From: Podarcis muralis
Lineage: Eukaryota
NCBI RefSeq assembly: GCF_964188315.1
Contig: NC_135658.1
Coordinates: 1,736,001-1,800,000 of the forward strand
Reading direction: 5' to 3'
Length of the DNA stretch: 64,000 nucleotides
Position numbers and translations under genes: made by a program. Positions 1-64,000 of the stretch are shown here, in pieces. How positions within the stretch are numbered: the stretch's first letter is position 1; the number at the start of each line of letters is the position of its first letter. The notes under the pieces were generated by a model that was not told where the DNA came from, searched no databases, and saw nothing but the letters and a program-made list of their open reading frames with translations.

Positions 1-9822: not shown

Positions 9823-11396
9823 AGTGTTAAAGTGTGTTGTGATATCCTCAAGAGCATTTATGGCTTCTCAAGCTCAGCAGAGTGAAGTTGAGTGACCATT
9901 TTGTTTTCCCTCTTTTCCAAAGTTACTGGGGGTTTTTAAAGCACATCCACACACAGAGTAGATTCTTTACAAGCTCGTATTTCTATTCTTTACTTGTTGT
10001 GCATCATGTCATTGTGAAATGGTACTAGAAAGGAGTGTTCTGCAGAGGGTCTGTGCATTGGATCACATGGCCTGACTCTGTGGAAGCATCAGCTTCTGAA
10101 CATCTACTGAGACCTGCGAGTGTAGGGTGGTATATAAATTTAATAATAATACTTCCCACATATCTTCGACAATGTCCAAAAGACCTCTTATGTTGCAGCC
10201 ATAAAGTCATTAGAAAGGACTGAAGCCAGGGCTCTCTTGGACTTCCCCTCTGTAGGCAGATAGGAGGTGTTGCAGGTTCTGGTCCCAGTCATTGAGATGT
10301 GTTGCTAGGTACATCGTCAGAATTTGTTTTTAATTCTCAAAAATTAATCTCTGGGCGAGATGCAATGCTTGTCAATTTCTTCACAGGCCTTGCATTGTCT
10401 CTGCATTAAATTAAACTGAGATCTGGGGTAATTATACACTGAGCATCAGGGATTTTAAAATCAAAATTCAAAACTGGGGGGAGGGGTTCAATATTATCTT
10501 CCTTCTGGAACCTGGGCCATGTCTTTGCATCAACAACAAGGCCTCCTTGCACCCCCTCTTGCCTGTCCCAAATCTGCCACCCATTTCAACTCCTCCAGCT
10601 TAAGTTTCTGGTGCTCAGTTCATTTTGGGCTTCTTCCTGCCTTAGCTCAAAGTCTCTGGCTTCTCCTTTTCCCTTTCATGAGCCACACACACCAATCCCA
10701 GTGCTGCTGCTTTTCCTTCCAAGATGCCACTTCTCCTTTCTCCCACATCTGCTCTGCTCCATCCCACCCAGATGTCTCACCGTTGATACCAGGCGTCCTG
10801 CTTCTGCCCACGTATTGTGAACTCAGACTGTGCAGGCAAAGGCAAAAGAACTGGAGGTGGTGGTTGTTGTTTTTATTGGGTTTTATGAACAAGAATGATG
10901 TTATACAAATAAGTATACCAAGTTTTCTCATGTCGTTTGTATATCACAAAAATAGCATAATAAATGTGAAACTAGAGGTTGTTTTAATTTGTTTTTGAAA
11001 TATTGTGTTTCAAAGCTCTAACCTATCCTGGGACTTTAGGAAGAAGGGAGGGTAAACTAATAGTCATAATAATATTGCGAGTGCCGACAAGAGGCTCTGT
11101 GGGGCTTTGCACAGGGGGTCTATCAGCAGTGTCTGTCAATCCTCCTTTAGCTGCACATTTACCTGCCCTGCACCTGATGTCAAACATGGACAGGTGGCTT
11201 ATTCAGCCTCGTGGCCCAACAGGGAGCCTTGACAGACCCATTTCGGCCCACGGACTAGAGGATGGCATGAAGTGTTTATTATGCATGTAACTAAATGTAA
11301 AGTATTGCTGTCAGTTAAGCACTCCACATAACCACTCCTTAAAATATGTGTAAACCAGGCAATAAAAGGCTAGCATCCCAGTGCTGTTCACTTCTT

Positions 11397-13235
11397 CTTC
11401 TTTTTTTTTATAAATTTTTTTATTGAGTTTTACACAGTTTATATAGACACACACAATACACAATACAAACATAAAGACAAACATGTATAATTTCAAATCC
11501 CTAATTTCTTAGCCACTTTTCCTGACTTCCCCACCCCTCCCCTTCTTGTATCCCAATTCCAATAGTTAGTTCAGCAAGTTCTTATAAATTTAACTTATAT
11601 ACTTAACTTATAAACCTATATATACTTAACTTATAAATTTAGCTTATCTACTTACACATCATTACACCCTTTTCTAAGGTCGACCCAAGTTCCCTTCCAA
11701 TTTTTATAATAATTTCAAAACAAATAACAAAGAACAACTTATAGTTATACACCCTTTACATTCCAAATTTCTCCTCCCCCCCTTTCCCGGTTTTGATCCC
11801 CAAAAAATGTCCATCAACCAGACAATTCTCATCCTGGGTCCCTCACGTCCGAGGCCCTTAAATCTCTCTCAGGCCCTCTCAGCCGGTTTTGTTGGTAGTC
11901 CTTTATGTTGAACATCATGTCTCGGAGAAGCTCTATCCCGATAGGATCAATATTTCTTCCAACCAGACCTCCATGTTCAAAAGTGGAGCCCAAATCGTAT
12001 TCCATGTTTCTTTTAAATCCAAATGTCCCAAATGTTCCAAAAGCTCCATCTTTCGCCTTATACGAGTTTGTAATCCATAGGTCTTCCGATCTCCCCATGG
12101 GGAAGTCTCTGCAGTCTTCCTTCTCAATTTCAAACCAAATTTTAATCATCCAGATCTTATTTTCCTTATAGTCCATTTTTAGAGGCCTCTGGTTGTCCTT
12201 TTTCACCAGCAGCTTTTCAGCTCCTCCTTCTCGCCCCTCTGAAACAACACATTTCTCTTCTTGTTCAGCTGCAAGATTTTCTTGAGTCAAATCCATGGTA
12301 CAGTCTACAAGTTTATTTACTTTAAAATTCAAGGTCATAACATCTGTAGCCAAAGCTTTGCTCTGTTCTTGTAACTTTCCCACGATAGAAAACATTCTCT
12401 CTAGCTCAGCCTGTATTTTTCCATCTGCAGCCATTGTAATGTCTCCGAACCCCCTCTAGAGGGATTCTAGTTACTTAGTATTCTTTCTCCAACAGTCAAG
12501 TTACTTTGTTTTTTCTTCTTTATTTTCAACAGCTTAAAGTCAAATGTAGCAAGAATAACCAGCAAAAGTAGCAACAAGCAAATACTTCTAGCTTTGACAG
12601 CTCGTTTGACAGCTGTCAAACTCCTTATGTCTCCTCAGCCAGCTCTCTCACGGATCACTCCCGGATCCCGGGGGGTTACAAATCAACTTTTTTTCTTGTC
12701 TTCTAACACTGTACTTATATTTCCAAATCGTGAAAGTAATAACTTTGTTTCACAAAAGAGAAAGAAGTAGCCTCTCAACCTTAGTTATCCAATTCTTGCT
12801 TTAAATTGTCTACAATACTGGGGGGGCGGACTTCCTTTTGACACCTCCCCCGGTCGTACCGAAATTCGAAAGAAAGGAAAATTTTAGATCCAATTTCCGT
12901 ATTACTCACGGGTTATTTCTTTGCAGTCCAAATTTCAAGGAAAAAAGTCAGCGCTCTCTGGCCATGGCTTGCGGCTTCACTCCGTAGAAGTAGCGGTCTA
13001 CTCACAGCACCACGCCACTCTCCGTCCCCCGCTCCGAAGCCTTTAAAAAGGCTTCTTCGCGAGTTGGGGGGCGCAAATGGTGCCCACCGAGTCACCAAGT
13101 CCACAGGCTTCCGCGCCTGTGGTTTTTGAGGGTCCCTGCGTCGCCACGGCGGCAGGACCCGTCTTCCACGGAGCCGATTCCCTCCGGAGCTCGGAGGGAA
13201 TCCGCCATTAGCCTTTCGCGCTAACCCGGAAGTCC
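11397..13235 (-). mobile_element. Complete about 1.84-kb non-autonomous L1-like (HAL1-like) element
   Basis: 14-bp TSD GCTGTTCACTTCTT (11383-11396, 13236-13249); CpG-rich 5' end GGACTTCCGGG; one ORF; G-rich 3' UTR; AATAAA plus poly(A). Confidence 0.8.
11829..12434 (-). CDS. Single 201-aa ORF of the HAL1-like element, N-terminal coiled-coil (ORF1p-like)
   Basis: ATG-initiated ORF with heptad-like N-terminus; no RT or EN motifs. Confidence 0.45.
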   Translation of the reverse strand: MAADGKIQAELERMFSIVGKLQEQSKALATDVMTLNFKVNKLVDCTMDLTQENLAAEQEEKCVVSEGREGGAEKLLVKKDNQRPLKMDYKENKIWMIKIWFEIEKEDCRDFPMGRSEDLWITNSYKAKDGAFGTFGTFGFKRNMEYDLGSTFEHGGLVGRNIDPIGIELLRDMMFNIKDYQQNRLRGPERDLRASDVRDPG

Positions 13236-13339
13236 GCTGTTCACTTCTTTTATGGCATTTCTGCCTGCTTCCCTCTCCTCCAGTCTTGCCACACACAGAA
13301 ACACACAGAGTTGGTTCACAGCCTTGACTACTGTTGTTG

Positions 13340-13582
13340 AGGCCGCAGCTGCTGGCACCTAGTTTGTTGGGGAAAGATGGTGCTCAGCACCTGCCCTGCC
13401 CACTGTGGAAGAGTCTCCTTTGGGTCTCCTCTGGAGTCCCAGAGAGCTGCAGGAGGAAAGTCTCCTCTCCTCTCTCTCCAGGGATTCCCAAGGAAGCATC
13501 ATAAATCTTCCTCCAGCTGAACCTCTGGCAGGATTGGATCTCTCTTCTGGACACCAGCAGAGACCAAAGTGTTTCCGTCCAG
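13340..13582 (+). promoter_or_regulatory. Putative promoter plus exon 1 of the OR pseudogene at 15825
   Basis: Homology block; TCTCCAGGGA and TCCCAAGGAA O/E-like sites; CATAAAT 13500-13506; donor CAG|GTGAGT at 13583. Confidence 0.6.
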
Positions 13583-14788
13583 GTGAGTCCTTTTATATTC
13601 CACTTCGGAACTTGGTTCTTCATCAGAGAAGCTTGTTGCAGGTTCCCTTCTGGCTTTAGGGGTAATAATCCAGGATGCTGTAATGGAGAGTGTTGCTAAA
13701 GTATGGCTATGCTAGATTAGGCAAGGATTGCTGCTCCAAAGCATTTGAGAGGGCAGGTGGAGGATCAAATGAGTCAGAGGTTCTCTGATATGTAGAAATC
13801 TAGCAAGTTGTGGTGAAGGTGCCCTTATCCCTGGAATGCTCGCTTTCCATGGGGAGGTGGTTCTGTTCTGTTCAGCTGCACACCAGTGGCCTTAGATGCT
13901 CACCTGCTGCCACGGAAAGAGTTCAGGTGGAACCAGGCAAGAAGAGAGGTGAGATGGAGCCAGGTACTCGCTGGATGAATTGGGAAACATGGGAGCCATT
14001 GCAAGGCCTGACCAGATCACCCCACGGCTTCCTCTCAAAACTGCAGGGATGATAACTTATTTCATATCCACACCGCTTTATACTTTCAGGAAAAGAAAAT
14101 CTCAAAGTGGTTTACAACCTACATTAAAAGATCAAGTAAAACAACCCAGAATAAAAAGTTACTGAAGAAAGTCAAGAATACATTCAAAGCAACCTATTTA
14201 ACTGGAAACAAAAGTCTTATCTTAAAAAATTCAAAATAGAATGTTGCTAAAGGAAGTAAGACATAGAATGCACATTTAAAAGAGCATAATTAAAGAATAT
14301 AAAACTGTGCGAAGAAAACAATGGCAGTATAAACAGTACAATGAGAATGATTGGAAGACTCATTTTGTCAGAAGTCTTTTTTATTTGAGTGTTTATTTGG
14401 GTGTTGGTTGGGAAGATTGGGGTTTTTTGTGCACGTAGACCTGCTTTTTCTTCTTTCTTTTTTCTGTGTTTTCTTCTTTTTTTCTTCTTGATTGTTTGGT
14501 TTTCTTTTTGTGGTGGGAGATTGTAGATTCTTTCTAGATTCTTTGTGTATGTGTGTGATTTAAATTAATAAAGATTGTTTTTTTAAAAATAATAATAAAT
14601 AAACGAGCATAATTAGCAAAAGAATGAAATATTACCATAAGCCAAGGACATGCCTGCTGTTGTTGTTGCTGCCCATCATGCCCAAGGTGGGTGTTGGCTG
14701 TGGAAGCTCAGGCTCAAAGGCCTGATATGGACGAACCAAAATGCATTGTTTGGGCATTTTTCTTCTTCATTTTTGTATCAATTGAAGG

Positions 14789-14878
14789 CATAGCTGTCAA
14801 CATTTCCCTTTTTAAAAGGGAAATTCCCTTATTCCGAATAGGATTCCTCGCAAGAAAAGGGAAAGGTTGACAGCTATG
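14789..14878. mobile_element. 90-bp hAT mini-MITE
   Basis: 13-bp perfect TIR CATAGCTGTCAAC; perfect TSD ATTGAAGG. Confidence 0.9.
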
Positions 14879-15824
14879 ATTGAAGGTACTCATCTGTGGA
14901 TGAACATGCACAAAATCATATGGGGAAAATCGACCTTATGGGCCACCATGCACATTAACACTCTGGTGTGTACACAGACTCTGTTAGCTGTCTATTTCTT
15001 TCCTTGCTTCAGTATCATTCTATTTGCACAGAACAGTTTCCCCCGAATCTGGTCCCCCCAAGATGTTTTGCGCCATCAGTTGCATCAAGGTTGGCAGGGA
15101 GACGTCCTTCTTGATGCAGATTCTGTTCCATATAGCAAAACATGATTCGCTGTGGCTGATGGGAGATGTAGTCCAAAGTATCCGGAAGGTGCTGTGGTTT
15201 GGAAAGGGTTGCTGGGAATGGTAAGACTGCGAGGCCCAGAATTCTTTGAGGGGAAGAATGTGCTTAAGAGCTATAGTGTTTATACACAGTTGGGTGCAGC
15301 GTGAAGACATTCCCTGTGCAACGCAGACATGGCTGTGTTCGCAGAATGTTCTGATGTCCAGAGCAAGTCCAGAAGGGAATATGTAACAGAGCAGTGGTTA
15401 AATCAGGGCAGTTTTGGAATGTTTAGTCCATCATCTTGATTGAAAATGGCATCTGTTTGTGACCAAAAGTAGATGAAAACCCGTTCCTTGATCTCAGAAA
15501 GCATCTCTGCCAAATTTGGTTAGGATAGACAAAGAGCTCTCCAAACATATATAATAATATATGTATAAAGACAGCACATTGTGATGTTTCAGTATTCAAA
15601 GGTGTCACCTTGAGGGATCTTTCACCTTTTTGCTCACCAAAAGATATGCTGCATAATTTAATGAACACAAGCAGATTATAATTATAGCCTGGGCCACCAA
15701 TATAGATGGCATTAGGGAATGCAGAACCAAAACAATCAAGTCTCCCATGTTGATGATGGTGCCTTTTTCTTTACTGATTATGTCGATCCAGGTGCTACTG
15801 AATGGGGGAGCCTGACCACTCACC

Positions 15825-16891
15825 ATGGGACCACAAAATAACCAAAGCATCTTCCATTCCACATTCGTCCTTACTGGCATCCCAGGACTAGAGAACAGAA
15901 ACAACTGGGTCTCCTTCTCTTTCTGCTTTGCCTATGTCATTGCTGTCTTGGGGAATGGTGCTGTTCTCCTAGTGATCGTGAAGGATCAGAGCCTCCACAA
16001 GCCCATGTACCTCTTCCTCTGTATGCTGGCTGTGAGTGAGCTGGGGGTCTCCCTGTCTACCCTTCCCACAGTGCTGAGCACCTTCCTGTTTGATGCTAAG
16101 GAGATTGGGCTGGATGCGTGTCTTGGCCAGATGTTCTTCATCCACTGCTTCTCCTGTATGGACTCAGGGGTTCTCTGGGCGATGGCCCTGGACCGCTTCA
16201 TAGCCATTTACAACCCTCTGCAATACACCACCATCCTGACAAGCCTTAGGATCATTTTGTTGGGATCTGAGATTGCCCTGAGGAGTGTTCTCCTAATGGT
16301 CCCAATGCCTCTCCTCCTAAGGAGGCTGCCATTTTGCAAGTCTACCACCCTTGCTCACCCTTACTGTCTGCACCCCAATTTGATCCATCTCCCTTGTGCG
16401 GACATCATGGTCAACAACCTCTACGGCCTGTTTTTTGTAGTTTCCACATTTGGCCTTGATTCCTTGTGCATCGTCTTGTCCTACGTGATGATCCTCAAGA
16501 CCGTGCTGAGCATGGCCCCAAGGAAGGCCGTCTCAAGGCCCTGAACACCTGCGTCTCCCACATCTGTGCTGTCGTGCTCTATTACACCTCAATGATCAGT
16601 GTTTCCATGGCACACAGGTTTGGCAAGCACAATTCCCCTATGCTGCCCTCACTGATGGCCAATATCTACCTCCTGGTTCCTCCCATTCTGAACCCCATCA
16701 TCTACAGCATCAAAACCAAAGAGATCCGCAAAGCCCTGGGCAGGCTTTTTTCTCAGAAGAAGCCAGATCCAGCATGGTGCAATCTTATGCCTGGATCTCA
16801 CAGGGCTAACTTCAAAGATCTGGGAGTCGTGCACAAACCCTGGACAGCTTGGGACCAGGACACCTTGCAGCAGGAGCACATTGCTTTATGA
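15825..16891 (+). pseudogene. OR51 tandem copy 2, frameshifted in ICL3, normal stop also lost
   Basis: CATGGCCCCAAGG vs CATGGCCTCCAAGG in paralogs (1-bp loss near 16518); the downstream frame carries KALNTC...PPILNP and reads about 40 codons past the paralog stop. Confidence 0.85.
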
Positions 16892-17225
16892 GAGAAAACA
16901 AAAACCAGGAAACAAAGCACAGATGATCTTTGTGTGTGTGTGACACTGTCCACAAATTGGCATACCCCCTTTGGCACGGGTCTTTCATTTTCTGGAATGT
17001 TTGCATACGTGATAAAGTTCCAAAAATTCTTTCAAAAGTAGTCATCTGTAGGCAGGACACCCAGATCATATTTATTGGTCAATGAACCACAAAGTGATGT
17101 GCAGTGCCTCTTTATTTATTGCAATGAGACACCCAAGTGTGTTCTCTGTTATCCACAGTTTAAAAGAATATAGTCTGCGAGGTCTCATGCACGACACAGC
17201 TCCGGGCTGGATCCAGACACATACT

Positions 17226-17287
17226 CTTCCCTGTATGAAGTTTGCAACACATTTGACTGAATGTGTTGCAAACCTCATACAGGGAAG
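17226..17287. repeat. 62-nt hairpin: 28-bp stem (1 mismatch), 6-nt loop
   Basis: CTTCCCTGTATGAAGTTTGCAACACATT-tgactg-AATGTGTTGCAAACCTCATACAGGGAAG. Confidence 0.9.
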
Positions 17288-17699
17288 TTCTGTTGGCAAA
17301 AAATCGGACTCCGCTGCGCCATTTGGTGCCATAGTGCTATAACGCATATAAAGCGCTCTATCTTTACAAATGTAGCTGAGTCCAGCTGGGTGTGCATGGG
17401 AGCCTAAAGGGTGGCTTTCAACTACATTTTGCACTAGCACTGGTGTAAAGGGATCTCCCCACTCCACATGCACCCTGGGCTGCCCTCAGATCTGCTCTGG
17501 AGGCTTAGGGAGAGACACAGAACAGATTTATGGGGTGCACAGGGGGACTTGAGAGGGGCCTCATTCCTTTGCATGAGGCAAACTAGGAGTAGAGACAGAG
17601 GAGAAATTATGCAATGGAGAAAATACAACCCAAAGTATTGCTGCCACTTCACACAGCCTGTGCTTAAAATATATAGATCAGATGGTAGATCTCTGTGAT

Positions 17700-17927
17700 C
17701 CCAACGGTTGCAGCTTCTGGGACCTAGTCTGTCAAGGGAGGCTGGTGCTGAGTTCTGCCCACTGCAGAGCAGCTTCCTTTGGGCTGATGCCCCTGGGGTC
17801 CCTGAGAATTGCAGGAGGAAAGCATTACATCCTCCCTCGTCAGGAAGAGACATAAATATTTCTGCATCTGAGCCTCCGGCAGGTCCCTCTCCTGTCTGCC
17901 AGCAGAGAACAAAGTGTTTTTCTCCAG
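17700..17927 (+). promoter_or_regulatory. Putative promoter plus exon 1 of the OR at 20259
   Basis: Homology block; CCCCTGGGG O/E-like site; CATAAAT 17851-17857; donor CAG|GTGGGT at 17928. Confidence 0.55.
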
Positions 17928-18057
17928 GTGGGTCTTTTAATATTTTTATATAGGTTTTGTTTTTCTGCATCAAGGGCATCATACAAACCATTGTGGTCTA
18001 ACAACTGAATGATTGGACTTTGATGATGCTTTTGTTTGCCTTTGGTACTCTACATTT

Positions 18058-18140
18058 GTTGTTGTTGTTTAGTCGTTTAGTCGTGTCCAACTCTTCGTGA
18101 CCCCATGGACCAGAGCACACCAGGCACTCCTGTCTTCACT
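18058..18140 (-). mobile_element. Short BovB 3' end
   Basis: (GTT)n tail followed by TAGTCGTTTAGTCGTGTCC. Confidence 0.8.
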
Positions 18141-18149
18141 CTACATTAA

Positions 18150-18512
18150 AGGTAAAGGTACCCCTGCCCGTACGGGCCAGTCGTGTCCAACTCTAGGGTT
18201 GTGCGCCCATCTCACTTAAGAGGCCAGGGGCCAGCGCTGTCCAGAGACACTTCCGGGTCACGTGGCCAGCGTGATGAAGCTGCTCTGGCAAGCCAGCACC
18301 AGTGCAGCACATGGAAACGCCGTTTACCTTCCCGCTATAAAGTGGTACCTATTTATCTACTTGCACTTTAAGGGTGCTTTCGAACTGCTAGGTGGGCAGG
18401 AGCTGGGACCGAACGACGGGAGCTCACCCCGCCGCGGGGATACGAACCGCCGACCATACGATCGGCAGGTCCTAGCCACTGAGGTTTTACCCACAGCGCC
18501 ACCCGCGTCCCT
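18150..18512 (-). mobile_element. Sauria SINE, full length
   Basis: 15-bp TSD TTCACTCTACATTAA (18135-18149, 18513-18527). Confidence 0.92.
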
Positions 18513-19677
18513 TTCACTCTACATTAAGCATCGTTACATTTAACTTGGTTGATGTATGGCAATTAAAGGGTGGATACCTGAAGGCTTCTGGCCTGTGACC
18601 TTTAGTCATTCATCTCCTTCTTGTGGGACCTTGGTGCCTTTCACCAGGGCTGCTTCTCATTCCCTCTCTTCCAAGCTCATCTCCCTTGGTTGCTTGTCTC
18701 CCTCTCACCTTCCTTTCTCTCATTCTCCTTGGAACTGCTCTATTATTCTCCTGTCTTCTGCAGCTCATGACCCGCTCCTTTTCCTCTGCTGCTTTTACAT
18801 GTCCCTTCTTCTTCCAACCTTTTCTTCTGCTTCTGAAGGGCTGCTGTGAGGTTTGTTGTCCCCTTTCAGTCCTTCCTGTTGTCATCCTGACCTGGTTCCC
18901 TTCTGTCTTCTGGCTACGTATGGTTGCTCCTCTTATTGCTTCTCTGCTTTACATATCATTAGCATGCCTCTTCTGGCTTGTTTGCAAGAGCATCTAAACA
19001 TGCCACAGTTTCTCCTATTCCCAGGAATGTCATCCCCTGATCCTTCATCTCCTTCTAATGGTCCAATCTCTCTGCTGCCTTTTGGTTCTAAACTTCATGT
19101 TATCTCTTCTCACTGTTTTTATTCCTTCTGTTTTTATTCCTTCTGGTTCAGCCAGGGATCACCTACAAGGTGGCTTTTCTCCTTTGCATTCCTCTGAGAT
19201 GGCTTTTGTGGAGATCACTAAGGACCTTCTTTTTGCCAAATCAAAGGACCCATATTCCATCCTGCCTCAAGAATTTGCACACACTGAAAAATCAGTTTTG
19301 AAAAATTCAGTCAACCATCTTGATTTACAATGGCATCCAATTGCATCTTAACTTATAGAAAAACCTGCTCCCTGATCTCAGGAACCATCATGCAAAATAT
19401 GGTTGAAATCTTCATGTCCAGAGCAGAGCACACAAAGAGATTTTGAAAATATATGCCGGATTATTTATTGAGTTTTTTATGCTTTGTTATAATGACAGCA
19501 ATCACCTTGCGGGTTTGTTGACATGTTTCGTGGGCAAAAGGTAGAATACAGAATTTAGAAATAACGACTGCCTTCTTGGTAGTTGTGCCTTCCCTGTGTA
19601 ATGCCCTCCCTGCAGATGTCAAGGTGATAAAGAACTACATAACTTTTAGAAGACATCTGAAGGCAGCCCTGTATCTG

Positions 19678-20006
19678 GAAGAAGAAGAAGAAGAAGAAGA
19701 AGAAGAAGAAGAAGAAGAAGAAGAAGAAGAAGAAGAAGAAGAAGAAGAAGGGGAGGAGGCAGAGAAGAGTTTGGATTTGATATCCCGCTTTATCACTACC
19801 CGAAGGAGTCTCAAAGTGGCTAAAATTTTTCTTTACCTTCCTCCCCCACAACAAACACTCTGTGTGGTGAGTGGGGCTGAGAGACTTCAGAGAAGTGTGA
19901 CTGGCCCAAGGTCACCCAGCAGCTGCATGTGGAGGAGCAGAGACACGAACCCGGTTCCCCAGATTACGAATCTACCTCTCTTAACCACTACACCACACTG
20001 GCTCTC
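19678..20006 (-). mobile_element. Squam3-like SINE with long (TTC)n tail
   Basis: Full head and body in reverse. Confidence 0.88.
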
Positions 20007-20258
20007 TCTGGAGGTTTTTTAAGTTTCATATTTTACTATGTTCGATGTACACTGTAAATTTCCCAGAGTGGCTGCGAAAACCCAGCCAGATGGTTGGGGT
20101 CTAAATATTAAAATTATTATGATTTCTATTATTACTATAGATAGGCCAATAATCTGATGTAATTAGTTACCTTAGAACCAAAGCAAGGAATGGTGTTCAC
20201 GATAGTGCTTTTTTTCTTTCCTTATGTTCATCCAGGTGCTACTGAATGGGGGAGCCTG

Positions 20259-21203
20259 ATGGGACCACAAAATAACCAAAGCATCTTCCATCCCACATTC
20301 CTCTTCACTGGCATCCCAGGACTGGGGACCATAAATATCGGGGTCTCGTTTTCCTTCTGCATCATGTATGCCATTGCTGTCTTGGGGAATGGCGTTGTTC
20401 TCCTAGTGATTGTGAAGGATCAGACCTTGCATAAGCCCATGTACCTCTTCCTCTGCATGCTGGCTGTGAGTGAGCTGGGGGTCTCCATCTCTACCCTCCC
20501 CACAGTGCTGGGCGTCTTCCTGTTTAATGCCAGGGAGATTGGGCTGGATGCGTGCCTCAGCCAGACGTACTTCATCCATTGCTTCTCAGGAATGGACTCT
20601 GGGGTCCTCTTGGCGATGGCCCTGGACCGCTTCATAGCCATTTACAACCCCCTACAATACACCACCATCCTGACAAACTTTAGGATCATTTTGATAGGAT
20701 TAGGGATTGCCATGAGAAGTGCTCTCCTACTGTTCCCAGTGCCTCTCCTCCTAAGGAGGCTGCCATTTTGCAAGTCCACCATCCTTGCTCATCCTTACTG
20801 TCTGCACCCCAATCTGATCCGGCTCCCTTGTGCAGACACCACCGTCAACAGCTTCTATGGCCTGCTATGTGTACTTTCCACATTTGGCCTTGATTCCTTC
20901 TGCATCGTCTTGTCCTACATGATGATCCTCAAGACTGTGCTGAGCATGGCCTCCAAGGAAGGCCGTCTCAAGGCCCTGAACACCTGCGTCTCCCACATCT
21001 GTGCTGTCGTGCTCTATTACACTCCAATGATTGGTTTGTCCATGGCACACAGGTTTGGCAGGCATAATTCTCCAAAGCTGCACTCAATGATGGCCAATAT
21101 CTATCTCCTGGTTCCTCCAATTTTGAACCCCATCATCTACAGTATCAAAACCAGAGAGATCCGCAAAGCCCTGGGCAGGCTTTTTCGTCAAAAGAAGTTC
21201 TGA
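20259..21203 (+). CDS. Class I olfactory receptor family 51, tandem copy 3, intact, 314 aa
   Basis: OR motifs; start MGPQNNQS as in copy 2; acceptor AG at 20234-20235. Confidence 0.92.
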   Translation: MGPQNNQSIFHPTFLFTGIPGLGTINIGVSFSFCIMYAIAVLGNGVVLLVIVKDQTLHKPMYLFLCMLAVSELGVSISTLPTVLGVFLFNAREIGLDACLSQTYFIHCFSGMDSGVLLAMALDRFIAIYNPLQYTTILTNFRIILIGLGIAMRSALLLFPVPLLLRRLPFCKSTILAHPYCLHPNLIRLPCADTTVNSFYGLLCVLSTFGLDSFCIVLSYMMILKTVLSMASKEGRLKALNTCVSHICAVVLYYTPMIGLSMAHRFGRHNSPKLHSMMANIYLLVPPILNPIIYSIKTREIRKALGRLFRQKKF

Positions 21204-21998
21204 TCTGAATTGGCAAAGAGTGTACCAACATTCCCCAGAGTGTTTATGACTTCTCAAGTTCAGAAGAGAGAAATTGGGCGACCATCTGGTTGTACATTTG
21301 TTCTTTGTAAAGACACACACAAACAGATGCAGACAGAGTTCTTTGTGAGCTCTCCGTCCTGTCTTCAGTTACAATGCATCAAGTAATGGCAGAATAGTAC
21401 CATAGAGGAAGATGGTCTGTAGTTTTGGAGAAATTTCAAAGGGGTTTCTGGACTGGAGGTATCCCTCCTAGAAACTCAAGGGGAAAATATGCAGGCACCA
21501 AGAGAAAATACAAATGCACACAGGGAGAGGCACAAATATGAGGAGGCTTTAGAGAACCACATGTAAACCAATGTTTCTTGTACATTTCCAGATCAAACAC
21601 ATGATTTCTATTCACTACTTAAAGGATCACAGCAATCTTAGCAGTTGCACCTCAGCGCCATCACCCAAAACCATTCAGAATCATTTAGTTCTTCAGATCA
21701 GCTCTCATCATAATGATTATATATAATCTTTTTTCAAGGTGGTCTTTTTATTCAGCTGACTAATTTTCCTATTCATTAAATGTCTCCCAATATCCTCTTT
21801 CATATATCTACAAAAAATTCAAGGTGAATCGCAATCATCATGCCTAGCGGTTCTCTTTTCATGCATACAAAGGGCACCATAGATTCTAAAAGTTCATTCT
21901 TTTCAGTGTTCTGGGAAGAGCTTTCATCACATACAGTACCTGAAAGCAACTGGTTCTGTGTTGTAAAAGGTACTCAGGCACAGACTTACTCAGTTTAA

Positions 21999-22345
21999 AA
22001 AAAAGTAAAGGGACCCCTGACCATTAGGTCCAGTGGTGACCGACTCTGGGGTTGTGGCGCTCATCTCGCTTTATTGGCTGAGGGAGCCAGCGTACAGCTT
22101 CCAGGTCATGTGGCCAGCATGACTAAGCCGCTTCTGGCGAACCAGAGCAGCGCACGGAAACGCCGTTTACCTTCCCGCTGGAGCGGTACCTATTTATCTA
22201 CTTGCACTTTGACGTGCTTTTGAACTGCTAGGTTGGCAGGAGTTGGGACCGAACAACGGGAGCTCACCCCGTCATTGCGGGGATTCAAACTGCCGACCTG
22301 CTGACCTAGGCTCTGTGGTTTAACCCACAGCACCACCTGCGTCCC
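21999..22345 (-). mobile_element. Sauria SINE, full length
   Basis: TSD TTACTCAGTTTAA (21986-21998, 22346-22358). Confidence 0.92.
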
Positions 22346-23367
22346 TTACTCAGTTTAACTAGGCTCAAAAGAAAATGAAATCATCAAAATGATGCAGTTT
22401 TATGAATTTCTTCTTCTAATTCTCAGTCCAGTGAGCACAGTGAAGTCAAAGCCCAACTTTGAATCAGGCCTTCATTTTGGTGTCCTCTGCTCATTGGAGT
22501 GCCTCTTGAGACACACATAACATCTTTAGTGTGTGTGTGTGTGTTTTCACCTGTTGAAGACTTTCTTCTTCCAACAAGCTTTCAAGATAGAGATTTTTCT
22601 CCCAATCGGTATCTGCATAAGATTTGAAAATCTTTTGGTATATGGAATTATTTTAATTTTATTTAAATTCATGGGTGTTTTTACAGCTTCTATACGTATG
22701 TGAAATATATCTGTGTGAAATCATTTCAGGATTCTTCATAGGAAGCAATTCATAAACAAAACAGACAAATAAATAATTCCACACTCCTATTTCTCTTAGC
22801 GCTACCATGAATACATCCCAGAGTGCTGCATCTAACTAGCCACCTCATGTAAACAATGCTTAAAATATATAGATCTGAGAGTGCAACTTTGTAATCTCAC
22901 TGTTGCAGCTGCTGTGACCTAGTTTGTCCATGGGGGAAAGTGCTCACAAACAGATGCACACACAGAGACAAGAGCAGCTTCTCCCTGAGTAGCCCACTTT
23001 GTCTTAAATTATGATGCACCATGTAATGACAGAATAATACTGGAGAGGAGCTCACTCTGCAGCTCACGCTGCTTCCGACCATGAAGGGAAAAATTGCTAT
23101 CATGGTTATTAGTCATAGCTAGCTCAATAGCACCACACATTCATTCCAATCTATGTTACCAGAGAGAAGATGGTGGCATCGCTCATGCTCCTCTTCTGGT
23201 TTTCAGTCTAGCAAGCACACTGAAGTCTATGTCCAAGTAGTCTTCAGGTTCATCTTCATTGGAAACCAAACATTTTGTGCATTCATAGAATCATAGAATT
23301 GTGGAATTGGAAGGGACCCTGAGATAAACAGAATTGTTTATGCTGAATCATGATGGTTATGCTGTAT

Positions 23368-23752
23368 GGGACGCTGGTGGCGCTGTGGTCTAAACCACTG
23401 AGCCTCTTGGGCTTGTCGATTGGAAGGTCGGCAGTTTGAATCCACTCAATGGTGGTGAGGTCCTGTTGCTCTGTCCCAGCTCCTGCCAACCTAGCAGTTC
23501 GAAAGCACACAAGCACAAGTATATAAATAGGTACCACTGTGGCGGGAAGGTAAATGGTGTTTCCGTGTGCTCTGGCTTCCGTCACAGTGTCCCGTTGTAC
23601 CAGAAGTGGTTTAGTCTTGTTGGCCACATGACCTGGAAAGCTGTCTGTGGACAAACATCGGCTCCCTCGGCCTGAAAGCAAGATGAGTGCCACAACCCCA
23701 TAGTCACCTTTGACTGGACTTAACTGTCTAGGGGTCCTTTACCTTTACCTTT
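23368..23752 (+). mobile_element. Sauria SINE (more diverged subfamily)
   Basis: GGGACGCTGGTGGCGCTGTGG head, (ACCTTT)n tail. Confidence 0.88.
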
Positions 23753-24067
23753 CACCTCCTATGTCCATTGTCAGAGGCAGTGTGCATCTGAACACCAAAG
23801 GCTGGACATTACAGGTGGGGAGAGTGGCTCTTGTGCTCAGGTCCTGCTCATTGGGACATCTGGTTCGGCCCCTGTGAGAGCAGGACATTGGTCTAGATGG
23901 GCCACTGGCCTGATCCAGTAGGGGTTTTCTTATAAACAAGCAAACAAAATCAATATTCATATTTCTCTTGGTGCAACCACCAATATAGTATTGCAGCTAA
24001 TGAGCCACTTCACATAGCCAATGCTTAAAATGTACAGATAAGACAGCGGAACTCAGTAATTGCACCG

Positions 24068-24311
24068 TTGCAGCTGCTGTGACCTAGTTTGCTGAGGGAG
24101 GATGGTGCTCAGCACTAGTTCTGTGCACTGTAGAAATGTCTGCCTTGGCTTAGTGCCCCTTGGTGTCCCCGCAAGCTGCAGGAGGGACGTCTCATCTCCT
24201 TCATCTCCAGGGATTCCCAAGAAAGCAGCATAAATCTTTACACAGCTGAGCCTCTGACATGACTGGGTCTTTCTCCTGGTCGCCAGCAGAGACTAAAACG
24301 CTTCCATCCAG
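24068..24311 (+). promoter_or_regulatory. Putative promoter plus exon 1 of the OR at 26233 (donor mutated)
   Basis: Homology block; homeodomain-type TAATGA and TAATTG just upstream; TCTCCAGGGA; CATAAAT 24229-24235; CAG|ATGGGT where paralogs have GT. Confidence 0.55.
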
Positions 24312-24560
24312 ATGGGTCTTTTTATGCTCCAGGTGGAACTTGTTCTTCATCAGAGAAGGTTGCCACAAACTGCCTTCTGGTGTCGGGGATATTGATCCAG
24401 GATTCAGGGCTCATCCGCTCTGACCAGTGCTTTCTAGACAAGCAGAAGTCTAGATGAGCCCAGAATCGCCATAATAGAGAACCTTGCCGAGGTATGGAAT
24501 GGGCCTGAATATTCAAGGGCTGTAGCTCTGGAGTGTTTCAAGTGGCAGGTAGGGGGTCAA

Positions 24561-24593
<33 letters not shown>

Positions 24594-24820
24594 TATCCCA
24601 CCTTTCACTCCCTTTAAGGAGTCTCAAAGTGGCTAACATTCTCCTTTCCCTTCCTCCCCGACAACAAACACTCTTGTGAGGTGAGTGGGGCTGAGAGACT
24701 TCAGAGAAGTGTGACTGGTCCAAGGTCACCCAGCAGCTGCAGGTGGAGGAGCGGAGACGCGAACCCGGTTCCCCAGATTACGTGACTACCGCTCTTTACC
24801 ACTACACCACACTGGCTCTC
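24561..24820 (-). mobile_element. Squam3-like SINE adjoining (AT)n
   Basis: Full head and body in reverse. Confidence 0.88.
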
Positions 24821-25045
24821 AAATGGGCCAGATGCGCCCACTTTCTTTAAAAAAAACTGAATCCTGTGTACCTGCTGCCCCAGCTAGAAATGTTTCTCCC
24901 TGGCTTCTCCCAAGATGATGGAGTTCAGGGACAAGGCTCCTCCAAATTCCTGCGGAGCAGAGCAGCTCTTCTGCCTCCTCTTCCAGAGTGGCTTCTGGAA
25001 TGTCTGTTGGTACCCATTATTTATTGGGATTTTAAAAAGAGGGTG

Positions 25046-25460
25046 TAATAATAATAATAATTTATTATTTATACCCCGCCCATCTGGCTGGGTTTCCCCA
25101 GCCACTCTGGGCGGCTTCTAACAAAATATTAAAATACGGAGTCTGTTAAACATTAAAAGCTTCCCTAAACAGGGCTGCCTTCAGATGTCTTCTAAAAGTC
25201 TGGTAGTTGTTTAGCTCTTTGACATCTGATGGGAGGGCGTTCCACAGGGCAGATGCCACTACAGAGAAGGCCCTCTGCCTGGTTCCCTGTAACTTGGCTT
25301 CTCACAACGGAGGAACCACCAGAAGGCCCTAGGCACAGGACTTCAGCGTCTGGGCAGAATGATGGGGGTGGAGACGCTCCTTCAGGTATACTGGACCAAG
25401 GCTGTTTAGGGCTTTAAAGGTCAGCACCAATACTTTGAATTGTGCTCAGAAACGTACTGA
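25046..25460 (-). mobile_element. L2-like LINE 3' fragment
   Basis: (TTA)n-type tail and body shared with 39094-39305 and 51345-51540; family name from memory. Confidence 0.55.
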
Positions 25461-25687
25461 GATGCTTCAGTATTAGGGCTTACCCAGATTTTATCCAGGC
25501 CCAGGTTTTAAAGCTCCATGTCTGAGCAAGGTATTTTCTCATGTGACCTGGCTAGCCCCCAAGAAAAACTTTTGTTTCACTGCTGAATCAGAGCAAGTGG
25601 GTTGCTGTTTGCTCTGATTCACTGGTAAAACGTGGGTTTTCCCATTGAAAGCGCCAGGACAAAAAACAGCCACCACCACTTAGACAT

Positions 25688-25890
25688 GGAGTTGCTGAGG
25701 TCTGTCACATGCATGATGCGCGAACTCTGCAGATCCCTAAGTGTGCCGGTGTCGGTTGGCATCGGTCGCTGTGATGTTCAGGCAGAAGAAAGCTTTTGAA
25801 GCTCCCAAACAAAAAACCAGGAGGGAGAGAACATGCCATTTGGGCATGTGTCTCTGACACGGTCCTACTCGAGTGTAGGCTGACCTCCTG
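25688..25890 (+). mobile_element. Partial copy of the LTR at 30626-31097
   Basis: Aligns by eye to about 30895-31097. Confidence 0.7.
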
Positions 25891-25977
25891 ATAGGAGTAA
25901 GCTTGATTTCTGCTGCTCCAGAGACCAAAACCAATGGATTCAAATTGCACAGAAGGTGATGCTGTGTAAACAGTGAG

Positions 25978-26150
25978 AGCTGTTCAACAGTGGAATGGAC
26001 TCCCTTGGAAGGTGATGGACTGTCCTTCATTGGAAAGACAGTTTGGATGGCCATCTGTCAGAGATGCTCTATCTCTGATGCCTGCTTGCAGGGGGTTGGA
26101 CTAGATGGCCCTTGGGGTCCCTTACAACTCTACATTTCTATGATTCTATA
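25978..26150 (+). mobile_element. CR1 LINE 3' end
   Basis: GGGGGTTGGACTAGATG...TTCTATGATTCTAT terminal repeat. Confidence 0.8.
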
Positions 26151-26232
26151 AAGCTCCCATGTTGATGATGAGGCCTTTTCCTCCCTTATGTCCACCCAGG
26201 TGCTGCTGAATGGGAGAACTTGATCGCTCACC

Positions 26233-27177
26233 ATGGAGCTGCTCAGAAACCAAAGCTCCCTCCACTCTACGTTCCTGCTCACTGGCATCCCAGAACTGCA
26301 GGCCGGAAATATCGGGGTCTCCATCCCTTTCTGCTTTGCCTATGCGGTTGCTGTCTTGGGGAATAGTGCTATATTCCTAGTGATTGTGAAGGATCGGAGC
26401 CTCCACAAGCCCATGTATCTCTTCCTCTGCATGCTGGCTGTGAGTGAGCTGGGGGTCTCCCTCTCTACCCTTCCCACGGTGCTGAGTGTCTTCCTGTTTG
26501 ATGCCAGGGAGATTGGGCTGGATGCGTGCCTCAGCCAGATGTTCTTCATCCACTGCTTCTCCATCATGGATTCAGGGGTCCTCTGGGCGATGGCCCTGGA
26601 CCGCTTCATAGCCATTTACAACCCTCTGCAATACACCACCATCCTGACCAACTTCAGGATTGCCATGATAGGCTCAGGGATTGCAGCAAAGAGCATTATC
26701 CTGCTGGCCCCACTGCCTCTTCTCCTGAGGAGGCTGCCATTCTGTAGGTCCAATGTGCTTGCTCACCCCTACTGTCTACACCCGAATTTAATCCGGCTCC
26801 CTTGTGCAGACACCACCGTCAACAGCCTCTATGGGCTCTTTGTCTTGCTCTGTACATTTGGCCTCGATTCCCTGTTCATTGTCCTGTCCTACACAATGAT
26901 CCTCAAGACCGTGCTGAGCATGGCCTCCAAGGAAGGCCGCCTCAAGGCCCTGAACACCTGCGTCTCCCACATCTGTGCCGTGGTGATCTATTACACCCCA
27001 ATGATCGGCCTGTCTATGGTGTACCGGTTTGGCAAGCATGCTCCACCTCTGGTTCACTCCCTGATGGCCAACATCTATCTCCTGGTCCCTCCGGTGCTGA
27101 ACCCCATCATCTACAGCATCAAGACCAAGGAGATCCTCAAGGCATTTGGAAGGGTTCTCCATCGGAAGAAATTCTGA
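26233..27177 (+). CDS. Class I olfactory receptor family 51, tandem copy 4, intact, 314 aa
   Basis: OR motifs, Kozak CACCATGG, acceptor AG at 26198-26199. Confidence 0.93.
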   Translation: MELLRNQSSLHSTFLLTGIPELQAGNIGVSIPFCFAYAVAVLGNSAIFLVIVKDRSLHKPMYLFLCMLAVSELGVSLSTLPTVLSVFLFDAREIGLDACLSQMFFIHCFSIMDSGVLWAMALDRFIAIYNPLQYTTILTNFRIAMIGSGIAAKSIILLAPLPLLLRRLPFCRSNVLAHPYCLHPNLIRLPCADTTVNSLYGLFVLLCTFGLDSLFIVLSYTMILKTVLSMASKEGRLKALNTCVSHICAVVIYYTPMIGLSMVYRFGKHAPPLVHSLMANIYLLVPPVLNPIIYSIKTKEILKAFGRVLHRKKF

Positions 27178-27249
27178 CATGGAATGGCAATGACCTGAAC
27201 CATGATTTTTATATTTTCTGAGACTCCTCCGGAAAAACAATCTCTCAAA

Positions 27250-27793
27250 GGACCTGTTGATGGCATTTGACCATTGTACTGTTGAGAGTGTATTAACTTA
27301 TGGTTTGTGTGTGTGGTTTGGGAGCTGCACGGTCAGGGGAAAAACAATGCTGTCCAGGGTTGTAAAGACTGTGGAGAGAATAATTGGGTGCACTCTTCCC
27401 ACCTTGGATCAAATCTATGCTTCCAGGTGCTATAAGAAAGCTGCAGAGATAGCGCAGGATAGTGCGCACCCTGGAAATGATCTCTTTCAGCTTCTGCCTT
27501 CTGGAAGAAGGTCCAGGATTATAAAGACCAGGACTAGCCGCCTGAGAAACAGTTTCTATCCAAATGTGATTTTGGTTTTAAACACAGTGTAAGGTAGTCT
27601 CTATGGGAGTATATTGTATTTAATTGTGGGGTATCAGAGTTTTTAGGGGGCTAACCAGGTTGGGATAGCTGGGATAGGAGGCTTGTTGGTTTTGAATGTC
27701 TTATGTAGATTTTTTCTTTCTTTCTTTCCTTTCAATTCCGTTGTTCTGTATGAGACAATGACAATAAAGATTATCATATAGTATCGTATCGTA
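27250..27793 (+). mobile_element. Rex1/Babar 3' fragment
   Basis: ORF 27257-27592 (CTVESVLTYG..WFG...HPGNDLFQLLPSGRR...NSFYP); AATAAA then (GTATC)n tail. Confidence 0.8.
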
Positions 27794-27982
27794 TGATGCA
27801 GCCACATCCCAGCTTTTTCTCCAAGGAGCTCAAGGTGGTAAACAGGTTTCTCCTTCCCTTCCTTGCTCATCCATCTTTTCATTGACTACAGAATGCACTC
27901 ACCTTAGCATGGTGGGACTGATCCATGTGACAAGTTCATTCATATGCTCCAGCCCTAGTTGGGGGTGGAGTAGTTTGAGACC

Positions 27983-28345
27983 GGGACGCGGGTGGCGCTG
28001 TGGGTAAAAGCCTCAGCGCCTAGGGCTTGCCGATCGAAAAGTCAGCGGTTCGAATCCCCGCGGTGGGGTGCGCTCCCGCTGCTCGGTCCCAGCGCCTGCC
28101 AACCTAGCAGTTCCAAAGCACCCCCGGGTGCAAGTAGATAAATAGGGACCGCTTTATAGCGGGAAGGTAAACGGTGTTTCCGTGTGCGGCTCTGGCTTGC
28201 CAGAGCAGCGATGTCACACTGGCCACGTGACCCGGAAGTGTCTGCGGACAGCGCTGGCCCCCGGCCTCTTGAGTGAGATGGGCGCACAACCCTAGAGTCT
28301 GTCAAGACTGGCCTGTACGGGCAGGGGTACCTTTACCTTTACCTT
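27983..28345 (+). mobile_element. Sauria SINE, full length
   Basis: 12-bp TSD TAGTTTGAGACC (27971-27982, 28346-28357). Confidence 0.92.
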
Positions 28346-28444
28346 TAGTTTGAGACCAGAAATGACAACCCCAGTTCGTAGAGAAAACTCTGTGGGTGTT
28401 TAGTGACTCTTAAATGTTCCCGAGAGATAGCTTTTGGCTATGCT

Positions 28445-28593
28445 CGGTGCTTTCCCCCCTAAAAACATGTTTAGGGGTACTCTCATTTTCCTACTCTTGT
28501 TGAAATACTGCCCCTCAACGAGGCCAAACTTAGATTCACAAAATGTTTAGGGGTATGCATCCCACTGCGTCCCCCCAGAAAAAAAAAGCACTG
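28445..28593. mobile_element. hAT MITE, 149 bp
   Basis: Ends CGGTGCTTT / AAAGCACTG; perfect 8-bp TSD GCTATGCT. Confidence 0.8.
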
Positions 28594-29099
28594 GCTATGC
28601 TTATTAAGAAATGACCATGCACTCCATAGGACTGTACACCCACTGATATAAGTCATTTTGTTTTGCAAATCAATGCACACATGTATTTTCATTTATTGTT
28701 GCAGGGGTGGGTTTTTTTTTGGGGGGGGGCGGTCCAGTCTGCATGATAGAGTCCTGTATTTTTCCACATGGGAGCAAATGATCAAGGCTGCTTGTCAAAA
28801 GAAAAGAAAAGAAAACCCACATCGCTTTGCACCATCATTAATTATAATTACAATCATTTTATTTATATGCCGCTTATATGCATGATTGCCTTCTTGCATT
28901 TCTAGTTCCTATCGGTTCCAGTTAGGTGAAGCCTGCATGTCTTCCTTCGCTGTCATTCTGCTTAGATCTCCTCTCAGCTCCCCTCCCCACTCTCTCCAGA
29001 AGCCTCTTGCCATCTCTCGGAGCCAAGGGTTTGGGGTCCAGTGCAGTCGTCAACCTTTCACCCATCCAGGTGTTCTATTCTTTTCTAAACTGCCTAGAC

Positions 29100-29485
29100 C
29101 AGTGGTTGCCAACTGGTGGTCCACGTAACCCACCCGGGGGGGGGGTCTGTGGCCCCATTCACATAACAAAAACTACCACCAAGATGTCAACGTTTTCAAA
29201 AGTAGGAGGTCCATGGCTTGGCTTTCGAAAAACAGGGGGTCTGCGGCGCTTAGCTAATTGGGAAGCTCATCAGTTTTGTTGATTAATTCAATGAAATGGT
29301 TTCAACTGGATTTCGAATAAACGTGCAATTAATTGTCACTGTCCTGAATTTCATTGTGCTTTTGTCTTCCTTGGTGGGTCTTGCAAGCCACTGTTCTGAA
29401 TGACGCCTTTTACAGGGCAGGGGGCACTGGGGGTGAGTTCATGGAACCAAGGGAATGGCGGCCTGAAAAAGTTTGGGAACTGCTG
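29100..29485. mobile_element. Old hAT-like MITE
   Basis: CAGTGGTTGCCAAC / GTTTGGGAACTGCTG ends; TSD decayed. Confidence 0.5.
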
Positions 29486-29705
29486 GTCCAAGAATTTTAT
29501 TGGCGGGTGGCCATATAATAACTAACAGCAACAATGAGGTCATATGAGTACTTCCTTTTCAGGCAAATGCTACTTTGAAGTCAGTCAGCTCTTGTTGCAT
29601 CCAAGAGGTGGTACAAGTTCCAGGTGATGGTCCTTTCTTTGTGTGGGTGACTAGACTCTCTCCACCTGAGGCAGGTGTGGATGGTGACCTTTGAAGTGTT
29701 TTCTT

Positions 29706-30560
29706 TTCTTTTCTAATATAATTTTTATTTATTTTCCATTTAATATTATACATTCACATCATCTTTATCCACTATGCCACCTTGGCTCTAAGAGCCTATC
29801 TACTTCCTTCCCACCCACCTCATGGCTTTCAAAATTAACCTTTATATCATTGCAATTTATAGGTTTTCCAATTCTAATTACACTCATTACAGAATATCTC
29901 TAAAATTTAAATGAATAGAGAAAGATAGAAATTTCTCATTACAAGTCTTCAGACAACCCTGCTAGTGATCTTAATTGCTTACAATGATCTTTCAAATATC
30001 GTATAAATTTAGTCCAATCTTTTTGGAATACTTGGTCGTGCTGCTTTCAGATTTTCCCCATCAGCTTCGCCAGTTCTGCAAAGTCCACCATCTTCCTCTG
30101 CCACTCTTTTTTCGTTGGTACTTCTTGTTGTTTCCATTTACAGGCTAAAATAATTCTTGCCACAGTTGTTGCATACATGAATAATCTTTTATTGGTGTCT
30201 CTTCACCCACTAGACCCAATAGAAAGCTTCTGGTTTTTGAACAAAAGTATTTTTAAACATTTTCTTTAACTCATTATATACCATTTCCAAGAAAGCCTTT
30301 ACTTCTTTGCAAGTCCACCGCGTCTGGTAAAAGATACCTTCCCTTTCTTTACATTTCCAACACTCATTAGTTCTTGTCTTGTACATTTTAGCAAGTTGGG
30401 CTTGTGTTAAATACCATCTATACATCATTTTCATAATGTTTTCTTTAAGTGCACTGCATGCCTTCCTTCCACAACCTTTCCCAAGATTCTAACTGAATAT
30501 TATATCCAAAATCTTTAGCCCATTGTGTCATCACCCCTTTGACCTCCTCATCCTTAGCGT
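29706..30560 (-). mobile_element. L1 LINE 3' fragment (degraded ORF2 C-terminus)
   Basis: ORF 30210-30434 KMMYRWYLT...CWKCKEREG..WTC (L1 Cys-rich domain); AATAAA and T-rich tail at left. Confidence 0.8.
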
Positions 30561-30625
30561 GCCATTCCAATAGTAATTTCTACATTTCTACCTGTGTTGG
30601 GTTCTGGGCATCCCTTAATCCCTGT

Positions 30626-31097
30626 TGTCAGGTGTGGCCTGCGGGTGTTGGTGTTAGAATTCCTGCTCCGTGATTGCAGTCATGGGATTGTTGTCTATCA
30701 CATGATGGTGTATGTTTTGACTCCACAGAGTGGGAAGTGATGAAGACAGGATGTTTGTGTTCCTGTGTTCCGTGAAGTGGGACTATTGTCCTTTGTTCTT
30801 TTTCTCTTTACTGTCTGATGCTAGAGAGAGAGGGAGCCATGTTGCAGTGCTCCGTGTGTGTTTATGTGTAAATAAAGTAGATTAGCCAAAATGCTGAGTT
30901 GCTGAGGTCTGTCACGTGAGATGCGCAAACTCTGCGGAACCCCCAGTGTGCCGGTGTCGGTTGGCATTGGTCGCTGTGATGTTCAGGCAGAAGAAAGCTT
31001 TTGAAGCTCCTGAACGAACGACCAGGAGGGAAAGAACATGCCAGTCGGGCATGTGTCTCTGCCAGGGTCCTACTCGAGTGTAGGATGAGCTCCTGAC
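30626..31097 (+). mobile_element. Probable Gypsy solo LTR
   Basis: TGTCAGG...CCTGAC inverted ends, internal AATAAA, CTGT flank; partial second copy at 25688. Confidence 0.65.
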
Positions 31098-31325
31098 TGT
31101 TGGCGGGTGCCCCTTTGACTTGACGGATTCACCAGGGTGAACATTGGCCAATGGGGTGCCTGGCCAATGAAGCAGGGAGAGAGGAGTCTTAGGAAAACCT
31201 GTTGTGTAAACACAGTGTTCGGCTGTTAACTTGTGCAAGTGATGAAGGTAGAAATCATCCCCATCTGTTAACAAACTCCTGCCCAGACTTAATTTGATTT
31301 GGTTACATTGGTTAGTTGTGCAGAT

Positions 31326-31466
31326 CCCAGACCCTCCAAGTGGTCCTATTTTCCAGGGACGTCCCTGATTAACAGAAGCTGTCCCAGTTTCTGATTTGAT
31401 CCCAAAATGTCCTGCTTTTCCTTAGGAGGCCCCTATTTTCATTGGAGAAATGTTTGAGGGTATGGT
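31326..31466. mobile_element. Small MITE
   Basis: Imperfect TIRs CCAGACCCTCCAA / TTGAGGGTATGG. Confidence 0.5.
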
Positions 31467-31615
31467 GTTGTGCGACCTCCAAGCTGTCTGAAGGCACTCC
31501 TGTAATAGGGAAGGGTTTTTTTTAATGCTTACTGTTTTATTATGTTTTTAGATATGTTGGAAGCTGCCCAGAGTGCTGTTGGGTATAAATATTAAAATTA
31601 TAATTATGGAATGGG

Positions 31616-31865
31616 CACATGAAGAGTTGTTACAGTTCCACAGAATCTTTTCCACAGAGTCTCATATGTAATATTACAGGATAGTGGATCTTATAGCATA
31701 GTAATTATAGCATGGTTATAGCATAAGATCCACTATCTTGTAATATTACATATGAGCCTGTTCTGCTGATGAAGCCTAGGATGGGGAAACAAGGCTAATA
31801 TTCCAGAAATCCTTGTCTTAGACTCTGTGAAAGGATTCTGTGGAACTGTAACAACTCTTCATGTG
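31616..31865. repeat. Foldback (about 79-bp arms) with a 65-nt insert in the right arm; probable Penelope-like remnant
   Basis: 31616-31694 is the near-perfect reverse complement of 31723-31756 plus 31822-31865. Confidence 0.85.
31758..31825 (+). ncRNA. Degenerate type I hammerhead ribozyme motif
   Basis: CTGATGA (31766-31772), short stem II, GAAA (31786-31789), stem III CAAGG/CCTTG, GUC triplet ending 31817; stem II closing pair and stem I imperfect. Confidence 0.55.
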
Positions 31866-32345
31866 GATTATTGGACTCTATGAACAGACAGGTGGAATAG
31901 ACACTTACACATGTATGGACCTTATGCATGAACTGGCTAGAGAATGAACTGATCCACTGGGTCTTCTGCTTTTTTCATTGAACTTTATGAAACTTCCGTT
32001 GAAATCTACAATTTGATACAATGAATAGTATACCTTATTTATTCAAAAGTACAGCAGGTTACATCTTTTGTGTTTATTAAGTGGATATGGAGACAACGTT
32101 GGCACCTGGGCTTGTTCCTGGGCCTGTCCCCTTTGTTATGTGGGCTGTTGTTTCTGGGAAGCAGCTGTTTCGGAATGGAGGGGCTGCCTGCAGGCAAGCA
32201 GGGATAGGACCACCGCACAAGGTGTGTGTGAGAGACCCACCATTGCCCAGGATGAACTGCAGAGCAATGGCCGTGGCCCTGGAGTGGCTGCAGTTGACAG
32301 GCATCATGGACAGCTGCTTAACATAGCAAACATGGGCATCCAATA

Positions 32346-32589
32346 AAGAAGAAGAGTTTGGATATGATATCCCACTTTATCATTACCCTAAGGAGTCTCA
32401 AAGCGGCTCACATTCTCCTTCCCCTTCCTCCCCCACAACAAACACTCTGTGAGGTGAGTGGAGCTGAGAGACTTCAGAGAAGTGTGACTGGCCCAAGGTC
32501 ACCCAGCAGCTGCGTGTGGAGGACCGGGGAAGCGAACCCGGTTCCCCAGATTATGAGTCCACCACTCTTCACCACCACACCACGCTGGC
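32346..32589 (-). mobile_element. Squam3-like SINE
   Basis: Matches other copies. Confidence 0.85.
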
Positions 32590-32599
32590 TAAAGTGAGA

Positions 32600-32910
32600 T
32601 GCTAGGAGATTCAGGACAAAATAAAGATCATCTTCATGCTGAACTATGGAACTTGGCTGCCACAGGAGGCAGAGATGGGCACCAGCCTAGTTGCTTTAAA
32701 GGAGGATTAGTTAAATTCATGGAGCAGAGGGCTGTCAATCACTATGAGTTGGAGGCAACAAAGCTTCTGAATGCCAGTTGCTGGAAACCCCAGGCAAGGA
32801 GAGGGCTCTTGTGGTCAATTCCTGCTTGTGGGTTTCTTGCAGGTATCTGGCTGGCCACTGTGAGAAAAGGATGCTGGACTAGATGGGCCATTGACCTGAT
32901 CCATAGGGAT
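32600..32910 (+). mobile_element. Old CR1-like LINE 3' fragment
   Basis: GGATGCTGGACTAGATGGGCC tail motif. Confidence 0.55.
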
Positions 32911-33100
32911 ATAGGAAGTTACTTTATACTGGCCCAGACCAGTGGGTCCCTCTAGCTCATTATTGTCTACACCGACTGGCAGTGACTCTCTACGATTTCA
33001 TACAGGAGTCTCTCCCAAGCCTAACCTGAAGGTGCCGGGCACTGAACCTGGGACCTTCTGCAGGGGCAGATGTTCTACCACTGAGCTACAAACCTTCCCC
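32911..33100 (-). mobile_element. tRNA-derived SINE of a second family
   Basis: Reverse A-box GTAGCTCAGTGGTAGA and B-box CCCAGGTTCAGTGCCC. Confidence 0.6.
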
Positions 33101-34290
33101 ATAAGCAGAGTTGTGTTGGATCAGGCCAATAGCTCATCTGGTCCAGCATCCTTTTCTGTGGAAAATAAGCGCAGCCTTACTGCCTGTGGCACACTCACGT
33201 GTGCTCTGACCTGTTGTGCAACTTGAGGATTGACGCCACATGGCTGCCTACAGTCCAAAGCGAAAAAGCAGATTAAGAAGACCAATCTGGTACCCAGGAA
33301 TTATCTACTGGAAGAGAAAGCGGTGGTGCTCCCAGGAAAGGCCACTCCAGTTTATCAAAAGCCTCCTTCAAGCATAGCTTGGGTCTGCTGGCACTGCCTT
33401 TGATGGAGCATCACAGGAGCCCAGCTGGAGGCCCAGACACCTTCCTGTGAATCGTTGGGGGCTTTCTGTGCAGAGGTGCCGACATGAGCGGGACTTGCCC
33501 ACAGGATATGGCCACCCCCCTTTCATGGGAAGATGTTCAAAGCGCAGACCCTGGCTGGCGCTGAGCTCCCCACCCAGTCCCGAGACCCCACAGAGTGTCT
33601 GCACAAACAGGAAGTTTTGAAGCGTGGAAAAGGCACCAGCAAACTAAGACATCTGAGGGAGCTAAGCTTCTCACTTCAGCAGCTTTGTGTGTCCACCCAC
33701 ACAGCCACCCAAAGGGATGTGGGCAAGAGGAACTGAAGCCTTTGCCCACTAGGCCCACTGAAACTCTTGATCCTGGGTATCTTAATGCTCTGTGCCAGAA
33801 AGATATAAGCCAACCAGAAGGAGAGAGAAAGAGAAGGCTAGCGGCAGCTCCAGAGCTTTGGCTGAGACCAGCACAACAGCTTCCCAGTTGGAGTCCTGAA
33901 GTGCTGGAGGACATCCTGGGTCAAGGCAACTCCTCTGCCAAAAATCCCTCCAGCATTGTCAACGAAGTTCCAGGAGGCCAACAGGAGACCAAGAGGGGCT
34001 AAGGGCTCTCTGGACAGCTAGGGAGGACCCAGCTAGGGTGGACTCCTCTGTTCCCCCTAAGGCCAAGGGAGCCAGAAAGGGCCCCGCAACACACACCTAC
34101 TTCCTCGGTGGCTTTCAGGCATCTGCTGAGGATGGTTTTTAATGTAATGTCTTCCTTCCCCGACTCTTATAAGCACCCCTAAGAAAACCCAGCCTGAGTA
34201 AAGGAGCACTGAGGCAAGGCCATTGTAATATCCACCATGCTGACTTTAGTGTATCAGGTGACCCTACAAGAGGCAAAGGTAAATCTGTTG

Positions 34291-36132
34291 CTAGGATGCA
34301 CGAGAGTTCGTAAGCTTCTCAACCGCTGCACCAATATCTCCATCTGTGTCAATTAAAGCTTGCAGGTTCAGTTCCTGGTTCTGGAAGCCCATCATCTGGA
34401 GCTGCTGCAGCTGCATCTGATAGAGGACCACTGGAGCTTGCTGATCCATTTCTTCGTCTTCCTCCTCCTCCTCCTCTCTTCCTCCTCTTCTTCTTCTTTT
34501 TCGTCGTCCCCGTCTTCTTTCTTCTGCTTTGGACTCACTGCTTTCTAACTCCAGGCTTTCGTCAGCCGAGATGAGGCTCCCTGCTTCCGAGGACGGGCTC
34601 TCTCCCTCGTCAGAGTCTTCCATGCTCTCGGGCTCAACGTCCGGGTCCGTCAAGGCTTGGAGGAAATCGGGCACTTCTCTTGTCAGGGTCAGCAGGCTCA
34701 TCTGCAGCTGGAGGAGAGCCTGGACCGCTCTGGGGTTGGTCAGCAGTGCAGCGGCCTCTGACCTCTCCAGTTTTGCAGGGAGCTGCTGCACCCACCCTTG
34801 AGGCAGAGAAGCATCGTTACTCTCGGGGGAGTTGCAATGGCTGAGGAATAACTGGGTAGGCCCATCGGGTTTCGAGAGGGCATTGGACATGTTCTGCATG
34901 AACTCCAGGTTCTCTGTGAGTTGGTGAACCATGTTCTGGATGCTTTCGGACTTGCTCAGCTCAGGCCGGACTCCCGGGCCTAAAGCAAGCAGAATGTAGC
35001 CCTGACCAGCATCATTATTGGTACCATTGAGGTCACTGTTGCAGAAATTGTCGCCACCACTGTTGTTGGGCTGAGGAGCCCAGGGATTTGGCAGGGGCTC
35101 TCTGTTTTCTGTCCTGGCCAGAGGGCTGATCCCCCCAGAAGGGGGCTTGTTCTCTGACGGGGCAAACGTGTTGCCCTGGAACTGGGCTTGGACTGCGTTC
35201 AGCATGGGGGCCTCTATGTCGTTGTAGAGCTGCTGCAAGGCACTGTACCCACCTGGGATGCTTTCGAGGTTGCTCAGGGCTCGGTCGTGGTTCCTGATGA
35301 TCTCGTCCATCACCGCCGGGCTGGTGGCCACGTCGATCATCTCCCGCAGGAACTCGGAGTTGTTGAGGATGTGGTTGATCTCAGGGTTCTGCTCAGCCAG
35401 CTGCTGCATCTGCGGGACGGACATGATCATCTGCCTGACCTGCTCGGTGTCGCCAAAGAGGTTCTGCACGAAAGGGTGCTGCATCACCTCGCTGATGAGC
35501 TCCTGCCGGGTCATGTCCTGTTCGTGGGCCTCGCCCACAATGTCAGACACGTCCATGGAGCTCAGGCCCAGAACGTTCATGCCGGTGACGCCAATGAGGA
35601 AGCCCAAGAGAAGCGGGTTGTTGTTCAAGGTGGAAGCATCCAGGTTCAGAGTGACCATCTGAAGCAAGAGGTTCTCCATGATCTGCGCGACCAGCTTGTG
35701 GCATGAAGCCATCAGCTCTTCCGGCTGGTTGCTCCACTCGGACAGGTCAAGGCTGTGCTCCGAGGAGGCCTCGCTGGAGAGCAACATGCTTGTGGGTGGC
35801 ACAGGCAGGAAGGAAGTGGGGCCAGTGTTTCCCGGGGAGGGCACAGGGTTCCCCGACAGCCTCCTTTGCGACTTGACGAAGAGGTGCACTTTGGACCCAC
35901 TGACAATCTTGTGCTGCGCCAGAGTGTCCTGGTCCTTGAGGATCTCGCCGGCAAAGATCAGCGACAGCTGCTCCAGGGGCATCTTGAAGCGCTCAGAGAT
36001 GAGCTTTTTGAAGTCCTGCACCAGGGTGCTCTCAGCCACCTCAAAGTGCTCCTTGCGCTTGAGGGTCTTGACGGTCACCTTGATGACGCGGGTGCCGGCG
36101 GCAGCCCCGTGGGGCTTCTTGCTCTCGGACAT
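34291..36132 (-). CDS. Intronless ubiquilin A (UBL-STI1-STI1-UBA), 613 aa
   Basis: UBL (IKVTVKT...[14 protein letters not shown]), STI1 region ([39 protein letters not shown]), C-terminal UBA ([29 protein letters not shown]). Confidence 0.93.
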
Positions 36133-36451
36133 GGCTGCTGAGGAGCAGAGGTTCAGGGAGAAGGAGGAAAGCGGGGCGTCTTCCTTTCCTTCCGGTGTGG
36201 CGGCGATGCTGCTGCTGCTGCTGCCGCTGCCCCCGCCACTTGTTGCCGTAGAGGACGCGAGAGGTGGGAAGGGGCCAGTGGTCTGCTGCTGCCCCCCTTT
36301 GTCTCAACACTAGCCAAGGCCAGAGCGCACATAACAGCGAGATGTTGCCTTCCTTTTCCGCTTGCTCACAACCTGGCAGGCACCTTCATTTTCCTCTTCT
36401 CCCCTCTGCTGCTGCCAGAAGACATGGCCTCTCTGTGAAGCTGCCTGGACT

Positions 36452-36475
36452 GTGAGGTCACCGCTGACCTCACAG
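36452..36475. promoter_or_regulatory. Dual CRE-like motif upstream of ubiquilin A (core of a perfect 11-bp inverted repeat)
   Basis: GTGAGGTCACCGCTGACCTCACAG; related motifs at 43037 and 53417. Confidence 0.55.
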
Positions 36476-36603
36476 AGAACCGGGAGGGGAGGCCCTGGTG
36501 GGCAAGGCCTCCATGGGTGCCCCCCTCCCCAATAAAGGGGAGTGCAGTGGTGCACTTAACTGGAGTGACTTGGGGCGGGGGAGCGTGCTTTCGTTGCTAA
36601 ATG

Positions 36604-37010
36604 CTTTCTTTTTTAAAAAAATTATTGGGAATTTTATTTACAATACAACATAAACCCCCCACCCCCCAATACAGAAATCCACCCTCATTAAACGTGAACA
36701 TAAGATACAATAAGCATAGCATACAACAATACAAACAACCAAATAAAAGATTTCCTTTATCCTGTATTTACTTCTTATAAGCTGTTTCCTTTATGAATAG
36801 TTATTAAGATTTTTCTAATTATAACTTAAATATCCACAAAGTCTCCTGCAAGAGATAGGAGTCCAGGTATGTATTTTAGGGCACTGTTTTGTGAAGTATT
36901 CTCTGCATTTCCCCCATGCTTTTCGAAACTCTTGTCTAGTGTGGTCTCTCATTGCCTCTGTTAATCTAGCCAGTTCAATAGACTCTAATAGACTTCTTCA
37001 CGCAGAACAG
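36604..37010 (-). mobile_element. L1 3' end
   Basis: Minus frame SIELARLTEAMRDHTRQEFRKAWGKCREYF, then 3' UTR with AATAAA. Confidence 0.7.
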
Positions 37011-37845
37011 ATTGAAACTGTGGAACTCATTGCCACAAGAGGCAGTGACGGCCACCAAGCTGGGTGGCTTTAAAAGAGGATTGGATGAATTCGTGGAGGA
37101 GTTGAGGGCTATCAGTGGTGACCAGCCAAGGTGGCTGTGCTCTGTCCTCCACATTTGAAGGCAGAAATGGTTCTGGATCCCAGTTGTTGGAAGCCACAGG
37201 AGGGGAGATGGTTGCTGCTCTTGTGCTGGAGTTCTACTTGCAGGTTTTCCACGGGGCTCTGGGGGGGGGCACTGTGAGAATGGGATGCTTTGAGGACACT
37301 GTGAGAAGAGCAGCCCTCCTCTTCTGTTCTTGGGAATTTGCTTATTGGGCCAGGCAACCTCTGCTAGGCTAGTTGGATTGCTTGCTTTTACTTACATTCC
37401 GCTTGGCCTTTGGCTTGGAATCAATTTGATTCCCTCCTCCTCTTTCTTTTTTCCTTTCTCCTGTGTTGGAACTCCTCTGTGTTGGAACTCCTGTTTGGGG
37501 ACTTCCCTGGCTTTCTTCTGGCCCATGTAGGACCAGTCTGGATAGTTAGCCTTGGTGAAGACTTGACGTTTTTATCCCCCCAAATGTTTTTGATTGAGTT
37601 TCCACTGAAATGAGGCTGTATTTTAATGTTTTAATGTATTTTAATCTTGTTTTTTAAGATGTATTTCATTCAATTGTTTTTATATTTGGTGTTAGCCGCC
37701 CTGAGCCTGGTCTTGGCTGGGGAGGGCGGGGTATAAATAATTTATTATTATTATTATTATTACACGCCGCTTTCCCACGATGTGTTGTGCCCAAAGGGGC
37801 TGACAGAAAGCACCCCTAACTTCAAAATAGAGAACACTGGGAATA

Positions 37846-38132
37846 GAAGAAGAAGAAGAAGAAGAAGAAGAAGAAGAAGAAGAAGAAGAAGAAGAAGAGT
37901 TTGGATTTGATATCCCGCTTTATCACTACCCGAAGGAGTCTCAAAGCGGCTAACATTCTCCTTTTCCTTCCTCCCCCACAACAAACCCTCTGTGAGGTGA
38001 GTGGGGCTGAGAGACTTCAGAGAAGTGTGACTGGCCCAAGGTCACCCAGCAGCTGCAGGTGGAGGAGCGGGGAATCAAACCCGGTTCCCCAGATTACGAG
38101 ACTACCGCTCTTAACCACTACACCACACTGGC
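37846..38132 (-). mobile_element. Squam3-like SINE with (TTC)n tail
   Basis: Matches other copies. Confidence 0.88.
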
Positions 38133-38739
38133 ACCATACAAAGGTACGAAATGCAGAACACGCCAGTAAGTTCAAAATAACAAAAGTCAACTATTTAGCA
38201 AACACAGAATAAATTCAATTCAATTAAAACAAAACAAAACCCCAGCCCATTAGGCTTAAGGACACAAATACAAAGTGGAAAATGTAAATTAACCAACAAT
38301 AATGTTCCTGGTGCTGGCCTTGCTGCTCTGCAAGGAGCCTGGCTTAAATGCAGTTCAGAGGGGAGGGCATGCCGCTGGCTCCCATGTCTCTACTCCAGAG
38401 GAGGCTGGCAGCAGCAAAAGGTCAATCTCGGGGAGGACAACGATGGTCCGTGTCTGCCTCAGCCTCCTCAAAGTACCAACTGCTGGTGCAGGCCTAATTG
38501 CACTTACCTCCTCCACGTTCTGTTGAAGGGGGGGCACTGGATATCTGCCCCCAAAGTTCCACCCTATTGGCACCAAGTGGCTGAGGATTTAATACATTTA
38601 CACACAAGTTTTCAATAACAACCCTTCCCAAAGAGGTTAGCAACCTACACACCAGCAACACTCTCTGCAGATCCTGCATTTCAGAGATACCACAATGTCA
38701 CGTTCAGGGATCCCCTTCTTTCTTTGAATTCCAGGAAGA

Positions 38740-38853
38740 AGAGCCAGCGTGGTGTGGTGGTTAAGAGTGGTGGACTCGTAATCTGGTGAACCGGGTTCGC
38801 TTCCCCGCTCCTCCACATGCAGCTGCTGGGTGACCTTGGGCTAGTCACACTTC
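38740..38853 (+). mobile_element. Squam3-like SINE 5' fragment
   Basis: AGAGCCAGCGTGGTGTGGTGGTTAAGAG head. Confidence 0.8.
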
Positions 38854-39093
38854 TTGGGCTTCCCATCGGGGGCATTGGGTTGGCCAGTGTGAAAACAGGA
38901 CACCAAGCTAGATGAACCCTCTTTGGCCTGATCCAGCAAGCGTTGGCCTCTTGCATGATCAACAGCAGTGGGATTTACACCTAGGAAAGGTCAAGACTCC
39001 CAATAGTTTGGAAGTCAGTTCTAATGGAAGTGTCAGGGTTGGGTAGCACCAGGAGCCAACTGTCCGCAAGAAGTCCTGGAGAAGATAGGCATT

Positions 39094-39305
39094 TATTTAT
39101 TTATTTATTTATACATACATACATACATACATACCCCACCCATCTGGCTGGGTTTCCCCAGCCACTCTGGGCGGCTTTCAACAGAACTTTAAAAACAGAA
39201 TAAAACTTCCAACATTAAAAACTTCCCTAAACAGGGCTACCTTCAGATGTCTTCTAAAAGCCAGAGAGTTGTTTATTTCCTTGACATCCGATGCGAGGGC
39301 ATTCC
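39094..39305 (-). mobile_element. L2-like LINE 3' end
   Basis: Same family as 25046-25460. Confidence 0.55.
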
Positions 39306-39538
39306 ATAGACAGATAGATAGATTTGGATTACATCATCCAAATATCTTTTTAAAGAAAGGTAAAAGTAAAGCAGGCGGATGGATGTAACTCGATGACTGT
39401 GAGCAGCTGTGTGAGATGGCAGATTGTGGGGACCTCACAAACAGCCACCTCTCCAACCTTTTTCCAATGCCAGGGTCTCTTTGGCAGTGTGACTGAGCAA
39501 ATGATGGACACTTTTAGACATCACTCTTCTCCACAGCA

Positions 39539-39885
39539 GGGACGTGGGTGGCGCTGTGGTCTAAACCACAGAGCCTAGGGCTTGCGGATCAGAAGATCGG
39601 CGGTTTGAATCCCCGCGACGGGGTGAGCTCCCGTTGCTCGGTCCCTGCTCCTGCCAACCTAGCAGTTCGAAAGCATGTCAAGTGCAAGTAGATAAATCGG
39701 TACCACTCTGGCGGGAAGGTAAACAGCATTTCCGTGCACTGCTCTGGTTCACCAGAAGCGGCTTCGTCATGCTGGCCACATGACCCGGAAGCTGTACGCC
39801 GGCTCCCTCGGCCAATAAAGTGACATGAGCGCCGCAACCCCAGAGTCAGCCACGACTGGACCTAACAGTCAGGGGTCCCTTTACC
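39539..39885 (+). mobile_element. Sauria SINE, full length
   Basis: TSD CTTCTCCACAGCAG flanking. Confidence 0.92.
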
Positions 39886-40523
39886 TTCTCCACAGCAGCC
39901 TTGCAGAGCAGGCCTGGAACACAGGGAATCCCACAAGCAATGATGTGAGGATGAGTGGGTGGTTTGGCTCCAGTGTGGACCTGGTTGTAGCATGAGGTGG
40001 TCTAGGCAGCAGCCGACTTCATCTGAAGCACAGAGCAGCTGGTTCTTGCTAGATGCCCAGAAAGAAGATGGGAACCATGTTGAAATAAACCAGCCAGGCT
40101 GCTTCCACAGACGGCACACTTATTGTGGCATGGCCACCCCTTTGCTTGTTTGCTTTTTTGTGGCATCTGCACAGCATCAGGAGGAAAACATCCTCCTCCC
40201 AGGTTTTCCCTTTTTGGCTCCCATCCCCTCTAGAGCTCACAAGATCCACCTTTTAAAGGTGCAATGTTTCAGAGAGTGGATGGCCCATGGCATTGCTTTT
40301 TAGCCTGTTAAGAACTATATAGTCATTTCCCAAATTGGTCTCTGTGTTCCCCTCTTCATGGCCTGCCTCTCCTCTGTAGGAATTGGCTCTGTCACCCCAA
40401 CTCTTCCCTTTCCAAATATCATTGTGACCATATCGCTCCTTCCTCCTTTGCTCCCTCACTCCTAAATTGTCGGCAAGTGGGGGCAATGGCGAGGGAGGGT
40501 GTGCTTAACCCTTTCTCCTCTCA

Positions 40524-41010
40524 GGAGAACCAGGGTGGTGCAGTGGTTAGAGTGCTGGTCTAGGACCTGGGAGAGCAGGGTTCAAATCCCCCCACTCTGC
40601 CATGAACTTCACCGGGAGGTGAGAGCCCCTGCCTCTCAGCCTAACTTACCTCACAGGCTTGTTGTGGGGATTAAATGAAGAAGAAGAAGAAGAAGAAGAA
40701 GAAGAAGAAGAAGAAGAAGAAGAAGAGGAAGAGGAGTTTGGATTTGACATCCCGCTTTATCCCTACCCGAAGGAGTCTCAAAGTGGCTAACATTCTCCTT
40801 TCCCTTCCTCCCCCACAACAAACCCTCTGTGAGGTGAGTGGGGCTGAGATACCTCAAAGAAGTGTGACTGGCCCAAAGTCACCCAGCAGCTGCAGGTGGA
40901 GGAGCGGGGAAGCGAACCTGGTTCCCCAGATTACGAGTCCACTACTCTTAACTGGGAGAACCATGTGCACCACCTTGAATTCTGCAGAGAAAAAAGATGG
41001 GATGCAAATG
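40524..41010 (+). mobile_element. tRNA-derived SINE interrupted by an antisense Squam3-like SINE (40677-40952)
   Basis: A/B boxes at 40531-40590; inner copy has a long (TTC)n tail in the opposite orientation. Confidence 0.75.
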
Positions 41011-41334
41011 CAGCAAATTAATTGATTAATGGTTCCAAATAAAATAAAAAAATAGGAGAGCAGTGAGACTGTTGGCTTTTGTTTATTACATTGCGTGGAC
41101 ATTAAAGTCAACCCATTTCAGAAGCCCCAGCCTACCAGAGGAGACCTTTTCATCGCCCTCACAGTCAGAACAGCCTCCGGCGGCCCCCCAACTGTTCAGC
41201 AAGAAGGGGACCCCTTCCCTCTAAGCCTCCTCCTCTTGTCCGTGGGCAAAGGGTCTGTCTGGGCTTTGTGGTGGCGCAACAAGTTTATTCTTGGGAGGGA
41301 GAAGATTTGAAGCTTGCCCAGGAGTTGGGTGGTC

Positions 41335-42732
41335 TTACTCAGAAGTGGCCGACCCTGGGCAGGGGTAGCCATTGACCCAGGGGCTCACCCCCGTGGAGTA
41401 GCCTCTCAAGCGCAGCATGAACCAGGGAACCAGCACAGGCGCCTCGGCCATCAGCGCCTGGAGCCCTTGTTCCATCTGCACCCAGGCCTGGATGGCTTTG
41501 GGGTTGGACATGGCGGCCACCATCTCTGGGCTCTGCATCTGCTGGGAGAAGTGGAGGACCTGCTGCTGCGCCTGCTCCTGTTGGGCCACTGGAGGCCTTT
41601 CTGCGGCCCGCAGGACGCTCTGCATGAGGGAGAAGATCATGCGCTTGGTGTAAGCGTTGCAGAGGTTGACAATCAGCTTCGGGATCTCGCTGGCATCTGG
41701 TGGTGGGAGGCTGCCCAGGCCAAACGCCCCAGCCCCGGACATGGGCGGCAGGTTGGGCATGGAGGAGCTTTGCCCTGGAGGGGGAGCCAGGCTGCTGAAG
41801 GCTGTGCTCTCCTCGCTGCAGGTGCTGTGGGTGCTGTGGGAGCTGTGGCAAAGGGGCAGAGAGCCCACACGATCCAGGCTCTCCAGCTGGGACCCATGGC
41901 TCCTCCCCAGGGTGGAGGCGAAGAGCTCCTGGATGGCGTTCAGCCCTGGTTCTGGTAGCTCACTGTTCAGCTGCCTCAGGGGGTTGTCCCCTCCAGGGAT
42001 GCTGCCGTGGAGGCTGATCAAGGCTTGGTCCGGAGCCTTCAGGTCCTGGAACATCTCTGGGTTCTTTGCCAGGTCCACAATCTCCCTCATCTTGTCCAGG
42101 ATCACCCTCATGATGTCCATATTGTCGAGTATGTGTCTGATGGCCGGGACCTGCTGGGCCAGCTGCTGGATCTCTGGGTTGGCCAGGATCACCTGCCGGA
42201 CCTTCTCGACAATCATCTCCGAGGTGGGCACCAGCTGCCACTCAGAGCTGGAGGGGGCTGCCTCAGGGGACCCCCAGAAGCCCCGCAGGCTCGAGCTGAA
42301 AGCTGGGGAGGGAAGGCTGCCCCCAGATGGTGTCAGGGCAGGTGGCCTGGTCTCGGGAACATAGGGAGACTGAGGAGGGTCTTCCAGGTCCCTTTTGAGA
42401 GTCCTGATCACCAGGTGTACAGTCATCCCGTCCGTGATCCCGCACTGGCGGAGCGTGTCCTTGTCCTTCAGGATCCTCCCAAAGTAGACCAGCACCAGCT
42501 GGCTGGTGTCGCAGGAGAAGTGCTTGGCAAGCTCCTCCTTGAACTGCTGGATGGTGCTGAGCTCTGGGAGCAGGAACTGGGCGCTGCTCTTGGGGGACTT
42601 TGCCGTGATGCAGATGAAGTTGGGGTTGGAGGCGAGGATGGGGCAGGCCTCTGGGGGCCCTTCCGGGTCTTTGTCCATGGTTTCCATGATGCACGGAGGA
42701 GGAAGAGGAGGAGGAGGAAGAGGGGCTTGCAT
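41335..42732 (-). CDS. Intronless ubiquilin B (UBL plus STI1, no UBA; UBQLNL-like architecture), 465 aa; alternative start at 42687
   Basis: UBL (LVLVYFGRILKDKDTL..TVHLVIR), STI1-like ANPEIQQL..NPEM, MSNPKAIQAWVQMEQGLQAL..EAP; no MGF/UBA. Confidence 0.88.
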   Translation of the reverse strand: MQAPLPPPPLPPPCIMETMDKDPEGPPEACPILASNPNFICITAKSPKSSAQFLLPELSTIQQFKEELAKHFSCDTSQLVLVYFGRILKDKDTLRQCGITDGMTVHLVIRTLKRDLEDPPQSPYVPETRPPALTPSGGSLPSPAFSSSLRGFWGSPEAAPSSSEWQLVPTSEMIVEKVRQVILANPEIQQLAQQVPAIRHILDNMDIMRVILDKMREIVDLAKNPEMFQDLKAPDQALISLHGSIPGGDNPLRQLNSELPEPGLNAIQELFASTLGRSHGSQLESLDRVGSLPLCHSSHSTHSTCSEESTAFSSLAPPPGQSSSMPNLPPMSGAGAFGLGSLPPPDASEIPKLIVNLCNAYTKRMIFSLMQSVLRAAERPPVAQQEQAQQQVLHFSQQMQSPEMVAAMSNPKAIQAWVQMEQGLQALMAEAPVLVPWFMLRLRGYSTGVSPWVNGYPCPGSATSE

Positions 42733-43036
42733 GGGAGAAGCGGGGCAGAGGCGTCTCGCTAGGCAGAGAAGGTGCCAGGGGAAGGACGGCGCTGCTTAAG
42801 TCACCTGGAGGACTGCGCTATGACAGCCACTGCGGTTGTGGTCCTTTAGGAGAGCAGCTGGCTGCCCCATACACTGGCGCTGGGGTGTGGCAAGCCTGAA
42901 GGCTCACGTGACAGCCCCCTCCCTGGACCTTCTTCTCTCCCCTCCCTCCCTCCCTCCCTCCTCCTGAGCGAAGGAGCTGCTCTCCACACCGCAGGCACAT
43001 CAAGGAGTGGGGGGGGGGGTCACTGTGACATCGCCA

Positions 43037-43060
43037 GTGATGTCAGCAATGATGTCGCCG
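43037..43060. promoter_or_regulatory. Dual CRE-like motif upstream of ubiquilin B
   Basis: GTGATGTCAGCAATGATGTCGCCG, 21/24 identical to 53417-53440. Confidence 0.6.
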
Positions 43061-43192
43061 CCACCCTCAAAGCTCTTGGTAGCTGGCAGAAGGAGCCTCC
43101 TGGAGGAATTGCAGCCCTCAGGTCCCCTCTGGAAGGGACAGGGCTGCTGCTCCGAGGCAAGGCCACCTGAGGCCAGGTCCTAGAGTTACCAC

Positions 43193-43500
43193 TTCATAGA
43201 ATTGAAGAGTTGGAAGGGATCCCCAAAGGTCCTCTATTCTGACCCCCTGCAATGCAGGAATCACAGCTAAGGAATCTCTGACAGATGGCCATCCAACCTC
43301 TGCTTATAGACCTCCATTGAAGGAGAGTCTGCCGCCTTCTGGATGAGTCTGCTCCATAGCTGTCAACTTTCCCCTTATTTAAAGGAAAATTCCCTTATTC
43401 CGAATAGGATTCCTTCCAAGAAAAGGGAAAAGTTGACAGCTATGGTCTGTTCCACCATCAAGCGGTTCAAGTTACAAAATACTTAGGCTCTCCTGGGGTG
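43193..43500 (-). mobile_element. CR1 3' end containing a second 90-bp hAT mini-MITE (43355-43444)
   Basis: CR1 tail in reverse; MITE TIR CATAGCTGTCAAC, TSD GTCTGCTC/GTCTGTTC. Confidence 0.75.
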
Positions 43501-43649
43501 TGTGCTGGAATCTTTTTGGGGCCTGGTGGGGAGCTTTTATCCTCCTAGGCTTTTCAGAAACTCATTTTTTCATGCATTTCAGCTTAAAAGACAGCAGCCC
43601 TCTTTTACTCTCCCCTTTGGATTTTAAAGCTTTTCATACTGATTTCTTT

Positions 43650-44200
43650 TTTAAAAAAAAAGAATACTTTATTTAGAATTCAACAATAATAAAGGGAAAA
43701 ACCACAGTAGTTGTTACATCAATTCATTACAATTAACCTGATTTTAACAATATACAAATAGTAATAGAAAAATTACACATCACTTTTAACTTACTGAAGT
43801 TTTCATATTACACTTTTTTCTCTTTATCTCCTTCTTAACAAATCAAAAAGAGAAAGGCTAAAAAAGGAGGCACAAAAAAAGAAAAGAGAAAAGGAAGAAG
43901 AAAAGGGGGGAAGGGGGAAGGGGAACAAAAGAAGGAAACAAAACAAATATATTTGACTTCCGAGTAGACTCATTGTATTATTATTTCTACTATTTTTTCA
44001 CACACAGTTCCAATATGATAGAATACTTTATAGTGATTTTATGCTGCTCTATGATAGCATTATATCGGTCACGCTTGGCGTGGATTGTTTTAGGGTTAGA
44101 ATTTGAATATTGCATTTCTATTGATTCCCCCCCCCCTTCCCGACAATGGGTGGTGATAACATTCCAAAGAAGGAGGGATAGTGAGCTAGATAAACAGAAT
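43650..44200 (-). mobile_element. Probable L1-type 3' end
   Basis: AATAAA on the minus strand with purine/pyrimidine-biased 3' UTR; no clear peptide match. Confidence 0.4.
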
Positions 44201-44428
44201 ACATTTCTCTCCTTTTCCAAACCGTTTCCTGTGCCTGACAAGCCGCAGAAAAGATTCCTGCACTGCAGGGGGTTGGAATAGACAACGTTTGTGGTCCCTT
44301 CCAACTCTACAATTCTATGGTTCCATGAGTTCCCTCATCCTAAACAATCCTTACCTTTCCACCTCTGGACAAGACCTTCCTCACTGCACTGCACCAAATA
44401 TCATATTACTGGCACAAAATAAATGTTA

Positions 44429-44484
<56 letters not shown>

Positions 44485-44909
44485 CACTTCTTCTTCTTCT
44501 TCTTCCTCTTCTTTGGTGGCCCCTCGTAGCCAAGTTAAAACATGGTTTTAACAATGAGTCTGTAAGTGTCTGTGGAGGCCAATTCTGGACCCACACATCC
44601 TTCCACAGGGGGGACATTGGTTTCCGGGCAGGAGTTGATCCCGGTGAGGGTTTGGCAAGCGTGCCTTCCTCTAAGCACATTTCTCCCTTGCGTCCTGAGT
44701 TCGAGCATCTTCAAAGTCCATGGCACCTTTGGTCAAGGCTGTCACAGGCCCGTGTTTTCCAGTTGTCAGTGTTTATATTACATTTTTTCCAGATTTGCCT
44801 TGAGGCAGTCTTTAAACCTTTTTTGTTGACCACCAGCATTACGCTTTCTGCTTTTAAGTTCGGAATAGAGTAGCTGCTTTGGAAGACGATCATCAGGCAT
44901 TTGCACTCG

Positions 44910-45150
44910 CTGGATCATCACCTTGTTGTGGTGAGTGGGCTTGCATTATCCTATGACCCTTGTGAGCGAAGCCATCGGGAATCTCGTACTCCCAGCAGGG
45001 TCACCCAAGGTGGTAAGGTCAAAGAGAAGGAGCTAGACAAAGAATGATCCAAGAAGTCCTCAAAGGCAGAACAGGTGGATGATAACAAGTGGTATGTTAC
45101 AATGGCTGTGAAGGCGGATGAAGGCTGCAGCAGATAGGAATCTACTGGTT
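44910..45150 (+). mobile_element. RTE-like LINE 5' leader remnant
   Basis: ACCTTGTTGTGGTG..GGGCTTGC..CAGGGTCACCCAAG resembles RTE/BovB 5' ends (from memory). Confidence 0.4.
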
Positions 45151-45505
45151 TGTCGTGACTACTTCATACCATCGGAAAAGAGCCCTACTGTGAAGACTGT
45201 GCGTTGGTCAGCGTGCACTGATCTACACACATAAAACAAATTCACCCACAGGCGTCTTCCAAAACACACACACACACACACACCTAGGAGCTCATCTGTA
45301 CAATTCTTGATGCATTCTGCAGAAGGCACATGCAGAAGACGACGGTAGGGGCAATCTTTTCTGGAAGATATTTGTATTTTGAGGAGTTTAGTGATCTGAC
45401 ATGGTCGTCTCTTCCTGCCTCTCTTTACCTCCCCTCTCTGTCTCTTGTTCTGCTCTTTGATGGCTGAGAATAGCCTTTTAATGCCCTGGTTTGTGGAAGG
45501 AAGTA

Positions 45506-46721
45506 CCGTATTTTTCCCCTCTATAACATGCAGATTTTTTCTCCTAAAAAGGAAGGGGAAATGTCTGTGCGTGTTATAGAGCGAATGTGTGGTCCCTGGA
45601 GCCGAAAAATCAGGCAAAAATCAAATTGCGCTTCACGGAGAAGGGAAACCTGAAAAGAGGAAGCGGCTGCTTTCCTGCATTCTGCCTCAGGGTCTTACTG
45701 CCCACCCTCCTCTGTTTCGTTGCTGTGTTTGCTCAAACGGAACAAAGAGCAGGGAAAGCCCCTCCCCTCCAGGCAAGCAGAGTGTGTTCCTTCTAATTCC
45801 TCTCTGTGCTCCGGTGCTGCTGGGGGAGAGGGAGAGGGGGGGAGGGAGAGAGAGAGGGGGAGGGAGAGAGGGGGGGAGGGAGAGAGAGAGAGAGAGAGAG
45901 AGATGGCTGGCTTGGGTGGGGGGAAACTTTTGCCTTTCTTGCCTCCCTCCCGTTAAATCCCTCTCCTGCATTCTTAGCCAGCTGCTTCTCTGCACACCCC
46001 TCTCATGTCCCTTCTTTGTTTTTCCTTTGCTCCCCACTTAAAATGTGGTTAAAAAGCATAGATCCACATGGATCCTCAGGATCTTTGCATTGGGTCACCC
46101 CAAATTCACCACCAGATCACATAGCATGTCCATGGCTACAGCCTGCCCCCCCCCCAAAATCACACACCCACTATTGCCTGGGGCTGCAATGGTGCAAAAA
46201 CGTGGTTAAAAAGCATGGATCCATATGGATCCTCAGGATCTTTGCATTGGGTCACCCCAAATTCACCATCAGATCACATAGCATGTCCATGGCTACAGCC
46301 TGCACCAAAAAAATCACGCACCCACTGTTGCCTGGGGCTGCAATGGTGCAAAAACGTGGTTAAAAAGCATGGATCCATATGGATTCTCAGGATCTTTGCA
46401 TTGGGTCACCCCAAATTCACCATCAGATCACATAGCATGTCCATGGCTACAGCCTGCACCAAAATAATCACGCACCCACTGTTGCCTGGGGCTGCAATGG
46501 TGCAAAAACGTGGTTACAAAGCATGGATCCACAGGAATTCTCAGGATTTTTGCATTGGGTCACCCCAAATTCACCACCAGATCACATGTCTGTGGCCACA
46601 GCATGAAGCACAAAAATGATACATCCACTGTTTCATTCAGAATGTTTTTTCCCTTGTTTTCCTCCTCTAAAAATGATGTGCGTGTTATGGTCAGGTGCGT
46701 GTTATAGAGCGAAAAATACGG
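45506..46721. mobile_element. Tc1/mariner-pogo-type MITE, 1.2 kb, with an internal tandem array
   Basis: TIRs CCGTATTTTT(C)CCTCTATAAC / GTTATAGAGCGAAAAATACGG; TA TSD at 45504-45505 and 46722-46723. Confidence 0.85.
46045..46590. repeat. About 154-bp tandem repeat, 3 full units plus a partial unit
   Basis: Units start at 46045, 46202, 46356, 46510. Confidence 0.92.
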
Positions 46722-47216
46722 TAATAGCGTTGGGCACCTTCCTTCTTTGAAGTGAGACATTGGAGAGGTGGCTAGCTAAGGAATCATCTGCGCTAGCTAG
46801 TCGGGCAAGGCACGTAGGCTAACAAGTTAGCTATCTGTAAATCAAATGGTTTGGGGGCATAGCTCTCAGAAGCTCATGCAACCTGAGTCCACCTGGGGTC
46901 CCTTCACCACTTCTTGGCGGCTTCCCAGTGGCAGATTGAAGTGCTTCCTTGGTAATGTATATAATGCTTATTGTTTAGAATAAAATCTTTAATCTTCTCA
47001 CTTGTGCTTGTATTGCTTCTGAATCTCATCAAAAGAACCATCTGCATTTGGCAAGACAACAGCCTAGCTCAGGGTGCTGAACTCAGCACTGCTATGGTTA
47101 CTCTTGGTGTATTAAAAAATGTAGATGAATACATCAGATGGAAACCTCTCTCCCTTCATTCTAGGGATCACCCTCCATCCCTGCCCCTTTCCTTGTCAGT
47201 GAATGGGGAGCTGCTT

Positions 47217-48173
47217 TTAGGTAACTGGTCTGTTGAAACATTGGTGGAACAAACTGGTGACTCTCCTCAGGATCTCCTTGGTCTTCACCCCATAAACAAT
47301 GGGGTTCAGCATGGGAGGGATGAGGACATATAAGTTGGCCAGTAGGATGTGAACATAGCCTGGGATGTGGTGGCCAAAGCGATGAGCAAAGAAGGAGAAG
47401 AATGCAGGTGTGTAGAACATGAGGATGACACAGAGGTGGGAGCCGCAGGTGCTGAGTGCCTTCAGGCGAGCGTCTTTGGAGGAGAGCCGAAACACAGCCC
47501 TCAAGATCAGACCGTACGATGCTGCTATCAGCAAGGTGTCCACACCGATGGCCAAGATGGCCACCATGAAGCCATACCAGATGTTGACCGTGATGTCGGA
47601 GCAAGCCAGCCGGGCGATGCCCATGTGCTCGCAGTACGTGTGGGGAAGGATGTTGCGTTGGCAGAACGTCAAGCGCTTGACGAGGAAGATGACCGGGAAA
47701 ATCACGCAGAAGCTTCTGACCATGGCAGCCAGCCCAATTCTCCGGATGACTGAACTGGTCAGCAAGGTGGTGTAGCGCAGCGGGTCGCAGATGGCGATGT
47801 AGCGGTCAAAGGCCATGGCCATGAGGATGGCCGACTCGGCGATGAAGACGCTGTGGATGAAGAACATTTGGGCTAGGCAACCTTCGAAGGAGATCTCCCC
47901 GGCCTTGAACCAGAAGATGGCCAGCATTTTGGGAGCGGTGGAGGTGGACAGAAGCAAGTCGGTGACAGCCAGCATGGAGAGGAAGAAGTACATGGGCTGG
48001 TGGAGGCTGCGCTCTGTGAAGATGATGAACAGCAGAGTGCTATTCCCCACCAGAGCCACAATGTACATCAGGCAGAAGGGGATGGAGATCCAGATGTGAA
48101 AGGCCTCCATCCCTGGGATGCCAGTCAAGATGTAGGTGGTGGGGGGCAAGGAGCTGTGGTTGGCTGGCAGCAT
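47217..48173 (-). CDS. Class I olfactory receptor family 52 (OR52B-like), intact, 318 aa
   Basis: [55 protein letters not shown]; NHS glycosylation site. Confidence 0.93.
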
Positions 48174-48599
48174 CTGGGGCCTCGGAAGGGCTTCCTGGTA
48201 GCTGTGGTGGATGTAAGCAGGGATCCGTTCCCTCCCCAGCAGGCACTATGGATGGAAGACAGTTCACAGGGAAGAAAATCTACTGGGATCTGGAACAAAT
48301 CCTGAGGAAGATGAGGCAAGCATGTCTTCTGCTGCTCCAAAGGGGAGGACCCAAACTGATGGATTCAAACCACAAGAAAGGAGATTCTGATAAGCATTAG
48401 AAATAATTTTCTGAGGCCAAAAGCTGTTCGACAGCAGAACAGATGCCCTCGATGGACTCTCTTTCATAGGAGATTTTAAAAACAAAGTTGGGTATTCTTT
48501 TGTATTGTGCTTTCTGCATTTACGAAGACAGCAGAGTCAACACAGAGTTAAGCCAGAATGTGGAAACCCTGCAGCCGTGTAGAGGGTCTGTCTGGTGGG

Positions 48600-48690
48600 C
48601 ATAGCTGTCAACTTTCCCCTTTTCTTGTGAGGAATCCTATTCGGAATAAGGGAATTTCCCTTTAAAAAATGGGAAAAGTTGACATCTATG
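48600..48690. mobile_element. Third copy of the 90-bp hAT mini-MITE (opposite orientation)
   Basis: Perfect TSD CTGGTGGG. Confidence 0.88.
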
Positions 48691-49939
48691 CTGGTGGGTC
48701 TCCTCTCCTGCCCGCCCTGAACAAGGAAGCTTTGTGTGTGCTAACAAATAATAAATAAATAATACACACGTCTAGAGAACTCATTCAGCTGTCAAACCTC
48801 TCCTTCCTTCCTTCCTTCCCTCCCTCTGGCATTTGTGTTCGGTTAATCTGACTTTAGCAGGAATGGCACAGCAGACACGCAAAGGTGTATGAAAACACTT
48901 CTGTGTTTCTTTGAAGAGGGTCCACCTGGCAGCAATGTGGTTTTTTAAAAAAAACCCATTTGTAATTTTTCAATAGGTTGCAAGTTTAGTGCATATACCT
49001 CTTTAATTCCTCCATAATTTCCATCTGACATTGGACTTCCCTTCTGTGGTTCTCCGTATTTTCCAATATTGCTGCATATTATAACTTATTCTGCACTCTG
49101 TCCTCACCATACTATTCCAAAAGCCGTCGTTTACTGCTGCTCATTATTCAAATCCTACTTGTGTCTTTATATGCTTACAATAGCTTTTTAAGCATTCTGC
49201 AAATGGTTTCCAGTCCTCCTTAAAACCTGCCTTTTCTTGATCTCTAATTTCACTGGGCAGCAATGTCAAGGGCCCTGCCTGAGAACGTCCTTCCTAGTCC
49301 AAGCTGCCCCTCCCAACCCCTGGGCTGACCCCCTTCAGCACCCCCGTCCAACAGATTTGAACCACACCTACCTGCCCCAGATATTTTGCCCACTCCTCCT
49401 TGGAAGGCAGCAGCAGGAACTGGCTCTGTGCAAAGTTCTCACCTGCCTTTAGCTCCAGCAAGCAGAGAAGCTCAGAGATGGGATTTGGGTCCCCCAGGCA
49501 GCAGCAGAGACAGGCATTTGAAGGAGGCTGGGTCCAAGGAGCTGCGGGACTTGGGCCGCCTCGTGTCTCCTTGGGAGTCCTGAGGGGGGTTTGGAGGCAG
49601 GTGCTGGTGCTGGTGGAGGAGAAGGGACCTCCTGGGACCCACTTTTCTCAGGCTCAGGGGGAATTTTCAAAAGGCAAGGAGAGCATAACCCTTAGTTTGC
49701 TCTGGGAGGCTAAACGATCTTTTCTTCTGTTGCACAGTAAAGTACTTGCCTTGTAGTCAGGTCCCAGTCCCACCTGCGCCTTGGGTTCAAGAGAGTCTGG
49801 GATTCCCCTAGACATTCTCAGTGGGCATGTTTCCCTACACTCAAACTCTGTGGCCCAAGAACCCCACCCCTGACTCAGTGGGCTTCACAGATAGCCGTGG
49901 ATTTGAACCAGGGTATTTCCCCGTTTGCAGAGAATCAGA

Positions 49940-50185
49940 GACTCAACTTGTAGAGTTGGGAGGGACCCCTAGAGTCATGAAGTCCAACCCCCTGCAATGC
50001 AGAATCCCAATTAGTTCATCCATGACAGACGGCCATCCAACCTCTGCTTGAAAACCCCCAAGGAAGGAGAGCCCACCACCTCCCAAGGGAGACTGTCCCA
50101 CTGTTGAACAGCTCTTACTGTCAGAAACTTCTTCCTGATGTATCTTCAGAACCTCCTTTGTTGTAATTTGAATCCATCGGTTCAA
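49940..50185 (-). mobile_element. CR1 3' end
   Basis: Reverse CR1 tail (CCCCCTGCAATGCAG...GGCCATCCAACCTCTGC). Confidence 0.75.
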
Positions 50186-50222
50186 GCTTGCTCCACCCGC
50201 CATGCGGAAGCCCTTCAGCCTA

Positions 50223-50453
50223 CAGCGGTACCTCAGGTTGCAGATGCTTCAGGTTACAGACGCTTCAGGTTACAGACTCCGCTAACCCAGAAATAGTACC
50301 TCAGGTTAAGAACTTTGCTTCAGGATGAGAACAGAAATCGCATGGCGGCAGCGGGAGGCCCCATTAGCTAAAGTGGTGCCTCAGGTTAAGAACAGTTTCA
50401 GGTTAAGAACGGACCTCCAGAAAGAATTAAGTTCTTAACCTGAGGTACCACTG
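50223..50453. mobile_element. Tigger-like MITE, 231 bp
   Basis: TIRs CAGCGGTACCTCAGGTT / AACCTGAGGTACCACTG; TA TSD. Confidence 0.88.
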
Positions 50454-51720
50454 TATTTGAAGATGGCTATCATGTCCATTCGCTGTCTTTCCTTCTCCAT
50501 CTCCATTCTTTGTCCGAAAGGGTCCACCTCGATCTCCAGAGCAGCCTTGAAGCCATAGGGATTCACAGCTCCTAGGAGCTGAAGCACTTTTGCCCCCAGG
50601 GGGTTTTTTGGCTGCTGAGAAGAGGCTGCTGGAGTAGGTGGTCCCCTCTTTGGCCTGGCCCAGCAGGTGCTTTCCACTGCTTGATCGTTGTTGTTGTTGT
50701 TCTTAAACCCACCCTCAAAGCATTTTACAAAAAGATGAAACAAGAAAACCAAGAACAAATTGCAGCCATACCATATCCCCCAACATTCATCAGATGAAAA
50801 TAGGGACATTTCTCTCACACGCACCCCTCCCCCAATGTCCCTCATTGATGTCCCATTTTTGTGACCCCCCCCCCCAAGCATTTCCTATCTGGAGGACGCT
50901 TGCAAGCATTCCCTCCCCCCACAAGTAGGACACCCTCCAGCGTCCTGAGAAAACCCATTGATCCCAATTTTATTCTTTGGCAGATTTACAAAAAGAAAAA
51001 CACAGATAAATAAATTTAGATGCAGACACACAAATCATTTCTTTTCTTTTCTTTTTTAAAAAAGTCAAGACTCCTTGTGCTCCACTCTCCATTTCTTTAC
51101 CCCCAGGGTGGCTCTGCCCTCTGCCTGCATCGCAGAGCTGGCGCATCATGCAGGCGGGGCCTTGGCAGTGGTGGCCTCTCTTCATCCTCACCTGCTCTTC
51201 AGCAGCTGCCATGAGCAGCCCAAGGGAGGAGAGGCCATGGAGAGACAATGGGATGCTCCTTTGCCACCACTCAGGGAAAATGCCGGCTCACCACAAACTC
51301 AGTGGTGGCAGCACTGGCAGGGGGAATAGGGACACTCTGGGAACCAATCAGAAGCTGGGATGGCTTCTGCATACCTGAAGGAGCATCTCCACCCCCACCG
51401 TCCAGCTCGGACACTGAGATCCAGTGCTGAGGGCCTTCTGGTGGTTCCCTCATTGCGAGAAGTGAGGTTACAGGGAACCAGGCAGAGGGCCTTCTTGGTA
51501 GTGGCACCCGCCCTGTGGAATGCCCTCCCTTCAGATGTCCCTGGGAAATCGGGGCGCTTGGAGGGTACGCCTACCAACAGAGGAGCCAACAGAGGAGACT
51601 TTTTGAAAGATTTAAAGCCTTTTAATCACAAACCATGTAATCCACGCCTTTGCAGAGCTCCAGCATCGGCACAGCAGCTGCAGGAGTCCAGCCTTGGCTC
51701 AGCTTCCGTCCTCTTCCGCC

Positions 51721-53229
51721 TCAGAGTTTGTACGTCCGCTTCTGCTTGGAAGACGGCTGCGCGGACGAGCCCCGCAGGCGGCTGGCGGTCTTCACGCCAG
51801 CTAAGAAGTCAGCGCCCACCAGAGTCTCCAAGATCTGCTGGGCAGTGACATCCTGGCGCCCCACCCTCGAGACGGGGGGCACCATGTCGCAGAGGGAAGT
51901 GATGGAGTGCGCCCTCCGCGCGGGCCGCTCGGATCTGCCTCGCCTCTCTGTTCCCGGCTCGTCTGTGGCGAGTGCCTGCAGCCTCTGCTGGATTTCTACC
52001 AGCCCCTGGATCTCCTTGGGGCTCCAGTTGGCCAACAGGATGTCTGTGCTTTGAATCTGCTGGAGGAGGTCTGGGACCTGCGGGGCCGCCTGCCCCCGGG
52101 GGCTCCTGGACACGGAGGTGTTCCTGCGGACCATCTTGGCCACCACCTCCGGGGTGTGGCTGCTCCTGGAGGGGCTGCTAGATGCAAGGTTCTGCATCAG
52201 ATGCTTTATGATTTGGTGGAGGAGGTTCTTCACAGCTGCCGAGGCGAGTTGTCCTGTCTCTCCCCTGAAGGCGCCGCTTTCCCCGTTGCTCTGATCGTTG
52301 CCATTGGGTGCTAGGTTCTGGGCACCAGGCTTTGGAGGCCAAGTTCTGGGAGAAGGCAGCCTCTCCCGGGCCCTCTCAAGCCTTTCACCATGGTCAAAGG
52401 TGGGTGGGTGGCCCCCCAGGGATCCTGGCGAGGGGCTTGCCCCGCACCGCTTTGGAATGGCCTTCTGCCCTAGTCCTCTTTGTGCCTCAGGGAACGCACC
52501 CTGAAGGACACTGTTGTTGTCTCCACCAGGGACGCTTCCAGGGCAAGTGGTGGCCTGGGGAGGCGATTTGATGAACTCCTTCACGACCGCTGGGTTCCTT
52601 GCCAGTTCCACCACCAACCTCATTCCTTCTGGGGAGCTGAAGACGTGGCTGATCTCAGGGGCTTTCTGCATCACCTGCCGCACCTGCGGGTTGCTGGTGA
52701 CCAGCTCCTTCATCAGGTCAGGGCTGGAGAGCTTGCTCTGGATGAAGGGGTTCTCCAGCAGTTGCACCATCATGTCTGGGTTGGACATGAGCTGGCTCTG
52801 GAACTCTGAAAAGTTGGCTGTGTTGAGGCCCAGGCTGGCGGTCAGCTCCCGGAGGCCATCGCTGGCAAAAGCGTCTCCCCGAGGAGGCTTCTGATCTGGG
52901 GCAGTGCTGGTAGGGCTGGCGGAAGCCTGTCGGGACAGGCGCCCCCGGGGAGACCGGATGACCACGTAGACTGTTGCGTCGTAGTCTAGGTGGATGCCAT
53001 GCTGGCCAAGGGTCTTGTGGTCTTTCAAGATCCTTCCGACATACACCAGCACAACTTGGTCAGGAGAAGAGGAGAAGTGCCTGGCGACGTGTTCTTTGAA
53101 TTCTCGGACCAACATCTCCCTGTGGACCAGAAACTCTTCCTTCTGCCACGGAGTCTTCACGATGATCCGAACAACTTGGGGCTCAGCGGCTCTGAGGTCA
53201 ACCCCCGGGATTCTCTGGCTTTCGACCAT
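51721..53229 (-). CDS. Intronless ubiquilin C (UBL plus STI1, no UBA), 502 aa
   Basis: UBL (VVLVYVGRILKDHKTL), UBQLN1-like LGLNTANFSEFQSQLMSNPDMMVQLLENPFIQ, ELARNPA; divergent C-terminal half; first ATG at 53229. Confidence 0.88.
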   Translation of the reverse strand: MVESQRIPGVDLRAAEPQVVRIIVKTPWQKEEFLVHREMLVREFKEHVARHFSSSPDQVVLVYVGRILKDHKTLGQHGIHLDYDATVYVVIRSPRGRLSRQASASPTSTAPDQKPPRGDAFASDGLRELTASLGLNTANFSEFQSQLMSNPDMMVQLLENPFIQSKLSSPDLMKELVTSNPQVRQVMQKAPEISHVFSSPEGMRLVVELARNPAVVKEFIKSPPQATTCPGSVPGGDNNSVLQGAFPEAQRGLGQKAIPKRCGASPSPGSLGGHPPTFDHGERLERARERLPSPRTWPPKPGAQNLAPNGNDQSNGESGAFRGETGQLASAAVKNLLHQIIKHLMQNLASSSPSRSSHTPEVVAKMVRRNTSVSRSPRGQAAPQVPDLLQQIQSTDILLANWSPKEIQGLVEIQQRLQALATDEPGTERRGRSERPARRAHSITSLCDMVPPVSRVGRQDVTAQQILETLVGADFLAGVKTASRLRGSSAQPSSKQKRTYKL

Positions 53230-53416
53230 AATGCTGCCAAGATTTGAGAGCAAGAAGCAAAGACCAAAGTCAGGCTTGGCTTCTCATCGCACTCCAAAGT
53301 GGTCCTGCCTTCTTTCCTCTGTCACCACGCAAGCTGTGGGTTCCCTCTTCTCGACATCCCCTCCCTCCCCCAGCCCAGAGGCCCTACACAACCTTCTGGT
53401 GTGGAACCCGTGATTT

Positions 53417-53440
53417 GTGATGTCAGCGCTGAGGTCGCCG
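53417..53440. promoter_or_regulatory. Dual CRE-like motif upstream of ubiquilin C
   Basis: GTGATGTCAGCGCTGAGGTCGCCG. Confidence 0.6.
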
Positions 53441-53609
53441 GATGCAACTGCCCTTGGCCCAGTGACCCAAGAGGGACTCTGTAGCCCAACCCAGCCCAGA
53501 ATTCCTCCCCGCCCACCATATAATTTTAATTGGAGTTTTAACATTCCTTATTTTCCTTCTGTAAATCATTCCTTTTCTTACAATGCTACAGTTTACAGAA
53601 GGAAAATAA

Positions 53610-54035
53610 GGAAGAGCAGTGAGAGAAAGATGATACAGAGAAGGGTCACCAAGATGATAGAGGGTCTGGAGACCAAGCCTTGTGAGGGAGCAGGTTTAGC
53701 CTGGAGAAGAGGAGGCTGAGAAGGGATATGAGAGACATCTTAAAATATCTTAAGGGCTGTCACATGGAGGAGGGAGCAAGCTTGTTTCTCCTGCTCTAGA
53801 GGGTAGGACAGGAACCAACGGATTCAAGTTACAAGAAAGGAGATTCTGACTAAACTTGAGGGAGAACTTTCCAACATTTAGAGCTGTGGAAAGGACTCCC
53901 TTGGGAAGTTACGGACTCTCCTTCCTTGGAGGTTTTGAAGCAGAGGTTGGGTGGCCACAGCCATTATTGTGACTCCTGCACTGCAAGATGTTGAACTAGA
54001 TGACATTTGGTGCATCTTCCAACCCTACATTTCTA
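53610..54035 (+). mobile_element. CR1 LINE 3' fragment
   Basis: RT C-terminal remnant and tail CCAACCCTACATTTCTATGATT. Confidence 0.8.
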
Positions 54036-55185
54036 TGATTTTATGCAGGGTCAGTGCAGACATGGAGTATGACATGCAGCATGAGTGCAGAAGGGTACTT
54101 TTGAGGCTGAGCAAATATTCCTACATATTTGGAAAAGAAAATACTGCAGCAACTGCCAGTATGCTGAACACAAGGGGGATGAAACAGAAATGTCAACCCT
54201 AATTCCCTCGCTTTCTTATCATGTGGACACCATATGGACAGGGATGCAAAGGGCTTGGGACTGCAATACCCCCAAGGACCACCTCTCCCCACAAGAACTG
54301 ACCTGGACCCCGTGATCATCAGCTGAGACTCTTCCTCATGCGCTTCCCCCATAAGGGGCCCAGAGGGTGGCAACATGAGAACGGGGCCTTTTCTGCAGTG
54401 GCTCCCCACTTGTGGAATGCTCTCCCCAGGGAGGCTCACTTGGTGCCTTTGTTACATATCTTTAGGTGCCAGGAGAAAACCAGGCCTTGGGCTCATTAAC
54501 ATTCTATGGCCTTTTACGTGTGTTTGTGGGAGAGGGTCGTTGGTTTGTGTTTGTTTTATTATGTATTTCGTCTTCTCGTTTTCTATTTTTATGCTGTGAT
54601 CCTTCCTGTGATCTTTGGAGGAAAGACGGTATACAAATTTAATGACTAAATAGAATAAAACACAAGAAAAACAAATAAAATAAAAGAACATGGCTGTGTT
54701 GCATCTTATTGGTTATATTTTCATGTAGCATAAGCTGAAGGGCCCATTTATCCATTTGACCCAAGTCCAGAATTCTCCCCTCGCATTCCCCAAAGTTTCC
54801 CACCACATCCAAAATGACAGTTGTGAAGAACGTCTTGAAACTAAAACCCAAGCCAACCTGCTGCTGTTGAATGCACTGCCAGGGTCCTTTTCAGAGTTAG
54901 CAATGGACATGGTGGTTCCTGCTTGGCAGGGGGTTGGACTCGATGGCCCTTGTGGTCTCTTCCAACTCTATGATTCTATGATTCTATGATTCTATACTCA
55001 ACTGTTACAACCGGAGTTTCCCTTTTGCAAAGTACCCATCACAGGAAATACTCCCTGGGATTATTTGGGGGGAGTCATGTGCTTTCAATATGCGCTGAAT
55101 GTGCTTTGAATGTAGAGTGTGGGTCCACCCAGAAAATCACCCGGCTACCAATTCAACATTAGAAGCTGCCTTCTTTTGAGTCACC

Positions 55186-55785
55186 ACACGGGTGGCGCTG
55201 TGGGGTTAAACCACAGAGCCTAGGACAGGGGTCAGCAAATGTTTTCAGCAGGGGGCCGGTCCACTGTCCCTCAGACCTTGTGGGGGGGGCCAGACTATTT
55301 CTTTGGGGGGGGGATGAACGAATTCCTATGCCCCACATATAACCCAGACATACATTTTAAATAAAAGCACACATTCCACTCATGTAAAAACACGCTGATT
55401 CCCAGACCGTCCGCAGACCGGATTCAGAAGGCGATTAGGCCAGATCCGGCCCCTGGGCCTTAGTTTGCCTACCCATGGCCTAGGGCTTGCTGAGCAGAAG
55501 GTCGGCGGTTCGAATCCCCGTGGCGGGGTGAGCTCCCGTTGCTTGGTCCCTGCTCCTGCCCACCTAGCAGTTCGAAAGCACGTCAAAGTGCAAGTAGATA
55601 AATAGGTACCGCTCCGGCGGGAAGGTAAACAGCGTTTCCGTGTGCTGCTCTGGTTCGCCAGAAGCGGCTTAGTCCTGCTGGCCACATGACCCGGAAGCTG
55701 TGCGCCGGCTCCCTCGGCCAGTAAAGCGAGATGAGCGCCGCAACCCCAGAGTCAGCCACGACTGGACCTAATGGTCCCTTTACCT
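55186..55785 (+). mobile_element. Sauria SINE interrupted by a 252-bp hAT MITE (55226-55477)
   Basis: SINE halves join at GCCTAGG; MITE TSD GCCTAGGA/GCCTAGGG. Confidence 0.88.
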
Positions 55786-56079
55786 TCTCTTGAGTCAAAC
55801 CATTGTTCCACACAGCTTAGGGTTGTTCCTTCTGCTGCACCAACTGGAAGTGGCTGTCATGGATTTCAGCCTGGAGGTGCCCTTGGGAACTGAAATTGGG
55901 ACCGTCATGTGTGTATATATATATATATAATATTTTTATTAAATTTTCAACAAAAATAACAAAAACACACAATAACCAACACAATAACAACCACAAAGAA
56001 AACTGTACACAAAAACAATGTCAAATCCATAAGATGGGATTCTGTGAACCCTGTGACTCCCCCCGCCCCCGTCCCTTAA

Positions 56080-56645
56080 GTTTTCTACATTCCAAGCAGG
56101 TGCTCTACCACTTAACAACGATGCTTCCCAATTCCAACGGACTTTCAGTATCGCTTAGGGCTGTGTCACATTCTGTTCTCACAGTGGCTGACCAGATGTC
56201 CTAATGAGAAGCCATCAAACAGGATCTGAGCACAGAGACCCTGTGGCTTCTAGCAACCAGTATTCAGAAGCATTGGTGCCTCTGATTGTGCAAGCAGAGC
56301 AGAGCCATTGATGATCTCCTCCATGAATTTGTTTAATCCTCTTATAGGTTGGCGGTCATCATCTTGTAGGTGTGAGTTCCATAGTTTAACTCTGCGTGGA
56401 AAAGTCATTTCTTTTATCTGCCACGAATCTTCCAGCATTCAGCTTTATTAGATCTCCCTCATGTTAGGTGAGGGGGAGAAAAACGTTTCTCTATCCATTT
56501 TCTCCATGCCACATATAATTTTATCATGGCACCTCTTCGCTTTCGTAAACTAAAAAGTCACAAAAGTTGCTACATTTCCGTGTTGGGGAGTCATTTCACC
56601 CCTTGATCATTTCGGTTGCCCTTGTCTGAACTTTCCCCAGCTCTA
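56080..56645 (-). mobile_element. Old CR1-like LINE fragment
   Basis: CCCCTTGATCATTTCGGTTGCCC-type RT-end sequence in reverse. Confidence 0.5.
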
Positions 56646-56803
56646 TGAAACTGAGAGCAGAGAGCCAGGTAAGAATTGCACCTTAGCTTCCTGCTCACCC
56701 AATTTCTCAGCAGCCCACCTTCCTTCTCTCATGAAGGAGGGTCTCCACATCTCAGGCAACCTTCTGCAAAGGTTCAGGGGGCTGATGCACCAAGCGCTGC
56801 CTT

Positions 56804-57760
56804 CTAGCAGCACCTCCACCTCCCTGTCCGCGAGAACACGTGGGTGACTCGCTCCCGTATCTGCCTCGTTCTCACCCCGTAGACGATGGGGTTGAGCATG
56901 GGGGGCACGATGACGTAGAGGTTGGCCAGCAGGATGTGGATGCAGCTGGGGATGTTGTGGCCAAAGCGGTGGGTGAGGAAGGAGAAGAAGGCAGGCATGT
57001 AGAACATCAGGATGATGCAGATGTGGGAGCCGCAGGTGCGGAGAGCCTTGAGGCGGGCCTCCTTGGAGGAGAGCTGGAAGACGGCCCTGAGGATCAAGCC
57101 GTACGACAAGGCAATGAGCACCACGTCCACCCCTGAGGACAGGAGGGTCGTCGTGAAGCCGTACCAGATGTTGATGGTGATGTCTCCGCAGGCCAGGCGG
57201 GCAATGCCCATGTGTTCGCAGTAGGTGTGCTGCATGGTGCTGTGGCCGCAGTAGGGCAGCCTCTTGAGGAGGAAGATGGGTGGGGACATGATGCACAGCC
57301 CCCTGACCACGGCCGCCAGGGCCACCTTCCCAATCACCGACGGGGTCAGGATGGCCATGTAGCGCAGCGGGTCGCAGATGGCAACGTAGCGGTCAAAGGC
57401 CATGGCCAGCAGGATGGTGGACTCCGCGATGAAGCTGAAGTGGGTGAAGAACATCTGGGCAATGCAGGCGTCGAAGGAGATCTTCCTGGAGCCGAACCAG
57501 AAGATGGCCAGCATCTCGGGCACAGTGACCGTGGACAGCAGGAGGTCCGACACAGAGAGCATGGCCAGGAAGAGGCACATGGGCTGGCGAAGGCTGTGGT
57601 CCGTGGCAATGAGGAAGAGGAGGAACGAGTTCCCCAAGAGGGCCACGACGTACATGAGGCAGAAGGGGACAGAAATCCACACGTGGGATTCCTCCATGCC
57701 AGGGATGCCGGTCAGGACAAACGTGACGGGGTCAAAGCTGCTGTCATTGAGAGCAGCCAT
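56804..57760 (-). CDS. Class I olfactory receptor family 52 (OR52B-like), intact, 318 aa
   Basis: OR52 motifs; NDS glycosylation site; acceptor TTTCTCTCTCCCTAG 44 nt upstream (AG at 57806-57805). Confidence 0.93.
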
Positions 57761-57914
57761 GATGACGGGAGGCGAAAGGTCTTCTCCGCTGGTGTCTCCT
57801 GCTCCTAGGGAGAGAGAAAGATGACAAAATCAATAGCCCGCAGGACCACATCAAGGAAGTAATAGCACCACTGGAGTGTAAGCAGTAACAGTGGGAAAGA
57901 GAAGCAGCACCTTG

Positions 57915-57959
<45 letters not shown>

Positions 57960-58059
57960 GCAAATCTTTAAATCTGTGTTAAATTTGAATGAATTTGTTG
58001 TGAATTTCTTAACAAAACTGGAAAACTAATAAAAATTATTTGGTTAAAAAAAAAGGTAA

Positions 58060-59030
58060 CAGCACTCCTGTATTCTGCCTTGGTGAGGCCCCACCTGGAC
58101 TCTGGTGTCCAGTTCTGGGCACCCCAGTTTCAGAAGGATATTTTCAAGCTGTGCAGAGGAGGGCAACCAGATGATCCAAGGTCTGGAGACCAAGCCTTAT
58201 GAGGAACGGTTCAGGGATTTGGGGACGTTTAGCCTGGAAAAAAGGGAGACTGAGAGGTGATAAGAAAGCCATCTTCAAATATCTGAAGGACTATCACATG
58301 GAAGATGGAGCAAGCTTTTGGCTGTTTTGGAGGGCAGGACCCAAACTAATGGATCTAAATGACAAGGATGGAGATTCTGGCTCAACATTTGGAAGAACTT
58401 TTTGACTGTAAAAGCCTATTGGCAGTGGAATGGGCTCCCTTGGGAGCTTGTGGGCTCTCATTCTTTGGTGGCTTTTAAGGTCCGTATAGTTAAAGCTCTG
58501 GTTTTCCCAGTAGTGATGTATGGAAGTGAGAGCTGGACCATAAAGAAGGCTGATCGCTGAAGAATTGATGCTTTTGAATTATGGTGCTGGAGGAGACTCT
58601 TGAGAGTCCCATGGACTGCAAGAAGATCCAACCTCTCCATTCTGAAGGAAATCAGCCCTGAGTGCTCACTGGAAGGACAGATCCTGAAGCTGAGGCTCCA
58701 AGACTTTGGCCACCTCATGAGAAGAGAAGAGTCCCTGGAAAAGACCCTGATGTTGGGAAAGATGGAGGGCACAAGGCGAAGGGGACGACAGAGGATGAGA
58801 TGGTGGGACGGTGTTCTTGAAGCTACCAGCATGAGTCTGGCCAAACTGCGGGAGGCAGTGGAAGACAGAAGTGCCTGGCGTGCTCTGGTCCAGGGGGTCA
58901 CAAAGAGTCGGACACTGCTAAACGACTAAACAACAACAACAAAGCAGAGGTTGGATGGTCACCTGCATTGCAGGGGGTTGGACTAAATGACCTCTGCTGT
59001 CCCTTTCAACCCTACAATTCTATGATTCTG
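58060..59030 (+). mobile_element. CR1 3' fragment interrupted by BovB
   Basis: CR1 sequence resumes after 58942 (AAGCAGAGGTTGGATGG...ATTCTATGATTCT). Confidence 0.8.
58478..58942 (+). mobile_element. BovB-type RTE LINE 3' fragment
   Basis: RT C-terminal ORF 58600-58929; (CAA)n tail. Confidence 0.9.
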
Positions 59031-61482
59031 TTACTCTCTTTCAGAGAGCACTTTGTTACTCTCTTCCAGCAAGCCGAATTGGTACATCTGTGGAAAGCCA
59101 GTATGAAGAGATCCCTGATCCTGATTGTTCAGAGCTACAACAAGGGTTTGTTTGATAGCTGCCAGCGTTGGTCTCGCCTTTGACCTTTTCACGCCTTTTC
59201 TGGGCTCTCTTGGTGCTTTGTACTTCCCCATCTGCTGCTTCTGGCCCCAGTGATAGACACAGACACAGCCTGTTGTTACAGCAGGAGGCAGAGGCAGCCT
59301 TTGGGCAAGCCTTTTGGAAGGGAGGGAGGGAGGGAGGGAGGGATGTCCAGAAAATAGAAACACAAGACGCATTTAGGTGTTCAGATCCCTGCACAGCTTT
59401 TAAAAATGATTAACGAAATAATTATTTGGGTGCCCCAGGCTGTTCTAGACTTGTCCTGGAAACAGGGCAAAGGAACAAGTTCTGCACTCCCTGCCCTCTT
59501 ACCCCCCAGTCACTGAGAGACACAAAGAATAAATCCTAGAAGCATTATAAGCCTCCCTTGTGGGCCCCATGTTGCCTTCTTGGCCTGCTTCTCTGTGCGG
59601 CATCTAACTGGGTCTCTTTGGCCCAGCTGCCGGACTCCCCTGAGGTTCTCATGCAAGTAAGGCAAACTCTGCTTTCTCGGTGAATTCAGCCAGGCTTGAG
59701 TCCAGTCCTTCACTCTACCCAGTGCCAGAAGGTGGCTTTGAATAGGTCTCCCCATAGCTCAGGAAGAATCCCATAACTGCACATGACAAACGATGATGTT
59801 TTCATGGTCCTACATTCCATTCCCAGGGCCACGCACAGAGCGGTCTCACAGATGTTCGTTCCTGCCCTGAGTGTCCTCATCAGTTGGCAGCAGAGCCACA
59901 ATGGGAAGGATCTCGGTGCCTCTGCACTGTCATTGCTCGGTGGGTGACCTTCACGGCCAAGTGGGGATCTGAACCCTGGTGTCCCAGGTCCCTGTCTCTC
60001 AGGGCCAAGCATTGTCTGCTCCCCATCTCAGGCCAGTCATCTTCTCTCCTCCAACCATAGGAATCTAGGAAGCTGACTGATAGGGAGTCAGCCTCTTGGT
60101 CCATCTAGCTCAGGGGAGTCCAACACACAGCCCAAGGGCCACATGTGGCCCTCAAGGCCTTTCTGTGGCCCTCAACAACATTTGGTGCCTTTCCAAAACC
60201 AGTAAGCAAGGCACTGGGCTTTGGGAAGGAAATGTGAGAGCTCTGCCAGCGTCCTGGGACCTCCACCATGCCTGACAGAAAAACTGAGCCACATCCCTTC
60301 CCGTACCCACCTTGCAGGGTTGCGGTGAGGATAGAACAAGCCCGAGGGGCAGCTGTTTAAGCACCTTGGGTTTTCTGGGCATGAAAGCAAAGCAACAAGC
60401 AGGACTTACTTTCAGGGCGGCTGCTCTTGAGTTCTCAGGGACACTCGCCTTGAGCAGCAGGAGGTGAGGAAATGCCTTTGATAGGAAGAGAGCGGGCAGA
60501 AAAGCCCCACCACCGCTGGGGAAGGAAGTGGCACTGGTCTCAATGCTTCCGGACTGGGAATTCCAGCAAGGGGGGCGTGCTACAGGGAGCTCCCAGCTGC
60601 AGTGGGCCATCCAGGCTCTGAATTAAAGATTAACAGGACCTGTCTGAGCTCTTTCCTTCCTGCCTGCTCCTTTGGCGTTCACATGCCAAGGGATGGGAGT
60701 CCTCCGCATTGTCATGGAAACCTCTGCCCGCCCACCCCCACCCTTGCCTTTCCCTGTCCGTGCCAGCCCCTTCTCCCTAAGACCGCCAGCAGAGCCCTTT
60801 GCGGTGGAGGGAGAGAGGAGAACCACCTGCTACCTGCTGCCAAGGACTGGCGAAAGAGGCGCAGCCTGCTTAGCAACTGGGAAAGGGGACATCCAGGCAG
60901 GATGCCTACATAAGAACCTCGGAGGAACCTAGGAGGCCAATGGTTCATCTAGTTCCAGTGCCCTGTTCTCAAAGTAACCAGGGTTGTCCCCGTCCCCGTC
61001 CCCCCCCAGAACTCAGTTCCGGCCCCTCTCAGGTGGGTGCCATTGCCGTTATAAGAGAACAAGGGAGAAGTTCGTGGTGAGTTCCAGCAGCTCTTTTTCT
61101 GGGAAAATTGCACAGGCAGTAACCAAGGAGTTGTCCCCAGTGGGAAGCCCTCAGGCAGGATTCAAGAGCCCTCTCCCTTCCTGCGTTTTCCAGCAACTGC
61201 CGTTCAGAAGCATCGTTGCCTCCAACCATCAAAAGCTCTTTCCACCTCCATGAATTTTGAAATGTGGTTGTGAAGAAGAGCAGAGGTCGGAAAGAGAGAG
61301 AGAGAGAGAGAGAGCAGAGAGAGTTATTGGCACGGGGTGATGGCAGGGTCATGCACTGCCTTTGAGGGGTGCTGAGTCCCTGCAGGTCCTGGATTTTCTG
61401 GGACGTGCCCCTTCATCATTGTGCAGGGAGCTTCTCTTGAGTGCCACCTGTGTCTGCAGAACAGACACCATTCTGAGCGTAG

Positions 61483-61727
61483 CTCAGCAAACTTTTTCAG
61501 CAGGGGGCTGGTCCACTGTCCCTCAGACCTTGCGGGGGGTGGACTATATGGGGGGGGGGGGGAATGAACAAATTCCTATGCCCCACAAATAACCCAGAGA
61601 TGTGTTTTAAATAAAAGCACACATTCTACTCATGTAAAAACACGCTGGTTCCCGGACCATCTGAAGGCCGGATTCAGAAGGCGATTGGGCTGGATCCGGC
61701 CCCCGGACCTTAGTTTGCCTACCCATG
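61483..61727. mobile_element. Second copy of the about 250-bp hAT MITE
   Basis: Aligns with 55226-55477; right TSD GCGTAGGA; left end slightly deleted after GCGTAG. Confidence 0.82.
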
Positions 61728-62349
61728 GCGTAGGATATGCAGTGTGGCGAACAGAGCTATTAGAAAAATGATCTCATAAGACCAAGGGCACAAGAGGACA
61801 AAAGGACCACGACCATTTTCATGCTATTGGGCATGATTTTATTGTACAAACGAATAATGAAGCACACAGATGCGCCTTCAGCATATAATATGGTCTGGCT
61901 TGTATGAATGTGTCTTATCATCATCATAATTTTTGACCCATTACAATCTGACTCCTTCAGAGAAACAATTAGTAATGAAATAGCTGCAATAATAAGAGGA
62001 AACCAGTGGGTTATAATTTACCCAATTCAGATCTGAAGCGGGTTTCATGTATATGCAAAAATTCCTTTATAATGTCTCATTATCCTGCATTTTGTTGATT
62101 TTTTAATGCTGATTTTAGTTACAGCTTTTGCATTTTAAGCTGTCTTTCTATTGACAATTGCACCAAAAATTCAGCAAAAAACCCAATTGTAATAAAAAGG
62201 ATGTGGTGGTTTGTTGATACTGCAGATTGAGCTCCATCCCAATTAAATTTCATTTCATTTATTTTATAAAATTTACACAGTGCTTGATTGAAACAACAAC
62301 AACTACAGGAAAAAATAAAACAAAACAATTGAACGTGTGCCTGGAATCC

Positions 62350-62541
62350 TCAGCGCCACTTCCCAGGCTGCCAGAGCAGCTGAACCAGGCACTCGCGGAT
62401 CTGCTTGGTTTTCACCCCATAGACAATGGGGTTCAGCATAGGGGGCACTGTGACAAAGACGTTGGCCAGCAGGATGTGAGCAGGGCGAGGGATGCTGTTG
62501 GCTGCAAACCTGTACGCGAAGATGGAGAAGAAGGCTGGGAC
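62350..62541 (-). pseudogene. OR52 3' fragment (TM6 to stop) cut by the CR1 insertion
   Basis: Reads [50 protein letters not shown]...*; OR homology ends abruptly at 62541. Confidence 0.9.
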
Positions 62542-63316
62542 ACCAACACAGGAGTCAGATATATGGAGAAACGTGACTCAAAGAAGTAGGAGGCTCAGGG
62601 TTCGCTCTGATTGTTTAGAAATACGCAATCGCTTTGAGGTCCTTTCCCCTAGCATGGAAGACGAAGAGCAGACTCCATTTGAGGATCTCTCCCTCATTAC
62701 AGTCGATCAGGTATATGAAGACGAGGAGCAAAGGCAGTCCTCTGGGAATGTCCAGGCGACCTTGGAACCGACAGCTCACAGAAGAACCCCGACCAGACCT
62801 AAGAGGAGGCGTGTAGTGGTGATAGGGGATTCCCTACTGAGGGGAACAGAAGCAGTGATCTGTGGGCCTGACAAGATGTCTCGGGAAGTGTGCTGTCTCC
62901 CCGGGGCTAAGATCCAAGATGTAACTGAACGACTGCAAGGAATCATAAAACCCACTGACAAATACCCCTTCCTCTTGGTTCATGTGGGAACCAATGACAC
63001 TGCAAGCAATAGCCTCCAGAAGATCAAAAGAGATTACGAGGCTCTGGGCAGGAAATTGAAGCAATTAAATGCACAAATTGTCATCTCATCTGTCCTCCCA
63101 GTTGAACGCCGTGGCCCAGGGAGAGAGGGAAAAATAGTGGAAGTGAACAACTGGCTTCGCAAATGGTGCAAACAGGAACGGTTTGGATTCTTAGATCACG
63201 GAATGCAGTTTCTTGAAGATGGACTTCTGGCAAGCGATGGGCTGCACCTCACAACGGTTGGGAGGAATGTTTTTGCAAAAAATCTCAGAAACCTCATCAG
63301 GAGGGCTTTAAACTGA
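62542..63316 (+). CDS. CR1 ORF1 C-terminal part with SGNH/GDSL esterase domain
   Basis: VIGDSL, CLPGA, HVGTND and DGLHL blocks. Confidence 0.9.
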
Positions 63317-64000
63317 CTAATGTGGGGGAGGGAGACAGTGCTCCTGAAGGTAGGAGTCTATCAATTGATGAAGATGATCATCCAAATGTCATAGACCGAA
63401 TGGAGCAAAGAGCATGCAGACCTAGTGGTGGGAGGAGAAAATCCTTAAATAAGAGACACGGGGGAATGATTAATGGACTTCAATGTCTGTACACTAATGC
63501 GCAAAGCATGGGAAATAAACAAGATGAGCTTGAGCTCCTGGTACAGCAAACTAAATATGACATAATAGGAATCACTGAAACCTGGTGGGATAAATCCCAC
63601 GATTGGAATGTAATAATGGAGGGATACAATCTATTTCAAAGAAACAGACCAGACAAGAAAGGAGGAGGAGTGGCGTTATATGTCAGGGATGTGTATACCT
63701 GTGAAGAGATCCAAGATTTAGAACCTCAAAGCCAAAGTGAGAGCATTTGGGTCAAAATTAAGGGAGAGAAGAATAACAGTGACCTCATTGTGGGAGTTTA
63801 CTATAGATCCCCAAGCCAAACGGAGGACATAGATGATGCCTTCCTGGAACAGATGGCCAAGCATGCAAAAGGAAGGGAGATAGTAGTAATGGGGGACTTC
63901 AATTACCCGGATATTTGTTGGATGTCAAACTCAGCCAAGAGCATAAGGTCAAACAGATTCCTCACTGCCCTTGCAGACAACTTCATTGTCCAGAAAGTGG
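63307..64000 (+). CDS. CR1 ORF2 N-terminus (APE endonuclease), incomplete; first ATG at 63400
   Basis: [44 protein letters not shown]; open to the window end in the -1 frame relative to ORF1. Confidence 0.92.

Follow-up and report, generated by a model that had tools for sequence, protein, structure and literature searches.

Three intronless ubiquilin genes in the class I olfactory receptor cluster of Podarcis muralis and their probable relationship to UBQLN3, UBQLNL and UBQLN5

The window, a stretch of 64,000 nucleotides of Podarcis muralis DNA, contains three intact single-exon ubiquilin open reading frames (ORFs), here called A, B and C, all of them on the minus strand (Table 1). Their coding sequences are uninterrupted and lack introns. 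The ubiquitin family domain PF00240 exceeds the Pfam gathering score in each, and the ubiquilin STI1-like domain PF23195 scores 92.8 bits in A, 44.3 in B, and 90.4 in C, against a cut-off of 27. Residues 9-105 of A match ubiquilin UBL structures, including those of UBQLN1, UBQLN2, and UBQLN3, and residues 565-610 comprise a UBA that matches the UBA structures of UBQLN1, UBQLN2, UBQLN3, and UBQLN4 with E values of 6e-10 to 6e-9. In the alignment, the sequences of B and C end at or before the UBA start. The open frame of C spans 51721-53253 on the minus strand, with its first ATG at 53229, and stops just short of the expected beginning of the UBA. The preliminary description, made from the letters of this DNA, had reported three single-exon, same-strand ubiquilin ORFs of these lengths that were intact and strongly diverged; the ORFs and Pfam domains agree with this, as does the pairwise identity of only 23-28% among A, B, and C.

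Table 1. Features of the Podarcis muralis window
Feature	Position	Strand	Remarks
Olfactory receptor ORF	2421-3395	+	
OR51-like receptor	from 8875	+	scored against PDB consensus receptors
Olfactory receptor ORF, truncated	15825-16544	+	
OR51-like receptor	from 20190	+	scored against PDB consensus receptors
OR51-like receptor	26233..27177	+	432 bits to consensus OR51, 351 to OR52; convergent with A; OR51 side of the boundary
Unspliced gene A transcript, extent	34223..36434	-	from RNA assemblies of two related lacertids
Ubiquilin A	34291..36132	-	613 aa; UBL, STI1-like and C-terminal UBA; Pfam; positional counterpart of UBQLN3
Purine-repeat tract	34477..34518	-	codes an Arg-rich patch in the otherwise acidic linker preceding the UBA of A
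Bipartite CRE-like element of A	36453..36472	-	TGAGGTCA, 4 nt, TGACCTCA; located 19-38 nt 5' of the transcript contig
Ubiquilin B	41335..42732	-	465 aa; UBL and STI1-like, without UBA; UBQLNL-like; Pfam; adjoins A upstream
Three CRE-like octamers upstream of B	43026..43057	-	12-nt spacing
OR52-like receptor	47217..48173	-	between C and B; 491 bits to consensus OR52, 393 to OR51
Ubiquilin C	51721..53229	-	502 aa counted from the first ATG (53229); UBL and STI1-like; Pfam
Bipartite CRE-like element upstream of C	53418..53437	-	
OR52-like receptor	56804..57760	-	upstream of C; 453 bits to OR52, 365 to OR51

The olfactory receptors (ORs) were typed by their scores against the PDB consensus receptors OR51 and OR52. 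These scores agree with the earlier placement of the ubiquilins between OR51-like and OR52-like genes, with an OR52-like gene between the second and the third. Lacerta has a counterpart of the receptor between C and B in the same place, and turtle and emu likewise have an OR52-like gene upstream of B. Among the fetched loci, ubiquilin genes stand amid class I OR genes in lizard (Lacerta included), turtle, emu, and a marsupial, in which the UBQLN5-type gene adjoins an OR52-like gene. Otter and platypus have the UBQLNL-UBQLN3 tandem, and the 10 kb retrieved there contain no OR. In human, UBQLN3 sits within the OR cluster at 236 kb upstream of HBE (PMC1910613). With these class I neighbours, the proposed equivalence of the lizard position to the mammalian OR51/OR52 site is upheld.

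Gene A is represented by single collinear RNA contigs of 2120, 2157, and 1929 nt, with word depths of 508, 405, and 344, respectively. Their alignment to the genome is collinear, starting in the 5' UTR and running beyond the stop codon, and the depth falls sharply to zero on both flanks. The 31-mers of B are present in RNA runs X1-X5 and those of C in runs from the same study, X1, X4, and X5 carrying both; altogether, six runs of one study and a single run of a different species contain words of B and C. At least seven further RNA assemblies of Podarcis muralis lack them. Run X12, the only RNA run of that species checked on A, has no reads on the gene; it is usable solely as a negative tissue. 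Expression is thus strong yet restricted to certain RNA libraries. Tissue RNA-seq had been proposed as a check, and its transcription part is answered by these abundant unspliced lacertid transcripts. The literature and supplements yielded nothing on the tissue expression of lizard ubiquilins. A 2017 study of Podarcis siculus comprises six testis and six brain libraries (PMC5617171), which may be the source of the expressing runs, the link being circumstantial. Expression most likely takes place in male germ cells, and expression in the lizard testis is presumed; a "spermatid proteostasis module" in reptiles, as the preliminary description called it, is to be read as a candidate in the same way.

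The promoter regions have a feature in common. The bipartite arrangement found upstream of A (Table 1) also occurs upstream of turtle A, emu A, otter UBQLN3, and the UBQLN5-type genes of Antechinus and Lepus. Octamers of the TGACNTCA type, mostly as a pair with 12-nt spacing, are present within 600 nt upstream of 14 of the 16 family genes, where chance would give 0.9-1.7 genes and none of 2000 controls reached 14. Family members in mammals and sauropsids have a bipartite CRE-like promoter element in common, which indirectly suggests testis-type expression. The perfect CRE (TGACGTCA) has zero copies in the window, and the single octamer TGACVTCA shows no window-wide enrichment (10 observed, 7.7 expected). 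The octamers are notable only by their position and pairing upstream of genes.

UBQLN1 is a multi-exon, broadly expressed gene. It is the closest canonical relative of A, B, and C, with 35-43% identity, and the intronless clade nests beside amniote UBQLN1. Between lizard and turtle, A, B, and C retain 38-53% protein identity, whereas UBQLN1 is far more conserved at 87%; the three proteins evolve much faster than this parent gene. They are nevertheless under purifying selection, as dN/dS against Lacerta agilis is 0.15-0.25 over the three genes (A 0.15-0.19; B 0.16-0.25; C 0.20-0.24), with bootstrap upper bounds of at most 0.41. Orthologues of A are present in squamates, turtles, birds, and alligator, those of B in squamates, turtles, alligator, and palaeognaths, and those of C in squamates, turtles, and palaeognaths (Rhea and Apteryx). 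The next best matches of B are marsupial UBQLNL sequences. The preliminary description had allowed that the ORFs might be recent, unexpressed retrocopies with dN/dS near 1. Recency is at odds with intact orthologous ORFs in squamates and turtles, and for some genes in birds or alligator; lack of expression with the abundant transcripts in related lacertids; and neutral decay with the dN/dS values and their bounds. With intact, constrained, and transcribed genes, this explanation has practically no probability left, and A, B, and C are real functional genes rather than dead retrocopies.

In the careful maximum-likelihood (ML) trees, all intronless copies from mammals and sauropsids form one clade (99/96 and 99/97). 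This clade is nested in tetrapod UBQLN1, with toad UBQLN1 outside (96/92). The trees thus indicate a single origin of the intronless copies, probably derived from UBQLN1. Inside the clade, UBQLNL groups with B and C (91/85), and a fourth sauropsid lineage, X, so far found in turtles only (Mauremys 550 aa, Gopherus 544 aa), groups with the UBQLN5-type proteins (97/98 and 99/96). A joins UBQLN3 in one careful tree (83/96), and a tree of 70 rows gives no resolution on this point. The X-UBQLN5 and UBQLNL-B groups survive column trimming and long-branch removal, the former uniting two long branches, for which the tree program issued a warning. The placement of C varies by tree between sister of B and a position outside UBQLNL and B. 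UBQLNL and B, and in part C, have derived residues in common, namely VF.GR for IFAGK, GGDN for GGYN, NPK for NPR, and LLPW..LWGLG. No convincing indels common to A and UBQLN3 or to X and UBQLN5 were found, the large insertions being lineage-specific. No amphibian members of the intronless clade were found among the best 150 cluster representatives, which is a weak negative.

The gene order is conserved across the compared amniotes. In lizard, Lacerta, turtle, emu, platypus, and otter, the gene immediately upstream of the UBQLN3-type gene is of the UBQLNL type; the two share a strand and are separated by 3.5-8 kb. The platypus has a UBQLN3-type gene besides UBQLNL. The microsynteny comparison that had been called for accordingly finds the tandem order kept. 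The UBQLN5-like counterpart is found in turtles only, between A and the OR51 genes. A tblastn search of the lizard window, with the 7 kb that separate A from the OR51 gene included, found neither a fourth ubiquilin nor a relic of UBQLN5 or X. Turtle X and A are on opposite strands, and in Antechinus UBQLN5 and UBQLNL share a strand. The olfactomedin-domain neighbour of UBQLNL was found only in platypus, koala, Antechinus, and otter, and is absent from the window and the sauropsid loci. Trees and gene order favour A as the counterpart of UBQLN3, weakly in the trees and by matching position, and B as the counterpart of UBQLNL. C would be an extra paralogue on the UBQLNL side, at least as old as the lizard-turtle ancestor. 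The lizard trio thus has no 1:1:1 match to UBQLN3, UBQLN5, and UBQLNL, A being UBQLN3-like and B and C UBQLNL-like.

Mammalian UBQLN3 is a testis-specific intronless ubiquilin in the class I OR cluster at 11p15.4. A has the same UBL-STI1-UBA architecture in a single coding exon, lies directly downstream of a UBQLNL-type gene on the same strand, and has the same bipartite CRE-like element as otter UBQLN3. In contrast, its identity to UBQLN3 is only about 35-42%. An insertion of ~55 residues following the UBL is particular to A, which also has an acidic linker (Arg-rich in lacertids), and the large insertion of UBQLN3 is a different one. The resemblance to UBQLNL lies, for B and less clearly for C, in their grouping, and for B also in its derived residues and upstream tandem place. 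However, otter and marsupial UBQLNL retain the UBA, which is missing from B and C in all aligned sauropsid sequences (lizard, turtle, alligator, tinamou, and Rhea), and the olfactomedin-domain gene that stands upstream in mammals is missing from the sauropsid loci. Turtle X resembles UBQLN5 in its grouping with marsupial and lagomorph proteins (99/96) and in lying in the same cluster, but it lacks a counterpart in the lizard window, differs in orientation from the marsupial gene, and both branches are long. UBQLN5 is absent from humans (Marín 2014). The "UBQLN6" of the same study comprises highly divergent reptile and bird sequences outside the mammalian classes, which are probably genes of the A-C type. 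They were described there as one sauropsid-specific duplicate in a handful of species, whereas here three to four separate, widely conserved genes are found at the mammalian locus.

It is considered probable that A, B, and C are functional sauropsid members of the UBQLN3/UBQLNL/UBQLN5 group, descended from an ancestral cluster and corresponding to "UBQLN6" (Marín 2014). The preliminary description had left two histories standing, a cluster older than the mammal-reptile split and parallel expansion from one ancestral retrocopy. The ML trees sustain the single clade with UBQLN3, UBQLN5, and UBQLNL, and trees, derived residues, and gene order speak for a cluster of several genes that predates the split, but the AU test permits both histories. 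Parallel expansion would start from one ancestral intronless gene at the OR51/OR52 boundary, duplicated in tandem separately in the mammalian stem (UBQLNL, UBQLN3, UBQLN5) and in the sauropsid stem (A, B, C, X), with the cross-lineage groups as artefacts of fast convergent evolution. In the better-sampled set, a mammal-only or sauropsid-only clade is not rejected, as reciprocal monophyly costs just ~10.8 log-likelihood units (p-AU = 0.28); with the first sequence set, p was 0.17 and 0.049. In the careful trees, the intronless clade has a polytomy as its backbone, and the orientations of X and UBQLN5 differ. Tandem duplication alone gives same-strand neighbours a few kb apart, and therefore the common gene order is not decisive. 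On the other hand, lineage-specific clades are never recovered in the ML trees, and several derived residues of UBQLNL and B at the same sites would need convergence. In both lineages, the upstream gene has the derived states, while the downstream gene has UBQLN1-like states and a UBA, and three sauropsid duplications would be squeezed into the interval from the amniote split to the lizard-turtle divergence. Parallel expansion is thus judged unlikely, yet it is the most serious rival.

A separate retroposition of UBQLN1 mRNA in mammals and in sauropsids, with coincident positions, is far less credible. It would fit the intronless copies and the very short stem of their clade beside amniote UBQLN1, but the copies form one clade (99/97) apart from mammalian and sauropsid UBQLN1 alike. 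They also have a common OR51/OR52 neighbourhood and a common bipartite promoter element, which a processed mRNA would not carry.

In the preferred ancestral-cluster history, a processed copy of UBQLN1 would have been inserted at the OR51/OR52 boundary, later than the split from amphibians but earlier than the mammal-sauropsid split. The copy would then have gained a promoter with the bipartite CRE-like element, and tandem copying would most likely have given the first amniotes a minimum of two genes, and probably three. By analogy with known ubiquilins, the UBL would dock on the proteasome and the STI1-like regions would hold client proteins. The UBA of A is expected to bind polyubiquitin, and A would therefore be a complete shuttle factor. 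After UBA loss, B and C may act as ubiquitin-independent holdases or as proteasome-docking modulators. The fuller account is favoured by a small measure only: an amniote-wide testis cluster ~320 million years old, with at least three types and the CRE-like core promoter in the first amniotes, to which sauropsids would have added a fourth gene, twice making UBA-less ubiquilins that bind the proteasome and clients but not ubiquitin.

The sole evolutionary study of the ubiquilin family dates UBQLN3, UBQLN5, and UBQLNL after the mammal-sauropsid split and describes a mammal-specific rise in ubiquilin gene number as resting on "very robust" evidence (Marín 2014), so that the general description of a mammalian expansion was correctly reported earlier. 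Three to four conserved, expressed intronless ubiquilins at the same locus in reptiles and birds change this picture, as does the UBQLN3-type gene that monotremes have in addition to UBQLNL. Given the mammal-sauropsid intronless clade, the cross-amniote groups, and the common promoter element, the published "mammal-specific expansion" appears outdated, and the UBQLN3/UBQLNL group probably dates to the first amniotes. The birth of these presumed spermatid proteostasis genes would be shifted back to the amniote origin. Anolis, chicken relatives, and turtles become non-mammalian models for testis-ubiquilin function, and the CRE-like element becomes a testable regulatory element. As the family and its biochemistry are already well known, this is a modest evolutionary revision and not a new kind of system.

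Unnamed members were present in birds, monotremes, and rodents among the best 150 cluster representatives. The purine tract that codes the Arg-rich patch of A is common to Lacerta agilis, for which the NCBI model has a 36-nt gap at this place. The matching region is acidic in other squamates.

The window's three intronless ubiquilin genes (A, B and C) are genuine and expressed, evolve under constraint, and share a single origin and locus with the mammalian UBQLN3, UBQLNL and UBQLN5 group. Several of these genes were probably present already in the amniote ancestor. The result is a correction to the literature on an already known family. Marín (2014) dates UBQLNL, UBQLN3 and UBQLN5 after the mammal-sauropsid split, which agrees with the preliminary description in calling them a mammalian expansion, and leaves a small number of divergent sauropsid sequences apart under the label 'UBQLN6', a name not found in the literature later than that paper.

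The three genes are uninterrupted minus-strand ORFs among class I olfactory-receptor (OR) genes, as the preliminary description stated. Each scores above the Pfam gathering threshold for the ubiquitin family and the ubiquilin STI1-like domain PF23195, and their pairwise identity is 23-28%. A has a match at residues 565-610 to the solved UBA domains of UBQLN1, UBQLN2, UBQLN3 and UBQLN4; B and C end at or just short of the point where the UBA of their relatives starts. By analogy with the family, the UBL would connect to the proteasome and the STI1 region to clients, and the UBA, in A only, may bind polyubiquitin; B and C would not be expected to bind ubiquitin. Typing of the receptors against consensus OR51 and OR52 chains from the PDB gives, along ubiquilin transcription, the order OR52 > C > OR52 > B > A, then three OR51-like genes in convergent orientation; the receptor that the preliminary description places between the second and third ubiquilins is an OR52-like gene. 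No fourth ubiquilin or ubiquilin relic was found within the window. An ORF of 274 aa has a GDSL/SGNH esterase-like domain and also a weak OSK match; it is most likely ORF1 of a CR1/L2-type LINE and not a host gene.

Coordinates of features in the window and at homologous loci
Feature	Position	Strand	Remarks
Ubiquilin A	34291-36132	-	613 aa
Ubiquilin B	41335-42732	-	465 aa
Ubiquilin C	51721-53229	-	502 aa, counted from first ATG
OR ORF	2421-3395	+	Full length, listed from TTG start
OR ORF	15825-16544	+	Covers positions 1-203 of 280-position Pfam model; probably a truncated pseudogene
Esterase-like ORF	62492-63316	+	274 aa
Purine repeat, gene A	34477-34518		Pre-UBA linker
Gene A transcript contigs	34223-36434		
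RNA-matching region	36780-37210		Upstream of gene A
Lacerta agilis gene A ORF	L009:19499-21361		
Platypus UBQLN3-type gene	L004:16065-17618		517 aa
Turtle X (Mauremys)	L002:19861-21513	-	Same as L012:10001-11653

The closest matches of all three genes are from lacertids, with 96% identity between B and its Podarcis raffonei counterpart and 91-95% between A, B and C and those of Lacerta agilis. Intact orthologues of each occur in turtles and across squamates, geckos and snakes included; those of A extend to birds and alligator, those of B to alligator and palaeognaths, and those of C to Rhea and Apteryx. The Lacerta agilis locus keeps the order C, OR52, B, A. Against Lacerta, codon-based dN/dS is 0.15-0.19 in A, 0.16-0.25 in B, 0.20-0.24 in C and 0.11-0.15 in the OR52 gene among them, with bootstrap upper bounds of at most 0.41. 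The concurrence of intact orthologues, conserved Lacerta order and low dN/dS indicates real genes and rules out dead retrocopies. The recent unexpressed retrocopies with dN/dS near 1 raised in the preliminary description are likewise at odds with values of 0.15-0.25, intact orthologues and an abundant gene A transcript. Protein evolution is fast, lizard-turtle identity being 38-53% for A, B and C versus 87% for UBQLN1.

Neognath birds are listed for gene A only, and the bird orthologues of B and C come from palaeognaths (tinamou, emu, rhea, kiwi), which points to B and C having been lost in Neognathae. In the lacertid gene A, the pre-UBA linker carries a GAA/GAG/AGA/AGG purine repeat whose frame encodes an Arg-rich patch; other squamates have a Glu/Asp run at the same position. 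The repeat also occurs in Lacerta agilis, about 200 nt or less from the 3' end of the ORF, and is therefore a real lineage-specific change and not an assembly slip. In the NCBI model of Lacerta agilis gene A, part of it is concealed by a 36-nt gap.

The comparison set came from a profile search of 1.8 billion cluster representatives and included eutherian UBQLNL and UBQLN3, platypus and echidna copies, a lagomorph UBQLN5-type protein and X, a fourth intronless lineage seen in turtles. In careful maximum-likelihood trees (LG+C20 PMSF, two data sets), the intronless copies all fall in one clade (branch support 99/96 and 99/97) next to amniote UBQLN1; toad UBQLN1 branches outside (96/92). Turtle X groups with the UBQLN5-type proteins (97/98 and 99/96), and UBQLNL clusters with B and C (91/85). 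A groups with UBQLN3 in one tree (83/96), and the other leaves its position open. Removal of poorly filled columns and the longest branches keeps X with UBQLN5 and UBQLNL with B, and C falls outside the latter pair. At several positions UBQLNL and B have derived states in common, and A, UBQLN3 and UBQLN1 retain the ancestral ones.

In loci fetched around homologues, a UBQLNL-type gene lies directly upstream of a UBQLN3-type gene; the two share a strand and are separated by 3.5-8 kb. This arrangement is B > A in the window and in Lacerta, OR52 > B > A in turtle, OR52 > B > A > OR52 in emu, UBQLNL-type > UBQLN3-type in platypus, and olfactomedin-domain gene > UBQLNL > UBQLN3 in otter. In Antechinus, UBQLNL is followed after 46 kb, on its own strand, by a UBQLN5-type gene, which adjoins an OR52-like gene. 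Turtle X is intronless, encodes 544-550 aa with a UBA (Gopherus protein P0315 is another example), and sits between A and an OR51-like gene, both X and the receptor being convergent; the lizard window has no X or UBQLN5-type counterpart. Marín (2014) credits platypus with UBQLNL only. The UBQLN3-type genes of platypus and echidna (P0325) are contrary to that account. Past its UBQLN3-type gene, the platypus locus has a sialyltransferase-family gene instead of ORs, and upstream it has an olfactomedin-domain relic with a broken frame.

The upstream regions comprise a further common feature. Of 16 family genes from lizard, turtle, emu, otter, hare, Antechinus and koala, 14 have CRE-like TGACNTCA-type octamers 200-450 nt before the ATG. 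The octamers are usually paired 12 nt apart inside a CTGTGA...TCACAG frame, and the bipartite element measures 24-26 bp. The number of genes expected by chance is 0.9-1.7, and all 2000 shuffled or random-window controls stayed below 14. Since a processed mRNA brings no promoter, the element must predate both the tandem duplications and the mammal-sauropsid split.

The preliminary description left a choice between a cluster older than the mammal-reptile split and parallel expansion. The single-origin clade and common locus are borne out, but AU tests of constrained topologies do not decide the choice: trees holding mammalian or sauropsid copies together are not rejected (p = 0.17 and 0.049 in the first set, 0.28 and 0.28 in the second), so sequence alone permits parallel tandem expansion from one ancestral gene. 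That course is rather unlikely. With the favoured older cluster, A would be the counterpart of UBQLN3, B that of UBQLNL and C an additional UBQLNL-side paralogue, and the UBQLN5 counterpart would be missing from the lizard window.

The common element, a candidate binding site, suggests a common expression programme for the family; in mammals the programme of the group is testis-specific and post-meiotic (Marín 2014). Sequence words of B and C turn up in six runs from a single 2017 study on a close relative and in one run from a third species; at least seven other RNA assemblies of the window's own species lack them. Three of the runs that contain such words each yield a single collinear contig for gene A, 1.9-2.2 kb long and with a word depth of 344-508, and both flanks have zero depth. 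The contigs represent abundant unspliced mRNA and not contaminating DNA. The octamer pair lies 19-38 nt upstream of the contig 5' end. One RNA run of the window's own species has no reads on gene A. A 2017 Podarcis siculus study covered six libraries each from testis and brain (PMC5617171); the six runs with B and C words might, at a guess, be libraries of that study, which their number would fit. A, B and C are presumably expressed in germ cells. The region upstream of gene A has many partial RNA read matches and loose-ended contigs in all four runs, and behaves like an expressed interspersed repeat.

Follow-up and report, generated by a model that had tools for sequence, protein, structure and literature searches.

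Three neighbouring ubiquilin genes of the lizard Podarcis muralis carry a similar short sequence ahead of their start codons, and the question raised by this locus is whether that sequence is an inherited promoter element and, if so, of what kind. The window, that is, the whole 64-kb stretch of NC_135658.1 that was analysed, contains no N. On balance, the best explanation overall is a proximal element consisting of a pair of CRE-type sites, inherited by three paralogues and probably of the CREM-tau/haploid type, with binding and expression predicted.

Three intronless ubiquilin genes among olfactory receptor genes

The three open reading frames, designated A, B and C, are intronless neighbours on the minus strand, and the ubiquitin and UBQLN1 Pfam domains are found in each of them (3/3).

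34291..36132, minus strand: ubiquilin A open reading frame, intronless, 613 aa, member of a sauropsid-wide clade
41335..42732, minus strand: ubiquilin B open reading frame, 465 aa, without a UBA domain
51721..53229, minus strand: ubiquilin C open reading frame, 502 aa counted from the ATG at 53229

The lizard ubiquilin genes are embedded among olfactory receptor genes of class I, and at the Pogona locus a globin gene lies on the flank. Outside sauropsids the closest relative of B is a marsupial 'ubiquilin-like protein' (UBQLNL), which ranks above UBQLN1/2/4 when lizard B is the query.

A paired CRE-like element upstream of each gene

The sequence-only reading had quoted related 24-bp sequences at 36452, 43037 and 53417, at distances of 320 (A), 305 (B) and 188 bp (C) from the ATG, with 21/24 matches between B and C and 18/24 between A and C, and had described a perfect 11-bp inverted repeat in A. 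The sequences, distances, counts and repeat were all confirmed on re-reading. Its description of two TGANNTCR octamers 12 bp apart per gene likewise holds for A, B and C; what did not stand is the choice of units in B, where the quoted 24-mer combines 43038 and 43050, which are not the ancestral pair.

36450..36475, minus strand: ubiquilin A promoter element, octamers 36453-36460 and 36465-36472, 12 bp apart, in gene sense TGAGGTCA / TGACCTCA
43026..43057, minus strand: ubiquilin B promoter element, in which three units (43026, 43038 and 43050) follow one another in 12-bp phase
53418..53437, minus strand: ubiquilin C promoter element, octamers 53418-53425 and 53430-53437, in gene sense CGACCTCA / TGACATCA

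The A octamers are enclosed by the inverted repeat, whose arms (36450-36460 and 36465-36475) are separated by a 4-nt spacer. Alignment of B with its orthologues identifies the two gene-proximal units, 43026 and 43038, as the ancestral pair, after which CAGTGA follows in gene sense, and unit 43050 as an extra, lacertid-specific one. The three B units are defined by pattern scan and alignment, the array not being reported by Tandem Repeats Finder.

Within the window, TGANNTCR-N4-TGANNTCR occurs at the A, B and C sites only. When the scan was extended to 245 kb (the window and 10 orthologous loci), TGANNTCA-N4-TGANNTCA gave 11 matches against 0.05 expected by chance, all of them (11/11) upstream of ubiquilin ATGs. 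The best ungapped 24-mer shared by the 500-bp upstream regions of B and C is the motif itself, and its 21 matches were reached in 1/300 dinucleotide shuffles. The 18/24 match between A and C is weak taken alone, being reached by 28/300 shuffles, but it falls on the same position of C and in the same register.

Position of the element relative to the gene A transcript

Reads of the gene A transcript were searched for with a query of 3,051 letters. The transcript was found in a run of one related lacertid and in none of three RNA runs from the window species, from which it was concluded that A is not expressed in every tissue. No contig was classed as human.

34221..36404, minus strand: extent of the unspliced ubiquilin A transcript, one 2175-nt contig (X1) from the related lacertid, with read depth at zero on either side of it
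34245..34250, minus strand: ACTAAA, conserved, likely variant poly(A) signal
36393..36404, minus strand: GGGGAGAAGAGG purine tract, putative start region of A, where both transcript contigs reach their 5' limit
36366..36389, minus strand: upstream open reading frame of seven codons (MKVPARL, then stop) in the A leader
36258..36397, minus strand: conserved leader block of A

The 5' limit of X1 (36404) lies 48 nt downstream of the proximal octamer, and the limits of a skink contig, L011, are homologous (47 nt in Tiliqua). In both of these independent transcript-like contigs the 5' match to the genome breaks off there, and both end 10-25 nt past ACTAAA. Their 5' limits, which are contig ends and not cap-mapped starts, place the motif about 50-65 bp upstream, with octamer centres at about -52 and -64; the limit coincides with a CAG-repeat/purine tract, a possible break point for the assembler. 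B and C have GGGGAGAAGAGG-like tracts as well, 45-75 nt past the motif on its downstream side. A further contig, L013, spans the motif plus another 140 nt on its upstream side; because it overruns the poly(A) site by 230 nt, it was taken for DNA.

A splice acceptor just before the ATG, which would make the motif intronic or place it ahead of a short first exon, is refuted for A by the transcript contig, which is colinear with 34221-36404 and has no joints. The first 25 nt of L011 were considered as an upstream exon and rejected, since neither the 10 kb upstream in Tiliqua nor the window contains a match; they are probably an assembly chimera and presumably resemble 28S rRNA.

The 80 nt that follow the motif downstream contain no TATA-like sequence, and the CpG observed/expected ratio of the promoters is 0.25-0.42. 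They are TATA-less and not CpG islands, and the central CpG of the CRE has mostly been lost. The leader that follows in A is itself conserved, at 65-90% identity from lizard to bird with flanks at 33-46%; it is better conserved than the protein, and its upstream open reading frame keeps the same length and position in 9/9 aligned sequences. An RNA structure in the conserved leader is unsupported (RNAalifold covariation term only -0.45, 2 pairs with double changes), and an Rfam scan of 36050-36550 returned only a chance-level match to mir-2954 (20 bits versus a gathering score of 96, E 0.23).

Promoter homology and age of the paralogues

The sequence-only reading had seen no upstream similarity other than the motif. 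Profile searches overturn that view, since they align the paralogue promoters over ~70-125 nt, with the motif as anchor and extending to the common GGGGAGAAGAGG-type purine tract, so that homology covers ~100 nt and not 24. The companion claim, that the genes were duplicated together with their promoter, gains support from this profile-level homology, from the common 12-bp spacing and flanks, and from a tree in which sauropsid-wide A, B and C clades are recovered. Each clade has 100/100 support, includes squamates and a turtle, and is therefore older than the squamate-turtle split. B joins marsupial UBQLNL/UBQLN3 at only 85/88 support; the placement of A is weak. The element, followed through the three clades, shows that the ubiquilins of the olfactory receptor cluster and their promoter predate the sauropsid radiation.

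Conservation of the pair across sauropsids

Orthologous promoters retain the element, in the case of A in six other sauropsid species. The 26-mer of A recurs unchanged in Rhineura, and the A orthologues of Tiliqua, Crotalus, Eublepharis, Pogona, Mauremys and Dromaius hold the pair. It is kept as well in B orthologues (Tiliqua, Crotalus, Eublepharis, Pogona) and in C orthologues (Rhineura, Tiliqua, Eublepharis). In the 9-sequence alignment of A the motif is the 5'-most conserved block, at 70-97% identity, the upstream flank falling to 41-46% in turtle and bird. Its retention in lizards, a snake, a turtle and a bird makes the pair very probably a real conserved promoter element, and a very old one. 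Two outcomes named beforehand as grounds for rejecting the sequence-only reading, absence of the motif from orthologous promoters and a place far from the transcript start, were not seen, the second as judged from the contig ends of gene A.

Across 17 aligned sites from clades A, B and C, the 12-bp spacing is present in 17/17, and neither unit ever departs from GA..TCA. By majority the consensus reads TGACGTCA-GCGG-TGACGTCA, which amounts to two canonical CREs. The dinucleotides at the centre of the 34 octamers include CA (8), TG (7), GG (7), CC (7) and CG (3), and just 3/34 retain the central CpG. A TGAC/GTCA half-site is retained in 28/34, and 24/34 are 0-1 mismatch from TGACGTCA, so that the sites can be described as CREs or as variants with at least one such half-site; some units, such as TGAGATCA, TGAGCTCA and CAACCTCA, have no intact half-site. 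The commonest class is TGACCTCA/TGAGGTCA (11), followed by TGACATCA/TGATGTCA (10), the latter being the sole class in most B copies. The intact half-site sits now on one side and now on the other from orthologue to orthologue, the pattern to be expected where a symmetric dimer binds DNA.

Neither the AGGTCA half-sites of A nor its palindrome, to which the sequence-only reading had drawn attention, is the conserved feature; they are lacking in snake and turtle A and in all B copies. Exact TGAGGTCA, which contains AGGTCA within the octamer, is present in both units of window A and in most A and C orthologues; it is missing from every B copy and from Crotalus and Mauremys A, and the window C unit is TGAGGTCG on the other strand.

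A model for the element and its rivals

The model that best accommodates these observations is that a common ancestor's proximal cis-regulatory element was passed to three paralogues within a TATA-less promoter outside any CpG island. Its two CRE-type sites, each 8 bp long (TGA-NN-TCA) and set in an unvarying 12-bp register, would lie about 50-65 bp ahead of the point where transcription begins. A dimer of a CREB/CREM/ATF-class bZIP factor is predicted as the most likely occupant of each octamer, and the unchanging distance between the sites suggests joint action of the two dimers. Canonical TGACGTCA would have been the ancestral form of the sites, the central CpG being lost later in most copies and one TGAC/GTCA half-site retained; the resulting 'CpG-free CRE-like' form would be the one characteristic of those haploid-specific promoters in testis that CREM-tau activates. 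In A and C, the TGAGGTCA/TGACCTCA versions may also fit a CRE/NR composite site open to the repressor GCNF. Assignment of the element to the CRE-class bZIP sites is likely, and it probably belongs to the known, testis-type kind of promoter element. That it is a switch driven by CREM in round spermatids stands at about even odds.

The 8-bp TRE of the c-jun promoter, TGACATCA, is a Jun/ATF2-type site. Octamers of this class and its counterpart TGATGTCA, second commonest at 10/34, raise the prospect of another class of bZIP dimer, such as Jun/ATF2-type heterodimers, CREB/ATF1 or the spermatid factor CREB3L4, with control that is not necessarily CREM-dependent or haploid-specific. Ubqln3, Ubqlnl and Ubqln5 are not among the entries listed in the mouse CREM ChIP-seq table, and none of the three appears in the Crem-knockout, RFX2 and SOX30 mouse supplements, an absence that weighs neither for nor against CREM; a literature search found no paper tying UBQLN3-group promoters to CREM. 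A different bZIP class is improbable, since the position at about -50 to -65, the TATA-less and CpG-poor context and the TGTGAGGTCA form reproduce the published CREM/haploid pattern, and the mammalian relatives are spermatid-specific (PMC4230246). It is a good deal less likely that the element is primarily a nuclear-receptor site, with inverted AGGTCA half-sites for GCNF or a related receptor and an incidental CRE likeness. Both octamers of A hold AGGTCA within a perfect inverted repeat in the window species and Rhineura, and TGAGGTCA is bound by GCNF, but AGGTCA is missing in Crotalus A, Mauremys A and 5/5 B orthologues while GA..TCA is invariant, and GCNF prefers DR0 or extended half-sites (PMC2853129). 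MAF/ARE half-sites (TCAGCA) and the TALE homeodomain core (TGTCA) each fit only part of the 17 sites, and were therefore rejected as the common denominator.

The inverted repeat of A also invites a reading at the RNA level, in which transcription from a start further upstream would place a hairpin in the 5' leader, as the presence of the motif and upstream sequence in L013 might suggest. Such a role is most unlikely, for the palindrome is not retained in Tiliqua, Crotalus, Eublepharis, turtle and bird, two transcript-like contigs begin downstream of the motif, and L013, with its far overrun of the poly(A) site, looks like DNA. Chance resemblance, or a fragment of an interspersed repeat, could be entertained from the shuffles that equal the A/C match; it is already refuted by the excess of matches over expectation, found at ubiquilin promoters only, and by the 17 aligned sites, and conservation of the motif across sauropsids while its flanks diverged also speaks against it.

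Implications

In mouse and human, the switch best known for haploid-specific genes is a CRE-like site close to the start of a TATA-less promoter, and the evolutionary depth of such switches is, to our knowledge, poorly documented. With the paired CRE-like element, a single element can be traced base by base through three paralogue clades and, for A, through lizards, a snake, a turtle and a bird. Its half-sites and 12-bp spacing are fixed and its central CpG has been replaced repeatedly, a natural mutagenesis series of which positions matter, and it offers a clean test case for cooperativity of two adjacent CRE-type sites. A bolder proposal, which we regard as doubtful, is that the pair and the upstream-reading-frame leader of gene A form a regulatory module from the amniote ancestor of all 'testis' ubiquilins, also lying upstream of mammalian UBQLN3/UBQLNL/UBQLN5, and that the 12-bp register reflects obligate cooperative binding of two bZIP dimers. 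If the module were that old, expansion of the UBQLNL group would not be mammal-specific as published; if binding were obligately cooperative, it would represent a grammar that CREM targets are not known to have. In practical terms the stakes are modest, Ubqln3 and Ubqlnl being reported as dispensable for mouse fertility in titles cited in PMC7040208.

Relation to known systems

The CRE of testis ACE, named in the sequence-only reading, would be a variant CRE of the same kind. Mammalian UBQLNL-group genes are intronless and lie among olfactory receptor genes beside the beta-globin cluster. The lizard genes resemble that group as ubiquilin paralogues among olfactory receptor genes, with a globin gene at the Pogona locus. 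The mammalian group (UBQLN3/UBQLN5/UBQLNL) is testis-specific, postmeiotic and spermatid-specific, and its expansion has been described as mammal-specific (PMC4230246), whereas clades A, B and C each extend across sauropsids; the pre-radiation age of these ubiquilins and their promoter qualifies that description.

Testis-specific promoters are enriched in the CpG-free CRE-like 8-mers TGAGGTCA and TGACCTCA and the 5'-extended TGTGAGGT, and CRE-like sites in haploid-specific promoters lie at -50 +/- 20 (PMC2853129). The CRE/NR sequence TGAGGTCA is bound by CREM-tau and GCNF, position 4 being tolerant and GTCA critical (PMC2853129), which is in line with the earlier statement that such variant CREs are CREM-tau targets. 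TATA-less haploid-specific mouse promoters (Somboonthum et al. 2005, Yamashita et al. 2008, as cited in PMC2853129) carry CRE-like elements, and the lizard promoters are like them in having CpG-lacking variant CREs near the start and no TATA box, TGAGGTCA, TGACCTCA and TGTGAGGT being over-represented in the mouse set; as cited there, that set includes no description of a 12-bp tandem pair or of ubiquilin genes.

The closest single parallel is promoter C of the human mitochondrial glycerol-3-phosphate dehydrogenase gene, where CREM-tau and GCNF both bind a CRE/NR site in vitro and spermatid-specific reporter expression needs no more than a 26-nt fragment (PMC2853129). The lizard sites share its core and 5' extension (TGTGAGGTCA) and its lack of CpG, and would share its position near -50, as judged for gene A from contig ends, and its haploid-specific class of promoter. 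They differ in that promoter C has a single octamer, whereas the lizard element has two octamers in a fixed 12-bp register and, unlike the promoter C site, a centre dinucleotide that varies among ubiquilin orthologues.

A paired octamer upstream of three ubiquilin genes

Upstream of each of three neighbouring ubiquilin genes lies a pair of CRE-like octamers, conserved with its spacing and embedded in homologous promoter sequence. The window is of lacertid lizard origin: protein B shares 96% identity with a Podarcis raffonei protein, and protein A shares 93% with proteins of Lacerta agilis and Podarcis muralis. It contains a class I olfactory receptor cluster and the following ubiquilin genes:

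34291-36132, minus strand, intronless ORF of ubiquilin A
41335-42732, minus strand, intronless ORF of ubiquilin B
51721-53229, minus strand, intronless ORF of ubiquilin C

A separate 274-aa ORF at 62492-63316 has GDSL-lipase and OSK-domain matches and could represent a LINE element's esterase-type ORF1.

The sequence-only reading had placed related 24-mers at 36452, 43037 and 53417, each with two TGANNTCR octamers 12 bp apart. These coordinates, the location upstream of the genes and the distances to the ATG are correct, and TGANNTCR-N4-TGANNTCR occurs in the window at these three loci only. The B/C match of 21/24 is also as claimed; it is the best ungapped 24-mer between the 500-bp upstream regions and was reached by 1 of 300 dinucleotide shuffles. 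The A/C match of 18/24, likewise accurate, is weak taken alone, yet falls in register on the same C position. Across 245 kb, comprising the window and ten orthologous loci, the strict strand-symmetric form TGANNTCA-N4-TGANNTCA occurs 11 times, against 0.05 occurrences predicted from octamer density; each of the 11 precedes a ubiquilin ATG, with no occurrence elsewhere in this set.

Conservation and promoter homology

Orthologous loci were taken from Rhineura, Tiliqua, Crotalus, Eublepharis, Pogona, the turtle Mauremys and the bird Dromaius. Always with the 12-bp spacing, the pair precedes A in all seven of these species; it also precedes the B and C orthologues in every case where the promoter is in reach, one unit being degenerate in some. 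Both units have GA..TCA without exception in the 17 aligned sites, the CAGT 3' of the pair is nearly invariant, and the majority consensus, TCTG-TGACGTCA-GCGG-TGACGTCA-CAGTCC, amounts to two canonical CREs. In promoter B the orthologue alignment shows the units at 43026 and 43038, the two nearest the gene, to be the ancestral pair. A third unit upstream of it (43050-43057), added in the lacertid, is a 12-bp copy: a single unit has been duplicated in phase in this lineage. A fourth ubiquilin, of 564 aa, lies downstream of A in Crotalus (locus L003, 16356-18050); its upstream region carries one TGATGTCA, at -249, without a clear second unit.

The earlier view that the genes share no other upstream similarity does not hold, as profiles align the paralogue promoters over 70-125 nt at the motif. 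Profiles made from A, B or C orthologue alignments match the promoters of the other paralogues there (E values between 1e-8 and 0.04, against a database of some 10 kb), and the alignments extend downstream to a common GGGGAGAAGAGG-type tract. No TATA-like sequence is found in the three promoters, and their CpG observed/expected ratio is 0.25-0.42. In five of nine A sequences (L001-L003, L007 and L009) the pair is preceded, at about 20 bp, by a CCAAT box, CCACCAAT; the window species has the mutated form CCACCAGG there (about 36488-36496). A second, 9-nt inverted repeat, TCTCTGTGA / TCACAGAGA, flanks the A motif (36430-36438 and 36470-36478); its downstream arm, TTCACAGAGAGG, is kept in several squamates and not in turtle or bird.

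Age of the paralogues

The maximum-likelihood tree resolves three clades, each with 100/100 support: A with squamates, turtle, alligator and bird, B with squamates, turtle, alligator and tinamou, and C with squamates and turtle. Because squamates and turtle occur in every clade, the paralogues, and hence the shared element, are older than the split between squamates and turtles/archosaurs. Protein B retrieved marsupial UBQLNL first, and the tree places B, with 85/88 support, beside marsupial UBQLNL and UBQLN3-like proteins. UBQLN3, UBQLN5 and UBQLNL have been described as a mammal-specific expansion with spermatid-specific expression (Marín 2014, PMC4230246). Unlike that account, the three clades imply that the ubiquilins of the olfactory receptor cluster predate the sauropsid radiation.

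The A transcript and its leader

Read mapping covered A only (33700-36750). A run from a related lacertid (X1) yielded one contig of 2175 nt, which follows 34221-36404 colinearly and without joints, diverges from it by about 1% and has zero depth on both flanks; a skink contig (L011) represents the orthologous A gene. The 3' ends of both lie 10-25 nt beyond a conserved ACTAAA (34245-34250) and 56-70 nt past the stop codon, giving a short 3'UTR that ends after ACTAAA, not AATAAA. On the 5' side both lose their match to the genome at the homologous GGGGAGAAGAGG, a point that lies downstream of the proximal octamer by 48 nt (47 nt in Tiliqua). These limits imply an A mRNA that is not spliced and has a leader of about 272 nt. 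When distance from the transcript start was checked for A, the octamer centres fell at about -52 and -64 from the contig 5' limit; since such a limit is not a cap-mapped start, the real one may be slightly further 5'. Three RNA runs from the window species contained no A transcript. The motif is included in a third contig, L013, which extends 230 nt beyond the poly(A) site and which we take for DNA. The first 25 nt of L011, GC-rich and matching neither the Tiliqua locus nor the window, are probably an assembly chimera. An AT-rich repeat just upstream of the A promoter (36658-36750) is represented in each of the four runs by contigs or reads, even where the A transcript is lacking, and is likely an expressed interspersed repeat.

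The A leader contains a block of about 125-140 nt (36258-36397, minus strand), 65-90% identical from lizard to bird and more conserved than the protein, which is about 45-51% identical to turtle and bird. Within it lies a 7-codon uORF (36366-36389, minus strand), M[KR]xP[AL][RG][LWR] then stop, whose length and position are kept in 9/9 sauropsid sequences and whose Pro codon shows synonymous change. RNA structure in the leader received no covariation support; a role in translational control is conjecture. In Mauremys the A-like protein (687 aa) is annotated to start, at L009 10001, just 41 nt past the pair, within the stretch that aligns to the leader of other species, and the annotation is probably over-extended at its N-terminus.

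Interpretation of the motif

On our reading, the paralogues inherited the motif as two promoter-proximal sites for bZIP factors of the CRE class. Chance resemblance, to which the A/C match alone might point, has virtually no probability beside the 11 occurrences that all precede ubiquilin genes. Sites for another bZIP class are unlikely, if worth some weight. Over the 17 aligned sites the octamer centres are CA 8, TG 7, GG 7, CC 7 and CG 3, and a TGAC/GTCA half-site is retained in 28/34 octamers.

Two further readings draw on the A copy, which had been described as a perfect 11-nt inverted repeat with AGGTCA half-sites. It is indeed so built, and Rhineura shares both features; they are missing from snake A, turtle A and all B copies, and are thus not the conserved feature. 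A nuclear-receptor site, suggested by AGGTCA, is accordingly improbable as an account of the motif. An RNA-level hairpin, suggested by the inverted repeat, is still more so. The intact half-site changes side between orthologues, as expected of a symmetric dimer site on DNA.

For the pair of CRE-class sites, activation by CREM in round spermatids is most likely; we infer both factor and cell type, and likewise that the two sites cooperate. The A and C versions might also be open to GCNF. Our literature search found no paper describing such an element for ubiquilin genes. The CRE/NR site TGAGGTCA binds both CREM-tau and GCNF (Rajković et al. 2010, PMC2853129); CREM binding tolerates a change at position 4, and positions 5, 7 and 8, in the GTCA half, are critical. 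In the same study a 26-nt fragment with TGTGAGGTCA at -62/-37 gave spermatid-specific reporter expression, and the CRE-like sites known from haploid genes are located at -50 +/- 20. The lizard element resembles these CRE-like sites in sequence, promoter type and, as judged for A from the contig 5' limit, position.
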